From the IMG/VR virus record IMGVR_UViG_3300021387_001774, positions 64,001-128,000 of that record: DNA of 64,000 bases; one strand, given 5' to 3'. This document shows, piece after piece, positions 1 through 64,000 of this stretch. Position 1 is the stretch's first letter; the number at the start of each line of letters is the position of its first letter. The notes beneath the pieces were generated by a model. The model was not told the origin of the DNA, made no database searches, and was given only the letters and a program-made list of their open reading frames with translations. A program made the translations under genes and the position numbers. Origin of the DNA: a virus (lineage: Duplodnaviria > Caudoviricetes).

Positions 1-239
1 TTATATACCTCTAGTATATGTTGTTGAGTAAACAATTTACCAGCTACAAATTGACATATAGCTAATAAGCATGTAAAGTTACAACCAAATCTATGTATAT
101 TTGTAGCAGGATCTCTTTCACCAGCAGCACCTTGAATTCTAGGGAAATCACATTGGTGGACTATTTTATCTATCATTTCTTCACTAGGAAATCTATATGG
201 TGCTTCATCTGCTCTCGATGGAACAATCGTTTTAGACAT
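1..239 (-). CDS. Partial ORF running off the window start; putative papain-like/C39-type cysteine peptidase (DUF261-like N-terminus)
   Basis: Not in the ORF track. My translation from ATG 239 (GGAGG RBS at 245-249) is MSKTIVPSRADEAPYRF...IHRFGCNFTCLLAICQ..., open to the window edge. The IxRxGCxFxCL motif resembles, from memory, spirochaete DUF261 proteins. Confidence 0.5.
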   Translation of the reverse strand, partial: MSKTIVPSRADEAPYRFPSEEMIDKIVHQCDFPRIQGAAGERDPATNIHRFGCNFTCLLAICQFVAGKLFTQQHILEVY

Positions 240-280
240 ACTACCTCCACATTATATAAGATTATTATAAATAAAATAGT

Positions 281-303
281 AGAGAGTCTTTAAGACTCTC
301 TAC
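281..303. terminator. Intrinsic terminator hairpin after the giant ORF
   Basis: Stem agagagtct/agactctct flanked by A and T tracts. Confidence 0.7.
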
Positions 304-311
304 TTTATTTT

Positions 312-3300
312 TTAATAACTTATTTCGTTAATCATACTACTTAATCTATCAGATAAACCACTTCTACCAGAAGAAGAAGCTATAGCAGACATCATTTGTA
401 ATGCTGCTTTAAAGAATTCTTCAGCTACACCATGATAACGTAAGTTTTCTTTATGCATTTCTTCCAGAATATTTAGTCTATCTACAATAGCTTTACCGTA
501 ATCACCAGTAAAACTTTCTACAATAGATTTTTTATTTTTTGTAGTAGATTTATTTTTACTTGTATTATTAAACTGTTCATTCTTAAGACCTGTAGATGAT
601 TCAGTATTTGTATCATCAGCTCCACCATTTTCAACAGTGTTTATAGGTACTTTCTTACCATCTTTTCTTACATAGAATTTACCACTATTAGATTTGTGAG
701 CTTCAGCTCCACCATTTCCACTAGTATGTAAATTCATGCTAGCAGCAACATCAGAAGGCATTCCATGTCCAGTTTCAACTGTAGTTTCACTATAGTAATT
801 AGGATCACCATGTAAGTTAACAGCTTGAATAGCAGCTTGAGCTTCTTCCATAGCAGATCTAGCATTGTTGTTATCGTTTATACTATATTTAGCAAATATC
901 TTAGACATCCATTCTTTTGCTTTAACAGAACCAGATTTAATAAAACTACTACCAGCACTTGTTAATGTTTGAAGTTTACCAACAGCAGCTGAACCAAATG
1001 ATGAAACTGCACTATAAGCACTACTAAAACCACTCTTTACAGCACCTATACCTTTGTTAAAAGTATTCTTTGCAGTGTTCAATGTACTCATGAAACCTTC
1101 TTTACCTCTTTGTAAAGCAGATTTATCAGAAAGTTCTTTACCTGCACTCTTACCAGTATATTTGGAAAATTCTTCTGGTGTAGTCTTATTTGTCAACCAA
1201 GCAAGTTTATTTTCAACTACCCATTTCTTAGCAGCAACAAGATATTGCGCACGGAATCGTTGTTGTAGTTCATATGCTGTTTCTTCTTTCATACCTTCAG
1301 CTTCTTCTGATTCTTCACTACTCTTAATTTCTGCTTCTTTCTTCTCTTCGTTTTCTTCATCTCCATCATCAGGATCTGTAGGATCAAAGAGGATCATTTC
1401 TTCCATATCTTTAAGTTTAACATTCATAGATTCTGCAATTTTAGTACGCAAATCATACAAAGGTTTAAATTTATTTTCTTTCCAGTATTTAAATATACCT
1501 ACATATTTAAATCCAAGAATTCTAGAATCGTGATCATCATTTGATTCCATAGCACCAAATGTTAATTTATTACCTAACCAACGTCCAAATCTAAATATTT
1601 TAGCTTTAGCCTTTTCACCAAATGTATCACCAGCAGCTCTATTTTCAAAGTTAATAAGAGCATCTGGATCACTAACACCATAAACTTTAGCACGTTCGAG
1701 GTTATATTCTCTGTATTTGTTTATAGCATCTTGAGCAGCCTTATTACCAATCTTTTCATACAACCATACAGCAATATTTGGTTTACCAAGTTTTGCACAG
1801 ATTATAGAAGGAATACCGAACAAAGCAGCATCAAGACAATTAGCAAGACCGGAACAAAGTCTCATACCTATGTTAATAGGTACACCACTTTCTATCTTAA
1901 AGTACTCTTTAGCCTTTACAAGACCTTTGACAAATCCTTTAAGAATTCCAGCTCCCCAAATTGCCCAACCAGCTACAGGTACACTTACAAATGCAAGTTT
2001 AGTAGCTAATACTGAAGAAAATTTTTGGATAGAACCGAGCAATTCACTCTTTAATTGTTGTATATTTCTACCAAGCATTTTCTTAATAGCACCAATATCT
2101 GTCAACTTATCTATAATCTTTTTAAGAACATCTATTCCTTTCTTATATAATTCTTTACCCTTATTTAGTAATTCTTTACCTTTATTTACAACTGATTTAA
2201 CACCACTCTTTATTGCTTGTCCAGCTTTAGAAATACCATCACCAACATTTTTAAAGAATTGTTTAGTATCATTCCATCTATTTTTTGCCCAATCACCTAT
2301 AGCATTTCCAGCATTTTTTAATCCGCTACCAATTGCTTTTAGAGCTGTTCTACCAGCTTGTGCAATTTTTGGTCCTAGAACCTTTGCTCCAACAGCTAAA
2401 GCTGCACCAATAGGACCACCTAGAGCAAAACCTACACCTGCAGCAATAATATTTCCTTTATTCTTTTTAATGTTATCGCCTAATCTACCAAGAGCACCCT
2501 TAGTAGAAACTGCTTTACCAGCACTCTTACCAGTTTTCTTTTTAAACATTTCTGGAGAACATCTACAAGACAACCAAGCAAGTTTATTATCTAATACCCA
2601 AGCTCTAGCTGCTTCAAGATATTTTACACGGAAATCTTGTTGAATTTCTATTTTACGTTGTGCTTCTGCTGCTTCTGATTCTTCATCATCTACTTTTCCA
2701 TCGCCGTCTTCATCTTTAACATCTTCACCTTCAGCGTCAAATTTAACCATTTCGTCCATATCTGACAAATCAAGATTCAATTCATTTGCCATTTTTTGAC
2801 GAAGTTCTGTCAATGGTTTAAACTTATTTTCTTTCCAGTATTTAAAGATTTCAACATATTTGAATCCGAGAGTTTTGGCATCTTTTTCATCATTATTCAT
2901 CATCATTCCGCCCGTTAGTTTATTACCTATCCAACGAGCAGCTTTATTAATTCCATTCTTTATTGCACCACCGATACCTTCATTTGCGGCTCTAGCTTCA
3001 AATGCTGCGAGAGCATCTCCACTTTCGACACCGAAAATGATTCCACGTTTTTCGTTATATTGTCTATATCTTTCTAGTGCAGCCTTTTTAGCTTTACTAC
3101 CAACAAATTCATACAACCATACAGCTACGTTAGGTTTCTTAAGAAGTCCACAAACTATAGAAGGAATTCCGAATAATGCCGCATCAAGACAATTAGCAAA
3201 ACCTGAACACAGCTTCATACCAATATCTGGTTTAGCACCATTTCCAAGTTTAAAATAGTCTTTACATTTTATAAGACCCTTCATAAATCCTGCAACAACT

Positions 3301-6300
3301 TGTGCACCCCAAATTGCCCAACCAATAACTGGAGCAGAAACTGTTGCTAGTTTAGCACCAAGATTTGGAGCAAATTTACTTACAGCGCCAACAACTACTT
3401 TCTTTAAAACACCAGAAACACCGTCTTTCAATAATTTTTTAATTGGTCCAAGGTTAAGAATCTTATCAAATAACTTCTTGAAAAGACCTAAACCACCTTT
3501 AGCTACTTTTAGACCAACTTTACCACCAAGTTTAGCAGCAGATAATGCTAAACCTCCAGCTCCACCAGCTGCTCCAGCAACGCCTCCAAGAATACCACCT
3601 ACACCAGGGATCTTAGAAAGTCCGTTAGCAAGATTCTTTACCAAACCTATTTTACTTAGAGGACCAGAACCTTGTGGAACCAATTTACCAGCAGAACTAA
3701 GAAGATCCTTTACTTTACCTGTGGCTCTACCTATTGCTTGACCAGCTCTAGTATTTTTAAGACCAGTTTTATTAATGAACCCTTGAATTGTATTAAGAAC
3801 ACCTTCACCGTTTTTAGATTCAGATTGGAAAGCAGCTTTTTCATTAGAATCGGCCATATCTTTCTTAGTTTCTTTATCTAATCCGATACCATCTTTCTTC
3901 ATTGATTCCAATGCGTCAGCGGTACGTTTCATGTGTTCTTCCATCTTTTCTTCTCTAGATTCTTTTTTTGCATCTTCTTTAGCCTGTTTTTGTTCTTCTG
4001 CTGAATCACCTTTTACTAAACTATCTCTTTCATTTTTCTTAAACTTCTTTCTTATCTTTTCTACTATAGATTCACCATCTTTTGGTACAAGGAATGAACC
4101 ACCTAATAAACCAGTTGTAGATCCACTACGTATAACAGCATCATCAATAGCTCCTTTAGCTTTACCGAATAATCCACCAATAGCTGCACCAACTTTACTA
4201 TTACCAAGGAATCCTTTGATAGTCTTGCCTATATTTTTAGCTTTATTTTTAAGATTTGTACCATAATTACTTATATATTCACCAAGACCTGTCTTATATT
4301 TTTCAAGACCTTCTACTTTAAGACCCTGAAGATATTTAGCTTTTGCTAATCCAGAAGGAATATGAGAAAGAAGTGGTAAGAATCCATTATCTTTAGCAAT
4401 TTGTAAAATCTCATCACCAAGTTTTGTAGAACCATCAATAGAAGTTACTTCGTAAAGATCTGGAGGAAGAAGTTTCTTTGGATCAGAATCATCACCAAAT
4501 AATTTCTTCTTCATTTTATCATAAATACTTTTACCAAAATCTTTAGCTTTATTTATAACAGTATCTTTTAAGTTAGAACCAGATAAATTGGATCCATTCT
4601 TGACTTTTTCTCTAAACTTCTCTAATTCTGGTTTAAATGGTGCTAACCATTTTTTAGCATCTTCATCATCTCTATTTAAAAGTTTTTCATATTCTTGAAT
4701 CATTTTTAATGTATTAGTAGTTGAATCTTTTGATTCTTTACTTATTTCGTTGATCTTTTGTGTTAATTCATTAATTACTGATCCATTAGTCATAGCATAT
4801 TGAACTAAAGCTTCTTTAAAAGAATATTGGACACCGTCTATTGTAGCTTTAGAATTAAAAAATCCCATCATAGCTTTAGCATTTCCAAATCCTTTTAAAA
4901 TATTAGCAGCTTTGTCTTTTAGTTTTCCTAATACTTTAGAACCAAGTTTCTTTACTTTATTTGTAACAAGTGATGATAATGAACCATCTGCAGCATTATA
5001 GTCTTTAACCTTCTCTTCGTATTTTATTAAAGAAGGTACAAATGGTTTCAAACTATCATATACATGTGATTTCGATATCAAATATCTTATCTTTAATTCT
5101 GGTTTCTCAAATTTATTTAACTTAGCATGGAAATCTGGATCTGTAATAGATGCTATAGCTTCACCAAGATTTTTGAATTCTCCTTCTTGACCTTTTTCTG
5201 GTTTTAATTTCATCAATCCATTATCAAGATTCTTTTTAACTTCATTCATCAAATCTTTATTTACGAATTCGCTTACTGAAGTTTTAGCCTTTTCTTTAGT
5301 TTCATTTATAGAATTCTTAACAACTGTTCCAAGTTTTGATTTACCATCTAATATTTTTTTAGTTTGTTTAGCAAAGTTTGTTAAACTTCCAACAAAAGGT
5401 TGAAGAGCTTCATATCCTGGTTTAGATGACTTATTCAACAAATAACTGATTTTAGAATTCATGTTAAGTGTTGGATGATTAACTGTATTTTGGAACGTTG
5501 GATCTGTAATAGATGCTATAGCTTGACCTAAGTTTTTAAATTCGGTTGTGTTCGACTTATCAGGTTTTAAACGCTTAAGTCTAACATCGAGAGTTTTATT
5601 TACAGCATCTCCGATCACTTTATTATTTCCTATAAATGCATCAGCATTCGCAGTAGCCTTATTTATTGCTGTCTTACCTTTATTTTTTATTTCAGATGAT
5701 AATTCTTTAACATATCCTTTTGGATTTTTCTTAAATTTTTCGAGTTCTTCTTTAGAAGCATTAATTTTTTCTGTAACCTGTTTTTTAATATTTCCAGGTA
5801 AAGCAGCCAATTCTTTTTTAGTATCTTGTCCAATATCTTCACCATACAATGGAGCAAGTAAAGCATTACCAATCGAAGCTTTAGTATTTTGTATTTTATC
5901 AAACATTGGAGCAAGTTTATTTAAACCTGGAATTTTCTTTAAGAACTCTGATGCAAATATTCCACCAGTACTATTTCCAAAACCAGTAGAAAATTTATCT
6001 TCTCTATTTATTTTATTGAAATATGCTTGTTTTTCAGTAGTTTTAACATAAACTTCACCATTCTCAACATCTTCTAATTTTGGTGTATATGGATGTTCTA
6101 GATCTCTTGCATTATAGAAGCTTCCAGTAAATTTACGTTTACCATTAGCATCTGTTTCCATAAGCTTATCATAATCATACTTTGATATCTTAGTGAATTG
6201 TTCAAGTTTACGTTCTTTTTGTTCAAATTCGATTTTTTTACCATAGTTAGTACCAATTTTTTCCCTCATAGCTTTCATCATATTTTCTCTTTCTTTAGAG

Positions 6301-8747
6301 GGTTTTTTAATATAAACGTCGATACCACTAAGCAACAAGTTATAAATATTTTGAACTAAACCATGTGTAGAAGAATCTTCCAAACTACTCATTCGGAACT
6401 TTTCAAAATCACTTCCAGACACTTTCATAAAGGAATCTTCCATGTTTTTAAAGTTGGAAGCATTTATATCACCAACGTTTTGATGTGTTTCACGCATCAA
6501 ACGATTCTTCTCACGTTCTAGTTGTTCTTTTTGCTCAATTTTCTTTTTAAGCATCCCTTTATCAACGAGTGATGCTTGACCATCTTTTGCTCGTCCGATA
6601 GCTTTATCTATGTTTGCTATTTGTTGATCGATATCTTTTAATCTAGATTCTGCATTTTTATTTGCCAATTTATTAGAATAAATAGTGGAGTCATGACCCA
6701 TAGAAATTTCTTCTTCTAGACTCATATTGTTTTCAGTCATTCTGGACCTATATGCTTGAGCTTGAATGAAGAAATTACGCATCGTTTCTTTTACTTTTTC
6801 ATCTTTAGTAGCAGCTTTTTTCCAAGCCATAAATGTTTGATAGAACATCATTGATGCATAATATCTTTCTATCGATCCTGGAGAGCAATTGTAATATTTG
6901 AATAAGTCCTCAGTATTTGGACCGTCTTCTATATCGCCACCTTTTCTTGTACAACAAGCGCTTCGTAACATATCGTCATCAAAATTGTTTCCAGCTTCCA
7001 TCCAGCTTTTAATCATTTCATCGATATGTTTTTTAACATTCTCTTTTATTTTAGAAACATCTTCGCCTATACCACTTCTAACACTCAGTTTCTTTAAAAT
7101 ATCGTCGCCATTTATATCTATTAAATTATTTATACTATCTCTATAATCATCAATTCCTCTAGTGTATTCCAATACAGATTTCTGACTTTCATCTATTTTA
7201 CTTTCTATAGATCTCATCTTGACAAATTTATTAGCATTATAATCAAATACTTCTTCTTCAGTATGATTTACGCCAGCAGAAATCTTTCTAAGATATGCAG
7301 GAATTATTTCAGTTAAAACTTTATGTGCTTTATTATCAAATGGATGAACTTTATTTGGATCACCCATTTTAAATCTATCTGAAGTATAATGAATACTCTC
7401 TTCTACATACGCATTTTCACCAAATTTTCTTGCTAATCCTGGTACCTTTTTACCTGCCCAATTTGCTGCTTTCTTTAGGAAACCAGGTACATTTTTTCCA
7501 TTAGCTATATTGCTAAATAATTGCTCAAGATCTCCAGTTTCGCCTTTTCCCCATTTGCCTAATTTAGCATTTAATATAGCAGGTAAACCAGCTACACCAA
7601 CATTGAAACTATCTATTTTATTTAATGTACTACCTTGTAATGAACCTTTTACTATAGCATCAAGTATAGCTCCACCAGCCATCTGCTTGATTAGTGTTGA
7701 TTTTTTCATACCCATATCTGAGAATGAATTCAATGTTTCACTAATCATTTCTATAGTATTTCCTATACCACCAAAAGCATTTCCTTTAACATTTTCTTTA
7801 TAATGTTTAAGCCATGCTCCAAGATCCATTCCACCACCACCAACAATGGATTTCCATTTTGATTTTTTTGTGGAATTATCTTTTTCTTCTGGTTTAGTCA
7901 ATACCCATTGAGCATCACGGATTTCTTTTATCATAGCTGCTAAGTCTTGAGTAAATGCTAAAGACTTAGTAGAATATTCCATTTGTGCTTTTATAGACAA
8001 GTTATTTTGTTTAACAGTAGTAGCAATATTATGGGCTATATTTTTCAAGACTTTCATCTTTTGGATGTGTCTTTCTTGATCTATTTGTAATTGTTTAGCA
8101 AATAAAGCTGTTTCATGTTGAATATGTGATTGGGTACTACCAATAGTTGCTGCGATTTGTTTGTTTGAAGCACGGAGAGTAGCTCTAGCGCTAGCTGCGC
8201 TAGATTTTATAACTGCATCGCTAGTTGATAATCTACCTTTCTTCTTGGAGGAAGTTTCATTTCCAGTATCATCCCAAGAATCATTACCAAAGTCATCATC
8301 ACCACCAAAATCAAAATTAAAGTCATCGTCTCCACCAAGATCACCGAACATGTCTCCCATGTCCATTTCTTCATCTTCAGTTTTGACAAAATAACCCGTT
8401 TTGATGGCTTCTTTAGCATCTTTCGCTATATCTTTAGCAACATCTTTTGATTCAGTTATAAAGTTCTTTGCATTATTCTTATAACGTTCTACTTCTTTTT
8501 TTATACTAAATTTATTACCGCTATCATCTTCAAAACGAGATTCTTCAGCTAATGAAAATACTTCTGGATATAAAGTTTTATTAACCTTTACAGTAAGATT
8601 AAAAGCTGATTTAACAACATTTTTAAGATAACCTTTTACTCCTTTTGGAGGTTTACTATCTCTACCATTTTTAGCAGAAGGATCCAATGGAAATAGCTCG
8701 TCTCCAGGATCAAACGCTAAATCGTCGTCTTTTCCTTTTTTTGCCAT
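312..8747 (-). CDS. Giant virion protein, tape-measure-like (2811 aa)
   Basis: Long helical K/G/A-rich ORF with amphipathic GAxxGxxG segments and internal duplications; late-type promoter at 8769-8780. Confidence 0.6.
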   Translation of the reverse strand: MAKKGKDDDLAFDPGDELFPLDPSAKNGRDSKPPKGVKGYLKNVVKSAFNLTVKVNKTLYPEVFSLAEESRFEDDSGNKFSIKKEVERYKNNAKNFITESKDVAKDIAKDAKEAIKTGYFVKTEDEEMDMGDMFGDLGGDDDFNFDFGGDDDFGNDSWDDTGNETSSKKKGRLSTSDAVIKSSAASARATLRASNKQIAATIGSTQSHIQHETALFAKQLQIDQERHIQKMKVLKNIAHNIATTVKQNNLSIKAQMEYSTKSLAFTQDLAAMIKEIRDAQWVLTKPEEKDNSTKKSKWKSIVGGGGMDLGAWLKHYKENVKGNAFGGIGNTIEMISETLNSFSDMGMKKSTLIKQMAGGAILDAIVKGSLQGSTLNKIDSFNVGVAGLPAILNAKLGKWGKGETGDLEQLFSNIANGKNVPGFLKKAANWAGKKVPGLARKFGENAYVEESIHYTSDRFKMGDPNKVHPFDNKAHKVLTEIIPAYLRKISAGVNHTEEEVFDYNANKFVKMRSIESKIDESQKSVLEYTRGIDDYRDSINNLIDINGDDILKKLSVRSGIGEDVSKIKENVKKHIDEMIKSWMEAGNNFDDDMLRSACCTRKGGDIEDGPNTEDLFKYYNCSPGSIERYYASMMFYQTFMAWKKAATKDEKVKETMRNFFIQAQAYRSRMTENNMSLEEEISMGHDSTIYSNKLANKNAESRLKDIDQQIANIDKAIGRAKDGQASLVDKGMLKKKIEQKEQLEREKNRLMRETHQNVGDINASNFKNMEDSFMKVSGSDFEKFRMSSLEDSSTHGLVQNIYNLLLSGIDVYIKKPSKERENMMKAMREKIGTNYGKKIEFEQKERKLEQFTKISKYDYDKLMETDANGKRKFTGSFYNARDLEHPYTPKLEDVENGEVYVKTTEKQAYFNKINREDKFSTGFGNSTGGIFASEFLKKIPGLNKLAPMFDKIQNTKASIGNALLAPLYGEDIGQDTKKELAALPGNIKKQVTEKINASKEELEKFKKNPKGYVKELSSEIKNKGKTAINKATANADAFIGNNKVIGDAVNKTLDVRLKRLKPDKSNTTEFKNLGQAIASITDPTFQNTVNHPTLNMNSKISYLLNKSSKPGYEALQPFVGSLTNFAKQTKKILDGKSKLGTVVKNSINETKEKAKTSVSEFVNKDLMNEVKKNLDNGLMKLKPEKGQEGEFKNLGEAIASITDPDFHAKLNKFEKPELKIRYLISKSHVYDSLKPFVPSLIKYEEKVKDYNAADGSLSSLVTNKVKKLGSKVLGKLKDKAANILKGFGNAKAMMGFFNSKATIDGVQYSFKEALVQYAMTNGSVINELTQKINEISKESKDSTTNTLKMIQEYEKLLNRDDEDAKKWLAPFKPELEKFREKVKNGSNLSGSNLKDTVINKAKDFGKSIYDKMKKKLFGDDSDPKKLLPPDLYEVTSIDGSTKLGDEILQIAKDNGFLPLLSHIPSGLAKAKYLQGLKVEGLEKYKTGLGEYISNYGTNLKNKAKNIGKTIKGFLGNSKVGAAIGGLFGKAKGAIDDAVIRSGSTTGLLGGSFLVPKDGESIVEKIRKKFKKNERDSLVKGDSAEEQKQAKEDAKKESREEKMEEHMKRTADALESMKKDGIGLDKETKKDMADSNEKAAFQSESKNGEGVLNTIQGFINKTGLKNTRAGQAIGRATGKVKDLLSSAGKLVPQGSGPLSKIGLVKNLANGLSKIPGVGGILGGVAGAAGGAGGLALSAAKLGGKVGLKVAKGGLGLFKKLFDKILNLGPIKKLLKDGVSGVLKKVVVGAVSKFAPNLGAKLATVSAPVIGWAIWGAQVVAGFMKGLIKCKDYFKLGNGAKPDIGMKLCSGFANCLDAALFGIPSIVCGLLKKPNVAVWLYEFVGSKAKKAALERYRQYNEKRGIIFGVESGDALAAFEARAANEGIGGAIKNGINKAARWIGNKLTGGMMMNNDEKDAKTLGFKYVEIFKYWKENKFKPLTELRQKMANELNLDLSDMDEMVKFDAEGEDVKDEDGDGKVDDEESEAAEAQRKIEIQQDFRVKYLEAARAWVLDNKLAWLSCRCSPEMFKKKTGKSAGKAVSTKGALGRLGDNIKKNKGNIIAAGVGFALGGPIGAALAVGAKVLGPKIAQAGRTALKAIGSGLKNAGNAIGDWAKNRWNDTKQFFKNVGDGISKAGQAIKSGVKSVVNKGKELLNKGKELYKKGIDVLKKIIDKLTDIGAIKKMLGRNIQQLKSELLGSIQKFSSVLATKLAFVSVPVAGWAIWGAGILKGFVKGLVKAKEYFKIESGVPINIGMRLCSGLANCLDAALFGIPSIICAKLGKPNIAVWLYEKIGNKAAQDAINKYREYNLERAKVYGVSDPDALINFENRAAGDTFGEKAKAKIFRFGRWLGNKLTFGAMESNDDHDSRILGFKYVGIFKYWKENKFKPLYDLRTKIAESMNVKLKDMEEMILFDPTDPDDGDEENEEKKEAEIKSSEESEEAEGMKEETAYELQQRFRAQYLVAAKKWVVENKLAWLTNKTTPEEFSKYTGKSAGKELSDKSALQRGKEGFMSTLNTAKNTFNKGIGAVKSGFSSAYSAVSSFGSAAVGKLQTLTSAGSSFIKSGSVKAKEWMSKIFAKYSINDNNNARSAMEEAQAAIQAVNLHGDPNYYSETTVETGHGMPSDVAASMNLHTSGNGGAEAHKSNSGKFYVRKDGKKVPINTVENGGADDTNTESSTGLKNEQFNNTSKNKSTTKNKKSIVESFTGDYGKAIVDRLNILEEMHKENLRYHGVAEEFFKAALQMMSAIASSSGRSGLSDRLSSMINEISY

Positions 8748-8768
8748 AAAACTACCCTATTAATAGTA

Positions 8769-8806
8769 TATTTCATTGTCGTTTTTCGTTATTTAACAAT
8801 TCTATA
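8769..8806. promoter_or_regulatory. Back-to-back late-type promoters: GACA-N6-TA (-, 8769-8780) and AACA-N6-TA (+, 8795-8806)
   Basis: Same motif found upstream of 13 mostly virion-gene units; matches the AR9 nvRNAP late consensus AACA-N6-TA. Confidence 0.7.
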
Positions 8807-8829
8807 TATTTATAAAAGGTTTTTAAAAA

Positions 8830-9021
8830 ATGAAAAAAATATTTATAAAATTTCTAATTTCTTTTAGACATTTATTCTTTAAAAGAGTTAGATGTTCAGA
8901 TTATGAAATGTATATAATCAATTATGATAAGAATAAAAAAGAATTCTTTAATCAAATTGATGATACATTAAACAAATTAGAAAAATCTCATAATGGTTCA
9001 TCAAATATAATAATTTGGTAA
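8830..9021 (+). CDS. Small hypothetical protein
   Basis: Downstream of the late promoter; N-terminus MKKIFIKFLISF resembles that of the next ORF. Confidence 0.5.
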   Translation: MKKIFIKFLISFRHLFFKRVRCSDYEMYIINYDKNKKEFFNQIDDTLNKLEKSHNGSSNIIIW

Positions 9022-9056
9022 TTTGTTATGTGATTAAAATATTTTAAAGGAGTTAA

Positions 9057-9401
9057 ATGATGAAAAAACTTTTTACTTTCCTTGCTTCTATTTTTACTAA
9101 TCTTTTTTCTAAAAAAGATGACAAGACGATTAAAATCGTAAATGTTATCAAAGAAGATAAAAAGGAAGATGTAAAAGTAGAATCTAAAGAAGAAACACCT
9201 AAAAAGGTTTCTATCGAAAAAATCGTCGATAGTCTTGATAAAATTCAGGATTCAAACGACGATCTTTTTACTAACATTGGTCTTTTGGTAGCTGAGATAG
9301 ATGATGTTTATAAGGCACCATCTAAAGAAGATAGAGAAAAACAAAAGGCTGAATGTTATCGTACATTGGATTATATCAAAGATCAATTGACAAAGATGTA
9401 A
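9057..9401 (+). CDS. Hypothetical protein with amphipathic N-terminal helix
   Basis: AAGGAG RBS; followed by a terminator at 9408-9435. Confidence 0.75.
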   Translation: MMKKLFTFLASIFTNLFSKKDDKTIKIVNVIKEDKKEDVKVESKEETPKKVSIEKIVDSLDKIQDSNDDLFTNIGLLVAEIDDVYKAPSKEDREKQKAECYRTLDYIKDQLTKM

Positions 9402-9407
9402 TTTAAT

Positions 9408-9435
9408 TAAAGGTAGGACTCTTGTCCTACCTTTA
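9408..9435. terminator. Intrinsic terminator (aaaggtagga/tcctaccttt family)
   Basis: Perfect stem; the same stem recurs at 62421-62449. Confidence 0.75.
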
Positions 9436-9437
9436 TA

Positions 9438-9603
9438 TTTATAACTACTGTTTAACTCAACTATTTAATTATATATTATATTAATGAAGTAACCTGTATA
9501 GGTGAAACATAATAATTATAAGAGGGATAATAAGAGAAATAAAACCCCACCTCAGTGAAGAGGTCTACTGATAAAAAGGGATACAAACACAAGGGAAGAA
9601 ACT
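9438..9603 (+). repeat. Family-1 promoter plus structured 5' leader, copy A
   Basis: ~165 bp nearly identical to 25991-26152; contains TACTGTT, TATATTAT (9472-9479), two hairpins and the aaacacaagggaagaa RBS. Confidence 0.9.
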
Positions 9604-9987
9604 ATGGGAAAGTTTAACGATTTTATGCAGAAGTGTGACGACCTCAGAGTAAAAGAAAACAAAGAAAGAGAGCTTGAGAGGGCTCTCGAGAGATCAAAAG
9701 ATATATCCCGTTTAAAGGATATTTTTGATCCAAGTTATTGGGCGGATATGAGATGGGGATCATTTGACCTCATCCATATTCGCTGCAATACGGCGGAAAT
9801 GGTGAACGATTTCGAAAGAATCGTTGAAAAATTAACTGGCAGGAAAATCATGACAACGGAGCTCTGCAATGTATTTAAAAATACGTGTGGAGATCGTACA
9901 TTGTCAGTAGAGATCAAAACATCTTGTCGAGACATCGATAAGATTTTTGAAAGCATTTTGGAGTTTATCGATTTATATAAACTCTAA
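9604..9987 (+). CDS. Hypothetical cargo protein of cassette A
   Basis: ATG immediately after the conserved leader; GC higher than flanks. Confidence 0.8.
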   Translation: MGKFNDFMQKCDDLRVKENKERELERALERSKDISRLKDIFDPSYWADMRWGSFDLIHIRCNTAEMVNDFERIVEKLTGRKIMTTELCNVFKNTCGDRTLSVEIKTSCRDIDKIFESILEFIDLYKL

Positions 9988-10001
9988 TTAACACCCGCAA
10001 A

Positions 10002-10056
10002 ACAGAAAAACTCGAAAAGGTTTTTCTGTACCAGCTCTCCTCTGGTTTCTTTTTTT
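10002..10056 (+). terminator. Family-1 double-hairpin 3' trailer/terminator, copy A
   Basis: acagaaaaac/gtttttctgt, then accag/ctggt, then a T-tract; homologous to 26465-26519. Confidence 0.8.
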
Positions 10057-10098
10057 GTTTTTAATAAAATAGCAGGATTAATATCCTGCTATTTTTTT

Positions 10099-11457
10099 TT
10101 AAACCGTTTCTTCAGGTCTTTTAATTATATTAAAATCTTTAACTTCATCACCATCTTTATAAGCAGTACCTTTAAGATACTTACCATTATCACACAATTT
10201 CCACCAAGCTTTATTCTCGACAGAATACAATGTAATAAGATCGATAATTACTTGTTGACGAAGACGAATGAAGTGAGTCTTAATATTCTTAATTTTTAAA
10301 ATCATTTTAGTAATTGTATCATAATTCGAAATTTTTGATTTAGCTTCAGGTGTCTCTTGATCCAAATATTTATTAATTTCTGCAATAATTGTTTTACTCA
10401 TTTCAGTAATTAGTTTATGATCTTTTTTAGCTAATTCTTTATATTCTTTAAGAGTAGTTTCAAGTTTTTCTATATAACCACCTTTACCAACAACTTTCTG
10501 AGACATTTCGTAATATTCTTGGAAATATTGGTCGAGTTTGGCATAATTCAAATTATTTCCACTTCCTGTACTACCTTTAAAATAATTATGAATTAACATT
10601 TTTTCTCTAACTACTGCCGGACTTCCAAATACAATCATATGTGCAATTTCATCAACTTTTCCATTTCTTACAATATCGTCTAGAGTAAGTTGACTACCAA
10701 CCATATACAATGTAATTCCTGCTCCAGCTCGAGCTCCATCTGCTGGTCCAGCTTCATTAACAAGAATACCTGATGCATAAAGATTATCTACAGCATTTTT
10801 AAGTATACCTAATTTTCTAGTTTCATCATCTATAACTTTTGGATTAGATGGATTTAGCTTTGTAGCTTCATCGATTACAGTTTTAAAATACTCCAAACTA
10901 GCAGCAGAAGTTCTACTACTTTTAATTTTCAAACTACAGAATTTTTCAATATTGGGTCTAGTTAAAAGTCTATAAATAAGACTGTGATCATACTCTATAT
11001 TTCCAATATTAAGAGTTTGAATAGATTCTCCACCAGTAATCATATTTAATAAAATGTTACTATGAGTATTATTGAATCCTTTAAGACCACCATCTTTTTC
11101 AAACATCTTAAAGATAGAATTCATTTGAACTCTTTTCTTTTGTATGAAAATAATAACAGTCTTAATAAGAGAAACAACAAGTTCTATAATTTTAGAGAAA
11201 ATACTTACAAGGAAAGTCCAAATTTTTAAAAAGAATTCTTTAATTTTTGTTCCAAAAGTCTTTTTATCTTCTACCTTCTCATCTTCAGTAGATCTCATTC
11301 TATATGATTTTTTGAGAAAAGCTACATTTTCATAAAAGTTTTCTCTAGTCTGTTCCAATTTTTTAGAAGTAGTTGTAATACTACTAAAGCATTCCAAACT
11401 ATCATTCAAAAATTCTTCAAATGATAGATGTACATATTCTGTATTTGAAGCAACCAT
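10099..11457 (-). CDS. Putative internal head (ejection) protein
   Basis: S-T-E followed by the amphipathic KIKEFFLKIWTFLVSIFSKII helix typical of phiKZ-like internal head proteins; in a late operon. Confidence 0.6.
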   Translation of the reverse strand: MVASNTEYVHLSFEEFLNDSLECFSSITTTSKKLEQTRENFYENVAFLKKSYRMRSTEDEKVEDKKTFGTKIKEFFLKIWTFLVSIFSKIIELVVSLIKTVIIFIQKKRVQMNSIFKMFEKDGGLKGFNNTHSNILLNMITGGESIQTLNIGNIEYDHSLIYRLLTRPNIEKFCSLKIKSSRTSAASLEYFKTVIDEATKLNPSNPKVIDDETRKLGILKNAVDNLYASGILVNEAGPADGARAGAGITLYMVGSQLTLDDIVRNGKVDEIAHMIVFGSPAVVREKMLIHNYFKGSTGSGNNLNYAKLDQYFQEYYEMSQKVVGKGGYIEKLETTLKEYKELAKKDHKLITEMSKTIIAEINKYLDQETPEAKSKISNYDTITKMILKIKNIKTHFIRLRQQVIIDLITLYSVENKAWWKLCDNGKYLKGTAYKDGDEVKDFNIIKRPEETV

Positions 11458-11466
11458 AAAAGTCTC

Positions 11467-13062
11467 CTAAAGTAAATTTCCTGGAACTTTTAATGTTTCA
11501 GGATCTTGATATAATTTATCTTTATTGGTTTTACAACCATTTTGATACAATTCTATAGTTCGCCTATTTAAGAAATAGTTTAGTTTTTTAGGACCTCCCC
11601 ATAACCCATAAAAAGCGTCTATATGATCAGTATATTCGATCCAATAATTTTTATTACCATGAATATGACCATGTAGATTTATTGTACCTGGTTTAGTAAC
11701 TATTGGACCATGTGATAAACAGAATCCTTTTAATAAAATAGGATCTTTATATACTTCGATGAATCCACATTTCTTTAAGAATTCTTCACTACATACATCG
11801 TTATTACCAACAATCATAATCTTTCGACCATGTAATAATCTACAAGTTTCAATCAATTCTTGTTGGGCTTTCTTATCATTTTCTGTAAAGAATTCTGATT
11901 CACTTAAATCTCCCAAAAATAAGAAAAGATCATTAGGTTTAACTACTTCATTATGCATTTGAATTATTTTCTTTGTAAATTCCATAGTTCCTTCAGCTTT
12001 TCTAAGTTCTTTAAGTAAGTGATAATCTGTAGAAACCCAAGGATTTAATTTTTCTACTTTATAAATAAGTTTATTTGGTTCTACATAAAATTTGAACTGG
12101 TTCTTTGGTGTTATTTGTTTGAAGAATAATGTTAATGATTCTCCAATAATATCCATTAGTTCATTGAGAATAATTGATGTAATATAAATTCTTTTAGTAA
12201 TAAATGTAATATTTTCCATCTGTTCTTCATTACATGCTGGTATAGTTTTCTTTAATTTGATACCATTATCATATGTAAATTTAGAAACATCTATATCTTT
12301 TAGAACTATATAAATATCATTTAAAGCTAAAACCATAGCTTTTATATTATCCCAGCTTTTAAATATTTTAGAAATAGAAACAAAATTTTCTTCTTTTATT
12401 CCTAATCTTTTTAATACAATACTTGTATTTTCTTTATTTGTAAATAATGTAGAATTTTGCTCATTAGTTAATGTTAGATTAACATTAGAGAAATCCAAAT
12501 TAACTAATGTATTTATAAAATTCATATATAGTAGACCAAAAGTCTTTATATCACAATTAAAGAAACTATATCTAGATTTTGAATCATAACAATTTTTATT
12601 TGAGGAACGAACTTCTGCATTAACTAAATTTTTATAAATAGTTTCTGCAGTATCTAATAATTCATTATCGATATCAGTAGTATTATTATAATAGAAACAA
12701 GACATAATCATTTTAAATTTAGATCTTATTTCTGTAAGAGAATCATAAGTATGATTAATAAGAGATTTGGCCCATTTAGTACTTTCTACAAAATGAGGTT
12801 TCTCTATACTACCAGCAGCTTCTCTAGATCCAATTTCTGGAGTAGTATCTACACCATTTCCAGTAGTATCAGGATTAGGATAATGAGTTTTATATACTAT
12901 AGAATATTTATCCGTAGGTCTACCGTCTTCAGTATATCTGGTTTCTTCTTCAATTTCTTCTTCTTTTTCTACAAGGATCATATCGTTTGATGGAAATCTA
13001 GAATTCTTATTTGTATTTATATCTACATTATCTAGACCAATATCGTTAAAAAGGTTATCCAT
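11467..13062 (-). CDS. Calcineurin-like metallophosphoesterase fused to a long N-terminal, probably virion-targeting, region
   Basis: C-terminal motifs STDYH, LGDLS, VGNND, LSHGP, HGHIHG; late promoter at 13087-13098; acidic N-terminus with S-R-E and S-I-E. Confidence 0.8.
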   Translation of the reverse strand: MDNLFNDIGLDNVDINTNKNSRFPSNDMILVEKEEEIEEETRYTEDGRPTDKYSIVYKTHYPNPDTTGNGVDTTPEIGSREAAGSIEKPHFVESTKWAKSLINHTYDSLTEIRSKFKMIMSCFYYNNTTDIDNELLDTAETIYKNLVNAEVRSSNKNCYDSKSRYSFFNCDIKTFGLLYMNFINTLVNLDFSNVNLTLTNEQNSTLFTNKENTSIVLKRLGIKEENFVSISKIFKSWDNIKAMVLALNDIYIVLKDIDVSKFTYDNGIKLKKTIPACNEEQMENITFITKRIYITSIILNELMDIIGESLTLFFKQITPKNQFKFYVEPNKLIYKVEKLNPWVSTDYHLLKELRKAEGTMEFTKKIIQMHNEVVKPNDLFLFLGDLSESEFFTENDKKAQQELIETCRLLHGRKIMIVGNNDVCSEEFLKKCGFIEVYKDPILLKGFCLSHGPIVTKPGTINLHGHIHGNKNYWIEYTDHIDAFYGLWGGPKKLNYFLNRRTIELYQNGCKTNKDKLYQDPETLKVPGNLL

Positions 13063-13114
13063 TTAAAAACTCCAAATAGTCAGGTATATAGATATGTTTT
13101 TGGAATAATATAAA

Positions 13115-13146
13115 AATAAGAGTGGTAACTTAATACCACTCTTATA
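13115..13146. terminator. Intrinsic terminator
   Basis: Stem ataagagtggta/taccactcttat. Confidence 0.75.
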
Positions 13147-13150
13147 TATT

Positions 13151-16100
13151 TTAATAAGAACCATCTTCATCAGAATTCATAAACTCTACACTATCATAAT
13201 AGTGTTCTCGTTTATATTCTGGAGAATTTTTATCGATTGTGATCTGATTACCATCACGATCATAATCTACTAAACCATAAATCTTAATATTATCACCTTT
13301 ATATCTAGCAAGAGCATTATAATATTCTTCTATATTACCATTAAATCTTATATTATTTAAGAAGTCAAGTATAATAGAATCGATAGCTTTAGTATCACCC
13401 ATATCAAATTCACGTTTTGCTTCAGCATGAGTTAGAAGTTCGGTATACAAAGCAGACTTTCTCTGCATATCTCTACTGAAAGCTTCCATTTGATTCATAA
13501 TACCAAATATATCTACAAAGTTTCTATTTTCTTGTAAGAATTCTTCTATAGGTGTTTGATATGGTAACAATTGAGAGAATTTATGGATATTATCCAAAAT
13601 GTATCTAGCTTTATTCAAAGGATTACTTGTACTATTTAATTTATTTATAAACGTTTCATCTGAAACGGTCATTAATACTGATCTAAGTGTTTTACCATTT
13701 ACAGTAATATTCATAAGTTTTTCATTTAAAACAGATGATAAAATGAATGAATCCAAACCATTTTCAATCATCATTATGATAAAATCAGTAAGTGCAGTCA
13801 ATTTATCACTAACTATGTAACTTATAAGTTGTTGTAAGACGTATTCATGTAATGGGTAAATAAATGCATCTACATCGTAATTTACCATATCTAAGTTCAT
13901 CAATAGATCTGAACGTTCAGCACCAATGAACATCTTATTAGACTCTTTATCAAATGCTATACCACTATAATCACCATATGTAATATTAGTTTTAGGAATT
14001 TCTGTAAAATCATAAGAAGTAGATTTTAATCCGCAAACTTTAATTCCCATATTAGTATTTTTAGTAGACAACGCAAAATATCGTTTACTTGAACAACCAA
14101 GGATCCAATATCCAGCAGCTATATTAGTTTCAGTAAATACTCCATTATTATAAACTCTTATACCAAGAGGTTCATCAAAGTTAGTAGCAAAGAGTTTATT
14201 ATTTAAGTAATACATTTTCCATCCAGTCTTTTCGATATCGTTTTCATTCATCAAAGGAGTAAAGTTATTATTATCTACTCTATAAAGGCCTTTAACATTA
14301 TTGAATTTCCAATATACTGTTTCATTAGGATCAAATACATAATATTCACCATTTGAAATATCTTTTGTACTATCGAAATCATATATCGTATTAGTTTCAA
14401 TAACTTTATTATAATTTTTATTATCTCCGCTATCATGAACTAAGAAATTTCTTGGTGTAAGACGCATCAATGTAACATTATTGAAAGCTTTTAATTTTGT
14501 ATTATTTTCTACTTCTAATTCAAGCTGTTCTGGATATATATACATTTGAGATTCACTAGTAACTTGACCAGCAGATGTATGTAAACTAGTAACAAATGTA
14601 GCATTATATTCACCATCATTACGTATATAATGAATAGAATCTTTAGACACATAATTCGGAATAACCAATCCTGGTATATCACGTAATGGATTAGATTCTG
14701 TATAATGTGTCAATGTTGTAGCATTTGTAGAATCAGTTGAAGAATATATCTTTAAGCCATTACTATGTGTACCAAGGAATACATAATAAGCTGTAGAACT
14801 CTTTGTTTTAGTAACTTCCACAGTAATCGTAGTATTAGTCACTGGATCTTTTTGTTGTTCTTGTACTTGACCGGTTACTGTAACAGTACGAGTTGTTTCA
14901 GCCACATATGTAAATCTATCGGTCAAATTTAATATAGAAAATTGTTTACTTCTATTTACAAATACAGGATTACCTACATTACTTGTTGGATATATTACGT
15001 GACCAAAATAATTACATTTCTGGATAAACCATCCATCACCATTATTTGTAACAGCTAAGAATGATCCATTATTCCAACGTCTGAGGCCATTATTATTCTT
15101 ACCAAGCAATAAGATTACACTATAAGCATCAATACCTTTAACTTCCCAGTTACTATAATCTTTTATACCTGTAGATTCAATTCTATTTCCTGTCCAATAA
15201 TATAATTCATCTGTATCTCTAACAAAGAAAACTACACCATAGAATTCAAATATATCTATCCAATTACCATCAGAAATATTAGTATTGATTACTTCTGACT
15301 TATCAGAATTAAGACGTTTTATACCATTGTTTTTAGTGTTTTCAGTTCCACCAAAGAACATTCCTCTAGTAGAATTAAATATAACTTTCCAGTCTCCAGT
15401 TATTACATTTGTATACTGAAGTCTTTCTAAGTTTTCATTATAACCAAAAATACCAAACTTATCAAATCCTTCAAATCTTGTAGTAAGTTTATCTTTATAA
15501 GGATAGAACATTTTATAGTCTAATCTACTTCTATCGTTAATTCCTTTCAAGAAATTAATTTCATTCCAATAGTAAGATTTAAGATAAGTTTTCAAGAATT
15601 CTTTATCATATTCTAATAAAGATTTTACAAATCCTATATCAGAAATTTCTCTAGCAAACATACTCATACAAAGATAGAAAAGATTAGCTATTGTATCTTT
15701 TTCAGCTATCTCATCTAGCTTCATAGCTTTAGAAGCCACATAAGATTTATAGATAAATACTAATACTTTAATATTCTCTAATAGAGATTCCTTTGTAGAA
15801 CTATTGAAAAGTTTAATCAAACCTGTTGGTTCAGTAATATCTGAAGCAGCAAATACGTAAGAAGATAATTCTAAGAAAGAATGAGAAATACTTGCATTAG
15901 CAATGCTTTTCTTATTCATGAAATTATAGAAATATGTTAACCATTTTATGATTGTATCTCTCATAGTAGTCATAGGAATATTAGCTGCATATCTTATGAT
16001 TGCTATAATTTCTTGATTAATAGCTGGATTAGCATCCAAGAATGCATCCATTTCACTTACTGTAGTAGGATTAGAAACATTTACTGATCCAGGAGTTATT

Positions 16101-17986
16101 GGAACACCATTTTCATCAGTAGCAACAGGAAGATCGCTATTAGATGGATCTACTTGGAAAGTTAATGCTCCTAATGCATTCTTTATATCGTCTATATTTT
16201 TAGCAGGATCTAATAAAAATCCTTCCATTTTTTGTGTATAATCATAGGCGGTTCGATCTATAGCATCCTGAAGATCAAACATTGCTTGAACACCCATGGA
16301 AGCACCTATAATACCTTTAGCCTTATCAAGTGATGCTTTAAGTGTCGTCATCGTCGGAATTTTGCACCTCTGGTAAAAGGCTTCATTAACCATACGATTA
16401 TTACCAAATATAGCATTAGAAGAAAGATAAATATAAATCTCTTTAATATTTTTATTATTTAATGTTATATATTCTGTATCGTCATATAAGAATGCTTTAG
16501 CTGAAGCACCTACTGCTCCAGTTACTTTTTTCTTATACTTTACACTTTCTGGAAGATCATTTTGTTTAGGATATCTATTACGTGATACTTTGTAAACTTC
16601 TGTAGATCCACCTTTGATAGCTGCTGATGATAGAACACCATATCTATCCATTTGAGTTTTACTCATATTGGCTCTAAGTGTTTCTATCTTTTCATTTACT
16701 TTGAGACGAGCTTTTTCAGAATCACTAATATAATCTTTAGAAAGATCATAGATATCACTATTCATCTGAGCTTCAAACATAGCATTTTGTGCTTGTTCTT
16801 TAAGTGCAGCTTTATCATTATTTACATTCTCTAAGTATCGTTTATCAGATTCTGTAGTTTGATGTGATTTAAAATCAGGCATCATAGTTTTACAATCACC
16901 TTCAGAGAATGCAAAACGTTTATTATATTTATCATCAGTAGATCCAAAATACTTTGGTAATAAATAATCTCCTGGAAGATCTTTAAAGAATTTCTCTATC
17001 TTAGAAACAGTTACGTATGTATATGAATTAATAATGAGAACTGCTAAGTTAGATACAATCATTTCTTCCATACTAGATATATCATTATCTAACTGATTTA
17101 CTACTGATAAATTATCTAAATAATCGTCTCTTTTTGTATAATCATCAGGATAAGCATCTTTTATATAATTTATAGTATTTAAATAATTTAAACGTTCTCC
17201 TTTATATTCTTCTATAGAAGCTATAACCTTTTTATAAATATAAAAAAGATTATCTGCACAAGAATTAGTAGAACAGTTAACTATATCACTTTCAAGATAT
17301 TTATATTCTTTATTGTATTTTATTCCATATTGACTATCAATAAATTCTAGAGTATGTACCCAGTCTCTAGAAAGAGCCATATTACGAATATAATGCTTAT
17401 CATAAGCTAAGTCAGCTCCAGCTTTATATAAAGCTTTAATAGTTTCACAGAATACTTTATCAGGAATAAATAAAGAAGAAACTAAGTTCTTAGTAAAATC
17501 TTCTATAATATTACTGATATAATTTATTGCTGCGTTCTCCAATTGTTTTATAGTATCGTTTAACATAGTCTTTAAAAGATTAGTTAAACTACCTAATTTA
17601 GAACCTAAGAAACCATTAAGTTTATTTAATAAACCATCTAGACCAGGTATTTTACCTAATAAACCAGAAGCTAATGTATTAAGTTTTGCTATACCATCTG
17701 ATAAGAATGTACCTACTTTTCCACTAACAGAAGAAGCTAAGTTTTTAGCTTTATCCTGTAGCGATGCAGCAGAAATTCCTCCAGACATAATACTATTTAC
17801 AAAACCAGACTTACCTTTTTCAGTTTCTTCTACTTCGTTATCATATAAAGATAAAGTATTATTAAATGGTTTCGCAGGATCAAATGCTCCACCAACACCT
17901 GGTAAATTACTCCCTATACTTGAAATCGTGTTGGAGCTACCAAGGTTTAAATTACTAACATCAAATGAAATGGGATTATCAGCCAT
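13151..17986 (-). CDS. Large virion protein with beta-propeller-like repeats (baseplate/tail associated)
   Basis: Repeats TNVITGDW, TNISDGNW, TNIAAGYW, TNITYGDY; late promoter at 18006-18017. Confidence 0.55.
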   Translation of the reverse strand: MADNPISFDVSNLNLGSSNTISSIGSNLPGVGGAFDPAKPFNNTLSLYDNEVEETEKGKSGFVNSIMSGGISAASLQDKAKNLASSVSGKVGTFLSDGIAKLNTLASGLLGKIPGLDGLLNKLNGFLGSKLGSLTNLLKTMLNDTIKQLENAAINYISNIIEDFTKNLVSSLFIPDKVFCETIKALYKAGADLAYDKHYIRNMALSRDWVHTLEFIDSQYGIKYNKEYKYLESDIVNCSTNSCADNLFYIYKKVIASIEEYKGERLNYLNTINYIKDAYPDDYTKRDDYLDNLSVVNQLDNDISSMEEMIVSNLAVLIINSYTYVTVSKIEKFFKDLPGDYLLPKYFGSTDDKYNKRFAFSEGDCKTMMPDFKSHQTTESDKRYLENVNNDKAALKEQAQNAMFEAQMNSDIYDLSKDYISDSEKARLKVNEKIETLRANMSKTQMDRYGVLSSAAIKGGSTEVYKVSRNRYPKQNDLPESVKYKKKVTGAVGASAKAFLYDDTEYITLNNKNIKEIYIYLSSNAIFGNNRMVNEAFYQRCKIPTMTTLKASLDKAKGIIGASMGVQAMFDLQDAIDRTAYDYTQKMEGFLLDPAKNIDDIKNALGALTFQVDPSNSDLPVATDENGVPITPGSVNVSNPTTVSEMDAFLDANPAINQEIIAIIRYAANIPMTTMRDTIIKWLTYFYNFMNKKSIANASISHSFLELSSYVFAASDITEPTGLIKLFNSSTKESLLENIKVLVFIYKSYVASKAMKLDEIAEKDTIANLFYLCMSMFAREISDIGFVKSLLEYDKEFLKTYLKSYYWNEINFLKGINDRSRLDYKMFYPYKDKLTTRFEGFDKFGIFGYNENLERLQYTNVITGDWKVIFNSTRGMFFGGTENTKNNGIKRLNSDKSEVINTNISDGNWIDIFEFYGVVFFVRDTDELYYWTGNRIESTGIKDYSNWEVKGIDAYSVILLLGKNNNGLRRWNNGSFLAVTNNGDGWFIQKCNYFGHVIYPTSNVGNPVFVNRSKQFSILNLTDRFTYVAETTRTVTVTGQVQEQQKDPVTNTTITVEVTKTKSSTAYYVFLGTHSNGLKIYSSTDSTNATTLTHYTESNPLRDIPGLVIPNYVSKDSIHYIRNDGEYNATFVTSLHTSAGQVTSESQMYIYPEQLELEVENNTKLKAFNNVTLMRLTPRNFLVHDSGDNKNYNKVIETNTIYDFDSTKDISNGEYYVFDPNETVYWKFNNVKGLYRVDNNNFTPLMNENDIEKTGWKMYYLNNKLFATNFDEPLGIRVYNNGVFTETNIAAGYWILGCSSKRYFALSTKNTNMGIKVCGLKSTSYDFTEIPKTNITYGDYSGIAFDKESNKMFIGAERSDLLMNLDMVNYDVDAFIYPLHEYVLQQLISYIVSDKLTALTDFIIMMIENGLDSFILSSVLNEKLMNITVNGKTLRSVLMTVSDETFINKLNSTSNPLNKARYILDNIHKFSQLLPYQTPIEEFLQENRNFVDIFGIMNQMEAFSRDMQRKSALYTELLTHAEAKREFDMGDTKAIDSIILDFLNNIRFNGNIEEYYNALARYKGDNIKIYGLVDYDRDGNQITIDKNSPEYKREHYYDSVEFMNSDEDGSY

Positions 17987-18046
17987 TGTTATACTCCATA
18001 AAATATATAAACTTGTCGTCCTTTAAGAAAATGAAAAAAAACAGGT

Positions 18047-18136
18047 TAATTATATATTATATTAATGAGTGTGTTACACTTATTATTAATTATATTATCG
18101 AAGTAGAGATGATACTACTATAAACATAAGGAAGAA
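18047..18136 (+). repeat. Family-2 promoter plus structured 5' leader, copy 1
   Basis: tatattatattaatga, hairpin, then gaagtagagatgatactactataaacataagg; also at 26518-26614 (+) and 62964-63058 (-). Confidence 0.9.
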
Positions 18137-18637
18137 ATGAAAATGACTAAAGAAGAAAGAAAAGAACGTAAGAGAAAATATGATAAGAAATATTATGAAT
18201 CTCATAAAGATGAAAAGAAGAAATTTTATAAGGAACATAAAGATGAACTTAACGAAAAAAGTAAGATGTATTATGAGACTCATAAAGATGAAAGGAAAAA
18301 GTATTATGAGACTCATAAAGACGAGTATAATGAAAGATCTAAAAAGTATAAAGAGATCCATAAAGAAGAAAAGAGAGAATATTCAAAGAAGTATTATGAA
18401 TCTCATAAAAATGAAATAAAAGAAAGATCTAAAAAATATAATAAGATCCATAACGAAGAAAGAAAAGAGTATTATAAGAAGTATTATGAAACTCATAAAG
18501 AAGAAAGGAAGAAATATCGTGAGGCTCATAAAGAAGCAAGAAAAAAGCATAATAAAAAGTATTATGAAACGCATAAAGATGAGCTTAAAGAAAAAAGGAA
18601 GAAGTATCGTGAGGCTCATAAAAAAGAAACAGTTTAA
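18137..18637 (+). CDS. K/E/Y/H-rich repeat protein (KKYYETHKEE repeats)
   Basis: 11- and 15-aa repeats; paralog of 62454-62963. Confidence 0.8.
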   Translation: MKMTKEERKERKRKYDKKYYESHKDEKKKFYKEHKDELNEKSKMYYETHKDERKKYYETHKDEYNERSKKYKEIHKEEKREYSKKYYESHKNEIKERSKKYNKIHNEERKEYYKKYYETHKEERKKYREAHKEARKKHNKKYYETHKDELKEKRKKYREAHKKETV

Positions 18638-18657
18638 GTGTCTTCCTCAAAATTAGA

Positions 18658-18695
18658 ATAAAGATGGGGAATACATCCCCATCTTTATTTTTTTT
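18658..18695. terminator. Bidirectional terminator
   Basis: Stem ataaagatgggga/tccccatctttat between convergent genes. Confidence 0.8.
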
Positions 18696-21600
18696 TTATT
18701 TTGTTAATACATTCATAAGAACTTTAAGTGAATTATCCTTTATCTTAATCAAAGATTTATGGAATAATTTACTTGTTTTATCCGTAGATGTATAAGATCT
18801 AGCATGACTTATTACATCTTGAATAATAGTTCTTATTCTCTTTGTGAAATATTCTAATTCTAGTTTAAAGTTTACCATCATAGATTTCAAGAAATAAGGA
18901 ATGTCTGAGAAGAAATCATAAGTAGTTTCTTTCAAGAAATAGTCCTTATCTGGATCGAATTCACCACCAAGTTTTATCATATATTCTTCATCAACTAATA
19001 TTACAAAATCCTCAAGAGTACCATTTGTACTAGTTATTTCAAAATATGTAGAATCAGTAAATTCTAATACACCTTCGATAGGTTCTATATAATTACCTGT
19101 TGGTGTTATTATACCATTCTCATTTTTATAAACTTGAATTTTATTATCATTTTCTTTCACAAGCATTAAATAATAATTTCTTTCGTGTAAAGTTTTATCT
19201 ATACTTAATATAGGTTTATCAAAATTATTTAATTTATAATCATAATCATAAATTTTATGAGTATTATCATCAATTGATGCATCGATATAATTGTCTTCTA
19301 TATCTACATATTTAAATAAATTACTTATTTTTCCATCTTCATCAAAATTGTTTACACCATATTTTAATACACTTCTATCATTTGCTAATGAACCGGAAAT
19401 ATTTAAATTGAATATAGCGAATCTTGATCCTGTGCTACTCATTAATTGTGAACTTGGATCAGTTTCCATAATATCATATTTTATTACAAACCGTATATAA
19501 TCGTTATTATTAATGGTATATTTTCCAACATATCGTGAAAATCCATAAGTTAATTCATGCATTGGTATTGATGGATCTTGATCATCAGCTGTAGGATTAT
19601 CGCTATTAATATTAAAACTATAAAATTTTTGTAATTTTGGTGTATCTATTGTATCATTTTCGTTTGGAGAATCATAATAAACAAAGTTTATATTATTTTC
19701 CGAATTTTTATAAGCTAAAAAACATCTATTAATTTCGTCTTTATACGCAAATATAATACTATCTGGTAAAGAATCTGAATATTCCTTTGGTAACATTATA
19801 AGTTGGTTCGAATTATTTAAAGTATAAAAAATACTTTTTCCACTCATTGTATAATCTTGTGTATTTGTTGTTATACAGTGTAGTATTAAACAACCAGTAT
19901 TAATTCCATCTTTTGTTTCTATTAAATCTTTATAGTCAAAAACTGTTGGATCATCAAACCCGTTTATTTTAATAAAATCTTTTTCAGTACAATCTATAAC
20001 ATCTGGATCAGAAATACCTTTAAAACCACTATATCTATAAGTTGAAGTATATTGATTTAATGTGCCCTCTATTTTATTAAATTTCTTATTAAACATGTAA
20101 ACTTCTGTTTTTTGATGTGGAGCTTCGGTTTCTGTATAATCTATACTTATAATCGTTGTGTCAGAATCAATATTAGAATATTTTTTATTATAATTATCAT
20201 CAAAAGTTGGGCTATTAATTGATGGAGCTATATCTGTACACTTTTTGAGGTCTCTTGTAGAATAATCATAATAATAAATTTGAAATTTATTTTTATCTGG
20301 ACCATCTTTAGTTATTTGATTACTAAAGAAAACATTGTCACCAAACATATAAACTTCATGAACGGTATCTTCGTTATTTGGAATTAACGTTATTGGAGCC
20401 CATGTTTGATCTTCATTCTTTAGATAATCAATTATTAACCCATCATCAAAAACAAACAATTTACCATTTGAATATTCTAGTTCAGAATCACCACCAACAT
20501 TGACACTAAATAACAATACTGGTTCATCGACTCCTTCTTCGAATCTATACATGTTCATACCAGTTTCGGTTTTTGTTTTAAGATATGTATAAGTTTTACC
20601 ACTATAAATATCTCTACCTGAACATAATGAATCACCACTAACAAGTGTATGAATCAATTTAGAACCAAATGTAGCTTTCACATATTCATTAGTATTTATT
20701 TCACCAACTTGAGACTTAGTATAATAATCCATATCTGGTTTAAAATCATTTTCTTTACCATCTGGATTTTGTGTATAATATGCTCCAATCCAAGAATCAA
20801 TAGTTCTAAAAGCTAAATCATAAGTAGATTCATAATATGTTATGCTTGGATCAAAATTTTTCTTTAAGTAATATTCTTTTCCTTCAACAAATGTTATTAC
20901 TCCAGGTTCTGGATTAAGTAGATAACCATTATCTGTTGATGCTAATATTTCATCATCATTTTCATCTGTAGTATAATAATCAAAAACATTTGATTCATAT
21001 TCAGTAACTATTAAATGAGCATCTGGATCATCTACTAAATCTTTCAATGATATTGCAGTATAATCATCATTATTTGAAGTATCTCCATAACAAACAAAAT
21101 ATTTACCATTGTTGATCTTATCTATATTTGGAGTAGTATCAGCTGTTTCAGAGAATCGAATATTCGTCTTATCAAAATCATCTTCATCAGCTTGTTCATA
21201 TCTATTTTGTCTATGTATATAGAAATTACCTACAGTATCTGGAGTAACAGTAGCTTCATCGATATTTACTTGTGTATATAATGTGTTTATAAAATCTTCA
21301 TCAGTACATAATACATATTCAACACCAGAATAATCATACACCTTTTTATTGTATGTGTAACCATCAGAGAATATCTTATTATTATCTGTACCGTCTTCTA
21401 ATGAATCATAAGGTTTCTCTATCCAAATACCACCATCAAAGATATAATATACGTCTCCTTCTTGAGGACCGTTATTGATCTCTTCTTGAGTAAGCGGAAC
21501 ATATGATTCGGTAGGTGTTCCATTCATTTTATAATATTCTACTCCAGGTTGTTTACCAGAACTCTTATCAAGAAGCTTATTAAATACATCTTTCATTACT

Positions 21601-24600
21601 GTAGGATGTATATAATAATCAACTCCTTTCTGAGGTCCTTCTGCTTTTTCTTCTGGAGTTAATGGAGTATAAGTATCTGTAACTTTAAAATCACCGTTCT
21701 CTTTTTCAGCTTTAACATATTCTACACCAGAATCCTCTATACGTTTATGGAAATATGTTTTCTGATATCCAAATGTATTATCATTCTTGAAATGATACAA
21801 TAATCTGTAAGGTACATAATAATCCTTAGTAATATCAAACGCATAAAGTGTTTCACCACCAATACCAGCATCAGCATATGGAATACCAGTATCAGGATCT
21901 GGTTGATCTAGTTTTATATAATAACCTACACCATCTACAGGATTTGGAGTTTCGTCTTTATTTATTTTCACAAATTCGAAACCAAGATTAAAATCATCAT
22001 CTGCACATGGAGTGTATGTATTAGCTATTGTATAGAAGTTATTTATATCATCGATTACTGTTGTACCTTCTCTATAATAATCAACCAATACATAGTTAGT
22101 TCCTTCAGCATTAGCTGCATAGAGAGGTTTACCTTCTCTTTCTTCTACAGGAACCGAAGAAAATTCAACAAGATCACCAATAAAGTATTCAGAAGGAACA
22201 AAAGTACGAGAATCATAACCTACAGTTTTAGCTTCAGGTTCAATATGATCGTAGTATTCTTTATCTGGAAGTTCTTTTGCTACATAATATTCTACACCAT
22301 CTTGAATACCTTGAGCTTTAGTTTCAGAATCGATCTGATTATACTTTGGTGTAAGTACAAAGTCATCAGGATTATCTACACTGGCTTTAACCATTTCCTT
22401 TCTTGTTTCTGAACCACCACCTTCTACTAATTTATAGATTTCTTCCTTTTCTACTTTGAAAGTCTGTGGATTGACTTCATATAATCCAAATCCTTCTTGG
22501 AAATCAGCTATATCTATTGTAGAATCTAATAATTCGCTAGTTTCAATTAATATATAATCACCGGAGTCATTATCATAGGAAGCATATTGTTTATTTGGAT
22601 CAATTACATCTAACGTCAAAGGATATGGTCCAAGTTCAGTAAAACTAATAGGATTTTTCAATTCTTCATCAGTATATGGTTCATATTCTGTATCAGAAAC
22701 TTTCTTATAGTATACGACATCACTCCGTGGTCCATTATCATACTCTTCTTGAGAAAGGTTTTCATAAACATCAAAGTTTTCAACAACCTCTTTTTCAAGA
22801 TAGTATTCAATATCAGGATTATATCCTTCAATCATTTCTGAACCATCTACTTTATCATAATAAGCTTCTGATTTAGTAATTTCTTCGGAAGTAACACTAT
22901 TATTTTGAATAACAAGAAGATTTCCTGCACCAAGAATTTCATTACAATCTTCAGAGCGCATTTGATTAATGATATTGAAGTTCTCATCCAGTTTGAAAAT
23001 ATAATCTTGATTTGTAGCAAAATAGTAATAACCATTTACATACACAAGATTTCTAATTTCATTATCTGGATTATTAGGAATAAAGAATAACTTACCATTA
23101 GCAACCTTTAAGAAGCAATTAATCTTAGGAAGTTCTTCTTCAACATGTACAAGCTTATGAATCTTAGAAGGATCCATCATAAATCCTTCAGTAGCTACAG
23201 CAAGTGTATAATCCAAATACTTACCATCATTAGCAAACTCTACATATCCATAATTCATATCAGGATTGTATACACCATGTTTATCGATATTATTGAATGA
23301 TGTTACTTTACCTATAAACCATGAACCAATTACACCAAATGTAGTACCAATACATCCATAATAATCGATATTAGGATCAGGACCATTCATCTTTTCTTCT
23401 ACTGAACACAAGTGTAATGACTTTATACTTGGATAGAAATATTTAGTTCCTTCTACATAACCTGCAGCCAATTCTTCAGGAGTTAATAATACATATTTAT
23501 CTACAATTCCAGTACTATCAGAATTATCATTTACGAGATTAGAAAGCTTACTCATATAATATGATTTATATGTAGTATTACGATTATTTATGACTTTTGT
23601 CGTTGTATATTCTACAGGATGTACTGTATTTGTATTTAAATCATAATAATAGTTTCCACCTTCATAAACTGTAAAGTAAATCTTATTCTCAAAAATAAGT
23701 GCATCGGAGATATCATAATCTTTCATAGCACTTACAATTTTGAAATTAGCAAACTTCATTGATGGATCATTAGGATTGTCTGTATACAACATCTTATGAC
23801 CATATCTAAAGAAGTAATACCTATTCTCTATAGGATTATGAAGTACTTTGAATTCTTCTTGGAAATTACGTTTATTTGTATAATCGAGAGCTCTTTCTAC
23901 CTTAGTAAGTTCATTATCAAGAGCAGGATTATCATATGTAAAATACTTATTGTCTTGGAAAATAACTTTAAGGGTATTAAAGTTTCCTCCATTAGTCATA
24001 GCAACACTTTCTCCATAAGAAATCTTACCATTATCCAAATTAGTAGAGAAATCTTTACGAATAGCTATAACATTTGTCTTATCAAATGTTTCAAATAATT
24101 TACACCAAGAACCACCAACTACACCAGTTCTCTCTACAACAAATGATTGTGTATTCATTTTACATACACCAACATCCGTCGCAAGATACACAATTTTACC
24201 GTTTACTATAGCATCATAACAAACATTAAAGAGATTATTCTGATTAATCTTTTCAGTAAATGAATCACCAGAAAGTTTATCTCTAGAATTAAATCTATAG
24301 ATACCATCTGATTTTAAAATCAAGATATCATAATCTGTGACTTTAACTACTTTATAAATAATAGAATTGTGTTCTACTATTGGAGTAAGCAGAATATCTG
24401 CATCTTGTGTATAAGAGTTATCGTTTATATCAGTAAATGATTCATCGTTAGTGAATGTATTTTCTACAGTTTCACTAGATATTTCAGTACCGTATTTAAA
24501 CTGAGAAGGTACAACTTTTGATTTAGAGAATGAATTCTCTACAGCAAACATATTTTCATTCTTAGCCATAAGACTAAGATCACCAACGAATGAAGGATCA

Positions 24601-25916
24601 GAAATATCAACAACAGTTTCACCCTTAGTATACTTAACAGGATCACCATTATCATACTTCTTATTAAGTTTTACACCTTCAAGGTAATTCTTCTTAACTT
24701 CTGTATCAGTATTAGAAATAATAAATCCAGATACAATATCCATAAGTTCATTCATTTTGACTTCATCAGGATTGTATATAGATTGCACATACTTTTCTTC
24801 ACCGATATTAGAAATTTCAGAATAAAACTGTTTTTCTTTTGAATCAGTTTCAAAATCCTTAAGTTCATCAGATCTAGCATTAAGAATAGAATTAGTTTCT
24901 GTTTTCTCAGAAGTCTTCTGATTTATATCATAAATATTATCGTCAGCATGCTCAAAATAAGCAACATCCTTATTATCATGATACATGAGACCTCTAGCAA
25001 ATTCAGAAATACCTTTCTTAACTTCATGATCATTGAATTTCTTAGAACTTGTTAAGAAGTAACCTTCTCTACCAGATTCTGTATTAGAAGGAATATTTGT
25101 CTTTACTTTAATATAGACATTGCCATTCTTTATATCACTTCTAGAAAGAAGCGTATTAAGAATCATATCGAAGTCATAAGTATTTATATCGAATTCTTTT
25201 CTATTGTTATATGTCTCTGAAAGAACTTTAAGATTAAATGGAGATTCTTTTGATTGATATTTAACGATAATGTTATAACCAAAATCACCATTCTTACCAA
25301 GAGATAACCATGTAATACCTTTAGAAGTATACAAGAAGATATCGAGAATAAGATTAGAGTTTATATAATCTTCGTTAGTAAAACCTTCATAAGTATTTAC
25401 TTTAGTAATATGAAGAATGTTATCCAGTTCAGTTATAAGTGATTTATCAGAAATCTTTCCACCAAACCATCTTATACCTAACTCAGAAGCAAGCATATTA
25501 ATACTTCTATCCCAATCTTCTACCGCATTAGTATCTACTTTATTAGAAATAACATTATCCGTTACACAACTATGATTAAAGAGATTTGATTCATAAGGTG
25601 TAACGAATGTAGTAATCTTATTCTGGAAATTCTCTATAGCATCATTAAGACGTTCAGTAATATGAGAATCTACATCAATTTTAAAATGATCTAATACATA
25701 TTTAAAATGCTTAGTACGTTCATAAATAGTCAAAAGATTAACTTTCATTGCATTACGAGTATCAGTAATCTTTTGAAAGTTAGAATCGATCAATTCAGAG
25801 AGTTTATTAAAATATTCTATTAACTCATTAAGTGTCGTCAATACATTATTTCTTGACGCTAACTTGGTTAATGGGGCTCTATAGAACTCTCCTTTAAGTT
25901 TATCATTAATAACCAT
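18696..25916 (-). CDS. Giant tail-fibre/adhesin-like virion protein (2406 aa) with nested repeat modules
   Basis: Propeller-like region, many Y-x-x-L...P-x-x-G-x-x-YY and F-x-x-D-x-x-YY modules, late promoter at 25957-25968. Confidence 0.6.
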   Translation of the reverse strand: MVINDKLKGEFYRAPLTKLASRNNVLTTLNELIEYFNKLSELIDSNFQKITDTRNAMKVNLLTIYERTKHFKYVLDHFKIDVDSHITERLNDAIENFQNKITTFVTPYESNLFNHSCVTDNVISNKVDTNAVEDWDRSINMLASELGIRWFGGKISDKSLITELDNILHITKVNTYEGFTNEDYINSNLILDIFLYTSKGITWLSLGKNGDFGYNIIVKYQSKESPFNLKVLSETYNNRKEFDINTYDFDMILNTLLSRSDIKNGNVYIKVKTNIPSNTESGREGYFLTSSKKFNDHEVKKGISEFARGLMYHDNKDVAYFEHADDNIYDINQKTSEKTETNSILNARSDELKDFETDSKEKQFYSEISNIGEEKYVQSIYNPDEVKMNELMDIVSGFIISNTDTEVKKNYLEGVKLNKKYDNGDPVKYTKGETVVDISDPSFVGDLSLMAKNENMFAVENSFSKSKVVPSQFKYGTEISSETVENTFTNDESFTDINDNSYTQDADILLTPIVEHNSIIYKVVKVTDYDILILKSDGIYRFNSRDKLSGDSFTEKINQNNLFNVCYDAIVNGKIVYLATDVGVCKMNTQSFVVERTGVVGGSWCKLFETFDKTNVIAIRKDFSTNLDNGKISYGESVAMTNGGNFNTLKVIFQDNKYFTYDNPALDNELTKVERALDYTNKRNFQEEFKVLHNPIENRYYFFRYGHKMLYTDNPNDPSMKFANFKIVSAMKDYDISDALIFENKIYFTVYEGGNYYYDLNTNTVHPVEYTTTKVINNRNTTYKSYYMSKLSNLVNDNSDSTGIVDKYVLLTPEELAAGYVEGTKYFYPSIKSLHLCSVEEKMNGPDPNIDYYGCIGTTFGVIGSWFIGKVTSFNNIDKHGVYNPDMNYGYVEFANDGKYLDYTLAVATEGFMMDPSKIHKLVHVEEELPKINCFLKVANGKLFFIPNNPDNEIRNLVYVNGYYYFATNQDYIFKLDENFNIINQMRSEDCNEILGAGNLLVIQNNSVTSEEITKSEAYYDKVDGSEMIEGYNPDIEYYLEKEVVENFDVYENLSQEEYDNGPRSDVVYYKKVSDTEYEPYTDEELKNPISFTELGPYPLTLDVIDPNKQYASYDNDSGDYILIETSELLDSTIDIADFQEGFGLYEVNPQTFKVEKEEIYKLVEGGGSETRKEMVKASVDNPDDFVLTPKYNQIDSETKAQGIQDGVEYYVAKELPDKEYYDHIEPEAKTVGYDSRTFVPSEYFIGDLVEFSSVPVEEREGKPLYAANAEGTNYVLVDYYREGTTVIDDINNFYTIANTYTPCADDDFNLGFEFVKINKDETPNPVDGVGYYIKLDQPDPDTGIPYADAGIGGETLYAFDITKDYYVPYRLLYHFKNDNTFGYQKTYFHKRIEDSGVEYVKAEKENGDFKVTDTYTPLTPEEKAEGPQKGVDYYIHPTVMKDVFNKLLDKSSGKQPGVEYYKMNGTPTESYVPLTQEEINNGPQEGDVYYIFDGGIWIEKPYDSLEDGTDNNKIFSDGYTYNKKVYDYSGVEYVLCTDEDFINTLYTQVNIDEATVTPDTVGNFYIHRQNRYEQADEDDFDKTNIRFSETADTTPNIDKINNGKYFVCYGDTSNNDDYTAISLKDLVDDPDAHLIVTEYESNVFDYYTTDENDDEILASTDNGYLLNPEPGVITFVEGKEYYLKKNFDPSITYYESTYDLAFRTIDSWIGAYYTQNPDGKENDFKPDMDYYTKSQVGEINTNEYVKATFGSKLIHTLVSGDSLCSGRDIYSGKTYTYLKTKTETGMNMYRFEEGVDEPVLLFSVNVGGDSELEYSNGKLFVFDDGLIIDYLKNEDQTWAPITLIPNNEDTVHEVYMFGDNVFFSNQITKDGPDKNKFQIYYYDYSTRDLKKCTDIAPSINSPTFDDNYNKKYSNIDSDTTIISIDYTETEAPHQKTEVYMFNKKFNKIEGTLNQYTSTYRYSGFKGISDPDVIDCTEKDFIKINGFDDPTVFDYKDLIETKDGINTGCLILHCITTNTQDYTMSGKSIFYTLNNSNQLIMLPKEYSDSLPDSIIFAYKDEINRCFLAYKNSENNINFVYYDSPNENDTIDTPKLQKFYSFNINSDNPTADDQDPSIPMHELTYGFSRYVGKYTINNNDYIRFVIKYDIMETDPSSQLMSSTGSRFAIFNLNISGSLANDRSVLKYGVNNFDEDGKISNLFKYVDIEDNYIDASIDDNTHKIYDYDYKLNNFDKPILSIDKTLHERNYYLMLVKENDNKIQVYKNENGIITPTGNYIEPIEGVLEFTDSTYFEITSTNGTLEDFVILVDEEYMIKLGGEFDPDKDYFLKETTYDFFSDIPYFLKSMMVNFKLELEYFTKRIRTIIQDVISHARSYTSTDKTSKLFHKSLIKIKDNSLKVLMNVLTK

Positions 25917-25990
25917 AAAATACTCCTTATGGATAATATTTAAATGAATTTACGTATATTATCTTGTCATTTTTATTAATGTTTATGTAT

Positions 25991-26152
25991 TTTATAACTA
26001 CTGTTAAACCTGACCTCTTAATTATATATTATATTAATGAAGTAGGTCGTATGACTGAAACATAATAATTATAAGAGGGATAATAAGAGAAATAAAACCC
26101 CACCTCAGAGAAGAGGTCTACCGAAAGGAGATATAAACACAAGGGAAGAACT
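25991..26152 (+). repeat. Family-1 promoter plus structured 5' leader, copy B
   Basis: Near-identical to 9438-9603, with compensatory changes in the first hairpin. Confidence 0.9.
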
Positions 26153-26452
26153 ATGGAAAAAACATATTCGATAATGCCGAATGGTATTAAAATACAGGAT
26201 GACCTGTTACCCATGTTATCATGGAGCAGGTGCTCCGGTGATGCCGGTTATAACGGCAGGTCATGGGACGGTTCAGAATCATGGACCGTCCTGGTTGAAG
26301 CACAATGCGGTGAAAACCGCATTGTAGCTTTGGGATATGAATCCCGAGATCCTGATGGAAATTGGGATGTCGGCGTATATCCCGACCACGGCATCTTCGT
26401 AGGTGAAGATGCCTACGAAGATGCCTGTGCTTGCTGGAGGTTCGATTGGTAA
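26153..26452 (+). CDS. Hypothetical acidic, Trp/Cys-rich cargo protein of cassette B
   Basis: ATG immediately after the conserved leader; GC visibly much higher than the genome background. Confidence 0.8.
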   Translation: MEKTYSIMPNGIKIQDDLLPMLSWSRCSGDAGYNGRSWDGSESWTVLVEAQCGENRIVALGYESRDPDGNWDVGVYPDHGIFVGEDAYEDACACWRFDW

Positions 26453-26464
26453 GCATAGGTTAAA

Positions 26465-26519
26465 ACAGTAAAACTCCATAAGGAGTTTTCTGTACCGGAT
26501 TGCTACGGTTTCTTTTTTT
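26465..26519 (+). terminator. Family-1 double-hairpin 3' trailer/terminator, copy B
   Basis: acagtaaaactcc/ggagttttctgt, then accg/cggt, then a T-tract. Confidence 0.8.
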
Positions 26520-26614
26520 AATTATATATTATATTAATGAAGTACGTTATACTTATTATTAATATTAATTGAAGTAGAGATGATACTACTATAAACATAA
26601 GGGAGAAAAGAAAT
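26518..26614 (+). repeat. Family-2 promoter plus structured 5' leader, copy 2
   Basis: Shares gaagtagagatgatactactataaacataagg with the 18047 copy. Confidence 0.9.
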
Positions 26615-27439
26615 ATGAGCAACGTTTGTGACTGTTGTAAAAAAGGAAAACCTTGGATTACAATTAAAGAATACCAAGGAGAATGTAGAGGTTCTACAGA
26701 AGTACATTTATGTAGCGATTGCTATAAAAATACTCCACAAATAGAATCAGAAAAGTATAATGATCCTGAAATGAATTATCCTAGAGATGATTCAATTTAT
26801 TCTTGTGATTATGAAAAATGGAGGTCAAGTATGATTATTCTCACATCGATTAAACGTTTACGTGGTGAAAAACCAAACAGACGTAAACCAACTACTAAAC
26901 CAAACTATAGAGAGTTTGAAGTTTTCCTTGACAAAATTGTATCCTATGCTATACAGAGTTTGAATCATTTTAGAACAAATGATTATCTCGAAGATCTAGG
27001 TTTTGGTAGATATAGATATTCGACAAAATTTCAATATGTATATACCGCTTATAATAAAAAGCCTGGAGAAAAAATTCACAGTTTAACATACCGCAATTTG
27101 TTTGCAGCATTGTATGAATCATTAGAAGGCTACGAAACTGAATATAAATTTCTTGAGTATGATAAAGATGATCCATTTAGTGATGCACGTTATTCTTCTG
27201 GTAATCGACTTGAAGAAATTGTTAAGACTATCGAAACCATTTATAAAGATTTACGAGACAAAGAATTGATTGATCCAATATTTGTATTAAATAAAAGATT
27301 TGGATTAAAAAATATTTGCTCTAATATTTTGAATAAATACGGTTTTTACAATATCGGTATAGTTAAACATGAAGACTTAACAATGGATATAATCTTCTAT
27401 TGTAAGTACGATGAACTCAAAAAAGTTTGGGAAAAGTAA
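26615..27439 (+). CDS. Hypothetical early protein with N-terminal Zn ribbon
   Basis: CDCC...HLCSDC at the N-terminus. Confidence 0.75.
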   Translation: MSNVCDCCKKGKPWITIKEYQGECRGSTEVHLCSDCYKNTPQIESEKYNDPEMNYPRDDSIYSCDYEKWRSSMIILTSIKRLRGEKPNRRKPTTKPNYREFEVFLDKIVSYAIQSLNHFRTNDYLEDLGFGRYRYSTKFQYVYTAYNKKPGEKIHSLTYRNLFAALYESLEGYETEYKFLEYDKDDPFSDARYSSGNRLEEIVKTIETIYKDLRDKELIDPIFVLNKRFGLKNICSNILNKYGFYNIGIVKHEDLTMDIIFYCKYDELKKVWEK

Positions 27440-27441
27440 AA

Positions 27442-27476
27442 TCCTGGGAGTCATATGACTCCCAGGTTTATTTTTT
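27442..27476. terminator. Bidirectional terminator (cctgggag/ctcccagg family)
   Basis: Same stem at 51833-51871 and 61879-61905. Confidence 0.8.
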
Positions 27477-28628
27477 TTATTTTCCGTTTACGTAAACTTT
27501 TTCAGGTGCATTAATAGGATCTTCATAAGAATTATCCTTATTAAATGTCTTAATTTCATTAACCATAGGCTCAACAATAGATCCATCAACAGGACTGTAA
27601 AGTTGTGCAGGTGGCAATCTTTCAGACGTAACACCGTATGATTTGAGAGCTTCTGTACGAGCATCTTTGATTGATTGATCATAAATGTATTCGTTTGCAG
27701 CAGCCATCTTTGCATTCTGGCTGATTTCGATACCCTTAATAGTCTCTTTATCAGCATTCTGCAATTTCATCATAAAGTTTTCATACATGTAAGCAGGAAG
27801 CATCTGATCGAAGTAAGACTGACCAGCAAGACCTGTACCAGCAACAATGTACTTAGCAAGAATATTTACCTCAGGACCATCCTGGAAAATACCAGTAAAG
27901 TCGACCTGCTTATCAGAGATAGCAGTATCGGAACCAATTTCCTGAGATTCCCACTGAGAAGTACCATCACCAGATGTCGGCCATACTTCGTGCCAAATAC
28001 ATGCGTATTCGATATCTCCAGGACGACAAGTTGGTCCCATGAAGATATACATCAATGTACCACAGTAATTAGGACGAATAAATCTAAGATCACGTCCATA
28101 CATGTGGTGAATACCTGTAATTGGGTCAGTAATACCGTACATCCAATATCTCATCAACTTACCAAGACCATCACCAGTACATGTAACTGTACTCAATGAA
28201 ACAGTCTGGTTGTTCTGCTTGAGGTTACCTGGGAATGACATCGTTTGACCGTTTGCACCAAACGTGATGTCACCAGCAGCTGCAATTGTATTATCCTGAA
28301 GACCAGAAACACTCTTAACAGCATTCTCAAGGAAGAATTTAAGATATTTTACAGCAGTTTTATTAAAGAATGTTGGAACTTTGAGCCATTTAACGATAAA
28401 TCTACCAGCACGGATAGGTTCAAGAGCACCGATGTAATTCGGGTCGTTGGAACGAACACCATTCTGAGATAACAGGTTATCAAATACAGAAGATGCCATA
28501 CCAACGGTGGTGTTATCCCAACCGAAATCATCATGGTGCATACCATTGATACCACCAATACCGTAGTCACCTTTTTTACCTCTCAAGTTTCCACGTAACA
28601 TTCCATCCATTATTTCAGCATCAGCCAT
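27477..28628 (-). CDS. Probable tail tube protein
   Basis: Directly downstream of the sheath gene; GGAGG RBS; high-expression codon bias; YWMYGITDPITG segment reminiscent of jumbo-phage tube proteins. Confidence 0.65.
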   Translation of the reverse strand: MADAEIMDGMLRGNLRGKKGDYGIGGINGMHHDDFGWDNTTVGMASSVFDNLLSQNGVRSNDPNYIGALEPIRAGRFIVKWLKVPTFFNKTAVKYLKFFLENAVKSVSGLQDNTIAAAGDITFGANGQTMSFPGNLKQNNQTVSLSTVTCTGDGLGKLMRYWMYGITDPITGIHHMYGRDLRFIRPNYCGTLMYIFMGPTCRPGDIEYACIWHEVWPTSGDGTSQWESQEIGSDTAISDKQVDFTGIFQDGPEVNILAKYIVAGTGLAGQSYFDQMLPAYMYENFMMKLQNADKETIKGIEISQNAKMAAANEYIYDQSIKDARTEALKSYGVTSERLPPAQLYSPVDGSIVEPMVNEIKTFNKDNSYEDPINAPEKVYVNGK

Positions 28629-28643
28629 CTATTTCCTCCTATA

Positions 28644-30743
28644 TTAGCCTTGTCTGTCAGCAATAATCTTGACATTCCATGTCTCGAAGATATCTGGGAA
28701 CAAGACGGAAAGTTCACAAGTGGCCAAATTCAACAACTTATCACGATCTGTTTGATACAGATTGTAATTGATAATAATGTTATTTGGATACCTTGAAGAA
28801 AGAGTTCTTGTCAATTCAGCAGTTGCGTTAGCAATAGCTGTATCGGCACCCTTAGTATCAAATGTATACTTAACGAGAATAAGTTTTACAATACGACGAA
28901 GGTCATTTACTAAGATACCATTTCTGAACTCTGCGAGTTTAGAAATACGTTCTGTGTAAAGAGAAGAGTTACTATAGAAGTAAACATTCTTTCCAGTAAA
29001 GTTACCCTGAACAGGAGCACCAAGAGCCTTACCAAGATCAACAGCCCAATAAAGGTTATTTTGCTTAGCAAGTTTTTCCTGATATCCACGAGGCTTGGAT
29101 TCCTCTACTACCCAGTCGAAAATAGTCTTTCTTACACAACCCGGATCACCATTCTGCTGTGAAGCATAGATAGAGAACGGAGCTGTATTATAAAGTCTAG
29201 TAAGACCATATGCGAATTCGTATGTACCAGTAACTCTAACATTAGTTACTCTGTCTGCAGTAATACCACAGTGAGGAACAATAGCAAAGTTTTCACCACC
29301 GTCCATAGATTCAGCAAATGATCTAATCTGCTTAGCTACAGCGACAGCCTGTTCCAAATTTTCTGGGAAACCACAGTCAAATACACAACACATATCACGA
29401 CGATAGTTAATCATATTAGCCATCGCACGTTTTACATCCATATCATAATTTGCGTCGTATACGATACCAGCTGTACACTTAAGTACATCCATGAATGTAC
29501 CAGTATCAACATCACCAGCAAAGAACTTCTTCAAGAGACGATTTCTTTCAGCATGGAGATCTTCACCTGTAAGAGTATCAAGATCACCATCAGAACCACC
29601 CTGAAGGAAGTGATAGTTATTAAGATCCATAGAAGAATCTGCAATAACTACGTTATCAAAAAGGATACCCTCTTTACTTACACCATTGATGAAGTCGAAA
29701 TCATCAATGCTTGTAGGCCTAGACATTTCATAATCGGGGTCGATACCTTCTGTGATAATTGGTTCCTGTGAAAGAATTGCATTAATTTCATTCTTGAGAA
29801 CTTCATAGTTTTCAACATATGGTTCAATAGCAATTTGTTTTTCTCTTGGACCATCGAAGTTCTGATATATTTTCTGGAGAGATTCTGATGCAGTAATTGT
29901 TTTAGAAACAGTTGCATCAGGGTTGAAAGAGAATGAAAGTCCATTACCGTCAGAAAGAATATCTACACCAGATGTAGACTTCTTTACAAGGAACAACTGG
30001 TAACGACGACCATCACCTACTTTAGCATCTCTCAGCAAGTCATTTATAATTCTAATACCATAGTTCGTACCAGATTTACCAACAGAGTAGTAATTAGCGA
30101 AGAACAATGGGACCATCTTGAAACCTTCATCATCCGTAAGGATTGTTGAGAATTTCTGTTTGATCTGATTAATTGAAGAAAGTCTATTCATTTCATCTTC
30201 GGTAGCTGAAACGAATGCAACTTTAATTGCGATACCTGTTGTCGTAGCAGGTACAACTTCTTCTACATCGATTGTTTCTTCTTGTTGAGTATCTGGATTA
30301 ATCTGGGTCTGTTGAACAGTTCTTGTAACTGTTAATGGTATTTTATCACCATTCTCATCAAGAGCATATTCGCCGTATCCATCTCGTTTATACAACGGAA
30401 TATCTGTAACAGCCTTTACACCTACTTTAAGAGCAAGATGTGCTACTTTAGCATTTTCTGGTAAAAGGCGGCAGAGATAACAAGTTCCACCAGCATCAAA
30501 TACTTGGTTAACATTAAGGTTCTGTTGACCATAAGCATTAATATTTGCAAAGTCAGATCCGAACTCATTCAATACTTGATTGAATGAACTAACTTCAATA
30601 ATCTTGTTTGCTTTACCGTCTGAAGCAAAGACAGGATGGATTGAAGAAAGGATACCTAAAGAACTTGTGGAAGAAACGGTACGTATAGAGTTGTCTTGTA
30701 AGACAATGCTGCTAATACCGAAACCACTATCTTCTATTGCCAT
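28644..30743 (-). CDS. Tail sheath protein
   Basis: ~700 aa; N-terminal FG...YGQ...GG.CYLCRL, LQGGSDG and sheath-like C-terminus. Start moved to ATG 30743 on the AGGAGG RBS; late promoter at 30824-30835. Confidence 0.8.
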   Translation of the reverse strand: MAIEDSGFGISSIVLQDNSIRTVSSTSSLGILSSIHPVFASDGKANKIIEVSSFNQVLNEFGSDFANINAYGQQNLNVNQVFDAGGTCYLCRLLPENAKVAHLALKVGVKAVTDIPLYKRDGYGEYALDENGDKIPLTVTRTVQQTQINPDTQQEETIDVEEVVPATTTGIAIKVAFVSATEDEMNRLSSINQIKQKFSTILTDDEGFKMVPLFFANYYSVGKSGTNYGIRIINDLLRDAKVGDGRRYQLFLVKKSTSGVDILSDGNGLSFSFNPDATVSKTITASESLQKIYQNFDGPREKQIAIEPYVENYEVLKNEINAILSQEPIITEGIDPDYEMSRPTSIDDFDFINGVSKEGILFDNVVIADSSMDLNNYHFLQGGSDGDLDTLTGEDLHAERNRLLKKFFAGDVDTGTFMDVLKCTAGIVYDANYDMDVKRAMANMINYRRDMCCVFDCGFPENLEQAVAVAKQIRSFAESMDGGENFAIVPHCGITADRVTNVRVTGTYEFAYGLTRLYNTAPFSIYASQQNGDPGCVRKTIFDWVVEESKPRGYQEKLAKQNNLYWAVDLGKALGAPVQGNFTGKNVYFYSNSSLYTERISKLAEFRNGILVNDLRRIVKLILVKYTFDTKGADTAIANATAELTRTLSSRYPNNIIINYNLYQTDRDKLLNLATCELSVLFPDIFETWNVKIIADRQG

Positions 30744-30929
30744 AAGGTTCCTCCTAGCTAGGAAAAATTGAATATTCAATAAATCACACGATATTTTAGT
30801 ACCTGTGTAATTGACATTTAGTATATTAATATGTTTTATCGGTCCGTTTTTAGCTTCTTTTTATTTATATATTATATTTATAGATACATAACAAGTTTAT
30901 GTATACTAAAAGTTTATAGGTGGGTTACT

Positions 30930-31811
30930 ATGAAAAACTTATTTACTCGAATCGTAATAGCTATGGGATTAATGCTATTACCTACTTTGGCATATGCTTA
31001 CATGCCTGAAACGGATATCATGATCAAGATTAGTAGATCACAAGTTCCTGATGAAGTATTTATAGAAGATTTTTACAGGGACAACATCCCAGATGAATAC
31101 TGCGAAGCATTTATATATTATACTAAAGATTGCCCTGAAATTCGTATGAATTTCTATAGCATAATGATTGTAGAAAGTGGCAACTTTAGATGGTTTAGAA
31201 ATGTTAACGAGAATGGTTCTGTTGATTTAGGACCTTCTCAGTTGAATTCCAATAACCTGAAAAATAAACAATTCGTAAGAGCATTTCGTCCTAAAGACGA
31301 ATCTATGATTACAAGCAAGTATTGTTACTACATGGTTATGACCATTGGTTACTATAAAGACTTGTATGATAGATTGGGAGACAAGTATGCATTTTATGCA
31401 TACAATGGTGGTGATAAAGCTGCCAGACAAATAAAAAATGGAGAGACTCATAACGAGTCTCTCATAAAGAAAGTAAAGAGTTACGATAGACTTGTAAGAA
31501 AACAAGTTGAAATCAAGACTCAAGAGCTTGAAGAATATGTAAAGCTTAGAAGAGTTCAACATGTAATGTCAGTATATGAAAAATACTATAAAGACATAAT
31601 GTGGAAAACTACTGAGCTTTTAATATCTGAAGTAAGATTTGGACCATCAAGAGAGTGTTTCAATAAACTTCGTTTCGACCGCACTTCTTATTTCTTCAGA
31701 AGAAAGGATTTTTTCCAGTTTGAGTCTGAAGAAGTCGGTGTCGACATTAATCCTGAGGTTAGAACTCTCTACAACAAGCTCATGCAGACCTATATTTCCA
31801 TCGCTATCTAA
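30930..31811 (+). CDS. Secreted lytic transglycosylase (SLT/lysozyme-like)
   Basis: VESG catalytic Glu, NENGSVDLGPSQLNS, AYNGG; signal-peptide-like MKNLFTRIVIAMGLMLLPTLAYA from ATG 30930; TATATTAT at 30868-30875. Confidence 0.85.
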   Translation: MKNLFTRIVIAMGLMLLPTLAYAYMPETDIMIKISRSQVPDEVFIEDFYRDNIPDEYCEAFIYYTKDCPEIRMNFYSIMIVESGNFRWFRNVNENGSVDLGPSQLNSNNLKNKQFVRAFRPKDESMITSKYCYYMVMTIGYYKDLYDRLGDKYAFYAYNGGDKAARQIKNGETHNESLIKKVKSYDRLVRKQVEIKTQELEEYVKLRRVQHVMSVYEKYYKDIMWKTTELLISEVRFGPSRECFNKLRFDRTSYFFRRKDFFQFESEEVGVDINPEVRTLYNKLMQTYISIAI

Positions 31812-32393
31812 TTCACAGATTTCGAAGAATTGGTCTGCACAAATTCCTTCAGAAAGAATATAATCAATGTATTCTTTAATAGATGCTATATTTATAGCAT
31901 CTTCTGAAGGACTTTCTTTTTTTGCTAAGAAGCTTTTAAGAGATAGTTCTTTATAATTAGGAATATCTTCTTCAAAACTTTGATCTAATTTTTGCAATCC
32001 GTTCAAATAGATTGTAAAATACATAATAAAATTTATTACAAAAATATCATACAGATAATAATACAGACACAAACTACCTTCAGATAATGATAAACCAAAC
32101 CCTTTTTCAAAGAATTCACCCATCTTCATTTGGAAGACTCGCAACGCATCTTTATCATAATCTGTAAATGATGGGTCTATTAATATAGACCTGTCATATA
32201 TATTGTTTATTGAATCTTGATTGAAGAAGTTAATCATTGCTTCTTTAAAATAATCTTCTTCTATTGCTTTCTTATTTATAGTACTTATTTGATAATCTAT
32301 GTGATCCAAATATTCTCTAAGTATCTGATTTGATTCATCAGTAATTTGTTCTTCTGATGAACTAGTTTCTTCACTATCAATAGTTTCAACCAT
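31647..32393 (-). CDS. Hypothetical acidic protein (late operon)
   Basis: GGAGG RBS; start codon overlaps the stop of 32393-33232. Confidence 0.7.
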   Translation of the reverse strand: MVETIDSEETSSSEEQITDESNQILREYLDHIDYQISTINKKAIEEDYFKEAMINFFNQDSINNIYDRSILIDPSFTDYDKDALRVFQMKMGEFFEKGFGLSLSEGSLCLYYYLYDIFVINFIMYFTIYLNGLQKLDQSFEEDIPNYKELSLKSFLAKKESPSEDAINIASIKEYIDYILSEGICADQFFEICELDSDGNIGLHELVVESSNLRINVDTDFFRLKLEKILSSEEIRSAVETKFIETLS

Positions 32394-33232
32394 TATTTTT
32401 TACCTCCAAAGGAAAATAGTTTATGTTTAAAAGGATTTTTCGGTTTGTGATGAAAGTTAACTTTCATACTTTCTTTAAATGTTTCGGCATTCTTAGCATT
32501 TCTCTTTTCAATAAGTTTCATACGTTTATTTTCTTTAGTTTGGAAAGAAGTTTCGTTATGATAATCTTTACTTTTATTCTGATTAGCTTTCTGTTTGAGC
32601 TTCTCTTCTCTCATTAAATCTTTTAGCATTTTTATTTCTTTTAACTTAGCAGGTTGTGAATCGACTTTCTTAGCATAGAAATCTTCACTTTTATCACTAA
32701 GAATCTTATTTAACATTTGTTTATTAAGAAATCCATTATGAACCAAATGAAAGAAACACATCCAAGTACTTTTTTCAATAGTCATAAGTTGATACGTATT
32801 TCTTATATCTGGAGCTTTTGTTATAGCAACTTTACTTAAATGATTAAATCCTATACAATGTGGGAATCCAAATTCTCGTTTTACTACATAATCAAAAGTA
32901 AATGTAAAACTAGGTGAATTAGAAAACATCAAGATATCATAATCTTTTATTTCTGTCAACTGTTCTTTATTCTTCTTATGTTCGTCAGTAGGATTAAATT
33001 CCAACACTACATCATACATAATTGCTGTAGGATATTTTTCATTTTCTCCTGATGGAAATTTAAAAAAGAACGTATATCTATCATATTTCTTATTATATAC
33101 ACAAGTTACTAATATATCTTTAGCATATTTTTCAAAGTATGCAGCTTTAAATTCTTCCATTTTTGGTCTAAGATTTATAGCTGCTTGTCCTTTAAAAGGA
33201 GCCATAAAATTATCATATTTAAGTTTTCTCAT
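32393..33232 (-). CDS. Hypothetical protein (late operon)
   Basis: Late promoter TACA-N6-TA at 33256-33267; GAAGGA RBS. Confidence 0.75.
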   Translation of the reverse strand: MRKLKYDNFMAPFKGQAAINLRPKMEEFKAAYFEKYAKDILVTCVYNKKYDRYTFFFKFPSGENEKYPTAIMYDVVLEFNPTDEHKKNKEQLTEIKDYDILMFSNSPSFTFTFDYVVKREFGFPHCIGFNHLSKVAITKAPDIRNTYQLMTIEKSTWMCFFHLVHNGFLNKQMLNKILSDKSEDFYAKKVDSQPAKLKEIKMLKDLMREEKLKQKANQNKSKDYHNETSFQTKENKRMKLIEKRNAKNAETFKESMKVNFHHKPKNPFKHKLFSFGGKK

Positions 33233-33310
33233 AAAGAATCCTTCAAAAATAAATATATTAAATTGTATTTTTGTTATTATATAAATATATAACTATATAA
33301 AACATGGAGT

Positions 33311-33811
33311 TTGAAAATGATTTTTTCAATGGCGAACAAAAGTACTAAACCTTTATTGAATTTTCACAAATACGATGAAGTAATAAATGAAAAAAGAGAG
33401 AATTACACAAATAAAATTCTTGATGCAATATGTGATTCTCAATTTATGGGTAGAAAATTAAATTTTCTTTCTTATATGCTAAACGATCTTTCTTTATTAT
33501 GTGCTAAAAATGAATTTACAATAAAATTACCACACACTAAAACTAAAGAAAAATTTTACAATGTTCCTTGTGTAGCTCTCAGTTACACAAAATTAATTGT
33601 AAAACAGATGAAAAATGAGCAAACGCCTGTAGCCTATTTTACTATTAAAGATACAATACAAGTAGATATAGGAAAACAAGAGCTATACAAAGTTCTAAAA
33701 CATGAAAAGATAAATAATATAAAACTTAGACTTGGTAAAACTGATGCATTTATATATTTAACAAGGTCTGACGATAAATTGATCTTTGATAAAATAGTTC
33801 TTGTTGCTTAA
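33311..33811 (+). CDS. Hypothetical protein
   Basis: GGAG RBS (start probably ATG 33317); terminator at 33818-33843. Confidence 0.7.
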   Translation: MKMIFSMANKSTKPLLNFHKYDEVINEKRENYTNKILDAICDSQFMGRKLNFLSYMLNDLSLLCAKNEFTIKLPHTKTKEKFYNVPCVALSYTKLIVKQMKNEQTPVAYFTIKDTIQVDIGKQELYKVLKHEKINNIKLRLGKTDAFIYLTRSDDKLIFDKIVLVA

Positions 33812-33871
33812 TATAAATAACTAGGGAATTTATCCCTAGTTATTATATTTTCTTATCAAAAACACAATAAT

Positions 33872-36058
33872 ATGATACATTATAATACTAAAAATATATC
33901 TTTCTTAAGAATGCATTATATATTGAAAGAAATGGGTATTACAAATAATGTATTCTTTTTACAATTATTTGATGAAACATTAGTAGATGTTGATCCTTTT
34001 GATGAAGAGCATTTAACTGATGAACAAAAAATCAGAATTCATATAGAAATAAGTAAAAATCCTTGGTATTATTTCAGAGAAATAGTTAGAATTCCTGCAA
34101 CAGATATACCGGCTAGATTTGAATTAACTAGAGCTACATTAGCTATAACATGGTCGTTACTTAATGATTTACATTCGTATATTGTTATTCCTCGTCAGTG
34201 TTATAAATCGTATACTGTAGCAATTTTTTATAGCTGGTTGATATATTGGGGATCTAAAAACTTTTCTTCAGTGTTTTTTGGTAATAATGATACCCTTGTT
34301 ACTCAAAACTTAGCTCGTGTAAAAGATATACGTGAAACATTACCAAAGTATTTAAATCTAAAAACTAATAGTGATACAGATAATACTAGAACCTTAATTT
34401 ATAAGACAGAAAATTTTAAAAATACAATTGTAATTAGAGCTCCTGGTATAAATGAAGAAGCGGCAAATAACGTTGGTCGTGGTGCTTCAACTATGGGACA
34501 ATGGTATGATGAGTTTGCATTTATTCCTTTTGTATGGGTTCAATATGGTGCAGCTATTCCTGCTTATTCTACAGTATCAAAAATGGCAGAACGAAATGGT
34601 TCTCACCACCATATTATAATTACAACAACTGCTGGTAGTAAAAATACAAAGAGTGGTGCTTGGGCATACAAATTTTTTGAAGACTGTGCACCATTTACTG
34701 AGCTATTATATGATAAAGTGATTTATGATAAAGATGGATTCCCAGTAGCTACTAATAAAGACGAAATCAAAGAATATATTCAAAACAATAACAATGGACA
34801 ATACTTCTTACGTATAGAATTCCAATGGTATGAACTCAATAAACCTATGGACTATCTCGAAGAAATGAGACGTCAATGTGGTGGTATGGATGAGTTCAAT
34901 CGTGGTATTCTTAATATGTGGATGGATTCTAATGCTGATCACCCATTAGGACAAGAAAGAGTAGAAGAGTTAACTAAAACAGGTATCGATCCAGTTAGAA
35001 TAATGATGATCGATAGAATTTATGTAGCAAAATTCTATAGGGATCCAGACGTTTTAAAGAACCAATCGCATCACATAGTATTTGGTATGGACTGTTCAGG
35101 AAATACAAGACGAGACTATTCTACACTAGTAGGATTGGATGTAACTAATTCAGAAGTAGTATTTACAATGAGATGTAATCAATATTCTGTAGTTAGATTC
35201 GCTAGAGCTGTAGCATATATTCTTCTATATTTATTCCCAAAAGCTACATTAGTTCCAGAAAGAAACTATGTAGGTTTACCTGCTGTAGAAATTATAGCAG
35301 AAAATATGGGAACTAGTAGAATTTATAAAGATGAAAAAGATGAAAAGCTTGGTGTTTCTTTGGTACATAATCTTCGTAAAATTATGTATGGGGATGTATT
35401 ACGTGTTTCTGTATATGAGCATGGACCAAAGATCCACGATAAAACAATCATAAATGAAATAGCTGGCTTGATAACTGATAAGAATGGACGTATTGACCAT
35501 AAACAACGTGGTGGACACGATGACCTTCTTATTGCTTATCTATATACTAGATGGTTCATTATGTATTGTAAAACAAAAAATAGATATATCGATGCAATAT
35601 TCTTTAACTCTAGATTAGATGAAGATCTGAGTGAAGATGAGCTTATCGATTTAGCTAAATATTCTTCTGATGCAGAATTAATGAATTCAGTATTAGGAGA
35701 TGGAGGTTATATGCAAAGATTAGCAAAACGTATGGAACAAAGAGCAGAAAATAATGATCATATTACTATGCAAATTAAGAAAGCTATAGATATGAGAAAC
35801 AATGATTATAAAGAAATGGGATTCTTTGGATCTGCTGATGATTATATAAATAATTATCGAGATACTAATAAGATTAAAGAAACTGAAACAGCTATCGATT
35901 ATATCGCTAAAGAACATATGGCTGATGCACATGAATATTCGGAAGATCTTGATAAAGATGATCCAGAAAAGATTGCAAAAGAAACTGAAGAAAAAAGAGA
36001 CGATAGTATGGATTTCAAATCTGTGTTTGCTGACTCTTTTGGTTGGTTTGGTAGATAA
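33872..36058 (+). CDS. terL: Terminase large subunit
   Basis: NPWYYFRE, PRQCYKS (Walker A variant), WYDEFAF (Walker B), TTTAG, nuclease motifs GMDCSG and GHDDLLIA. Confidence 0.9.
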   Translation: MIHYNTKNISFLRMHYILKEMGITNNVFFLQLFDETLVDVDPFDEEHLTDEQKIRIHIEISKNPWYYFREIVRIPATDIPARFELTRATLAITWSLLNDLHSYIVIPRQCYKSYTVAIFYSWLIYWGSKNFSSVFFGNNDTLVTQNLARVKDIRETLPKYLNLKTNSDTDNTRTLIYKTENFKNTIVIRAPGINEEAANNVGRGASTMGQWYDEFAFIPFVWVQYGAAIPAYSTVSKMAERNGSHHHIIITTTAGSKNTKSGAWAYKFFEDCAPFTELLYDKVIYDKDGFPVATNKDEIKEYIQNNNNGQYFLRIEFQWYELNKPMDYLEEMRRQCGGMDEFNRGILNMWMDSNADHPLGQERVEELTKTGIDPVRIMMIDRIYVAKFYRDPDVLKNQSHHIVFGMDCSGNTRRDYSTLVGLDVTNSEVVFTMRCNQYSVVRFARAVAYILLYLFPKATLVPERNYVGLPAVEIIAENMGTSRIYKDEKDEKLGVSLVHNLRKIMYGDVLRVSVYEHGPKIHDKTIINEIAGLITDKNGRIDHKQRGGHDDLLIAYLYTRWFIMYCKTKNRYIDAIFFNSRLDEDLSEDELIDLAKYSSDAELMNSVLGDGGYMQRLAKRMEQRAENNDHITMQIKKAIDMRNNDYKEMGFFGSADDYINNYRDTNKIKETETAIDYIAKEHMADAHEYSEDLDKDDPEKIAKETEEKRDDSMDFKSVFADSFGWFGR

Positions 36059-36066
36059 AAAAAATA

Positions 36067-36091
36067 ATGTGTGGTCAGTAGACCACACATG
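36067..36091. terminator. Bidirectional terminator
   Basis: Stem atgtgtggtc/gaccacacat. Confidence 0.75.
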
Positions 36092-36104
36092 TATTTATTT
36101 TGCG

Positions 36105-36467
36105 TCAATTACTTACTGTAAATTCAACATCAATTGCATCCTTTTTCAATTCATGCAATTTTCCATCAAATATACGTTCTTTGTTTCTCATTATTCTACT
36201 TTCTTTTTCTTTCTTTTCTTCTTCCTGTATTTCATCAATGTTAAGTATTTCTCTTAACGTATGAGCTACAGGTTTGATTACATATTTCCAACTCATATAA
36301 CATAATGCTCCTAAGGATAAAATACCTAGAACCGTTTTTGTTGTACTTTGGTGTTTACGTTCTTCATTTTCTACTTCACAATATGTAGTAGTATATCCTT
36401 TTGATTTGGATTCATTTTGCATTCTTGAAAAGATATCTTTATTAACATTGAATTCTCCAAAATTCAT
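36105..36467 (-). CDS. Hypothetical single-TM protein
   Basis: Hydrophobic segment VLGILSLGALCYMSW. Confidence 0.65.
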   Translation of the reverse strand: MNFGEFNVNKDIFSRMQNESKSKGYTTTYCEVENEERKHQSTTKTVLGILSLGALCYMSWKYVIKPVAHTLREILNIDEIQEEEKKEKESRIMRNKERIFDGKLHELKKDAIDVEFTVSN

Positions 36468-36491
36468 CGACGATTAGTATGACAAAATAAA

Positions 36492-36689
36492 TTAAAGTAT
36501 CTCATTTTCTTCGTATATACGTTTGAATGAGAAATGTCTTCCAGAAGTTGGTACTTTACAACTATTGGAAGAACTAATTAGTACAATTTGGTCACCTGTT
36601 GATTCTTTTTCAGAATCATCTTGATAACCAAATAATTGCATAATTAGTTGAATTAATTTATAGATTATCATACTTGTACCTCCATACAT
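36492..36689 (-). CDS. Small hypothetical protein
   Basis: TATATTAT at 36724-36731 (-); GGAGG precedes the second Met. Confidence 0.5.
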   Translation of the reverse strand: MYGGTSMIIYKLIQLIMQLFGYQDDSEKESTGDQIVLISSSNSCKVPTSGRHFSFKRIYEENEIL

Positions 36690-36745
36690 AAAGTTTAGTA
36701 ACTTTTTACTTAGTTACACGTTTATAATATATAATTCACAATTTT

Positions 36746-38659
36746 TTAATCGTCGATATGTATTGGTATAATCCCATTTTGAATAAACGTATTTTTAATA
36801 GCTTCGAATCTGTTATGTAAATTAGCTTCATCAAGTGAAGAACTATCATCGTTAATCGTCGAGAATACCTTTTCATCAAATTGAGAAATATCTCTATCAC
36901 CAAAACTATTTTTAGTCAGTTTATTAAATTCCCAGATACCACCAAAACCACCACCAGGATTATGTTTCATAGTCATAGTATCAATTAAAGTGCGGATATA
37001 TGTATATTTTAAATCAAAAGAACTAACACTGTTATAAGAAGTCATATCATTAATGTACAATTTTTCCAATATAGCTAATGATCGGAATATATAATTGACA
37101 GTTTCTTTAGTAATTGATGAATAAATACCATCTACATTAATCTTAAGATTATTTGATTTGTTTTTCTCTGTAATAAGTTTTGAATTAGAATTTATAATAA
37201 GTAAAACATATAATTCAATTAATGCTGTAATCCATGTGGAACGAATAACTTTACAATACATAAAATATGCATACTCTCCACTAGACATCTTAGAAGAATA
37301 AATTTTTTCTAACCTAGTAGTAATTTCATCAGAAATAATATTATTCATAAAATCTCTAATGTTATAATCACTTATTTTAGCAGCTTCTTCTTTAAGATCT
37401 TGTTTAGAATAACTTCTATAGAAGTCTCTACAATACTCTCCAAAGTAAATACCACGTTCTTCTTTTCCATCTTTAAATACAATAGTATTAGCAGAATATA
37501 AGACTGATGATGTAAATGATTTAGTAAAAGCTCTACAAAGTAATGCTGTACCTATATATTCGATAGGTGTTTCATCTGCTGTCAAATTAAAGAATGCAGC
37601 TTGCAATGATTCCAAGAACATATTGTAGTAAGTCATTTGTTTTCTTGTAGGATTGTTTCTTTCACCTGGATTATTCTTGAAAATTACTGAAGTAATATTT
37701 TCTGGCATAGAAATACCAAAATGTCTAAGCTTACTACAGATATTTTTCATTTCATCACCATTAAGTACTTTGGTATATCCAGTATCAATACTCTTTAAGA
37801 AACAAGACCAGTTACTCTGAATATTTTCATAGTTGTCAAACAATTCAAGAATAATCTTTCTAGTAAATTTCTCAGAGAAATCTTTAAATGTATCCAAACC
37901 ATTCTTAATATACTCTTCTTTGTTTTGCTCACATTGAGAAAGATATTCTGGTAGACCACCTGGATCAAAATTCCTAGCTAAGAAACAAACAAGTCTATTG
38001 ATATCAATATAAACTTCTTGTTTAACTTCAACTAATGAATCTGAAATAGCGTTTTCTACAGACTTTAAGAATGGACAAACTACAAATGCTATTCCAGTAT
38101 TATAGTAATTGTAGAAAGTTCTAAGTTTATCTTTAATCATTGGAAATTCATTATGTGAACAAGCAACTGAAATAGAAATATCATGATCAGCATATGTTGC
38201 ATAGTATTCGTTATCTAATTCAGCTTTCAATTCCATAACCTTTTTAATGTAATCATCTGCATTATAAACAAGATTAGGATCTGAACGTTTTGAATAAGCC
38301 AAGAAAAGTTCGATAAAATAACTAAAACTATTACCGCTACAGTTCTCGTTTATTCCACATCTTAATGAACTCATGACTTTTTCATAATCTTTAATATTAG
38401 CAGACTTATAATCAACCCATTTATGATAAAGATCATAAGTTAAACCCAATGCATATTCAAAAATACGATATACATTTGAGTTAATAATTGAATACATATT
38501 ATAAAGTTTCTTATAATAAGAATCAACGCTTATTCCGAAACCATTTGCAGGATCTCTTAAGGGATCCTTAACACTAAGTATACCACTTGTGTCATATGAT
38601 ACTACGGAATCATCACCATAAGATAATGAAGGCATAACTTCATTCCCCCTGTTTATCAT
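36746..38659 (-). CDS. Hypothetical late/virion protein
   Basis: 637-aa ORF under late promoter 38809-38820; true start may be ATG 38635 (GGGGGA RBS). Confidence 0.7.
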   Translation of the reverse strand: MINRGNEVMPSLSYGDDSVVSYDTSGILSVKDPLRDPANGFGISVDSYYKKLYNMYSIINSNVYRIFEYALGLTYDLYHKWVDYKSANIKDYEKVMSSLRCGINENCSGNSFSYFIELFLAYSKRSDPNLVYNADDYIKKVMELKAELDNEYYATYADHDISISVACSHNEFPMIKDKLRTFYNYYNTGIAFVVCPFLKSVENAISDSLVEVKQEVYIDINRLVCFLARNFDPGGLPEYLSQCEQNKEEYIKNGLDTFKDFSEKFTRKIILELFDNYENIQSNWSCFLKSIDTGYTKVLNGDEMKNICSKLRHFGISMPENITSVIFKNNPGERNNPTRKQMTYYNMFLESLQAAFFNLTADETPIEYIGTALLCRAFTKSFTSSVLYSANTIVFKDGKEERGIYFGEYCRDFYRSYSKQDLKEEAAKISDYNIRDFMNNIISDEITTRLEKIYSSKMSSGEYAYFMYCKVIRSTWITALIELYVLLIINSNSKLITEKNKSNNLKINVDGIYSSITKETVNYIFRSLAILEKLYINDMTSYNSVSSFDLKYTYIRTLIDTMTMKHNPGGGFGGIWEFNKLTKNSFGDRDISQFDEKVFSTINDDSSSLDEANLHNRFEAIKNTFIQNGIIPIHIDD

Positions 38660-38786
38660 TTTTCTCAGAGTCTTTTATGGTTTCTTTTTTAATGAATGTA
38701 ACTTGATATCCAGTTTTAGCATCATTAATTTGACTTTCAAACTTGTTTTTCACGGTATATTCATTAGGTTTTTTATCATTTTCCAT
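38640..38786 (-). CDS. Unannotated 48-aa ORF (MENDKKPNEY...KQGE)
   Basis: AGGAG RBS, first ORF after the late promoter, overlaps the start region of the next gene; below the ORF-track size cutoff. Confidence 0.55.
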   Translation of the reverse strand: MENDKKPNEYTVKNKFESQINDAKTGYQVTFIKKETIKDSEKNDKQGE

Positions 38787-38880
38787 ATAAAACTCCTATT
38801 TACCTATATATTTATATGTCGATCCTCATATTATTTAAAAACGTCTATGATTATATAATATATTAATGGAGGTTTAATAT

Positions 38881-39789
38881 ATGAATCTTAGAAATATTAA
38901 ATTGGATGAAGGTGCTCTTAAATTTGAGAAACTTCGATTGGAAACATTTAAAAATATTCAAAAGTATGGTGAACTAACTATAAAAACATTGCGAGAAGCC
39001 AAGTTTAAACTATTCTTAGTGAATCTAAGTATAATAATTTTTGTAGTTTGTTTCATCAGTATTCTTACTTTATTATTTTATACTTTGTTGGGAAATGATG
39101 TAAATCTTACACAAAGATTATTTACTATGGGTGTTGTTTCTATAATGGTGTTGATACCATTGGAAATATGGATTCATAGGAATATCTACACTGTAGAAAA
39201 AGATCATGATCCAAAAGATGAAACAGGTGATTCAATAGATGAAATAAAAACTATATTGAAAAAGGTAAACGATAATTCATTGATTGGTCGCTTTCTCAAG
39301 TTTACAATTAAAATATTGGAAAAATTGAGATTGAATCTTCGGCGTCACGATTTGGTAGCAAATATCACTACAGGTATTTATACTATGTGTGTTTCAACTT
39401 TGTTTAAAATAGAGAAATATCCTGAAGGTCCTTATAGTACTCTTGAAAACTATATAGAGAATAATGCTCCTGAAGAATTCGTTAAACTCTATTATGAATC
39501 AAAAGAAGAATTATCACATATTGTAGAAAATATCAGAAATAACGATTATAGTTCTTTACCAAAAGAAGATGCTGATAAAATTGATAGATTAGGTAAAATC
39601 GTTACTACAGATATTATCCTATTAAAAATGATTCAACTCTTCTGTCATGAAGGATGTATTACTATTGATGAATGTGATAAGATTATTGAAGTTAAAGGAG
39701 ATGAGCATAAGGATGCTTATGAATTCTTCTTCACTTCTCCTTTAAATCCAAATCAAGAATTCAGTTTCCCAACAATGAATTTCGATTAA
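38881..39789 (+). CDS. Hypothetical membrane protein (2 N-terminal TM helices)
   Basis: Two hydrophobic stretches; GGAGG RBS; early-like promoter variant near 38852. Confidence 0.75.
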   Translation: MNLRNIKLDEGALKFEKLRLETFKNIQKYGELTIKTLREAKFKLFLVNLSIIIFVVCFISILTLLFYTLLGNDVNLTQRLFTMGVVSIMVLIPLEIWIHRNIYTVEKDHDPKDETGDSIDEIKTILKKVNDNSLIGRFLKFTIKILEKLRLNLRRHDLVANITTGIYTMCVSTLFKIEKYPEGPYSTLENYIENNAPEEFVKLYYESKEELSHIVENIRNNDYSSLPKEDADKIDRLGKIVTTDIILLKMIQLFCHEGCITIDECDKIIEVKGDEHKDAYEFFFTSPLNPNQEFSFPTMNFD

Positions 39790-39792
39790 AAT

Positions 39793-39830
39793 ATAAGCTG
39801 GTGGGAAAACCCACCAGCTTATTTTTTTTT
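39793..39830. terminator. Bidirectional terminator
   Basis: Stem ataagctggtggg/cccaccagcttat. Confidence 0.8.
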
Positions 39831-39843
39831 AGTTAAGTATCAA

Positions 39844-41796
39844 TTAAATGCCCTGGAACACATAACCAGACTTAGCCTGTGTCATCTGTCCTTCGAACTT
39901 ATTGACAACTTCACCAGTTGAGTCAAGAACACCATTGAGCTCAAGCTTAATAGCAGCAGCTGCAAATACACCACGGAACTCACGTCCACCAATGTAGATA
40001 GCTGTTCTATTTGGCATATCAGCATCGATAGCTGTGTACATACGGATAGCATGTGGATAGTATACCAAGAATGGATACTCCATGCTGTATGTGCGCATAA
40101 CACCGATGATGTCATTGCCACGCTCACGCCAACGCTGATCGTTGTTAGCCAAGAGACGTACACCACGACCAAGAGAATCGATAAATCCACAGCGTGTATC
40201 AACTGCGAAACCGAAGTTCTCATTAGCAGCAGCACCCTCTTCCTTAGCATCCAAGTTGAATGCAGCATTCTCGAATTTAATTTCAGGGAATTCGGAAATG
40301 AGTGGTGAGTAGCCCATAAGGATCCACTGTCTCTTAACAGATGCAGGAATATTAAGGTCAGTCTCAGATGTTTCGAGTACCTTTGTGAGGTAGTCTTTGA
40401 GACCGAACTTGTAATCCTGGAGACCAAGACCAGGTGCGAATCTGTTGATGTTGAATGTCAACTTATTGTTGATGAAACCACCGATCTTGCGAGTAAGTTC
40501 GAAAGAATCGATGTCAACAATATCAGAAAGTACTTCGTCATAAACAAACTTCTCAGCTTCGAGCTCTCTGTTGAAGAGAGTATACTGAAGGTTCTTATCG
40601 GTAGCATATGCAGCATAAGTAATGTTGTTATTGCTTCCGATACGGAAGTTGTCAGCCATGTACTCGTTGAGTGATACCTTTGAGTAGTTACGATATTCAC
40701 ATTCACGGATGAACTGATACTTATCAACACCAGCAGTTGGGATATTCTGGAGTTCGTTAGCAATGTTAGATACTTTACCATCGAACTGGAGACCCTTAAT
40801 GATTGCTGCTGCCTGTGGAGTATCACAAATAACGGCGAGAGTAAAGTCACCATCGTCGATATTAAGCTTCATCATGATCTGTACTGTGATAGCACTTGCG
40901 AAACCAGTTACGTCCTTAATCTTTGTTGTAGACTTGAAGAAACGCTGATTTGTTTCACCAGTAGCAATATCATAGTGCATATTAAGCTTCTGTGTAACAG
41001 TCTTACCACCGTTTTCATACTTAATAGCAGAGAAACGACAGTTAGGTTCGATACCGAACTTATGCTTGTTACGCTTACATACCTCGAGCAAGTTACCCTT
41101 TACAGAAAGAGCAGTTGCATTAGCAACAGGTGTGAACTCAATGAACATGTTCTCACCACACCATGGCTCAGGCTTTGTATAATTACCAGCAGTTGTGTTT
41201 GGTGTTACCCAGTCAACACGTGGAAGCTTGTTGTAACCTACAATTTCACCAGAACGGAAAGCCTTCGGGAAGAAGTACTTTTCATTACCAATCTGGAGGT
41301 AGTCTACGTTATATTCGAATTCAAGGCGAGTAGAATTCTGGTTGTCGATATGGAGGAACATTTCCTCAGAACGAGCAGCAGCAATCCAACCACCGATAAT
41401 GAAAGGTGTAGAACCCATTGCAAATGCACCAGTAGAAGATGCATAAACAGCGGTACCACCACCCCATCCTTCAAGAGTACGTGAATCACCAATGATATCA
41501 GCCTTATACTGAACATCACGAGAATTATCAAGCAATCTCTCAAAAGACTTCTGCTTAGAAGGATCCTTAGCAAACATTTTACCAAGTTCATTCTTTGCTG
41601 TGTTATATATTGAGTCGTTAGAGATAATCTTCTTCCAAGATTCAAAGCTAAAAGGAGATCCGCCTACGAGAGGTGCGAGCTTACGTGAATAAGCCTCCAT
41701 AGCCTTGTAATAACCCTGGTTTCTATCAAGAACAGTTTGATATTCTTTAATAGCATCCTCACGAGTCAATTCAATAAAGTTACCAGTCTGAGACAT
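39844..41796 (-). CDS. Probable major capsid protein
   Basis: 650 aa with the strongest high-expression codon bias in the window (long shadow ORFs); helical ~110-aa propeptide-like N-terminus ending T-L-E; late operon. Confidence 0.7.
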   Translation of the reverse strand: MSQTGNFIELTREDAIKEYQTVLDRNQGYYKAMEAYSRKLAPLVGGSPFSFESWKKIISNDSIYNTAKNELGKMFAKDPSKQKSFERLLDNSRDVQYKADIIGDSRTLEGWGGGTAVYASSTGAFAMGSTPFIIGGWIAAARSEEMFLHIDNQNSTRLEFEYNVDYLQIGNEKYFFPKAFRSGEIVGYNKLPRVDWVTPNTTAGNYTKPEPWCGENMFIEFTPVANATALSVKGNLLEVCKRNKHKFGIEPNCRFSAIKYENGGKTVTQKLNMHYDIATGETNQRFFKSTTKIKDVTGFASAITVQIMMKLNIDDGDFTLAVICDTPQAAAIIKGLQFDGKVSNIANELQNIPTAGVDKYQFIRECEYRNYSKVSLNEYMADNFRIGSNNNITYAAYATDKNLQYTLFNRELEAEKFVYDEVLSDIVDIDSFELTRKIGGFINNKLTFNINRFAPGLGLQDYKFGLKDYLTKVLETSETDLNIPASVKRQWILMGYSPLISEFPEIKFENAAFNLDAKEEGAAANENFGFAVDTRCGFIDSLGRGVRLLANNDQRWRERGNDIIGVMRTYSMEYPFLVYYPHAIRMYTAIDADMPNRTAIYIGGREFRGVFAAAAIKLELNGVLDSTGEVVNKFEGQMTQAKSGYVFQGI

Positions 41797-41840
41797 AAAT
41801 AACTCCTATTTAAGAATAAAGTTTTAATATAAACCAAAGC

Positions 41841-42578
41841 TTAATGCCTGTTATTGACCTTAAGTTTACTTATCTTATTAGAAATATTTTGAACCAATCT
41901 GTCATATTGATCATGATACAACCCTAACTTCATCAAATTCTCCGGATTCTGTTGCATCATGAATGACTTTCGTTCTTCGTCAAGTATCTCACTTAACTCT
42001 TTAAGCTGACAAACTTCAGACCAGTCAGCATATTGAGCGCTATATAGTTCGATAGTTTTCTTGATCGATAATCTTAGTTCATTCAATGTTTCTAATTGAT
42101 ATAGTTTTTGGTTAATTTGCGTAAATGGGTTCATTGAAGAACCTTTATTTGGATCGAAGACGTCAACTTTATTTTTGCCGCCATCTTCGGAATCTCCATT
42201 TTCATCACCATCTCCAGATCCATCATCACCCCAGCCACCATCGCCGGAGTCGTCTCCAAAGTCTCCACCATCTCCGCCACCCATGTCATCACCTCCATCC
42301 ATTGAAGGCATTTCTGGTTCTTCGACAGCTCCACTATCAGACATACCATTTCCATCGTCAGAAGAATCATTACCACCAGCAGCTTCTTCAAAACTACCTC
42401 CATCATCTTCTTCTATAGAAAAAAGGCTGATATCTCTAGAAATTATATCATTTTGTTCTATTTTTTGGTTTAAAGCTTCTGAACTAGTTTCTTTAATTTC
42501 TTTTTCTTTAGGTTTTTCTGTTGAAAAAACTGAGAAACAGCTCTCATATGATTGAATTTGTCGTTCTTCCATAGTCAT
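41841..42578 (-). CDS. Acidic low-complexity head protein (scaffold-like)
   Basis: Upstream of the capsid gene; multiple S-x-E sites and a D/G-rich tract; late promoter at 42596-42607. Confidence 0.55.
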   Translation of the reverse strand: MTMEERQIQSYESCFSVFSTEKPKEKEIKETSSEALNQKIEQNDIISRDISLFSIEEDDGGSFEEAAGGNDSSDDGNGMSDSGAVEEPEMPSMDGGDDMGGGDGGDFGDDSGDGGWGDDGSGDGDENGDSEDGGKNKVDVFDPNKGSSMNPFTQINQKLYQLETLNELRLSIKKTIELYSAQYADWSEVCQLKELSEILDEERKSFMMQQNPENLMKLGLYHDQYDRLVQNISNKISKLKVNNRH

Positions 42579-42638
42579 TTTCCTATTATAAGATATATAG
42601 AAATGTTTTCTACAATAAAATATAGAGGATTTTTAATT

Positions 42639-43853
42639 ATGGCAGAAGTTAATTTTTTGAACGCGTTTCCAGATAGAGTTTTCAGTAATAATGTAGACTC
42701 TGATATTACTAGAGAAGATTTCTTAGATATAGTAGAAACTAAAGAAAATCTTTTATTTTACGATTATTATACTAAATTACAATTTGATAATATCAAATCT
42801 AAAGCTAAGATGCTAAAAAAGATAAATAGTATCTATAAAACTAATGAATCTTGGGATTTAGAAGAAAGTAGAGAAGGTGTCGTTGGTAGTTTAGTTAAAC
42901 TTTTTATTGAAATAGTTAAGTTTATTATCAAAGTTATTGGAATGATTATTAAAGGAATCTTTAAATTCTTTGTTAATCTTTTCATAAAGAAACCAATAAG
43001 ACGTATAAATGAAAAACGTGTATATAAAGCATACTTACAACGAAAGAAAGCTCATGGTGCTGAAAGTTATGACTATTCTACAGAACGTGATGAACCTCAA
43101 CCTCATAGACCTACTAAACCAACAGGTCCTGCAGAAGGTAATGATAAAGAAATAGCTAATATTAACAAATTCATGGATTATAACATGGAGCAATTAGTTT
43201 CTAAAATGATGGAAAATGAAAGCAAAGATATTCAAAACATGTTTAATGCTATCTTTATTCCTACTAAAGAAACTCTAAACCTTGGCGGTATAAATACTAT
43301 AGGTACAAATATTTGTAAATCATTTGATAAATTCTCATCAGATACTCAACGTCTCGCAACCAACTTTGCATCACACGTAAATCGCGATAAATCTAAAGAA
43401 GATGATCAAAGTATTCAGAATGAAGGAAAGAATATTTCTAACGATATGAATTCTAAAGAATTTTCTATATTTAATGGTGTTGATATTAGTAAAAAGAATT
43501 GGTCAAATAAGGTCACATGTGCTAGACGTACTGTAGACTATATTGTTGCTCCAGGAAATACTCAGAAAGTTATGAAAACTATGGGCGAAATGAGTAACAT
43601 GATAAAGGAAAAACGTGGATCTATGGATCAACAACAAAAACTCTTGGAAGATATTCTTCAAAAAGCTGAAAAGCAACAGAATGTCGAAAAAGAAACAGTT
43701 AATGTTGTTAAAGGTGTTTCTAACTTTATTAGTAGAATTAATAAGTGTTTCATGTGTTTTGGTGATATTGCTAAAACTTTACATACACTTCTTTCTAAAT
43801 TCGAAGAAAATAAAGATGACTATAAAGAAAGAACCGGTCCTGGTAAATTCTAA
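42639..43853 (+). CDS. Putative internal head protein (same architecture as 10099-11457)
   Basis: S-R-E then amphipathic helix LVKLFIEIVKFIIKVIGMIIKGIFKFF; start ATG 42639 after GAGGA; late promoter at 42611-42622. Confidence 0.6.
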   Translation: MAEVNFLNAFPDRVFSNNVDSDITREDFLDIVETKENLLFYDYYTKLQFDNIKSKAKMLKKINSIYKTNESWDLEESREGVVGSLVKLFIEIVKFIIKVIGMIIKGIFKFFVNLFIKKPIRRINEKRVYKAYLQRKKAHGAESYDYSTERDEPQPHRPTKPTGPAEGNDKEIANINKFMDYNMEQLVSKMMENESKDIQNMFNAIFIPTKETLNLGGINTIGTNICKSFDKFSSDTQRLATNFASHVNRDKSKEDDQSIQNEGKNISNDMNSKEFSIFNGVDISKKNWSNKVTCARRTVDYIVAPGNTQKVMKTMGEMSNMIKEKRGSMDQQQKLLEDILQKAEKQQNVEKETVNVVKGVSNFISRINKCFMCFGDIAKTLHTLLSKFEENKDDYKERTGPGKF

Positions 43854-43861
43854 AAAAAATA

Positions 43862-43895
43862 AAGACCCGGGAGATTTCTCTCCCGGATCCTTTTT
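43862..43895. terminator. Terminator
   Basis: Stem ccgggaga/tctcccgg followed by a T-tract. Confidence 0.7.
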
Positions 43896-43912
43896 ATTAT
43901 GACCACAACCAA

Positions 43913-44242
43913 CTAACAATTTGTATCTGGCTGGTTATGGTCATAATAGTTCTCAACAGAGGTCTTTACCCTCTGTCTTACCAAGTAACGCTTCTTGGCT
44001 GGCGGGAGACTCTGGACATCTCCATTTTCAGATCCCTCGGGTCCATTATTCACGAACCCAAAGAATCTGGAGGATAAGTGCTCATAATCTTCATTCACCC
44101 GGTACTTACCGAATGTGGTGAAGATTATGCTTGATTTTTCCGTATACTTACGGAAACCTTGAATTTGATCCTCCCTTATCCTCATAGGGAGGCTTTCTTT
44201 TTCATCGTCCAGATCGATGAAAACCTGAAAAAATTTTGCCAT
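43913..44242 (-). CDS. Hypothetical early protein
   Basis: AAGGAG RBS; TATATTAT at 44309-44316 with upstream TACTGTT; elevated GC. Confidence 0.75.
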   Translation of the reverse strand: MAKFFQVFIDLDDEKESLPMRIREDQIQGFRKYTEKSSIIFTTFGKYRVNEDYEHLSSRFFGFVNNGPEGSENGDVQSLPPAKKRYLVRQRVKTSVENYYDHNQPDTNC

Positions 44243-44382
44243 AATTGACTCCTTTTCAATATGGTCAAATATCGGATATGAAACCTATTTTCATTCCTTT
44301 ACCTTAATATAATATATAAATGAAGCTTTTAATTGAACAGTAAAAAAAGAAAGGACTTTGGTCCTTTCTTTTAGTAAGTAAA

Positions 44383-44757
44383 TTAATGTGTTAATTTTTC
44401 AATAGTAGTATCATATGTTAATGGTTTACCTTTAAATCGTTTTAATACTAAATTCTTTAATTCTATAGAAGGTATTTTGAACACCGTACCAAGACCTTGT
44501 ATTGCAAAACTACCTCCTCTTTCTGTTACGAAAAAGTCTTCAACCAAGTTAGTTTTCTTATCAAATATAACGTTCGCACAAGTATAACCTGGATATCTTA
44601 TAAACCATCCATAAGTATACTTATCTTCAAATGTATCTGGTTCACCATCATGAGACATAATATACACATGACTTTCACCATATTTTTCATCTTCTCTAAC
44701 ATATTCATCCAGCATTTTAGTTAGTTCGTTTCTTATTCCTAAATAACTTAATGACAT
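44383..44757 (-). CDS. Hypothetical protein
   Basis: AGGAG RBS; last gene of an accessory operon. Confidence 0.7.
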   Translation of the reverse strand: MSLSYLGIRNELTKMLDEYVREDEKYGESHVYIMSHDGEPDTFEDKYTYGWFIRYPGYTCANVIFDKKTNLVEDFFVTERGGSFAIQGLGTVFKIPSIELKNLVLKRFKGKPLTYDTTIEKLTH

Positions 44758-44787
44758 ATTTTCATCTCCTTATAAAACTTAAATCGT

Positions 44788-45333
44788 TTACCCGTTTGCT
44801 TCAAAGAATGGTGACCAACCAATTACATTATCAATTTGTTCATCCGAATAAGGACGAATTACACGCCAGCAGCCATTTTTATAAAAACCTGCGCATGATA
44901 CTATCTTATCTTTATTTTCGTCATATTCGAATACAATAACAACATCTCCAATTTTTGGATACTCATTCGTTTTGTCTGCTTCCTTAATTCGATGAAACAT
45001 AATACCAACTGGTAATTTTCTTAAAAGCTTTTCTATTCGTTTTTCTCTATTAGAATAGTTAGGTACATATGTCCAAGCTACAATATCATCTTTGATTAGC
45101 TCAGTCTTAGTGTTTCTATCATACCAAATACCTTCTTCTGCAGCACATTTTAACTTATGAAGAAATGATGCACAAAATTGATTTCCAGACGTCGTTTGAA
45201 TAAGCACTCTCTCAGACCACATTTCATCATCCTTAATAGGTGGTAAATCATTTGGATCTTCGATTAAATCATGCCACACAATAGGAACCATTGTTCTATT
45301 CATAATTATTTCCTCCTCTATTATTCTAACCAA
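44788..45333 (-). CDS. Tandem DUF551-like domain protein
   Basis: Two copies of W/F-H...P....V(L/I)...W...(I/V)xxW-x-x-(P/F); likely start ATG 45303 (GAGGAGG). Confidence 0.55.
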   Translation of the reverse strand: MVRIIEEEIIMNRTMVPIVWHDLIEDPNDLPPIKDDEMWSERVLIQTTSGNQFCASFLHKLKCAAEEGIWYDRNTKTELIKDDIVAWTYVPNYSNREKRIEKLLRKLPVGIMFHRIKEADKTNEYPKIGDVVIVFEYDENKDKIVSCAGFYKNGCWRVIRPYSDEQIDNVIGWSPFFEANG

Positions 45334-45722
45334 ATACCAATGTATAATGAACCAATTTCATGATCCATATGTACACTAGCAATAATTCCTTTTTTAACCA
45401 TTAATGGAAGACATTCTCTTACTTCACAGTATGGAATTGAACCAAGCTTTTCATTAAGTATCAGTTCCCTAAAAGCCCATTCAGTAATATAGACGTATTT
45501 CATATTATTCCTATTATTTGTACCATAAAAACTAGTAATTCCAATTTCTCTTGATACAGGATCACGTATCCAATATTTAAAAATTCCTCTCCATCTTAAA
45601 GAATCTTTAGAAATAAATTCCCAATCAAAATTCTTTATTGCAGATTCAACTGTACTAAAGATAATATTGACATAGTCGTTAACGTCAGGATTTATCTTCT
45701 CCACCAATTCGTTTAAATTCAT
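45321..45722 (-). CDS. Hypothetical protein
   Basis: GGAGG RBS. Confidence 0.7.
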   Translation of the reverse strand: MNLNELVEKINPDVNDYVNIIFSTVESAIKNFDWEFISKDSLRWRGIFKYWIRDPVSREIGITSFYGTNNRNNMKYVYITEWAFRELILNEKLGSIPYCEVRECLPLMVKKGIIASVHMDHEIGSLYIGIWLE

Positions 45723-45928
45723 AACATATACCTCCAGTATTTATTAGAATATAAACTCTAGAAAATTCGTTTAACTTTCTAGAGATCACTAATGTATAAA
45801 TTATTTCTTTTTCAGTTTCCTATATATCGTATTTATAGGTTTCTTTATTAATAGATTTATGAAAAATTCTACAATAGATACTATAGTTAATACAATAAGA
45901 CTTACATAATATGTAATATCATCCATAG

Positions 45929-47800
45929 CTACCACATTTCCTCCCCTTGATATAAATATTCGGATTCACCTATCCATACAGATTTACATTCATCCAATAT
46001 AAAATCATCAGAATAATCAACCAATTCTTCTAAACTATATGTATTAGAATATTCGAACCATTTTTCTGCTTTTAACATACTCTTAAGAGAAACAGAATTC
46101 TGAACATTCTGTACAGTTTCATTTTTAGGAACTATATCTAATATATTTCCTTTACTTGTTTTTGGTTTATCTCTAATATCAGTTGCACCTCTACTAGTGA
46201 TTCCATTATTAATTGAACTAGCATCAGTATTTGGTATAGCTTCTAAATATAATGGTTTTGGTAAATAAATATCATCTTCGATAATAATTCCATCTTTAAT
46301 TTCCAATACGAAATACTCTAATCCATATTTACCAGAATATCTACATTTACTTCGTTTACATGTTAAGAACTTTCTTCCTTCATGCATTTCTATATCAATA
46401 AACATGGCCCAAGATGCAGCTTGAATAATACCGAATGATTCACCAATGTATTCGTTAGTCAATTGTGAAACAGCGTTTGCTCCACCTTGCATCTTAATAT
46501 TAGCAAGAATTGTATCACCAGATCTATTCAACTGATGAGCTGCTATAACTGGAATATCTCTATATTTCGCCAAAGACAATAAATCATCAGCGATATTCTT
46601 TAACTGAATACGATTTTCTTTACCGAGATCTTCTTGACGAGGTTTCATTACACCAATATAGTCAACAAGTACAGCTTTTACTTTATAACCTTCTTCTTCA
46701 AGTATTTCACAAGTTCTATCTATATCATCTACAGAAATTGATCTAGCATCAGCATGTATGAACGAAATATCTATAGGATTATTTTCTTTATCACTATCAA
46801 ATGTGTGTTTCCATGATGAAAACAATTCTTCCTTAGAAGTACACTTACCAATATCCTTTCCTGCTACTACTTTATAAAGACGTTCATTATCTTCATCAAT
46901 ATCGTTTTCCATTTCTACGAATACTATAGTTGGAATCTTTCCAGTCGTTTTATATTCATCCATAAGCTTTGCTGCATTATATTCTTTAATCATACGAGCA
47001 AAGTGTAACAATATAGCTGACTTAAATGAGTTAGTTCTAGCATTAAACAAATAAAAGTTTTTATTCTGAAATCCACCACGAGGACCTAATGCAGAGTTCA
47101 TAGCTACCCAACCAGTTTGAAGAGCTGATGCTGGGTTTCTTATTGCTTCATAAGTATCATGTAAGAAATCATAAAATGAAGGATCTGATGTATGAACTAT
47201 ATTGTTTAAATCTGAAGAATTATCAGTTCCTCTAAAGAAATTCATTATATCTGTTATTAAGTTTCTATATTTACCAAGTATTGTTGGAAAGTCTTTATAA
47301 GAACAAGTTGTTAATTCGCTAGTCAAATCATAGAGATCATCTTTAGTATCAAGAATATAAGACCATTTGAGATTTTGATCTAGTGATTCTGATACATATG
47401 CTAATTCTGTTTCTATTGAATCTTCTTTTGCAAGTTTAATCTGTGGTATAATAAGATTATTCTTTACTTCTTCATATTCATCATCTGGAAGTAATAAGTT
47501 TACATTAAATAAAATATCTTCAAGTTTAAGACTTGTACCTAATTTAGTTTTAGTCAATAATAATGAATCACAAACAATAATCATTGCTTCTAGATGATTA
47601 TCATTATAATAAAAATCTCTATCTATTACGTCAAGAAAACGTTTTATATTTATTAACTGTCTTCTCATTATAGAAGTATCACTAGCTAATATTTTAATAA
47701 GACAAAGTAAAAATCTATCTGAAACTAAATATGATCTGAATTTCTTCTTACTCTTATATCCTGTTTGGTTGTTTGTTTGGGAAATATTACCGATATTCAT
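45929..47800 (-). CDS. DnaB-like replicative helicase
   Basis: LQTGWVAMN, Walker A variant ARTNSFKS, VEME, VLVDYIG, AAHQLNR, KRSKCR; TATATTAT at 47824-47831. Confidence 0.85.
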   Translation of the reverse strand: MNIGNISQTNNQTGYKSKKKFRSYLVSDRFLLCLIKILASDTSIMRRQLINIKRFLDVIDRDFYYNDNHLEAMIIVCDSLLLTKTKLGTSLKLEDILFNVNLLLPDDEYEEVKNNLIIPQIKLAKEDSIETELAYVSESLDQNLKWSYILDTKDDLYDLTSELTTCSYKDFPTILGKYRNLITDIMNFFRGTDNSSDLNNIVHTSDPSFYDFLHDTYEAIRNPASALQTGWVAMNSALGPRGGFQNKNFYLFNARTNSFKSAILLHFARMIKEYNAAKLMDEYKTTGKIPTIVFVEMENDIDEDNERLYKVVAGKDIGKCTSKEELFSSWKHTFDSDKENNPIDISFIHADARSISVDDIDRTCEILEEEGYKVKAVLVDYIGVMKPRQEDLGKENRIQLKNIADDLLSLAKYRDIPVIAAHQLNRSGDTILANIKMQGGANAVSQLTNEYIGESFGIIQAASWAMFIDIEMHEGRKFLTCKRSKCRYSGKYGLEYFVLEIKDGIIIEDDIYLPKPLYLEAIPNTDASSINNGITSRGATDIRDKPKTSKGNILDIVPKNETVQNVQNSVSLKSMLKAEKWFEYSNTYSLEELVDYSDDFILDECKSVWIGESEYLYQGEEMW

Positions 47801-47927
47801 AAAATAAGCACCTCACATGGTATATAATATAATCCTTTCAGTTTTTAAAATAAATATGTCATAGGACAACGTCCTATGACATAAACGAGGTTGTTAAGGA
47901 GGTCAAAATGTATATGAATTACCCAAT

Positions 47928-48293
47928 TTACTTTTGTTTATTTACTACCATAAACATTTCCTCTTCACGAGTCAATGTTAAGAAAGTAAGTAAATCATCC
48001 GCATCATCAGGCAGTTCTTTTAATGGAAGTTTTGTTTTAATTAATGATAAAGCTTTACCAAAATCATCAGTATTCAAACATTCTACCATTGAAACTTTTG
48101 TAGCTAAAGACTCTATACTATTTGCAAGTTTAAGCAAGACTTCTTTAGCATTTGATATTATAGCTTTTCTACGTTCTTCTATTTCGTTCTCAGGAACATG
48201 TAGATTACGTAGTTTATTTCTTTGTAGTTCTCTTACTTCTTTAAGAGAATAAAATTGTTCTTCAGTATTCTTTTCATCAGCCATATTAATCAA
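47928..48293 (-). CDS. Hypothetical protein
   Basis: AAGGAG RBS; follows the primase gene. Confidence 0.65.
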   Translation of the reverse strand: MINMADEKNTEEQFYSLKEVRELQRNKLRNLHVPENEIEERRKAIISNAKEVLLKLANSIESLATKVSMVECLNTDDFGKALSLIKTKLPLKELPDDADDLLTFLTLTREEEMFMVVNKQK

Positions 48294-48298
48294 CTCCT

Positions 48299-49372
48299 TT
48301 ATATTATATAAGATTGTAATTCTACAGGATTGGATAAATTTCCAAAATCCTTACAAGGATTACCATTACTATCGTTGGCAATGTTATAATGAATATGTAT
48401 AGTATCAAGAAGATGTCTCATATCTTTAAACATTTCTTCATACCAACGAAGATCGGTATCTTTATCATTGTCTGCAAAAATATGTATAGTAGCATTAATA
48501 AACCCAGTCATTTTCATAATCTGATTTATTGCTCGTTTATATGCTGTTCTTGTACCTATTGCTGCAAATACAACATCGGTTCTATCTTCAGGATAATATA
48601 ATTCTTTTGCTCCTATTATATCATAATTGCCTTCTGCTAAACAAATAGTTGGAGTAGGCGTTAAAAGATCGATCTTAGTACTAGGTATGTACAAGTAAGG
48701 ATTACCTATATTTTTGTTAATAACATGAACCATATATCTTTTTGATTTAAGTCTTTCACTATTTATATTACGTAAATTAACTTTATTATTATCTACACTA
48801 AGTATACCTACAAAATGTTTACTGAATTCATCTATAAGATATTTGATACTCATACAAGCTTTCTTATCAGATTTATCAGTAAACTGTAGAATATCAAGAT
48901 TATTAAAAGTATACAAATCATGTAGATTTAATACTATCTTATATGTGAAAATATCTTTCATAGTTAATTTTCTATTGAAACGTTTTGAAAGATAATCTAA
49001 TTTAAACTTATCTTCTGGTCTAACGAAATCAGGTATTCTAAGATTAAGTGTTTCATACTTAGAAATTTTATTTATAGTTTTAGGAACTCCAGTCTTAATA
49101 TCCTGAAATATCATCAAGTCTTTATCAACTTTAATTCCAAGCGTATCATAAAACTTTTTACCTACATTACCAGAGAACAAACATTGTTTACATCCATAAC
49201 CAAGAATCTTCAATCCTTTTGATGTAAACGCTGGATTATGAGATAGCCCAACATACAATTTATTGTCTTTTTTGTTACATACAGGACAATGCATTCTTAT
49301 TTGAGTATCATTTACTTTCACAGAACCTGGGATAGTCAAAAGAAATTGTAATATTTTCTGATATTGTTCCAT
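48299..49372 (-). CDS. DNA primase (Zn finger plus TOPRIM)
   Basis: CPVC...CKQC, LAEGNYD, FADND, KDFG. Confidence 0.8.
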   Translation of the reverse strand: MEQYQKILQFLLTIPGSVKVNDTQIRMHCPVCNKKDNKLYVGLSHNPAFTSKGLKILGYGCKQCLFSGNVGKKFYDTLGIKVDKDLMIFQDIKTGVPKTINKISKYETLNLRIPDFVRPEDKFKLDYLSKRFNRKLTMKDIFTYKIVLNLHDLYTFNNLDILQFTDKSDKKACMSIKYLIDEFSKHFVGILSVDNNKVNLRNINSERLKSKRYMVHVINKNIGNPYLYIPSTKIDLLTPTPTICLAEGNYDIIGAKELYYPEDRTDVVFAAIGTRTAYKRAINQIMKMTGFINATIHIFADNDKDTDLRWYEEMFKDMRHLLDTIHIHYNIANDSNGNPCKDFGNLSNPVELQSYII

Positions 49373-49447
49373 ATATGTCTAACCTCAAATCAACAATATA
49401 TAATTAAAATTATATTTAGTTGTGAGATTAATTTTTAAAAGTTATTA

Positions 49448-50323
49448 TTACCACTGATTAGGATTTGTAGGTTTGGCTGTAACATTAAAATTACTAGTTA
49501 TTGACCGCGAATTCTGTCCTGAAGCTCCATCAGCTACACTTCCGTATCTTGACCAAGAGCCATAACTAGTAGTAAATTTTGAATGATAAAGAAATTGACC
49601 CGTTTTAGGATCATAAGTTGCTTTATGGTACCAAGCGTCAGCATGAGAAATTTGTACAACGTTGCTCCACCAATAATATTTACCATCTTTCCAGTATGAT
49701 TCAGTTGAATATAAATTATAGTTTGTACTGCTTTTCATCTTTCCATATTCCCATCCAGTTCTCCATTTAGTAATATCTCCAGGTATTTGATAATATCCAC
49801 TAGGAATAGTACCAGCAGGAGGAGGAAATATATAAATATCGAAATTGAAATCATCCTCCGCACCATATTTATTCAAAAACTTATATCTTAAATCTTTACT
49901 AAGATCTATCTTAAATTTATTCAAATTAGTTCTAATAGTAGTATTAAAATTACTAATATCACCTTTATTTTTATACAATTGAATTCTTTTACTATTCTTA
50001 ATATTTTCATTTGTACCTTTACATTTATCTACATTTCTCATTATCAATGATGAATCATATGAATTTATATTATCTTGAGGTCTAAATAAGTGATAAACGT
50101 CATCAGAACGATTAAAAATTGATGAAGAAGAGGGTTGTACTATTTTTATTTTATTTAATTCGTCTATTTTTTCAAGACCTTTATTATCAACGTCGTTAGA
50201 ATAAAGATATTTTTTATCTTCTTTACATAATATGTTATTAGTAGTTTCGTTTACTTTTCTAACCTTATCATTATCTGATATACAATTTTTAATACTTTTT
50301 ATTAAAGAATTTACTGATTTCAT
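49448..50323 (-). CDS. Hypothetical late protein: K/N-rich N-half and W/Y/G/S-rich beta C-terminal domain (possible receptor-binding or decoration protein)
   Basis: Late promoter at 50349-50360; GGAGG RBS; sharp compositional switch at PPPAG. Confidence 0.65.
   Translation of the reverse strand: MKSVNSLIKSIKNCISDNDKVRKVNETTNNILCKEDKKYLYSNDVDNKGLEKIDELNKIKIVQPSSSSIFNRSDDVYHLFRPQDNINSYDSSLIMRNVDKCKGTNENIKNSKRIQLYKNKGDISNFNTTIRTNLNKFKIDLSKDLRYKFLNKYGAEDDFNFDIYIFPPPAGTIPSGYYQIPGDITKWRTGWEYGKMKSSTNYNLYSTESYWKDGKYYWWSNVVQISHADAWYHKATYDPKTGQFLYHSKFTTSYGSWSRYGSVADGASGQNSRSITSNFNVTAKPTNPNQW
49935..50020. repeat. 86-bp perfect inverted repeat, left arm (inside CDS)
   Basis: Exact reverse complement of 50393-50478. 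Confidence 0.95.
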
Positions 50324-50392
50324 ACAAGAAATCCTCCATTTTTAGATATATTACCATGTCAGCCCACCCACCACCCGTGTAAATAAACTTTG

Positions 50393-50478
50393 AAAGGTAC
50401 AAATGAAAATATTAAGAATAGTAAAAGAATTCAATTGTATAAAAATAAAGGTGATATTAGTAATTTTAATACTACTAT
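50393..50478. repeat. 86-bp perfect inverted repeat, right arm (intergenic)
   Basis: Exact reverse complement of 49935-50020. Confidence 0.95.
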
Positions 50479-50570
50479 ACTGCTACAAGATATATGGGTT
50501 CAACAAGTGGTCCGTAGTCTATATATTTTAACTACTGTTCAAACCTATCTTTCAATTATATATTATATAT

Positions 50571-60191: not shown

Positions 60192-61064
60192 ATGGAGTTA
60201 TTTTTTGAAATGCTTGGAAATGTTAGAACTATAGATTTAATTATCTTATTCTGTCTAACATTACCTATTATGATTCTATATGGCATATTTACGTTTATTT
60301 ATTTTAAGTTTGTAGATAGAAAAATACATAAAAAAGAAGATGGAGATTATTATGAATCTCATACTTTGAGTAGATTCTGTTTAGCGGGTATCTTCTTTAT
60401 GTTTGGTTTAATTCTATTTGATATGATAATGGAATTTATATCAGCATATAGTGTGAGTTTCATAAATCCTGAAGTATTGAATGAAGATGTGGTTAAAGCT
60501 CTTAATAATTCATTAATCTTTAATGGAATATGTAGAGTTTTCAAATCTGTTCCTACAGATATTCTGATCAATTTCACTATAGTCTGTACAGCTCTTTATA
60601 CAGGTACGGAAGGTATTATAGCTAGTCTTAGAACTCTAAAAGTTGAATCAGGACTAGCTGTAAGACTTCCAGCTCTTAAACGTAAAAGATTAGCAACATT
60701 ATTCTATATGTGGGGATTCTTATCAATAATCTCCACATTGTATACTTTCTTAATAGGATCCGAAACTGTAAAGTTTGATATAGCAAATGTGTATGTTGCG
60801 CTTGGTGTAACTATGATTATTCTTTTCTTAGCTGAAAGAAGTCCTAGCTTACTCAAAGATCAATCTTTACAAACTAAGATATTTAAAATTTCATCCGATG
60901 GTGTGGTAAAACCATACAAATCAGATGAAGAAGATGATAGTCCTAAAAAGAAAAAGGATTGTCCTGAAAATGTTGGTGATAAAAATGGAGAAGAGTTATT
61001 GGAGTCATCTATAGCGAATTTCAAAAATGAAAGAATAGCTAAAGCTGCTCCAGAGGAGAAATAA
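60192..61064 (+). CDS. Multi-pass membrane protein (holin candidate)
   Basis: About 5 TM segments and a charged C-terminal tail; directly upstream of the peptidase gene. Confidence 0.5.
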   Translation: MELFFEMLGNVRTIDLIILFCLTLPIMILYGIFTFIYFKFVDRKIHKKEDGDYYESHTLSRFCLAGIFFMFGLILFDMIMEFISAYSVSFINPEVLNEDVVKALNNSLIFNGICRVFKSVPTDILINFTIVCTALYTGTEGIIASLRTLKVESGLAVRLPALKRKRLATLFYMWGFLSIISTLYTFLIGSETVKFDIANVYVALGVTMIILFLAERSPSLLKDQSLQTKIFKISSDGVVKPYKSDEEDDSPKKKKDCPENVGDKNGEELLESSIANFKNERIAKAAPEEK

Positions 61065-61066
61065 TT

Positions 61067-61870
61067 ATGGGAAATATTGTTACATTACAAACTACTCCCA
61101 AAACAGGTGTAGTACAAGTAGCAAATGCTGCTGATAATAAAACTTATTATGTCTATAACGTAAGTACAGGTTTTGATAATTATTCTCAACGAAATTCTAA
61201 GTATCAATACGCTGATAGAGATTATAAAACAAACTGGGCATGTTTCTGTAATGTACACATGATGGCAATGGGTTTAATCTATACGGGAACTTATGATAGA
61301 TATAAATCTGAAATAGATGCAAGATACCCAGAATTAACTAGATTTCCTGACAAGTTAGCTAAATTTATTATCGAAGATAAAGATGTAAGAATCTATTATA
61401 AAAAAAGATTCCCAACTTTGTCTTTAGACTTCTTTAATGGTAGAAAAGATGCTTATGGTCCTAATGAAATACATAATGTACTTTCATGGGGAACTAATAA
61501 ATTCCTTGATATAGGAGCTGTAACATATTTCTCTACAAATGTTTCATGGAAAGAAATAATTTATGAATTAGTTTATAAGAAATCTCCAGTAGGTATTTCT
61601 GGTAAATTCTCAGGTCTTAACCACATAGTTTTGTGTGTTGGATGTGCATATGAGAAGCTTGAAGGTGGATCTGCTCCTGGACCAAATCAAGTACCAGATT
61701 ATCTTATTGTAGATGATCCTTATGGAAAAACTTATGAATATTATAAAGGTCTTTCTGGAAACGATATTTGGATTCCATTCTCAAAATGTGTAGATGACTT
61801 CAAATCATTAGAGAGTCCAAATTTCAAATACGCTCACAGATTTATTAGACCTGGTGATTTAGGATTCTAA
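61067..61870 (+). CDS. Papain-like C39-type cysteine peptidase (endolysin candidate)
   Basis: YSQRN, FCNV (Cys), NHIVLCVG (His), IVDDPYG (Asp). Confidence 0.7.
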   Translation: MGNIVTLQTTPKTGVVQVANAADNKTYYVYNVSTGFDNYSQRNSKYQYADRDYKTNWACFCNVHMMAMGLIYTGTYDRYKSEIDARYPELTRFPDKLAKFIIEDKDVRIYYKKRFPTLSLDFFNGRKDAYGPNEIHNVLSWGTNKFLDIGAVTYFSTNVSWKEIIYELVYKKSPVGISGKFSGLNHIVLCVGCAYEKLEGGSAPGPNQVPDYLIVDDPYGKTYEYYKGLSGNDIWIPFSKCVDDFKSLESPNFKYAHRFIRPGDLGF

Positions 61871-61878
61871 AAAAATAA

Positions 61879-61905
61879 TCCTGGGAGTTTAATACTCCCA
61901 GGTTT
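61879..61905. terminator. Bidirectional terminator (cctgggag family)
   Basis: Stem cctgggagt/actcccagg. Confidence 0.75.
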
Positions 61906-61917
61906 AAATTTCAAAAC

Positions 61918-62370
61918 TCATTTTAGTTTTTCATTCTTTATGTGATCTCCAATAGCGTTGTAGAATTTTATTATTTTATCTCGAGTTTCTTCATCAAATT
62001 CCTCAGATTTTAAAGTAGATGCTAATGATGCGAAAAATTGTGTAAACGAAATATAAGCAAACAAACATGTATGTTCCAAAACACCAAATAATTGTTGATC
62101 TGGAATTATATTTAATTCTTTACACAATTTTTTAGTTAGTTTCAAAGTTTTATCAACTAACTCTGGATTAGCATATCCAACATCTACTTCTTCCGTTTTA
62201 TCGTTTTTGTTATGTCCGATAGCACAGATCCCTTCAAAATGAATTATCTTTTTTTGCTCGTTATATACATCTATAAATTTTTCCAACACAAAATCATTCT
62301 TAGACTTTCTTGGTTTAAGTAATTCACCTTTGTGTTTTTCTAAAATAGAGTTTATTAATAGTTCATCCAT
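61918..62370 (-). CDS. Hypothetical early protein
   Basis: AAGGAGG RBS; TATATTAT at 62403-62410. Confidence 0.75.
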   Translation of the reverse strand: MDELLINSILEKHKGELLKPRKSKNDFVLEKFIDVYNEQKKIIHFEGICAIGHNKNDKTEEVDVGYANPELVDKTLKLTKKLCKELNIIPDQQLFGVLEHTCLFAYISFTQFFASLASTLKSEEFDEETRDKIIKFYNAIGDHIKNEKLK

Positions 62371-62420
62371 ATTTTTCCTCCTTAATATGGTTTATCATTA
62401 ATATAATATATAATTAAAAA

Positions 62421-62449
62421 ATAAAGGTAGGATGTAATCCTACCTTTAT
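62421..62449. terminator. Terminator (aaaggtagga family)
   Basis: Stem ataaaggtagga/tcctacctttat. Confidence 0.75.
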
Positions 62450-62453
62450 TTAA

Positions 62454-62963
62454 TCAACAATTAGAAGAAGATCTTTTAATCGTGCTTCTTTTCCAATAAT
62501 CGTCTAATTCTATTTGATCTTCTTCAGTCCATGTCATACCTGATAAAGCTATAGCTTCATCTTCTAGTATAGTTCCTTTACCTAACTTAGTCATAATAGA
62601 TCGCTTTAAAGAATCATCCCCTAGTTTCAGTATAGTAAGATAATTCTCAATAGAAGAAAAATATCGAAAATACTTTTTTCTATAAAACTTAGAAACACGT
62701 TCACCTAATATACAGAAATCATAATTCTTTCCACGATATTTTCTAAGTTTTTCAAGAAGTATTTCCCTATTCTTTTCGCGATATTTTTTACATCTTTTAG
62801 CGATTTTATCGTGATTCTCTTTATGAGCCTCACGATATTTCTTCAAATACTCGCTCATTTCTTCTTTATGAGCCTCACGATATTTCTTCAAATACTCGCT
62901 CATTTCTTCTTTATGAGCCTCACGATATTTCTTCAAATACTCTTTTCTTTCTTCTTTAGTCAT
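62454..62963 (-). CDS. K/E/Y/H-repeat protein with unique C-terminal domain
   Basis: Exact 45-bp tandem repeats (KKYREAHKEEMSEYL) at ~62819-62942; same MTKEERKE start as 18137-18637. Confidence 0.8.
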   Translation of the reverse strand: MTKEERKEYLKKYREAHKEEMSEYLKKYREAHKEEMSEYLKKYREAHKENHDKIAKRCKKYREKNREILLEKLRKYRGKNYDFCILGERVSKFYRKKYFRYFSSIENYLTILKLGDDSLKRSIMTKLGKGTILEDEAIALSGMTWTEEDQIELDDYWKRSTIKRSSSNC

Positions 62964-63058
62964 AGTTTTCTTCCTTATGTTTATAGTAGTAACATCTCTA
63001 CTTCGATAATTAATTTAATAAGATACAACGTATCTTTCATTAATATAATATATAATTA
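62964..63058 (-). repeat. Family-2 promoter plus structured 5' leader, copy 3
   Basis: Reverse complement contains gaagtagagatgttactactataaacataaggaagaaaa; TATATTAT at 63045-63052. Confidence 0.9.
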
Positions 63059-63097
63059 AAAAAAGAAAGGTGGGACAGTTAAGTCCCACCTTTATCA

Positions 63098-64000
63098 TTA
63101 GCCTAATTGACTATAAATAAATTCTTCTACATCTTCAATCTTTTCATTTTGATAATATATAGAGTCCGTATCTACGATAATTGTACGTTTTGCTGTTGGA
63201 TCATCACTAATTTTATAAACTTCTTCATTATATAACGTTTTTGAATATTTCTGGATATAATTATCGTTATCATATGCATCATATTTGCGATCATCTTTAC
63301 AATACATATTTTTAATAACTTCTGAAGATTTAAATACAAATGTAATAATATCATAATCTAAAAATGCTCTATTTATTTCTAATGCAGACGTCTTTTCAAT
63401 TTCTAAAATAGTCTTTTCAAGATCATTTATAGTATCTATAACTTTTCCAGAAATTTCATGATAATATTCATTCTTATATTCATTAATAACATGAATAGGA
63501 ATATAATAATTATACACATATCCACTAATATGGAAACGATCAAGAATAACATAACATTCTTCAGGATGTTTTTCAAACTTATCAAGAAGAGCTATTATTT
63601 TTGAATTTATCATTTGTGAATTTCTGTCTGTATCAAGAAATTCTCCGTCATAAAATAATTTATAATCTTCTTTTACAGTAAAATCAAAATCCATAAGTGA
63701 ACCCTTATAGATATTATTTAACTGTTCCACAATATGTATACGATCTTTATGATTTATATTAAGATTTTCTGTTAAAGCCGTTTTAAGTTTAAAGAATTCA
63801 TGTTCATTAAAATCAGTAAATAATTTATTCATAAACTCTTTATTATATAATGTATCTGTAGTCAGTTTAAAACATCTTGTGGTATTTGAATCCTTTCTTG
63901 GACTATGAATAACTATACAGTTTCTAAGTTTCTTTGCTAACTTATTAATCTGTGTAGTCTTTCCACAGCAATCCGGTCCTTCAAAAATGATAACATTTTT
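63098..64000 (-). CDS. Thymidylate-kinase-like dNMP kinase (5' truncated by the window end)
   Basis: The frame stays open upstream of 63832 to the window edge, giving VIIFEGPDCCGKTT (P-loop); LDRFHISGYVY motif. Confidence 0.8.
   Translation of the reverse strand, partial: KNVIIFEGPDCCGKTTQINKLAKKLRNCIVIHSPRKDSNTTRCFKLTTDTLYNKEFMNKLFTDFNEHEFFKLKTALTENLNINHKDRIHIVEQLNNIYKGSLMDFDFTVKEDYKLFYDGEFLDTDRNSQMINSKIIALLDKFEKHPEECYVILDRFHISGYVYNYYIPIHVINEYKNEYYHEISGKVIDTINDLEKTILEIEKTSALEINRAFLDYDIITFVFKSSEVIKNMYCKDDRKYDAYDNDNYIQKYSKTLYNEEVYKISDDPTAKRTIIVDTDSIYYQNEKIEDVEEFIYSQLG

Follow-up and report, generated by a model that had tools for sequence, protein, structure and literature searches.

How can two unrelated open reading frames (ORFs) in one phage genome come to lie between nearly the same sequences on both sides? 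The question is raised by positions 9438-10056 of the window, i.e., the whole 64,000-nt stretch of DNA analyzed here, and by a second, similar unit at 25991-26519. The sequence-only reading described these units as plug-in cassettes, in which a conserved promoter, a leader and a double-hairpin trailer surround a swappable ORF.

Host phage and genomic setting

The window corresponds to bases 64001-128000 of a virus record that is 263,686 bp long and has a GC content of 29.5%. The source is an uncultured rumen jumbo myovirus: genome hits include tail sheath, virion structural protein, large terminase and DnaB-like helicase, and homologues of the beta and beta' subunits of a multisubunit RNA polymerase are encoded in the 264-kb genome. 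BLASTN searches with both cassettes against GenBank phages gave no nucleotide match, and the phage is not T4-like. Neither a tyrosine integrase (PF00589) nor a serine resolvase (PF00239) was found anywhere in the genome, the assembly of which is 94% complete; in view of the missing integrase, the phage appears to be lytic.

Both cassettes lie on short plus-strand islands flanked by minus-strand blocks, and both are located at operon boundaries. Cassette B adjoins a 2406-aa protein, a virion structural protein and the tail sheath. The suggestion that the cassettes interrupt late virion-gene regions is to be qualified in that no operon is split.

Cassette copies and their layout

The left flanks of cassettes A and B had been described as nearly identical up to the ATG. 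Indeed, positions 9438-9571 and 25991-26124 are 88% identical without gaps, and a BLAST comparison of 9438-9603 gave 87% identity (E = 1.7e-51), with the likeness ending at the start codons 9604 and 26153. On the other side, where homology was expected to resume some 10-15 nt past the stop, the trailers start 14 nt (cassette A, 10002) and 12 nt (cassette B, 26465) after the stop codons. These two units are not the only copies. Four full cassettes (type 1), with the same promoter, leader of about 115 nt and two-hairpin trailer, are present in the genome, and three extra genes (at genome positions 219109, 230303 and 246664) stand behind a diverged, homologous leader that we denote type 1b. Many further trailer-bearing cassettes were found in relatives. 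The layout is as follows (window coordinates, unless stated otherwise):

9438-10056, plus strand: cassette A (type 1)
25991-26519, plus strand: cassette B (type 1)
246030-246661 of the genome: cassette C (type 1)
257430-258199 of the genome: cassette D (type 1)
9408-9435, plus strand: terminator hairpin of the preceding plus-strand gene (9057-9401), a terminator-like site with a 12-bp stem at the left edge of cassette A
10066-10095, no strand assigned: two-way terminator hairpin, common to the convergent gene 10099-11457 (minus strand), at the right edge of the cassette A island
25997-26038, plus strand: cassette B promoter region (upstream element 25997-26009, promoter core 26021-26038)
26039-26152, plus strand: cassette B leader (hp1 26045-26056, P1 26077-26100, P2 26102-26117, CUAC 26118-26121, ribosome-binding site 26141-26148)
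26465-26519, plus strand: cassette B trailer (T1 26465-26493, T2 26494-26509, U-run 26510-26519), abutted by the next promoter
26521-27475, plus strand: neighboring cassette with another leader type (leader-2; promoter 26521-26538, 274-aa ORF 26615-27439, terminator 27441-27475)

The promoter

Two elements precede the presumed transcription start of cassette A:

9444-9456, plus strand: upstream promoter element ACTACTGTTTAAC (consensus CTGTT(C/A)AA), at about -42 to -30 from the presumed start
9468-9485, plus strand: promoter core ATTATATATTATATTAAT, with the presumed start at G9486

The core occurs in 47 copies in the 264-kb genome (two mismatches at most), each before a small to mid-sized non-structural ORF; none of the 47 precedes sheath, capsid-region or terminase genes. 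More than half of the copies (26) are located directly behind a terminator T-run (e.g., 26510-26538), 12 copies, those of cassettes A-D included, carry the extra upstream CTGTT(C/A)AA, and nine belong to neither group. The mean GC3 of the genes behind promoters with the upstream element is 0.35, compared to 0.24 behind the other copies. A sigma-70-type interpretation, both of the promoter and of the upstream element, was rejected, as a scan of 9000-10400 gave 7 sites versus 6.5 expected, which is not above chance. The sigma-70 site at the cassette A promoter scores 9/12, and the motif there is a long AT-rich block.

It should be noted that each jumbo phage encoding an RNA polymerase has a conserved AT-rich motif near -10 before its early operons, which was found bioinformatically and is read by the virion polymerase (reviewed by Sokolova et al. 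2020, PMC7598289). Since the AT-rich motif fits this description and beta and beta' homologues are present, the promoter is probably early and read by a virion RNA polymerase. In phiKZ- and AR9-type jumbo phages, the early promoters contain a highly conserved AT-rich motif, some 10 nt long or longer and centered near -10; the promoter described here is similar in this respect, in a genome with beta/beta' homologues. It differs from them in that the motif is lineage-specific and the extra CTGTT(C/A)AA element marks a subclass.

The leader RNA

When 16 distinct leaders, taken from this genome and from relatives, were aligned, the order of parts was constant, i.e., a variable 5' hairpin, an A-rich stretch, helix P1 with an invariant loop, P2, CUAC, P3, G(G/A)GAUA and the ribosome-binding site. 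In cassette A these are:

9492-9503, plus strand: 5' hairpin hp1 (ACCT-GTAT-AGGT), just past the presumed transcription start
9524-9547, plus strand: leader helix P1 (GGG/CCC, 3 bp), closing the invariant loop UAAGAGAAAUAAA
9549-9564, plus strand: leader hairpin P2 (ACCUC-AGUGAA-GAGGU, 5 bp), followed by the invariant CUAC at 9565-9568
9565-9603, plus strand: 3' leader box, with CUAC, a small P3 (GAAA loop), the invariant GGGAUA (9578-9583), an A-rich stretch and the ribosome-binding site AAGGGAAG (9591-9598)

The stem of hp1 varies between copies with the pairing kept (ACCT/AGGT, GTC/GAC, AAGGATT/AATCCTT), and a hairpin of this kind follows most promoters in the genome. The 13-nt loop of P1 reads UA(A/G)GAGAAAU(A/G)AA across the 16 leaders, and all three pairs that close it covary (GGG/CCC, GUC/GAC, CCG/CGG, GUG/CAC, GCG/CGC). 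Four of the five P2 pairs are altered on both sides, with at least six versions of the stem. Altogether, 88.7% of the cells of the alignment are paired and 37 cells carry double changes; the covariation score was reached by none of 500 shuffles, and controls with a slid structure drop to 29-59% paired. RNAalifold independently predicts the same helices, including P2. The folding energy is not unusual compared to that of shuffled sequences (z = 0.5 and -0.2); therefore, the case for a structure rests on covariation, with just ten covarying pairs in support. Within the alignment, these compensating changes show that the leader core, i.e., three small helices and an invariant loop, is maintained. 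The description of the leader as structured and about 120 nt long is thus borne out for a core within some 115 nt.

Type-1 and type-1b leaders have this core in common and diverge outside it. With a covariance model derived from the 16 aligned sequences (123.8 bits for the cassette B leader), seven leaders were detected in this genome and one in the relative G001; the 276-kb G004, also a relative, and two unrelated contigs gave no match. A search of the four cassette loci against Rfam 15 (E up to 1) assigned no family to leader or trailer, and the exact leader pattern had no match in IMG/VR. The search for a trans antisense partner of the leader in the genome returned only chance AT-rich 11-13-mers and the opposite strands of the leaders themselves. 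Two further candidates, both checked by eye, were discarded: pairing between the leader and the trailer is not conserved, and neither is a leader peptide, as an ORF starting with MKG is present in type 1b only and type 1 has ATA in place of ATG.

The trailer

The right flank of cassette A contains two hairpins:

10002-10029, plus strand: trailer hairpin T1, with an invariant base (ACAG.AAAA/UUUUCUGU) and a variable apex
10030-10056, plus strand: trailer hairpin T2 (ACCAG-loop-CUGGU) with a U-run, an intrinsic-terminator-like end of the cassette

The A and B trailers have the same layout, a hairpin of 10-12 bp directly followed by one of 4-5 bp and then by a U-run. The invariant AACAG, TTTTCTGTACC and GGTTTCTTTTT are common to all 22 distinct trailers that we aligned, and compensating changes were found in the apex of T1 and at stem positions 4-5 of T2. 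The cassette A trailer is the most diverged of the four, having only AACAG, TTTTCTGTACC and GGTTTCTTTTT in common with the others, and the stems differ by compensating changes. The predicted folds are more stable than those of shuffled sequences (-16.2 kcal/mol, z = -3.1 for A; -19.0 kcal/mol, z = -4.7 for B), and T2 with its U-run scores as an intrinsic terminator. The trailer thus has a two-hairpin structure, which we infer to function as a terminator.

This element is more widespread than the leader, with three copies in G001, two in G004 and occurrences in 29 metagenome DNA stretches, and it accompanies leaders of several types and at least 12 cargo families. Its conservation between genomes that align over only about 28-34%, at about 70% identity, points to a sequence-specific function, in addition to recent exchange.

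The cargo genes

Between the flanks lie two ORFans:

9604-9987, plus strand: cargo A, 127 aa, GC3 of 0.41
26153-26452, plus strand: cargo B, 99 aa, Cys/Trp-rich, GC3 of 0.46

Two properties claimed for these genes hold in the present analysis. They are unrelated to each other (no BLASTP match between A and B; A, B, C and D are mutually unrelated), and both are richer in GC than the genome (37% and 48% for A and B, respectively, versus 29.5%). None of the four cargos has a paralogue within the genome. The GC3 values of A and B rank 5th and 3rd among 206 ORFs, with an ORF mean of 0.20 (sd 0.07), and the range for A-D is 0.39-0.46. The cargos use a generically GC-rich codon set (CTG, GTG, GCC, GCG, GGC, AGG, ACG), whereas the sheath and capsid-region genes favor other codons (TTC, AAG, CAG, CGT, GGT, GCT). 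High-expression codon bias was ruled out as the cause of the GC-richness on account of this difference; the composition of the cargos therefore looks foreign, rather than driven by expression.

Pfam and PHROGs searches with the four cargos gave only sub-threshold noise. Among 5.8 billion proteins, homologues of cargos A, B and D were found only in contigs of related phages; no donor of the GC-rich cargos was found. Cargo B has only four relatives in this set, and the homologues of cargo A are restricted to the same locus of related phage contigs; outside the family cluster of the query, an exhaustive profile search with cargo A gave only two more relatives, one of which is located at locus A in a related phage. 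The AlphaFold model of cargo A is poor (pLDDT 54) and was not used for a fold search, and that of cargo B (pLDDT 67) had no Foldseek match in PDB below an E-value of 0.1. Cargos A-D were not found in the more distant G001 and G004, where synteny is too rearranged to define orthologous sites.

Alternative states at orthologous loci

The close relatives in this comparison are metagenome contigs with flanks 87-96% identical to this genome at the nucleotide level. The same, a 31%-identical, an unrelated or no cargo was found at orthologous loci, in agreement with the expectation of alternative cargos and empty sites. Hence none of the three outcomes named beforehand as speaking against the cassettes (two copies only, homologous cargos, one fixed cargo at each locus) was obtained. 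At locus A, contigs L113 and L117 have cargo A at 78-80% amino acid identity, L121 has the 31%-identical homologue, and L030 has an unrelated 62-aa gene that lacks the trailer and runs straight into the hairpin equivalent to 10066-10095; the neighboring genes are 79-97% identical throughout these swaps. At locus B, L009 and L096 retain cargo B at 72% amino acid identity; in the adjacent leader-2 cassette, the same two contigs have an unrelated gene of about 130 aa with the same leader and terminator, between flanks 92-96% identical. Locus C is occupied by a homologue of cargo B in L109 and by another family in L104. At locus D, cargo D is retained in L124, and L090 has the leader and the cargo that this genome carries at locus 230303, the position at which L107 has a type-1 leader with a new 78-aa cargo.

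Two sites that are empty in this genome are occupied in relatives. Site 239935/239938 holds two cassettes in L097. Site 239236/239313 holds a 195-aa cassette in L088 and a homologue of cargo D in L122 and L123, with a leader that is 98% identical to the 246664 leader of this genome; the 3' end of this leader is of type 1, which places a crossover in the GAUA..CACAAGG box.

In general, the left breakpoint lies at the promoter core and the right one at the first base or bases of the trailer, or a breakpoint lies in the GATA..CACAAGG leader box. This coincidence of breakpoints with promoter and trailer supports the proposal that the flanks act as recombination arms. By a rough count, 6 of 12 colinearity breaks have a promoter motif within 60 nt, compared to 14.5% of random 120-nt windows, a crude comparison that is only suggestive. 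It should be noted that the arrangements in L090, L104, L107 and L109 were each seen in a single contig and that repeats of 55-165 nt could yield chimeric assemblies. Other arrangements were seen again in independent samples (L122 and L123, L009 and L096, four contigs for P0002).

Concerted evolution and the proposed mechanism

Leaders within a genome are 87-97% identical (A-D in this genome) or 90% identical (the two on contig 3300021431_002513), whereas those at orthologous loci of these two genomes are only 79-81% identical, in surrounding DNA with an identity of 92-96%. Moreover, the types of 5' hairpin, P1, P2 and 3' box assort independently, in a mosaic fashion. These comparisons indicate concerted evolution of the leader copies. 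The likeness within genomes and the mosaic structure require repeated recombination between cassette copies; the absence of integrase and resolvase, together with the positions of the breakpoints, suggests general homologous recombination and argues against an integron-like mechanism.

We consider it likely that cassette A and its six relatives are self-contained transcription units, the regulatory ends of which double as homology arms, and that they undergo modular shuffling similar to that of PeSL (promoter-early stem-loop) elements. In the proposed sequence of events, a virion-packaged multisubunit RNA polymerase would read the AT-rich phage promoter at the start of infection, the 5' hairpin would probably stabilize the mRNA, the leader would most likely drive or control translation of any ORF placed behind it, and the two-hairpin trailer would terminate the transcript of the small accessory ORF. 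Copies of the promoter (47), of the leader boxes and of the trailer are found all over the genome and recur in co-infecting relatives; through general homologous recombination, these shared parts would allow the cargo to be replaced, leaders to be paired with other cargos, and whole units to be inserted or deleted, and the same process would homogenize the leader copies inside one genome. As far as aligned contigs can tell, the comparison of relatives shows each of these outcomes, i.e., cargo replacement, leader-cargo re-pairing, gain and loss of units and leader homogenization. In this way, as with the PeSL elements of T4-like phages, accessory genes would become interchangeable members of a common pool and be expressed automatically.

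More tentatively, the leader core (P1-P3, the UAAGAGAAAUAAA loop, CUAC and GGAUA) might be a cis-acting RNA of a new class, to which a phage or host factor binds, and the trailer core UUUUCUGUACC...GGUUUC a sequence-specific stop or processing signal for the phage polymerase; this is a possibility that we put forward with some doubt. If true, leader and trailer would be natural standard parts, and a recombined ORF would join the early program at once, with set dose, timing and shut-off.

Alternative explanations

The leader could above all be a cis-regulatory RNA, either a site bound by a phage or host factor or a ligand sensor, that defines a set of co-regulated early genes; it would be conserved on account of this function, with shuffling as a by-product. 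We regard this as possible, if rather doubtful. The invariant 13-nt loop, CUAC and GGAUA between covarying helices are as expected for such an RNA, and so are a core common to type-1 and type-1b leaders despite their differences elsewhere and a structure that exceeds the needs of a ribosome-binding site. Conversely, no Rfam match appeared at E-values up to 1, the fold is weakly stable, the genome contains no trans antisense partner, and the 276-kb G004 has the trailer without such a leader. A regulatory role is compatible with shuffling, to which it would add a layer.

The other alternatives bear on how the cassettes move, or on whether they move at all. If the trailer hairpins were attC-like sites cut by a dedicated recombinase that moves the cassettes, one might expect an imperfect double hairpin in which the core TTTTCTGTACC is invariant and the apex varies, and its retention in relatives with genes only about 68% identical. 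However, PF00589 and PF00239 are both absent from the 94%-complete genome, each cassette has its own promoter, no second hairpin site marks the left breakpoints, which map to the promoter or to the interior of the leader, and the L030 cargo has no trailer; this integron-like mechanism is very improbable. Plain duplication, in which a regulatory region was copied a few times and ORFs were gained by rare illegitimate events with no ongoing exchange, would account for four type-1 copies that are 87-97% identical, as if recently duplicated; it is quite unlikely, given that leaders of one genome resemble each other more closely than those at orthologous loci do, that hairpin, P1, P2 and 3'-box types occur in mosaic combinations, and that several alternative states per locus exist among close relatives. 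Finally, the swaps could be chimeras of metagenome assembly that arose at the copies of the promoter, leader and trailer: short-read assemblers can be confused by repeats of this size (25-165 nt), and several key contigs are single observations. Such an artifact is scarcely plausible when the same arrangements were recovered from independent samples and by independent assemblers (L122/L123, L009/L096, the four P0002 contigs), L089, L090 and L102 have upstream sequence in common, and each swap would need two chimeric joins; nor is the graded divergence of the cargo at locus A (100, 80, 78 and 31%) an effect of assembly.

Comparison with known systems

PeSL elements have been described in the T4-like phages RB49/phi1, PST and nt-1 as terminator-promoter composites, with about 50 per genome, located before ORFans (Arbiol 2010, PMC2839356; Comeau 2014, PMC4122927). 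They bound insertions, deletions and replacements between close relatives, and homologous recombination that brings its own expression signals was proposed (PMC2839356, PMC4122927). The shuffling inferred here resembles this system in the number of promoter copies (47), in the terminator-promoter composite formed by the 26 that directly follow a T-run, in the position ahead of ORFans, and in the motif-bounded insertions, deletions and replacements that separate L030, L088, L090, L097, L104, L107, L109 and L122 from this genome. It differs in several respects: the promoter is not sigma-70-like and resembles the AT-rich early motif of RNA polymerase-encoding jumbo phages; the two-hairpin trailer adds a second conserved flank; the leader, of about 115 nt, has a three-helix core with covariation; cargos and leaders are re-assorted independently of each other; and the phage, with its 264-kb genome and multisubunit RNA polymerase homologues, is not T4-like. 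Thus, the system is PeSL-like in behavior and is not a PeSL by membership, and the choice of PeSL as the nearest analogy was apt, with the trailer and the structured leader as additions.

Morons of lambdoid and other temperate phages are single accessory genes of deviant composition, with their own promoter and terminator, located between conserved genes. Their signals are individual, unrelated and of host type, and they are often expressed from the prophage. The cassettes have in common with morons the arrangement of promoter, single ORF and terminator between conserved genes, and the composition (GC3 of 0.39-0.46 versus 0.20, with codons not of the expression type). The signals of the cassettes, however, are standardized, phage-specific and repeated, and this phage appears to be lytic. 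Integrons contain arrays of small, unrelated, exchangeable ORFs, each of which ends in a conserved imperfect hairpin (attC), together with the integrase IntI; the ORFs are promoterless and expressed from a common promoter, Pc. Small, unrelated, exchangeable ORFs, each with a conserved imperfect hairpin at its end, are found here as well; in contrast to integrons, there is no integrase, each cassette has its own promoter core, and breakpoints lie also in the promoter and the leader.

Modular shuffling at regulatory repeats has so far been documented mainly in T4-like phages, with host sigma-70 promoters. The present results suggest the same strategy in an unrelated lineage of RNA polymerase-encoding rumen jumbo phages, with two further standardized parts: the leader is structured, and the terminator motif is conserved and less variable than the surrounding genes. 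As two new conserved RNA/DNA motifs, these parts can be used to find pools of accessory genes in metagenomes, and they are candidate portable expression parts for these hosts. For the phages themselves, the shuffling would explain how small early ORFans, which are likely to be host-takeover or counter-defense genes, are gained and exchanged.

Gene replacement and variability beside the cassettes

Cassettes A and B both combine a promoter, a ~115-nt leader, a cargo ORF and a two-hairpin trailer, and each has a variable neighbor:

Window 26521-27475: cassette adjoining B, with a leader (leader-2) of a family different from that of B
Window 10099-11457, - strand: gene of 452 aa, downstream of cassette A

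Leader-2 consists of a hairpin followed by GAAGTAGAGATGATACTACTATAAACATAAGGAAGAAA, and it precedes ~9 paralogous genes in the genome. In a close relative (metagenome contigs L009/L096), the 274-aa ORF of the cassette beside B is replaced by an unrelated ~130-aa gene, while the flanking leader and terminator are the same in both phages. The 452-aa gene beside cassette A is locally hypervariable: its identity is only 56% in contig L030 and 79% in L117 and L121, whereas the gene that follows it, encoding a phosphoesterase-like protein of 531 aa, is still 91-94% identical in these three contigs.

It should be noted that products of leader-2 genes are built from 11-aa or 15-aa repeats, KKYYE(T/S)HK-like (window 18137-18637, 62454-62963), visible in the DNA as 33-nt and 45-nt tandem repeats (families D1, D3, D7 and D8).

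Three copies of a conserved hairpin, CCTGGGAG-loop-CTCCCAGG with a T-run behind it, represent a second standardized terminator type:

Window 27441-27475, 51833-51867 and 61877-61911: terminator hairpin

Leader frames and promoter spacing

In three diverged homologs of the leaders of cassettes A-D (type-1b), the invariant loop, closed by helix P1, reads AGGAGAAAUGAAAGGG:

Genome 219178, 230352 and 246729: type-1b leaders

This loop sequence comprises a ribosome-binding site and an AUG that starts a frame of 7-12 codons (MKG...), whereas the type-1 leaders of A-D have AUA in place of this AUG. Among the three type-1b frames, no peptide conservation was found past three residues.

The GC3-richest ORF of the genome is probably a further foreign-looking cassette:

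Window 43913-44320, - strand: ORF of 109 aa, GC3 0.48

The promoter upstream of it carries the CTGTTCAA class of upstream element; its leader is short and of another kind. Directly behind another promoter copy, outside the window, lies a tRNA-like sequence in place of an ORF (genome 217432-217530).

Homopolymer tracts whose length varies among relatives (C9-C13 or G9) lie upstream of the promoter core, in the stretch that separates it from the CTGTTCAA upstream element:

L099, first bases; L113, 3850-3862; L121, 2360-2372; L090, upstream of its cassette: homopolymer tracts

The counterpart in this genome is the C6 of cassette D. These tracts could affect promoter spacing, or could be hot spots of slippage and recombination.

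Follow-up and report, generated by a model that had tools for sequence, protein, structure and literature searches.

A jumbo-phage tail-region protein that probably carries a likely host-binding beta-propeller mid-chain, at the far end of a stalk built from small split beta-modules

Results

P0001 and its conserved ends

P0001, the 2406-amino-acid protein studied here, is encoded in the tail-gene region of an uncultured jumbo phage of 263,686 bp, from which a stretch of 64,000 nucleotides was analyzed (the window, to which all coordinates refer). A sheath gene (28644-30779) and a tube-like gene (27477-28628) lie upstream on the same strand, and another stalk protein of the same phage, P0014, is encoded at 56923-60189. 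The gene and the segments of P0001 that frame the stalk described below are as follows.

18696..25916, minus strand: whole gene of P0001, 2406 aa (open reading frame list and translation)
22917..25916, minus strand: N-terminal part, aa 1-1000, conserved among relatives
22464..22916, minus strand: run of apparently closed hairpins or modules, aa 1001-1151 (sequence reading)
18699..18839, minus strand: C-terminal tail, aa 2360-2406 (47 residues), among the best conserved segments

Across the relatives, aa 1 to 1000 are 44 to 100% identical per comparison window, with the lowest value, 37%, in a single comparison window of the most distant two relatives, and aa 2371 to 2400 of the C-terminal tail are 70 to 100% identical, the most distant relatives included. 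The segment of aa 1051 to 1170 is variable, with identities down to 10 to 36% in P0006 to P0011. No paralogue of the N-terminal 1000 residues was found among the other genes of the genome. Read by eye from the sequence only, the first ∼130 residues look helical and aa ∼520 to 1000 look beta-propeller-like. We infer that P0001 is attached to the virion through aa 1 to 1000; the C-terminal tail, which is probably helical judging by its residues, might serve as a docking element.

Searches of Pfam and PHROGs with the whole of P0001 and with four pieces of it returned nothing meaningful. Among 50,697 phage records, tblastn found no counterpart of aa 1150 to 2406, and profiles built for the tip and for the trunk matched no PDB sequence; in Pfam, PHROGs, the phage records, and the PDB, no homology of P0001 to characterized receptor-binding proteins was found. 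An exhaustive phmmer search with aa 1165 to 2364 against 1.84 billion representative proteins retrieved only 3 clusters, too few for a deeper alignment.

A trunk of openers and closers

The module from which the trunk is built has ∼45 residues and four strands, without a Pfam match. This family of split four-strand beta-modules is undescribed in Pfam and PHROGs and absent from the PDB, and with 3 clusters among 1.84 billion proteins it is therefore missed by annotation pipelines. In the proposed arrangement, each module would consist of a hairpin (beta1-beta2), beta3 (the opener, with ..DF or ..TF at its end), and beta4 (the closer, F..D..Y[YF].K), and the next element would be inserted between beta3 and beta4. 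From the N-terminal side, the elements are as follows.

22359..22463, minus strand: module 1 N-half, aa 1152-1186, with the opener ..EMVKASVDNPDDF at its end (motif DNPDDF, aa 1181-1186)
22272..22346, minus strand: module 2 first hairpin, aa 1191-1215, KYNQIDSET..GVEYYVAKE
21729..22271, minus strand: module 2 insert after the YY strand, aa 1216-1396, highly conserved, module parse ambiguous
21687..21728, minus strand: module 2 opener, aa 1397-1410, GVEYVKAEKENGDF (motif ENGDF, aa 1406-1410)
21603..21674, minus strand: module 3 first hairpin, aa 1415-1438, TYTPLTPEEKAEGPQKGVDYYIHP
20691..21602, minus strand: side branch of module 3, inserted behind its YY strand, aa 1439-1742, with its own opener/closer pair inside
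20667..20690, minus strand: module 3 opener, aa 1743-1750, NEYVKATF (motif VKATF, aa 1746-1750; Y1745 invariant)
18960..20666, minus strand: tip domain, aa 1751-2319 (∼570 residues), predicted to be all-beta and propeller-like
18930..18959, minus strand: module 3 closer, aa 2320-2329, FDPDKDYFLK (16.8 bits)
18885..18914, minus strand: module 2 closer, aa 2335-2344, FFSDIPYFLK (8.3 bits; F2335 and Y2341 invariant)
18840..18869, minus strand: module 1 closer, aa 2350-2359, FKLELEYFTK (13.9 bits; F2350, L2352, Y2356, and T2358 invariant)

The half-module motifs and linkers that the initial annotation had named were all found: VLTP (aa 1187 to 1190) leads from module 1 to module 2 and KVTD (aa 1411 to 1414) from module 2 to module 3, and TTYD (aa 2331 to 2334) and MMVN (aa 2346 to 2349) lie between the closers. 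Its proposal that P0001 is built from the same module as the P0014 stalk also holds, with an hhalign probability of 92.4% (E 5.1e-7, 189 columns) and a weak tblastn match between the P0001 trunk and P0014 (E 0.002). A nested sub-tree had been placed after the YY strand of each trunk module; modules 2 and 3 do carry large inserts there, but module 1 has a short turn only. The insert of module 2 contains many invariant residues (AlphaFold2 pLDDT mostly <50), and the first hairpin of module 3 was modeled by AlphaFold2 as strand, one-turn helix, and strand (pLDDT 53 to 82).

Closing strands were scored with a 10-residue matrix trained on P0014 and P0012 only, with P0001 left out, and a score of at least 8 bits was counted as a hit. 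P0001 contains six such matches (aa 1676, 1688, 1725, 2320, 2335, and 2350), against 0.3 per shuffle, and half of them are the C-terminal motifs. The aromatic residues of every opener and closer are invariant or almost so in nine relatives, in which M1175 and F1186 of the module 1 opener are invariant as well.

Counts of outgoing and returning elements

Half-module counts are balanced, as the initial annotation had expected, with three trunk openers and three closers in nine full-length relatives and six of each in the P0012 family. Exactly three closers with the conserved F and Y are present in the nine full-length relatives and in the fragment P0015, and the three openers are kept too. P0012, P0013, and P0017 have six outgoing YY hairpins and six returning closers; this family has module 3, swap site A (see below), and the tip in common with P0001. 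For the relatives of P0014, the outgoing/returning counts are 5/7, 5/7, 8/10, 8/10, and 9/11, with a constant offset; these counts include two variants added by eye, an FY in P0022 and a YL in P0020. In these proteins, 3 or 6 outgoing tandem units of 45 residues are matched by the same number of returning tandem units of 25 residues. Within the inserts of modules 2 and 3, parsing like matched brackets is ambiguous; one manual parse balances with eight openers and eight closers, but several of its elements score <8 bits. A fully objective parse failed because openers vary in length and many side-branch closers score 3 to 7 bits, where 3.3 matches per shuffle are expected.

The same strands could be arranged linearly, as ordinary tandem beta-repeats around the propeller, with the C-terminal strands forming a small sheet of their own or packing on the propeller and the chain not returning along the trunk. 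We regard such a topology as unlikely. In its favor, a self-contained three-strand meander is one possible reading of the strands and linkers of aa 2320 to 2359, and both P0012 arms resemble ordinary tandem repeats (26 and 29 residues); however, it gives no reason for arms of equal count (3/3 and 6/6) or for their lock-step growth in the P0014 relatives, and it sits poorly with ..DF openers that no closer follows locally and with cassettes of 182 to 557 aa that are framed by a conserved opener and closer.

Modeling of the strand pairing

In the initial annotation, the C-terminal strands were expected to contact the trunk, which was examined here by docking and structure prediction. Docking of aa 2316 to 2362 on trunk aa 1165 to 1752, which scores the whole strand segment against the trunk and assigns no closer to a particular opener, gave ipSAE values of 0.52, 0.51, and 0.53 versus 0.00 for the best control, graded by the tool as "weak support"; among 80 solved complexes, 58 reach the pass mark, as do 2 of 110 mismatched pairs, and values of ≤0.60 were seen for just 7 of the 80 solved complexes and for both of the mismatched pairs that passed. 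At least 87% of the contacts agreed between the runs, with a partner pLDDT of at least 70. An AlphaFold2 model of aa 1165 to 2364 (11-row alignment) had a pLDDT of 51 and a pTM of 0.42, with trunk and closers mostly <50, and was unusable for the trunk; one of the three C-terminal closers formed a strand, and Foldseek with this model found propellers only (TM ∼0.1). That AlphaFold2 built no paired trunk speaks for the linear topology, whereas the difference between 0.52 and the best control speaks against it at the strength of the tool's grade. The docking weakly suggests that opener and closer halves of P0001 may pair physically.

The tip domain

A large beta-rich domain had been placed between VKATF and the first C-terminal closer, and aa 1751 to 2319 were indeed modeled by AlphaFold2 as all beta, with ∼46 strands (pLDDT 74.9, pTM 0.74); the flanking opener and closer were not built as a hairpin in this tip-only model. 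The best VIA-align matches were beta-propellers, namely, 9jmj_C (DPP4; Z 12.3, rmsd 4.9, 300 aligned), 5n4e_A (Z 11.1), and 4u1f_B (Z 10.9, 355 aligned), and all Foldseek matches were propellers as well (E ∼1e-8, TM only ∼0.2). The propeller covers ∼480 aligned-range residues, and its best matches are 8- and 9-bladed. On the basis of this model, the tip is predicted to have a propeller-like fold, in which antiparallel blades of four strands recur and can be superposed on propellers of known structure. Look-alikes in the ESM Atlas scored ≤0.84 and were uninformative. In an Atlas shape search, the best match (TM 0.47/0.53) was a cluster of hypothetical proteins whose few classified members belong to Spirochaetota, which we note as a lead only.

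A propeller in this position need not be a receptor-binding head. With the nested topology kept, it might instead be an enzyme, such as a glycosidase or a depolymerase, or have a structural role in the baseplate, in which case its variability would stem from drift or from a diversity of substrates; we consider this rather improbable. The propeller fold is often enzymatic, according to the phiKZ atlas paper (PMC13250141), and the structural matches include the propellers of sialidases and of the endosialidase of phage phi92 (Z 9.1 to 9.2, rmsd 5.2 to 6.7, ∼255 aligned), but these Z values are in the range that the tool calls common (typical, 7 to 8), and the better matches are non-enzymatic propellers or peptidase propeller domains. 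The tip also contains a conserved Asp-box-like stretch (..NEDQTW..) with an invariant W, but it is a single one, read by eye, and no enzyme family was matched by sequence in Pfam or the PDB. Recombinational replacement of the distal half, described next, is typical for host-range determinants and to that extent favors a binding head, although it is also true of depolymerases.

Exchange of the tip

The distal tip is the most divergent region of P0001. In comparison to the 89% relative P0004, dS is 0.6 to 1.1 over aa 1801 to 2300 and 0 to 0.23 elsewhere, with dN/dS of <1, and the tip was therefore imported by recombination. The C-side boundary falls exactly at closer 2320, where the nucleotide identity to P0004 changes from 63 to 80% to 97 to 100%. 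P0012, P0013, and P0017 are mostly 98 to 100% identical outside the distal tip (at least 90% per comparison window) and 14 to 32% identical within it, with boundaries directly after the opener and ∼8 residues ahead of the closer. Tip exchange among relatives, which the initial annotation had anticipated, is borne out by these comparisons, and the recombination boundaries lie at half-module edges. A diversity-generating retroelement was also considered as the source of tip variation and was rejected, as no direct repeat of ≥30 nt to the tip-coding DNA was found in positions 10000 to 30000 of the window. The divergence of the tip at synonymous sites, too, fits recombination and argues against such an element.

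A second swap site in the side branch

The side branch after the YY strand of module 3 contains the following elements.

21291..21326, minus strand: side-branch opener, aa 1531-1542, GVEYVLCTDEDF, recombination junction
20745..21290, minus strand: swap site A, aa 1543-1724, of varying length among relatives
20715..20744, minus strand: side-branch closer, aa 1725-1734, FKPDMDYYTK (matrix score, 20.3 bits)

The side-branch opener is conserved in P0004 to P0007 and in P0012, and directly after F1542 the alignment with P0005, P0006, P0007, and P0012 breaks. Site A measures 182 aa in P0001 and 341, 437, and 557 aa in P0005, P0006, and P0007, respectively, so that four versions occur with one common opener and closer, the latter kept as FK.(D/N).DYYTK behind all variants. 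The P0007 version of the site contains another tip-like propeller, which shares 28.5% identity with the tip. This second swap site, between another opener/closer pair, agrees with the branched architecture that had been proposed. A contig of a T4-like phage shares a 352-nt match (87.8% identity) that ends at the last residue of the side-branch opener (F1542). P0012 is encoded in a baseplate cluster of the T4 type, together with gp25, a gp6-like wedge protein, and an S74 fibre.

Discussion

In textbook phage fibres, the N terminus attaches to the virion and the C terminus binds the host, and host range is changed by swapping the C terminus. In P0001, the probable binding head is internal and would be held in the loop of a hairpin, at the far end of a nested stalk, and a second loop would hold another exchangeable cassette. 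On balance, we think it probable that P0001 is a tail- or baseplate-associated host-recognition protein with a nested out-and-back stalk and a propeller-like head innermost. Gene position, the pattern of conservation, and analogy suggest that the tip would bind the host and that both chain ends would be anchored.

The ∼1000 conserved N-terminal residues would hold P0001 on the virion, and from there the chain would rise along a short stalk of three copies of the small four-strand beta-module, with side branches after the YY strand in modules 2 and 3. Innermost would be the ∼570-residue beta-propeller-like domain, the probable binding head, and the return path would run through three 10-residue closing strands with 5-residue linkers to the conserved 47-residue tail at the base. 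Because the variable elements would sit in hairpin loops between conserved half-modules, homologous recombination in the half-module flanks could replace the tip or the side-branch cassette and leave both protein ends unaltered.

If this is true, P0001 represents a receptor-binding protein of new scaffold design, with two constant chain ends, and a natural, recombination-friendly display scaffold. Because the exchange boundaries coincide with half-modules, it would also explain how cassettes pass from one phage to an unrelated one. More tentatively, the split beta-module might be a general socket, in which a conserved opener/closer pair holds any cargo domain and provides homologous flanks; phages of unrelated lineages, such as a phiKZ-like jumbo phage and a T4-like phage, could then exchange their host-binding heads and side-branch cassettes, each serving as an internal plug-in, and assemble adhesins with branches and several heads, which would be an organizing principle for receptor-binding proteins that has not been described before.

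Several known systems share part of this design. The "evolved" Dit/Tal proteins of siphophages of Gram-positive bacteria have a one-level insertion into the galectin-like domain of a small hub protein; unlike P0001, they are not known to have a stalk or nesting, and the sequences are unrelated. Two reports describe carbohydrate-binding modules inserted in loops of these proteins (PMC6669499, PMC10688798), so that the host-binding module is, as proposed for P0001, an insertion within a conserved tail protein and not C-terminal. The phiKZ fibre protein gp131 has a distal seven-bladed propeller that is thought to contribute to host recognition (PMC13250141). Like P0001, gp131 and its paralogues are jumbo-phage tail proteins with a beta-propeller at the distal end, but the gp131 propeller is C-terminal on a linear chain, whereas that of P0001 is internal and larger; no similarity between the two was found by sequence (PHROGs and tblastn against phage records).

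Recursive domain insertion is so far best known from Si3 of the cyanobacterial RNA polymerase beta' subunit, and P0001 would extend it to virion proteins. Si3 consists of recursively inserted hybrid-motif/HABAS domains, and its six insertion levels are the deepest case among 2.7 million domains surveyed (PMC13114784, PMC10895346). It resembles the layout proposed for P0001 in its recursive A1-B1-C-B2-A2 insertion, elongated arm, and bifurcating nodes, a likeness of topology only, with no homology detected; it differs in fold family and protein context, has no exchangeable cargo domain, and is not a virion component. A further counterpart is encoded by the same phage: P0014 has a homologous module, the same closer motif, and, as proposed for P0001, an out-and-back arrangement, with arm counts that co-vary. 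P0014 is a regular, unbranched nest with a tip without a large domain, whereas P0001 has only three trunk levels but also side branches, two swap sites, and, innermost, a propeller-like domain of ∼570 residues.

Genomic setting of P0001

P0001, a predicted protein of 2406 amino acids (aa), is encoded in a virus record of 263,686 bp with an estimated completeness of 94% and a GC content of ∼29%. The window covers bases 64001-128000 of this record; besides the genes listed here (window coordinates), it encodes a terminase, a DnaB-like helicase, a primase, and a phage-type RNA polymerase beta subunit.

28644-30779, minus strand: tail sheath gene
27477-28628, minus strand: tube-like gene
18696-25916, minus strand: P0001 gene (2406 aa), downstream of the sheath and tube-like genes
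13151-17986, minus strand: P0002 gene (1611 aa), the next gene downstream of P0001
Downstream, listed after P0002: phosphoesterase-like gene
312-8747, minus strand: gene for a 2811-aa protein, tape measure-like by reading, downstream of P0001

No match to T4-type Gp23 or gp25 was found in the genome; the absence of Gp23 is weak because the Gp23 control itself matched nowhere. Matches to P0001 are absent from Pfam, PHROG, PDB sequences, and phage records, and three clusters were matched when 1.84 billion representative proteins were searched exhaustively.

The 2811-aa protein combines long helical stretches with Gly/Ala-rich hydrophobic segments, contains one segment in two long internal copies (..KDYFKLG..CSGFANCLDAALFGIPS.. 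and ..KEYFKIE..CSGLANCLDAALFGIPS..), and has only a weak PHROG match, to a family of unknown function. Between P0002 and P0001, a plus-strand open reading frame (ORF) of 166 aa (18137-18637) consists of 45-nt (and 33-nt) tandem repeats. The 46-nt leader upstream of it (18097-18142) is 93% identical to the leader (26568-26613) of a plus-strand ORF at 26615, so that two small cassettes with a shared leader lie on either side of P0001, on the opposite strand. In a relative of this phage (86.7-kb contig L003), the P0001 homologue P0009 has different gene neighbours, whose positions in this genome are 35 kb, 128 kb, 257 kb, and 262 kb, indicating heavy rearrangement of gene order among relatives.

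Split beta-modules in P0001

Every motif that the initial annotation had named in P0001 was found where stated. A four-strand unit was deduced by comparing P0001 with the regular P0014 stalk (P0014 being another stalk protein of the same phage, window 56923-60189). It has a beta1-beta2 hairpin of the form Y..T.EE......YY.K, a beta3 strand of the form Y.....(D/E)DF, and a beta4 strand of the form F..D..Y[YF].K; insertions of foreign sequence may occur after beta2 or between beta3 and beta4. The trunk of P0001 reads as three split modules, each with an N-half ending in beta3 (the opener) and a 10-residue closing strand (the closer), laid out as follows (P0001 residues).

Ending at 1186: module 1 opener
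1187-1190: linker VLTP
1191-1215: module 2 hairpin
1216-1396: module 2 insert
1397-1410: module 2 opener
1411-1414: linker KVTD
1415-1438: module 3 hairpin
1439-1742: module 3 insert
1543-1724: side-branch site (site A), between opener GVEYVLCTDEDF and closer FK.D.DYYTK
1743-1750: module 3 opener
1751-2319: tip (window 18960-20666, minus strand)
2320-2329, 2335-2344, and 2350-2359: three closers
2360-2406: conserved C-terminal tail

The sub-tree proposed for each trunk module is thus found only on modules 2 and 3; module 1 lacks a large insert. The further proposal that P0001 uses the same module as the P0014 stalk is supported by alignment of the P0001 trunk profile with that stalk (hhalign probability 92.4%, E 5e-7).

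A 10-residue closing-strand matrix was trained on 13 copies, all from P0014 and P0012 (a member of a separate family sharing the P0001 core) and none from P0001. On P0001 it gave six matches of at least 8 bits, against 0.3 expected from shuffles, starting at residues 1676, 1688, 1725, 2320, 2335, and 2350, the final three being the C-terminal motifs. Matrix hits also occur in several further large ORFs of this genome; the split module thus recurs as a building block in large proteins of this phage and may serve in many of them. Five large minus-strand ORFs of 661 to 2971 aa (whole-genome coordinates 259798-261783, 177753-181565, 54724-62613, 19974-23372, and 8533-17448) carry one or two closer motifs each, at 14 to 24 bits.

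Evidence for a proposed out-and-back chain

For a chain that would run out to the tip and back, the indirect evidence is good and the direct evidence weak. Exactly three closers occur in all nine full-length relatives, including P0004-P0011 (2391-3086 aa), and in the fragment P0015; the closer F and Y residues are invariant among the relatives, and the three openers are likewise retained. The P0012/P0013/P0017 family, which has module 3, site A, and the tip in common with P0001, counts six YY hairpins in the outgoing arm (aa 146-300) and six closers in the returning arm. Among P0014 relatives, the outgoing/returning units number 5/7, 5/7, 8/10, 8/10, and 9/11 (counts that include by-eye correction for one FY and one YL variant), and tandem 45-residue units out and tandem 25-residue units back number three and three in P0023 and six and six in P0021. 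It is hard to see why the two arms would change in lock-step if the halves did not belong together.

Docking of a 47-residue closer segment on trunk residues 1165-1752, with a 9-row alignment for each, gave ipSAE values of 0.52, 0.51, and 0.53, against 0.00 in all three controls, a result graded as weak support: 58 of 80 solved complexes pass, as do 2 of 110 mismatched pairs, and passing scores of ≤0.60 take in just 7 of the 80 solved complexes, yet both passing mismatched pairs. The runs had at least 87% of contacts in common, with a partner pLDDT of at least 70. AlphaFold2 on residues 1165-2364 (pLDDT 51, pTM 0.42) left the trunk and closers without resolved structure, and the flanking strands are unpaired in the tip-only model. 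The models thus neither clearly confirm nor contradict the closer-trunk contacts that the initial annotation had set as a refutation test.

A predicted propeller-like tip

The tip model (residues 1740-2335, 12-row alignment; pLDDT 74.9, pTM 0.74) is all-beta, with ∼46 strands. When it was compared with 48,161 chains by VIA-align, the top ranks were beta-propellers, including the DPP4 propeller 9jmj_C (Z 12.3, rmsd 4.9, 300 residues aligned), prolyl oligopeptidase 5n4e_A (Z 11.1), and eIF3b 4u1f_B (Z 10.9, 355 aligned); scores for phage phi92 endosialidase and bacterial sialidases were ∼9. Foldseek returned propellers only, at E ∼1e-8 yet with TM ∼0.2. From the model we conclude that the tip fold is propeller-like, with the blade number not fixed. 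An enzymatic head is possible for P0001; PDB sequence and Pfam searches found no enzyme signature in the tip.

In an ESM Atlas shape search with the tip, the best cluster comprised 503-aa hypothetical proteins (TM 0.47/0.53, 378 aligned), its few classified members being Spirochaetota, a match far too weak to serve as evidence. The neighbouring P0002, for which no family match was found, is helical at both ends by reading and has propeller-like repeats at its centre (aa ∼850-1350); its plan may be like that of P0001, with the ends at the base and a beta domain mid-chain.

Exchange of the tip and side branch

P0001 and its 89% relative P0004 are 90 to 100% identical in most 30-residue windows and 36 to 66% identical at residues 1981-2310. 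Over residues 1801-2300, dS is 0.6 to 1.1 and dN/dS 0.15 to 0.58, compared with a dS of 0 to 0.23 elsewhere; these values indicate imported sequence rather than local positive selection. Where the first closer begins, precisely at residue 2320, nucleotide identity steps up from 63-80% to 97-100%. P0012, P0013, and P0017 are mostly 98 to 100% identical at their ends (at least 90% per window) and 14 to 32% identical in the distal tip, the divergent stretch running from just after the opener (Y[IV]K) to ∼8 residues before the closer FEEGVDYFTK.

Site A is a second swap site, with 182 residues in P0001, 341 in P0005, 437 in P0006, and 557 in P0007. The P0007 version includes another tip-like domain, with 28.5% identity over 515 columns, so that this protein would be two-headed, a prediction that fits the branched architecture originally proposed.

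P0012 is encoded on a 145-kb contig of a T4-like phage (L002, ERZ12302850), within a T4-type baseplate cluster comprising gp25, a gp6-like wedge protein, and an S74 fibre, with a Gp23 capsid protein nearby. Across 27 kb, the contig's resemblance to this genome is confined to the shared stalk/tip cassette. One match (L002:10852-11203; 352 nt, 87.8% identity, roughly P0001 residues 1426-1542) ends with the final residue of the site-A opener, and the other (L002:12242-12757; 527 nt at 66%) starts at the site-A closer. This pattern suggests recent exchange between unrelated phages sharing a habitat.

Possible function and relation to known systems

Five observations point to P0001 as a putative host-recognition protein: it adjoins tail genes, P0012 has a baseplate context, the predicted propeller is distal, as in phiKZ gp131 (PMC13250141), recombinational turnover is restricted to the tip, and the chain ends are very conserved.

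The nearest described topology is that of Si3 in cyanobacterial RNA polymerase, in which recursive insertion reaches six levels (PMC13114784); the likeness is one of analogy, with homology not detected. Compared with the nested stalk of P0014, P0001 adds branching, a large cargo domain placed innermost, and evidence of cassette exchange at half-module boundaries, including between unrelated phages.

Follow-up and report, generated by a model that had tools for sequence, protein, structure and literature searches.

A covarying 5′ leader and a tandem-hairpin trailer frame small exchangeable gene cassettes in a phiKZ/AR9-like jumbo phage

Cassette B, a small gene with conserved ends in the genome of a jumbo phage, is probably an autonomous early transcription unit; we put the probability of this reading at about 70%. 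According to this reading, a leader standardizes the stability and translation of a swappable cargo gene, a terminator insulates the unit, and the ends provide homology for recombination. The evidence supports the leader as a conserved, covarying, and strand-specific structured 5′ UTR without an Rfam family. The cassette lies in a window of 64,000 nucleotides, the whole stretch of DNA that was analyzed, which covers bases 64,001-128,000 of a 263,686-bp (263.7 kb) contig with 29.5% GC. Positions refer to the window unless they are given as genome positions.

The genome is that of a phiKZ/AR9-like jumbo phage, and the virus record is graded as 94% complete in IMG/VR. It contains giant ORFs of 2811, 2406, and 1611 aa and also encodes a tail sheath, a large terminase, and a DnaB-like helicase. 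A tRNA scan found no tRNA. An RNA polymerase β′ piece matches phrog_3015 (n=1), and its best cultured relatives are found in AR9/PBS1, phiR1-37, and Staphylococcus jumbo phages, at approximately 27% identity. Genome-wide, two β-like and two β′-like polymerase pieces are present (PF00562 twice and PF00623 twice), with one match to each family scoring below the curated cut-off. Judged by these domain matches, the pairs appear consistent with two multisubunit polymerases, each of them split, of the kind found in phiKZ and AR9, with the virion and non-virion roles taken together. Relatives of the phage are seen solely as metagenomic contigs, and a distant blastn search of the cassette against cultured phages gave no match.

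The elements of cassette B, its right-hand neighbor, and the sister cassette A are as follows.

25993-26009, plus strand: upstream box TATAACTACTGTTAAAC, with ACTGTT exactly 17 nt 5′ of the TATATATTAT core.
26018-26039, plus strand: predicted early promoter of the virion-RNA polymerase type, with the core TATATATTAT at 26023-26032 and the putative start at G 26039.
26045-26056, plus strand: leader hairpin 1, GGUC-GUAU-GACU, at +7 to +18 of the predicted transcript.
26084-26096, plus strand: purine-rich block UAAGAGAAAUAAA, unpaired, invariant or nearly so in the leader alignment.
26102-26117, plus strand: leader hairpin 2, ACCUC-AGAGAA-GAGGU, with double compensatory changes at four of its five pairs and a loop that is mostly kept.
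26118-26130, plus strand: leader hairpin 3, CUACC-GAAA-GGAG, abutting hairpin 2, predicted by RNAalifold, with 100% of alignment cells paired.
26141-26155, plus strand: Shine-Dalgarno-like AAGGGAAG and start codon, with an ACA(C/A)AAGG(G/A) block before the ATG in all copies.
26153-26452, plus strand: cargo B, a 99-aa ORF with 48% GC against 29.5% for the genome.
26465-26493, plus strand: trailer hairpin T1, ACAG-U-AAAACUCC AUAA GGAGUUUU-CUGU, with covarying apical pairs and an invariant base.
26494-26519, plus strand: trailer hairpin T2, ACCG-GAUUGCUA-CGGU, with a U-run, the predicted intrinsic terminator proper; the fourth pair changes from G-C to A-U in five sequences.
26518-26614, plus strand: next early promoter and "type 2" leader of the following gene, with a 27-nt perfect repeat of 26018-26044 and a putative start at G 26539.
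9440-10054, plus strand: cassette A, consisting of box (9440-9456), promoter (9465-9486), leader (9486-9603), cargo of 127 aa (9604-9987), and trailer (10002-10054).

The promoter of cassette B is of a type described for a related phage. The early promoter consensus of the AR9 virion polymerase is AAATATATATTAT-(6N)-G+1, with a start that was experimentally mapped 6 nt downstream, and transcription from this consensus has been attributed to the virion polymerase (PMC5312081). The sequence at 26023-26039 agrees exactly with it. Because the consensus is identical to the AR9 early promoter, the starts are placed at G 26039 in cassette B and at G 9486 in cassette A. The phage's own, probably virion-packaged, multisubunit RNA polymerase would thus initiate at G 26039, and transcription of the cassette would be early. 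This start lies upstream of the hairpins, as the original prediction of a structured leader needed, and therefore all leader hairpins would be transcribed.

The promoter motif occurs 63 times in the genome, with an orientation that agrees with the genes. The motif does not resemble a sigma70-type promoter; no TTGACA-type -35 is present, and the -35 region is occupied by a T-run or the ACTGTT box. As many as 31 of the 63 early promoters lie within 6 nt of a T-run, which is preceded by a stable hairpin in 21 of these cases. The CTGTT box is found 16-18 nt upstream of 12 of the 63 early promoters, including all four type-1 cassettes, and the box and an adjacent terminator T-run are almost mutually exclusive. 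A 27-nt perfect repeat, TTAATTATATATTATATTAATGAAGTA, is present at 9465, 26018, and 26518. The two direct copies at 26018 and 26518 would permit excision of a mini-circle.

The type-1 leader that is common to cassettes A and B has four copies in the genome: A and B in the window, C from 246,076, and D from 257,451 (genome positions). The copies are 88-100% identical and precede unrelated ORFs of 127, 99, 134, and 189 aa, respectively. A covariance model of the helices of hairpins 2 and 3 gave 20 strong matches in 655 kb and nothing else convincing. Seven of these are in this genome and 13 in metagenomic relatives, representing 19 distinct sequences. The seven genomic leaders are A-D and three diverged "type 3" copies from genome positions 219,127, 230,321, and 246,682. 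In IMG/VR, an exact 29-mer of the leader had no match, and a degenerate leader pattern matched contigs L006, L071, and L017 only. A scan of the window at Rfam gathering thresholds yielded no match, and in an E-value scan of 25950-26620, the best hit reached 18 bits against a gathering score of 80, which is at noise level. The original prediction had proposed an undescribed pair of cis-regulatory RNAs at the two ends of the cassette. For the leader, which is structured and has no Rfam family, the proposal holds. However, the trailer is a predicted terminator that also follows other types of leader as an independent module, as described below.

The 5′ UTR of cassette B is 114 nt long and comprises a 5′-proximal hairpin, the purine-rich block, and two adjacent hairpins. 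The purine-rich block reads TAGGAGAAATGAA in the diverged type 3 copies. Between A and B, the stem of hairpin 2 is the same and the loop alone differs (AGTGAA vs. AGAGAA), in agreement with the original prediction. The stem itself varies in relatives, with TCTAG/CTAGA, ACTAC/GTAGT, TCTAC/GTAGA, TCAAC/GTTGA, and GCTTC/GAAGC, and most copies carry an AGAGAA-like loop. Hairpin 3 had been overlooked. It changes between C-G and U-A at one pair and between U-A and U·G at another, and one of its pairs is U·G in 10 of 18 cells. When a plain MAFFT alignment of 18 leaders from this genome and its relatives was analyzed with RNAalifold, part of hairpin 2 and hairpin 3 were predicted. In an alignment of the 19 distinct sequences that was fitted to structure by Infernal, so that its counts lean towards structure, 89.2% of the cells of hairpins 2 and 3 were paired, compared to 28-54% with slid partners. 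Double changes were present in 26 cells, compared to 0-4 cells after sliding, and none of 500 shuffles reached this number; the 26 are not independent events, since many leader copies are related by descent. The expectation that pairing would be kept in a larger set of homologs was thus borne out. The folding energy of the whole leader is ordinary (z = -0.98).

Two other readings of the leader were discarded. A long-range CCC/GGG pairing masking the ribosome site, suggested by folding a single sequence, is absent in L017, L048, and the type 3 copies. A leader peptide in cassette B was also rejected, as the type-1 frame starts with ATA and is broken in L017. A short upstream ORF of 7-12 codons that begins ATG-AAA-GGG is confined to the type 3 copies.

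Hairpin 1 was tested by a separate, loop-anchored approach because its position and length vary. In cassette A it is ACCT-GTAT-AGGT (9492-9503) and in cassette B GGTC-GTAT-GACT, both flanked by GAAGTA and GAAAC, so the changed stem with kept pairing and kept GTAT loop that had first drawn attention is present at both places. The stem is also changed in copy C (AGTC-GTAT-GACT), and copy D carries ACCT-GTAT-AGGT. The 4-bp stem of B has a folding energy of about -2.6 kcal/mol and is marginal alone. The loop-anchored test covered 179 distinct 5′ ends of early messages, taken from this genome and from relatives. Of 37 GTAT occurrences within the 26 nt that follow early promoters, 10 are closed by four pairs or more, and these have 10 different stems; the genome-wide rate is 2.6%. 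GTT at the early 5′ ends is closed in 27 of 73 cases (9 stems), compared to 2.8% genome-wide. Paired GUAU and GUU loops are thus approximately 10-fold enriched at early 5′ ends, with 19 distinct 5′ hairpins. In addition, the first 32 nt fold at -4 kcal/mol or below in 57% of 63 early starts but in 16% of random genome windows (Mann-Whitney p ~1e-10). Since loop closure and 5′-end folding are enriched across early starts, a 5′-proximal hairpin with a G/U-rich loop is general to the long-leader early messages of this phage group and is not specific to the cassettes. The palindromes of hairpin 1 were also considered as operators in double-stranded DNA, and this was rejected; the half-sites have nothing in common, and several stems depend on G·U pairs, as expected of RNA but not of operators or cruciforms in double-stranded DNA.

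From its predicted fold, the trailer is most plausibly a tandem Rho-independent terminator, and it often abuts the next early promoter. T1 has 11-13 bp, usually with one bulged base, and T2 has 4-6 bp and follows T1 with zero spacer before the U-run. All 23 distinct exact-pattern variants fold into T1, T2, and the U-run, at -12 to -21 kcal/mol, and the trailer is located 10-20 nt 3′ of the stop codon. At 26510-26539, T2 with its U-run overlaps the next promoter, so that trailer and promoter form a terminator-promoter junction. Transcription would probably terminate here in vivo. An exact-pattern scan found five copies in this genome, after cassettes A, B, C, and D and the type-3 cassette E, and approximately 30 in viral and metagenomic contigs. 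Another 11 metagenome matches are due to chance and lack the hairpins. In 185,579 bacterial and archaeal species genomes, there were two chance matches and no hairpins.

Both trailer stems covary, as the original prediction stated; every sequence that it quoted, in leader and trailer alike, lies at the given coordinates. In a model-based alignment of 25 distinct sequences, likewise fitted by Infernal and leaning towards structure, 96.8% of the trailer cells are paired, compared to 34-57% after sliding, and 18 cells carry double changes, compared to 0-3. The covariation is limited to three apical pairs of T1 and the fourth pair of T2; 9 of the 16 pairs never vary, and the T2 loop, GAUUGCUA, is almost invariant. 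The trailer stands behind unrelated leaders in L017, L029-L031, L033, L040, and L041. Conversely, the leaders at genome positions 219,127 and 246,682 and in L071 are followed by ordinary terminators instead of the trailer. Leader and trailer are therefore separable modules. The terminator function is not supported as novel, because conserved terminator motifs are known for phiKZ-type phages (PMC11512511).

It could be argued that leaders and trailers resemble each other merely because they were recently duplicated or converted, and that their structure is not under selection. The A-D leaders are 88-100% identical, more than half of the trailer pairs (9/16) show no change, and concerted evolution is expected of repeated modules that recombine. 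However, pairing survives where the sequence changes, as seen in the 26 and 18 double-change cells against 0-4 in the slid alignments and 0 of 500 shuffles. Furthermore, at least six different stems of hairpin 2 and 19 of hairpin 1 all pair. The by-product explanation is already disfavored by this covariation, and we consider it very improbable.

The cargo provides a reference for the rate at which the ends evolve. Cargo B has no Pfam or PHROG match, the ESM Atlas returned nothing usable for its function, and only three relatives were found, all in this phage clade. The cargo genes A-G likewise have no Pfam or PHROG family. Among five homologs of cargo B, dN/dS is 0.06-0.26, which indicates a real gene under purifying selection, and the synonymous sites are 60-76% different. 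When the same cassettes are compared, identity is 92-98% in the trailer and 76-86% in the last 72 nt of the leader, so the non-coding ends change at a much lower rate than neutral sites. This slow change could be due to purifying selection, to gene conversion among the copies, or to both. Gene conversion, and not selection, may explain why T2 and its loop remain so alike in diverged phages. The GC content of six of the seven cargo genes is 37-48% and that of the seventh is 31%, compared to 29.5% for the genome.

Cassettes change place between relatives. When relatives were compared to the genome by blastn, the flanks were collinear at 87-96% identity, whereas the contents of the sockets differed. 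Cargo B occupies socket B, beside the start of a giant ORF, in this genome, in L006/L047, and in nine more contigs (L083-L091). It occupies socket C in L067 and L092/L093, and a third socket in L094, beside homologs of the 213-214 kb region. The sockets, in turn, accept different contents. In L042, the box-promoter and trailer of socket B are the same but enclose another leader type and a 47-aa ORF; in L038, the type-3 E cassette occupies socket D; and in L063, a type-1 leader with another cargo occupies socket E. In socket A of the close relative L071, a different 62-aa cargo is followed by the resident ordinary terminator only, whereas cassette A in our genome has its own trailer, placed before the same resident terminator. 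In L006, the gene that follows cassette B (26615-27439) is replaced between its leader and terminator. Synteny breaks at the promoter/leader and at the trailer in L006, L042, L038, L063, L067, L071, L092, and L094. Since cassettes move between sockets, the conserved ends would have a second role at the DNA level, as homology arms like those of the PeSLs described below. Homologous recombination is the probable mechanism of the exchange. The movement of cassettes had gone unnoticed in the original prediction.

The movement bears on another proposal, in which the hairpins are single-stranded DNA recombination sites, attC-like or other, at which a site-specific recombinase captures and moves cassettes. 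Integron cassettes are small unrelated ORFs, each followed by an imperfect hairpin (attC), and they also change place. Similarly, the 3′ end of the ORF is followed by T1, whose long hairpin is imperfect and has a bulged base, and a TACTGTT/AACAGTA inverted core flanks the cassettes. However, a search of the 94%-complete genome for tyrosine recombinases (PF00589) gave no match, compared to matches in 14 of 14 control genomes. In DNA, and likewise on the opposite strand, the U·G pairs would become mismatches, and the hairpins lie inside the predicted transcript and end in a U-run. The L071 leader without a trailer in socket A indicates that the ends are not an obligatory pair. An attC-type site was rejected. 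No integrase was found in the genome, and each phage cassette has its own promoter and RNA-type hairpins with G·U pairs and a U-run. The T1 arms are AAAAC/GUUUU around a variable apex, without a GTTRRRY box or an R''-L''/L'-R' palindrome.

The inverted repeat at the ends of cassette B, to which the original prediction had also pointed, is present at 25999-26011 and 26457-26470, but only the 7-nt core TACTGTT/AACAGTA recurs in other cassettes. The extension to 13/14 nt in B is absent from the ortholog in L006/L083 and therefore looks like chance. The core reflects two separate elements, the ACTGTT box 17 nt upstream of the promoter core and the ACAG/CUGU base of T1. The G·U pairs and the strand asymmetry favor a sense-strand RNA over a DNA structure. 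With no tyrosine recombinase gene found in the 94%-complete genome, strand-specific G·U stems, and an inverted repeat that is not conserved, we give the recombination-site proposal hardly any weight.

These observations can be combined in the autonomous-unit reading favored above. The polymerase of the phage would produce a message whose 114-nt 5′ UTR folds into a 5′-proximal stem-loop, a purine-rich single strand, and two adjacent hairpins ahead of the ribosome-binding site. This leader would most likely set a standard message stability and translation initiation for any foreign-looking small gene placed behind it. The tandem hairpin and U-run terminator would stop transcription and insulate the unit. 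The repeated promoter/leader and trailer would act as homology arms, allowing units of leader, cargo, and trailer to pass from socket to socket and from one related phage to another. The leader can be compared to known 5′-terminal stem-loops that stabilize mRNA, such as the leaders of E. coli ompA, B. subtilis aprE, and phage SP82. As in these systems, the hairpin of the cassette is near the 5′ end of the message and is general to a transcript class. In contrast, the hairpin of cassette B begins at +7, has only 4 bp, and has a conserved loop sequence; a protective role would be hypothetical.

The kept loops raise another possibility for the leader. Rather than a passive platform for stability and translation, it may mainly be a recognition tag for a trans-acting factor (a phage RNA-binding protein, a nuclease, or a small RNA) that regulates the messages of all cassettes together, for example by activating them, shutting them off at a set time, or exporting them from an early compartment. 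The stems change, but the loops are kept (AGAGAA or near in hairpin 2; GUAU or GUU in 19 distinct hairpins at the 5′ end), and the purine-rich block does not vary. Hairpin 1 is not stable enough to give protection on that basis alone. Judged from their sequences, the recurrent GUAU/GUU and AGAGAA loops would point to sequence-specific recognition by a factor over simple shielding. Moreover, the ribosome site of the sister "type 2" leader is complementary to a promoter-driven sequence at genome position 212,858. For the type-1 ribosome site, however, no trans-encoded antisense of at least 12 nt was found in the genome, where only chance 11-12-mers occur, and no candidate binding protein was identified. 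The loops also vary; hairpin 3 has a 7-nt loop in A and L006, and hairpin 2 has other loops in L032 and the genome copy at 246,682. We regard the tag as a doubtful alternative to the stability and translation platform. In its most explicit form, which we hold equally tentatively, the leader would be an address. A dedicated phage factor would recognize the loops (YGUAUR or YGUUR on the 5′ hairpin and AGAGAA on hairpin 2) and the purine-rich block and would handle all cassette messages, through export from the early compartment, translation licensing, or timed destruction. If this were true, insertion between leader and trailer would be enough to bring any gene into an early post-transcriptional regulon.

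The autonomous-unit reading places the cassettes close to a known class of phage elements. Promoter-early stem-loops (PeSLs) have been described in the T4-like phages RB49/phi1, PST, and nt-1 (Arbiol 2010, PMC2839356; Comeau 2014, PMC4122927). PeSLs are composites of a terminator stem-loop and a strong early promoter, repeated many times before small ORFans. Close relatives differ by the gain, loss, or replacement of genes between the repeats, which serve as homology for exchange. The same combination is found in the cassettes, with a stem-loop terminator joined to a promoter, ORFan cargo, and replacements bounded by repeats. However, the PeSL promoter is sigma70-like, whereas the cassette promoter matches the early consensus of the AR9 virion RNA polymerase. 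The cassette also has a structured 5′ UTR of approximately 115 nt with three covarying hairpins, which PeSLs lack, and its terminator is a specific and highly conserved double hairpin.

Parallels are also seen in phages with their own polymerases. AR9 early transcripts have long 5′ UTRs, a shared early 5′ UTR motif of unknown significance, and strong terminators at operon ends (Lavysh 2017, PMC5312081). The same promoter consensus, TATATATTAT-(6N)-G, and long 5′ UTRs are found here. The two phages differ in that the RNA polymerase β′ is only ~27% identical and the start of the cassette is read from sequence. Furthermore, the description of the AR9 UTR motif mentions neither a covarying fold nor a swappable cassette. 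In phiKZ and 201phi2-1, conserved terminator motifs are present, two of which can combine into an elongated hairpin (PMC11512511). The cassette trailer is likewise a predicted jumbo-phage terminator with a shared sequence motif. However, it consists of two separate adjacent hairpins and a U-run, has an unrelated sequence, and is tied to mobile cassettes.

The cassette does not represent a mechanism of a categorically new type. It carries the PeSL concept over from T4-like phages, which use the host polymerase, to phages equipped with transcription machinery of their own. The leader, an RNA structure that is well supported and has no Rfam entry, offers a defined element for tests of stability, translation, and factor binding. 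The cassette is also a ready expression module for engineering such phages. The early genes of phiKZ-like jumbo phages are mostly small ORFans that are thought to take over the host. How these genes are acquired and expressed is poorly known, and the cassette shows a plug-in architecture that related phages relocate.

The leaders of the type-1 family, which precede cassettes A-D, have diverged copies in the same genome, termed type 3. In these type-3 leaders, TAGGAGAAATGAAAGGG replaces the TAAGAGAAATAAAACCC of type 1, and this change yields a Shine-Dalgarno site and a short upstream ORF. The upstream ORF begins ATG AAA GGG, runs for 7-12 codons and spans hairpin 2, one of the covarying hairpins of the leader. 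The genome also has at least nine copies of another conserved family of leaders, termed type 2. Its elements are an early promoter, a GUU-looped hairpin at the 5' end, GAAGUAGAGAUGAUACUAC, and then AAACAUAAGGGAGAAA ahead of the ATG.

Leader copies, by position
Genome 219,175, 230,349 and 246,726: diverged type-3 leaders (L080, L081 and L082)
Window 26518-26614: type-2 leader
Genome 82051, 237633 and 255984: type-2 leaders
Genome 3008, 48208, 127054 and 137922, all (-): type-2 leaders

At genome 212,858 (-), a sequence driven by a promoter is complementary to the ribosome-site region of the type-2 leader. A type-2 leader and its early promoter also lie upstream of a small ORF of 166 aa (window 18137-18637) that is built of 33/45-nt tandem repeats; similar repeats are seen at window 62818-62958.

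Twelve of the 63 early promoters of the genome carry an ACTGTT(C/A)AA box at a fixed spacing, 16-18 nt 5' of the promoter core.

ACTGTT(C/A)AA boxes
Window 9440-9456: box
Window 25993-26009: box
Window 50527-50540: box
Elsewhere in the genome: boxes at nine further promoters

The box and an adjacent terminator T-run are almost mutually exclusive, and the spacer at box-bearing promoters is C- or G-rich. The box may mark a subclass of promoters or be the site of a regulator. At window 50522-50820, it is followed by a variant early promoter, approximately 230 nt of GC-rich sequence without an ORF, and a terminator. This unit looks like a candidate stand-alone structured RNA gene; the Rfam scan of the window gave no match for it.

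Cassette A is closed by two consecutive terminators (window 10030-10098), namely its own T1/T2 trailer and, after it, another hairpin that carries a T-run. Since this second terminator is homologous to the sole terminator of the metagenomic relative L071, cassette A seems to have been inserted together with its own trailer, upstream of this resident terminator. In L042, another metagenomic relative, socket B is filled by a different, small cassette (L042 6590-6920), which contains a leader hairpin AGAGAGGGTG/CACCCTCTCT, a 47-aa ORF, and the near-palindrome AGGATATATATTATTATATCCT 5' of the standard trailer. L044 and L059 also carry this small cassette, there inserted at the place that corresponds to genome position ~100,055.

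None of the cargo genes of cassettes A-G, which lie behind the type-1/type-3 leader family, has a known family. Six of the seven have a GC content of 37-48% in a genome of 29.5% GC, which suggests that these six genes are of recent foreign origin.
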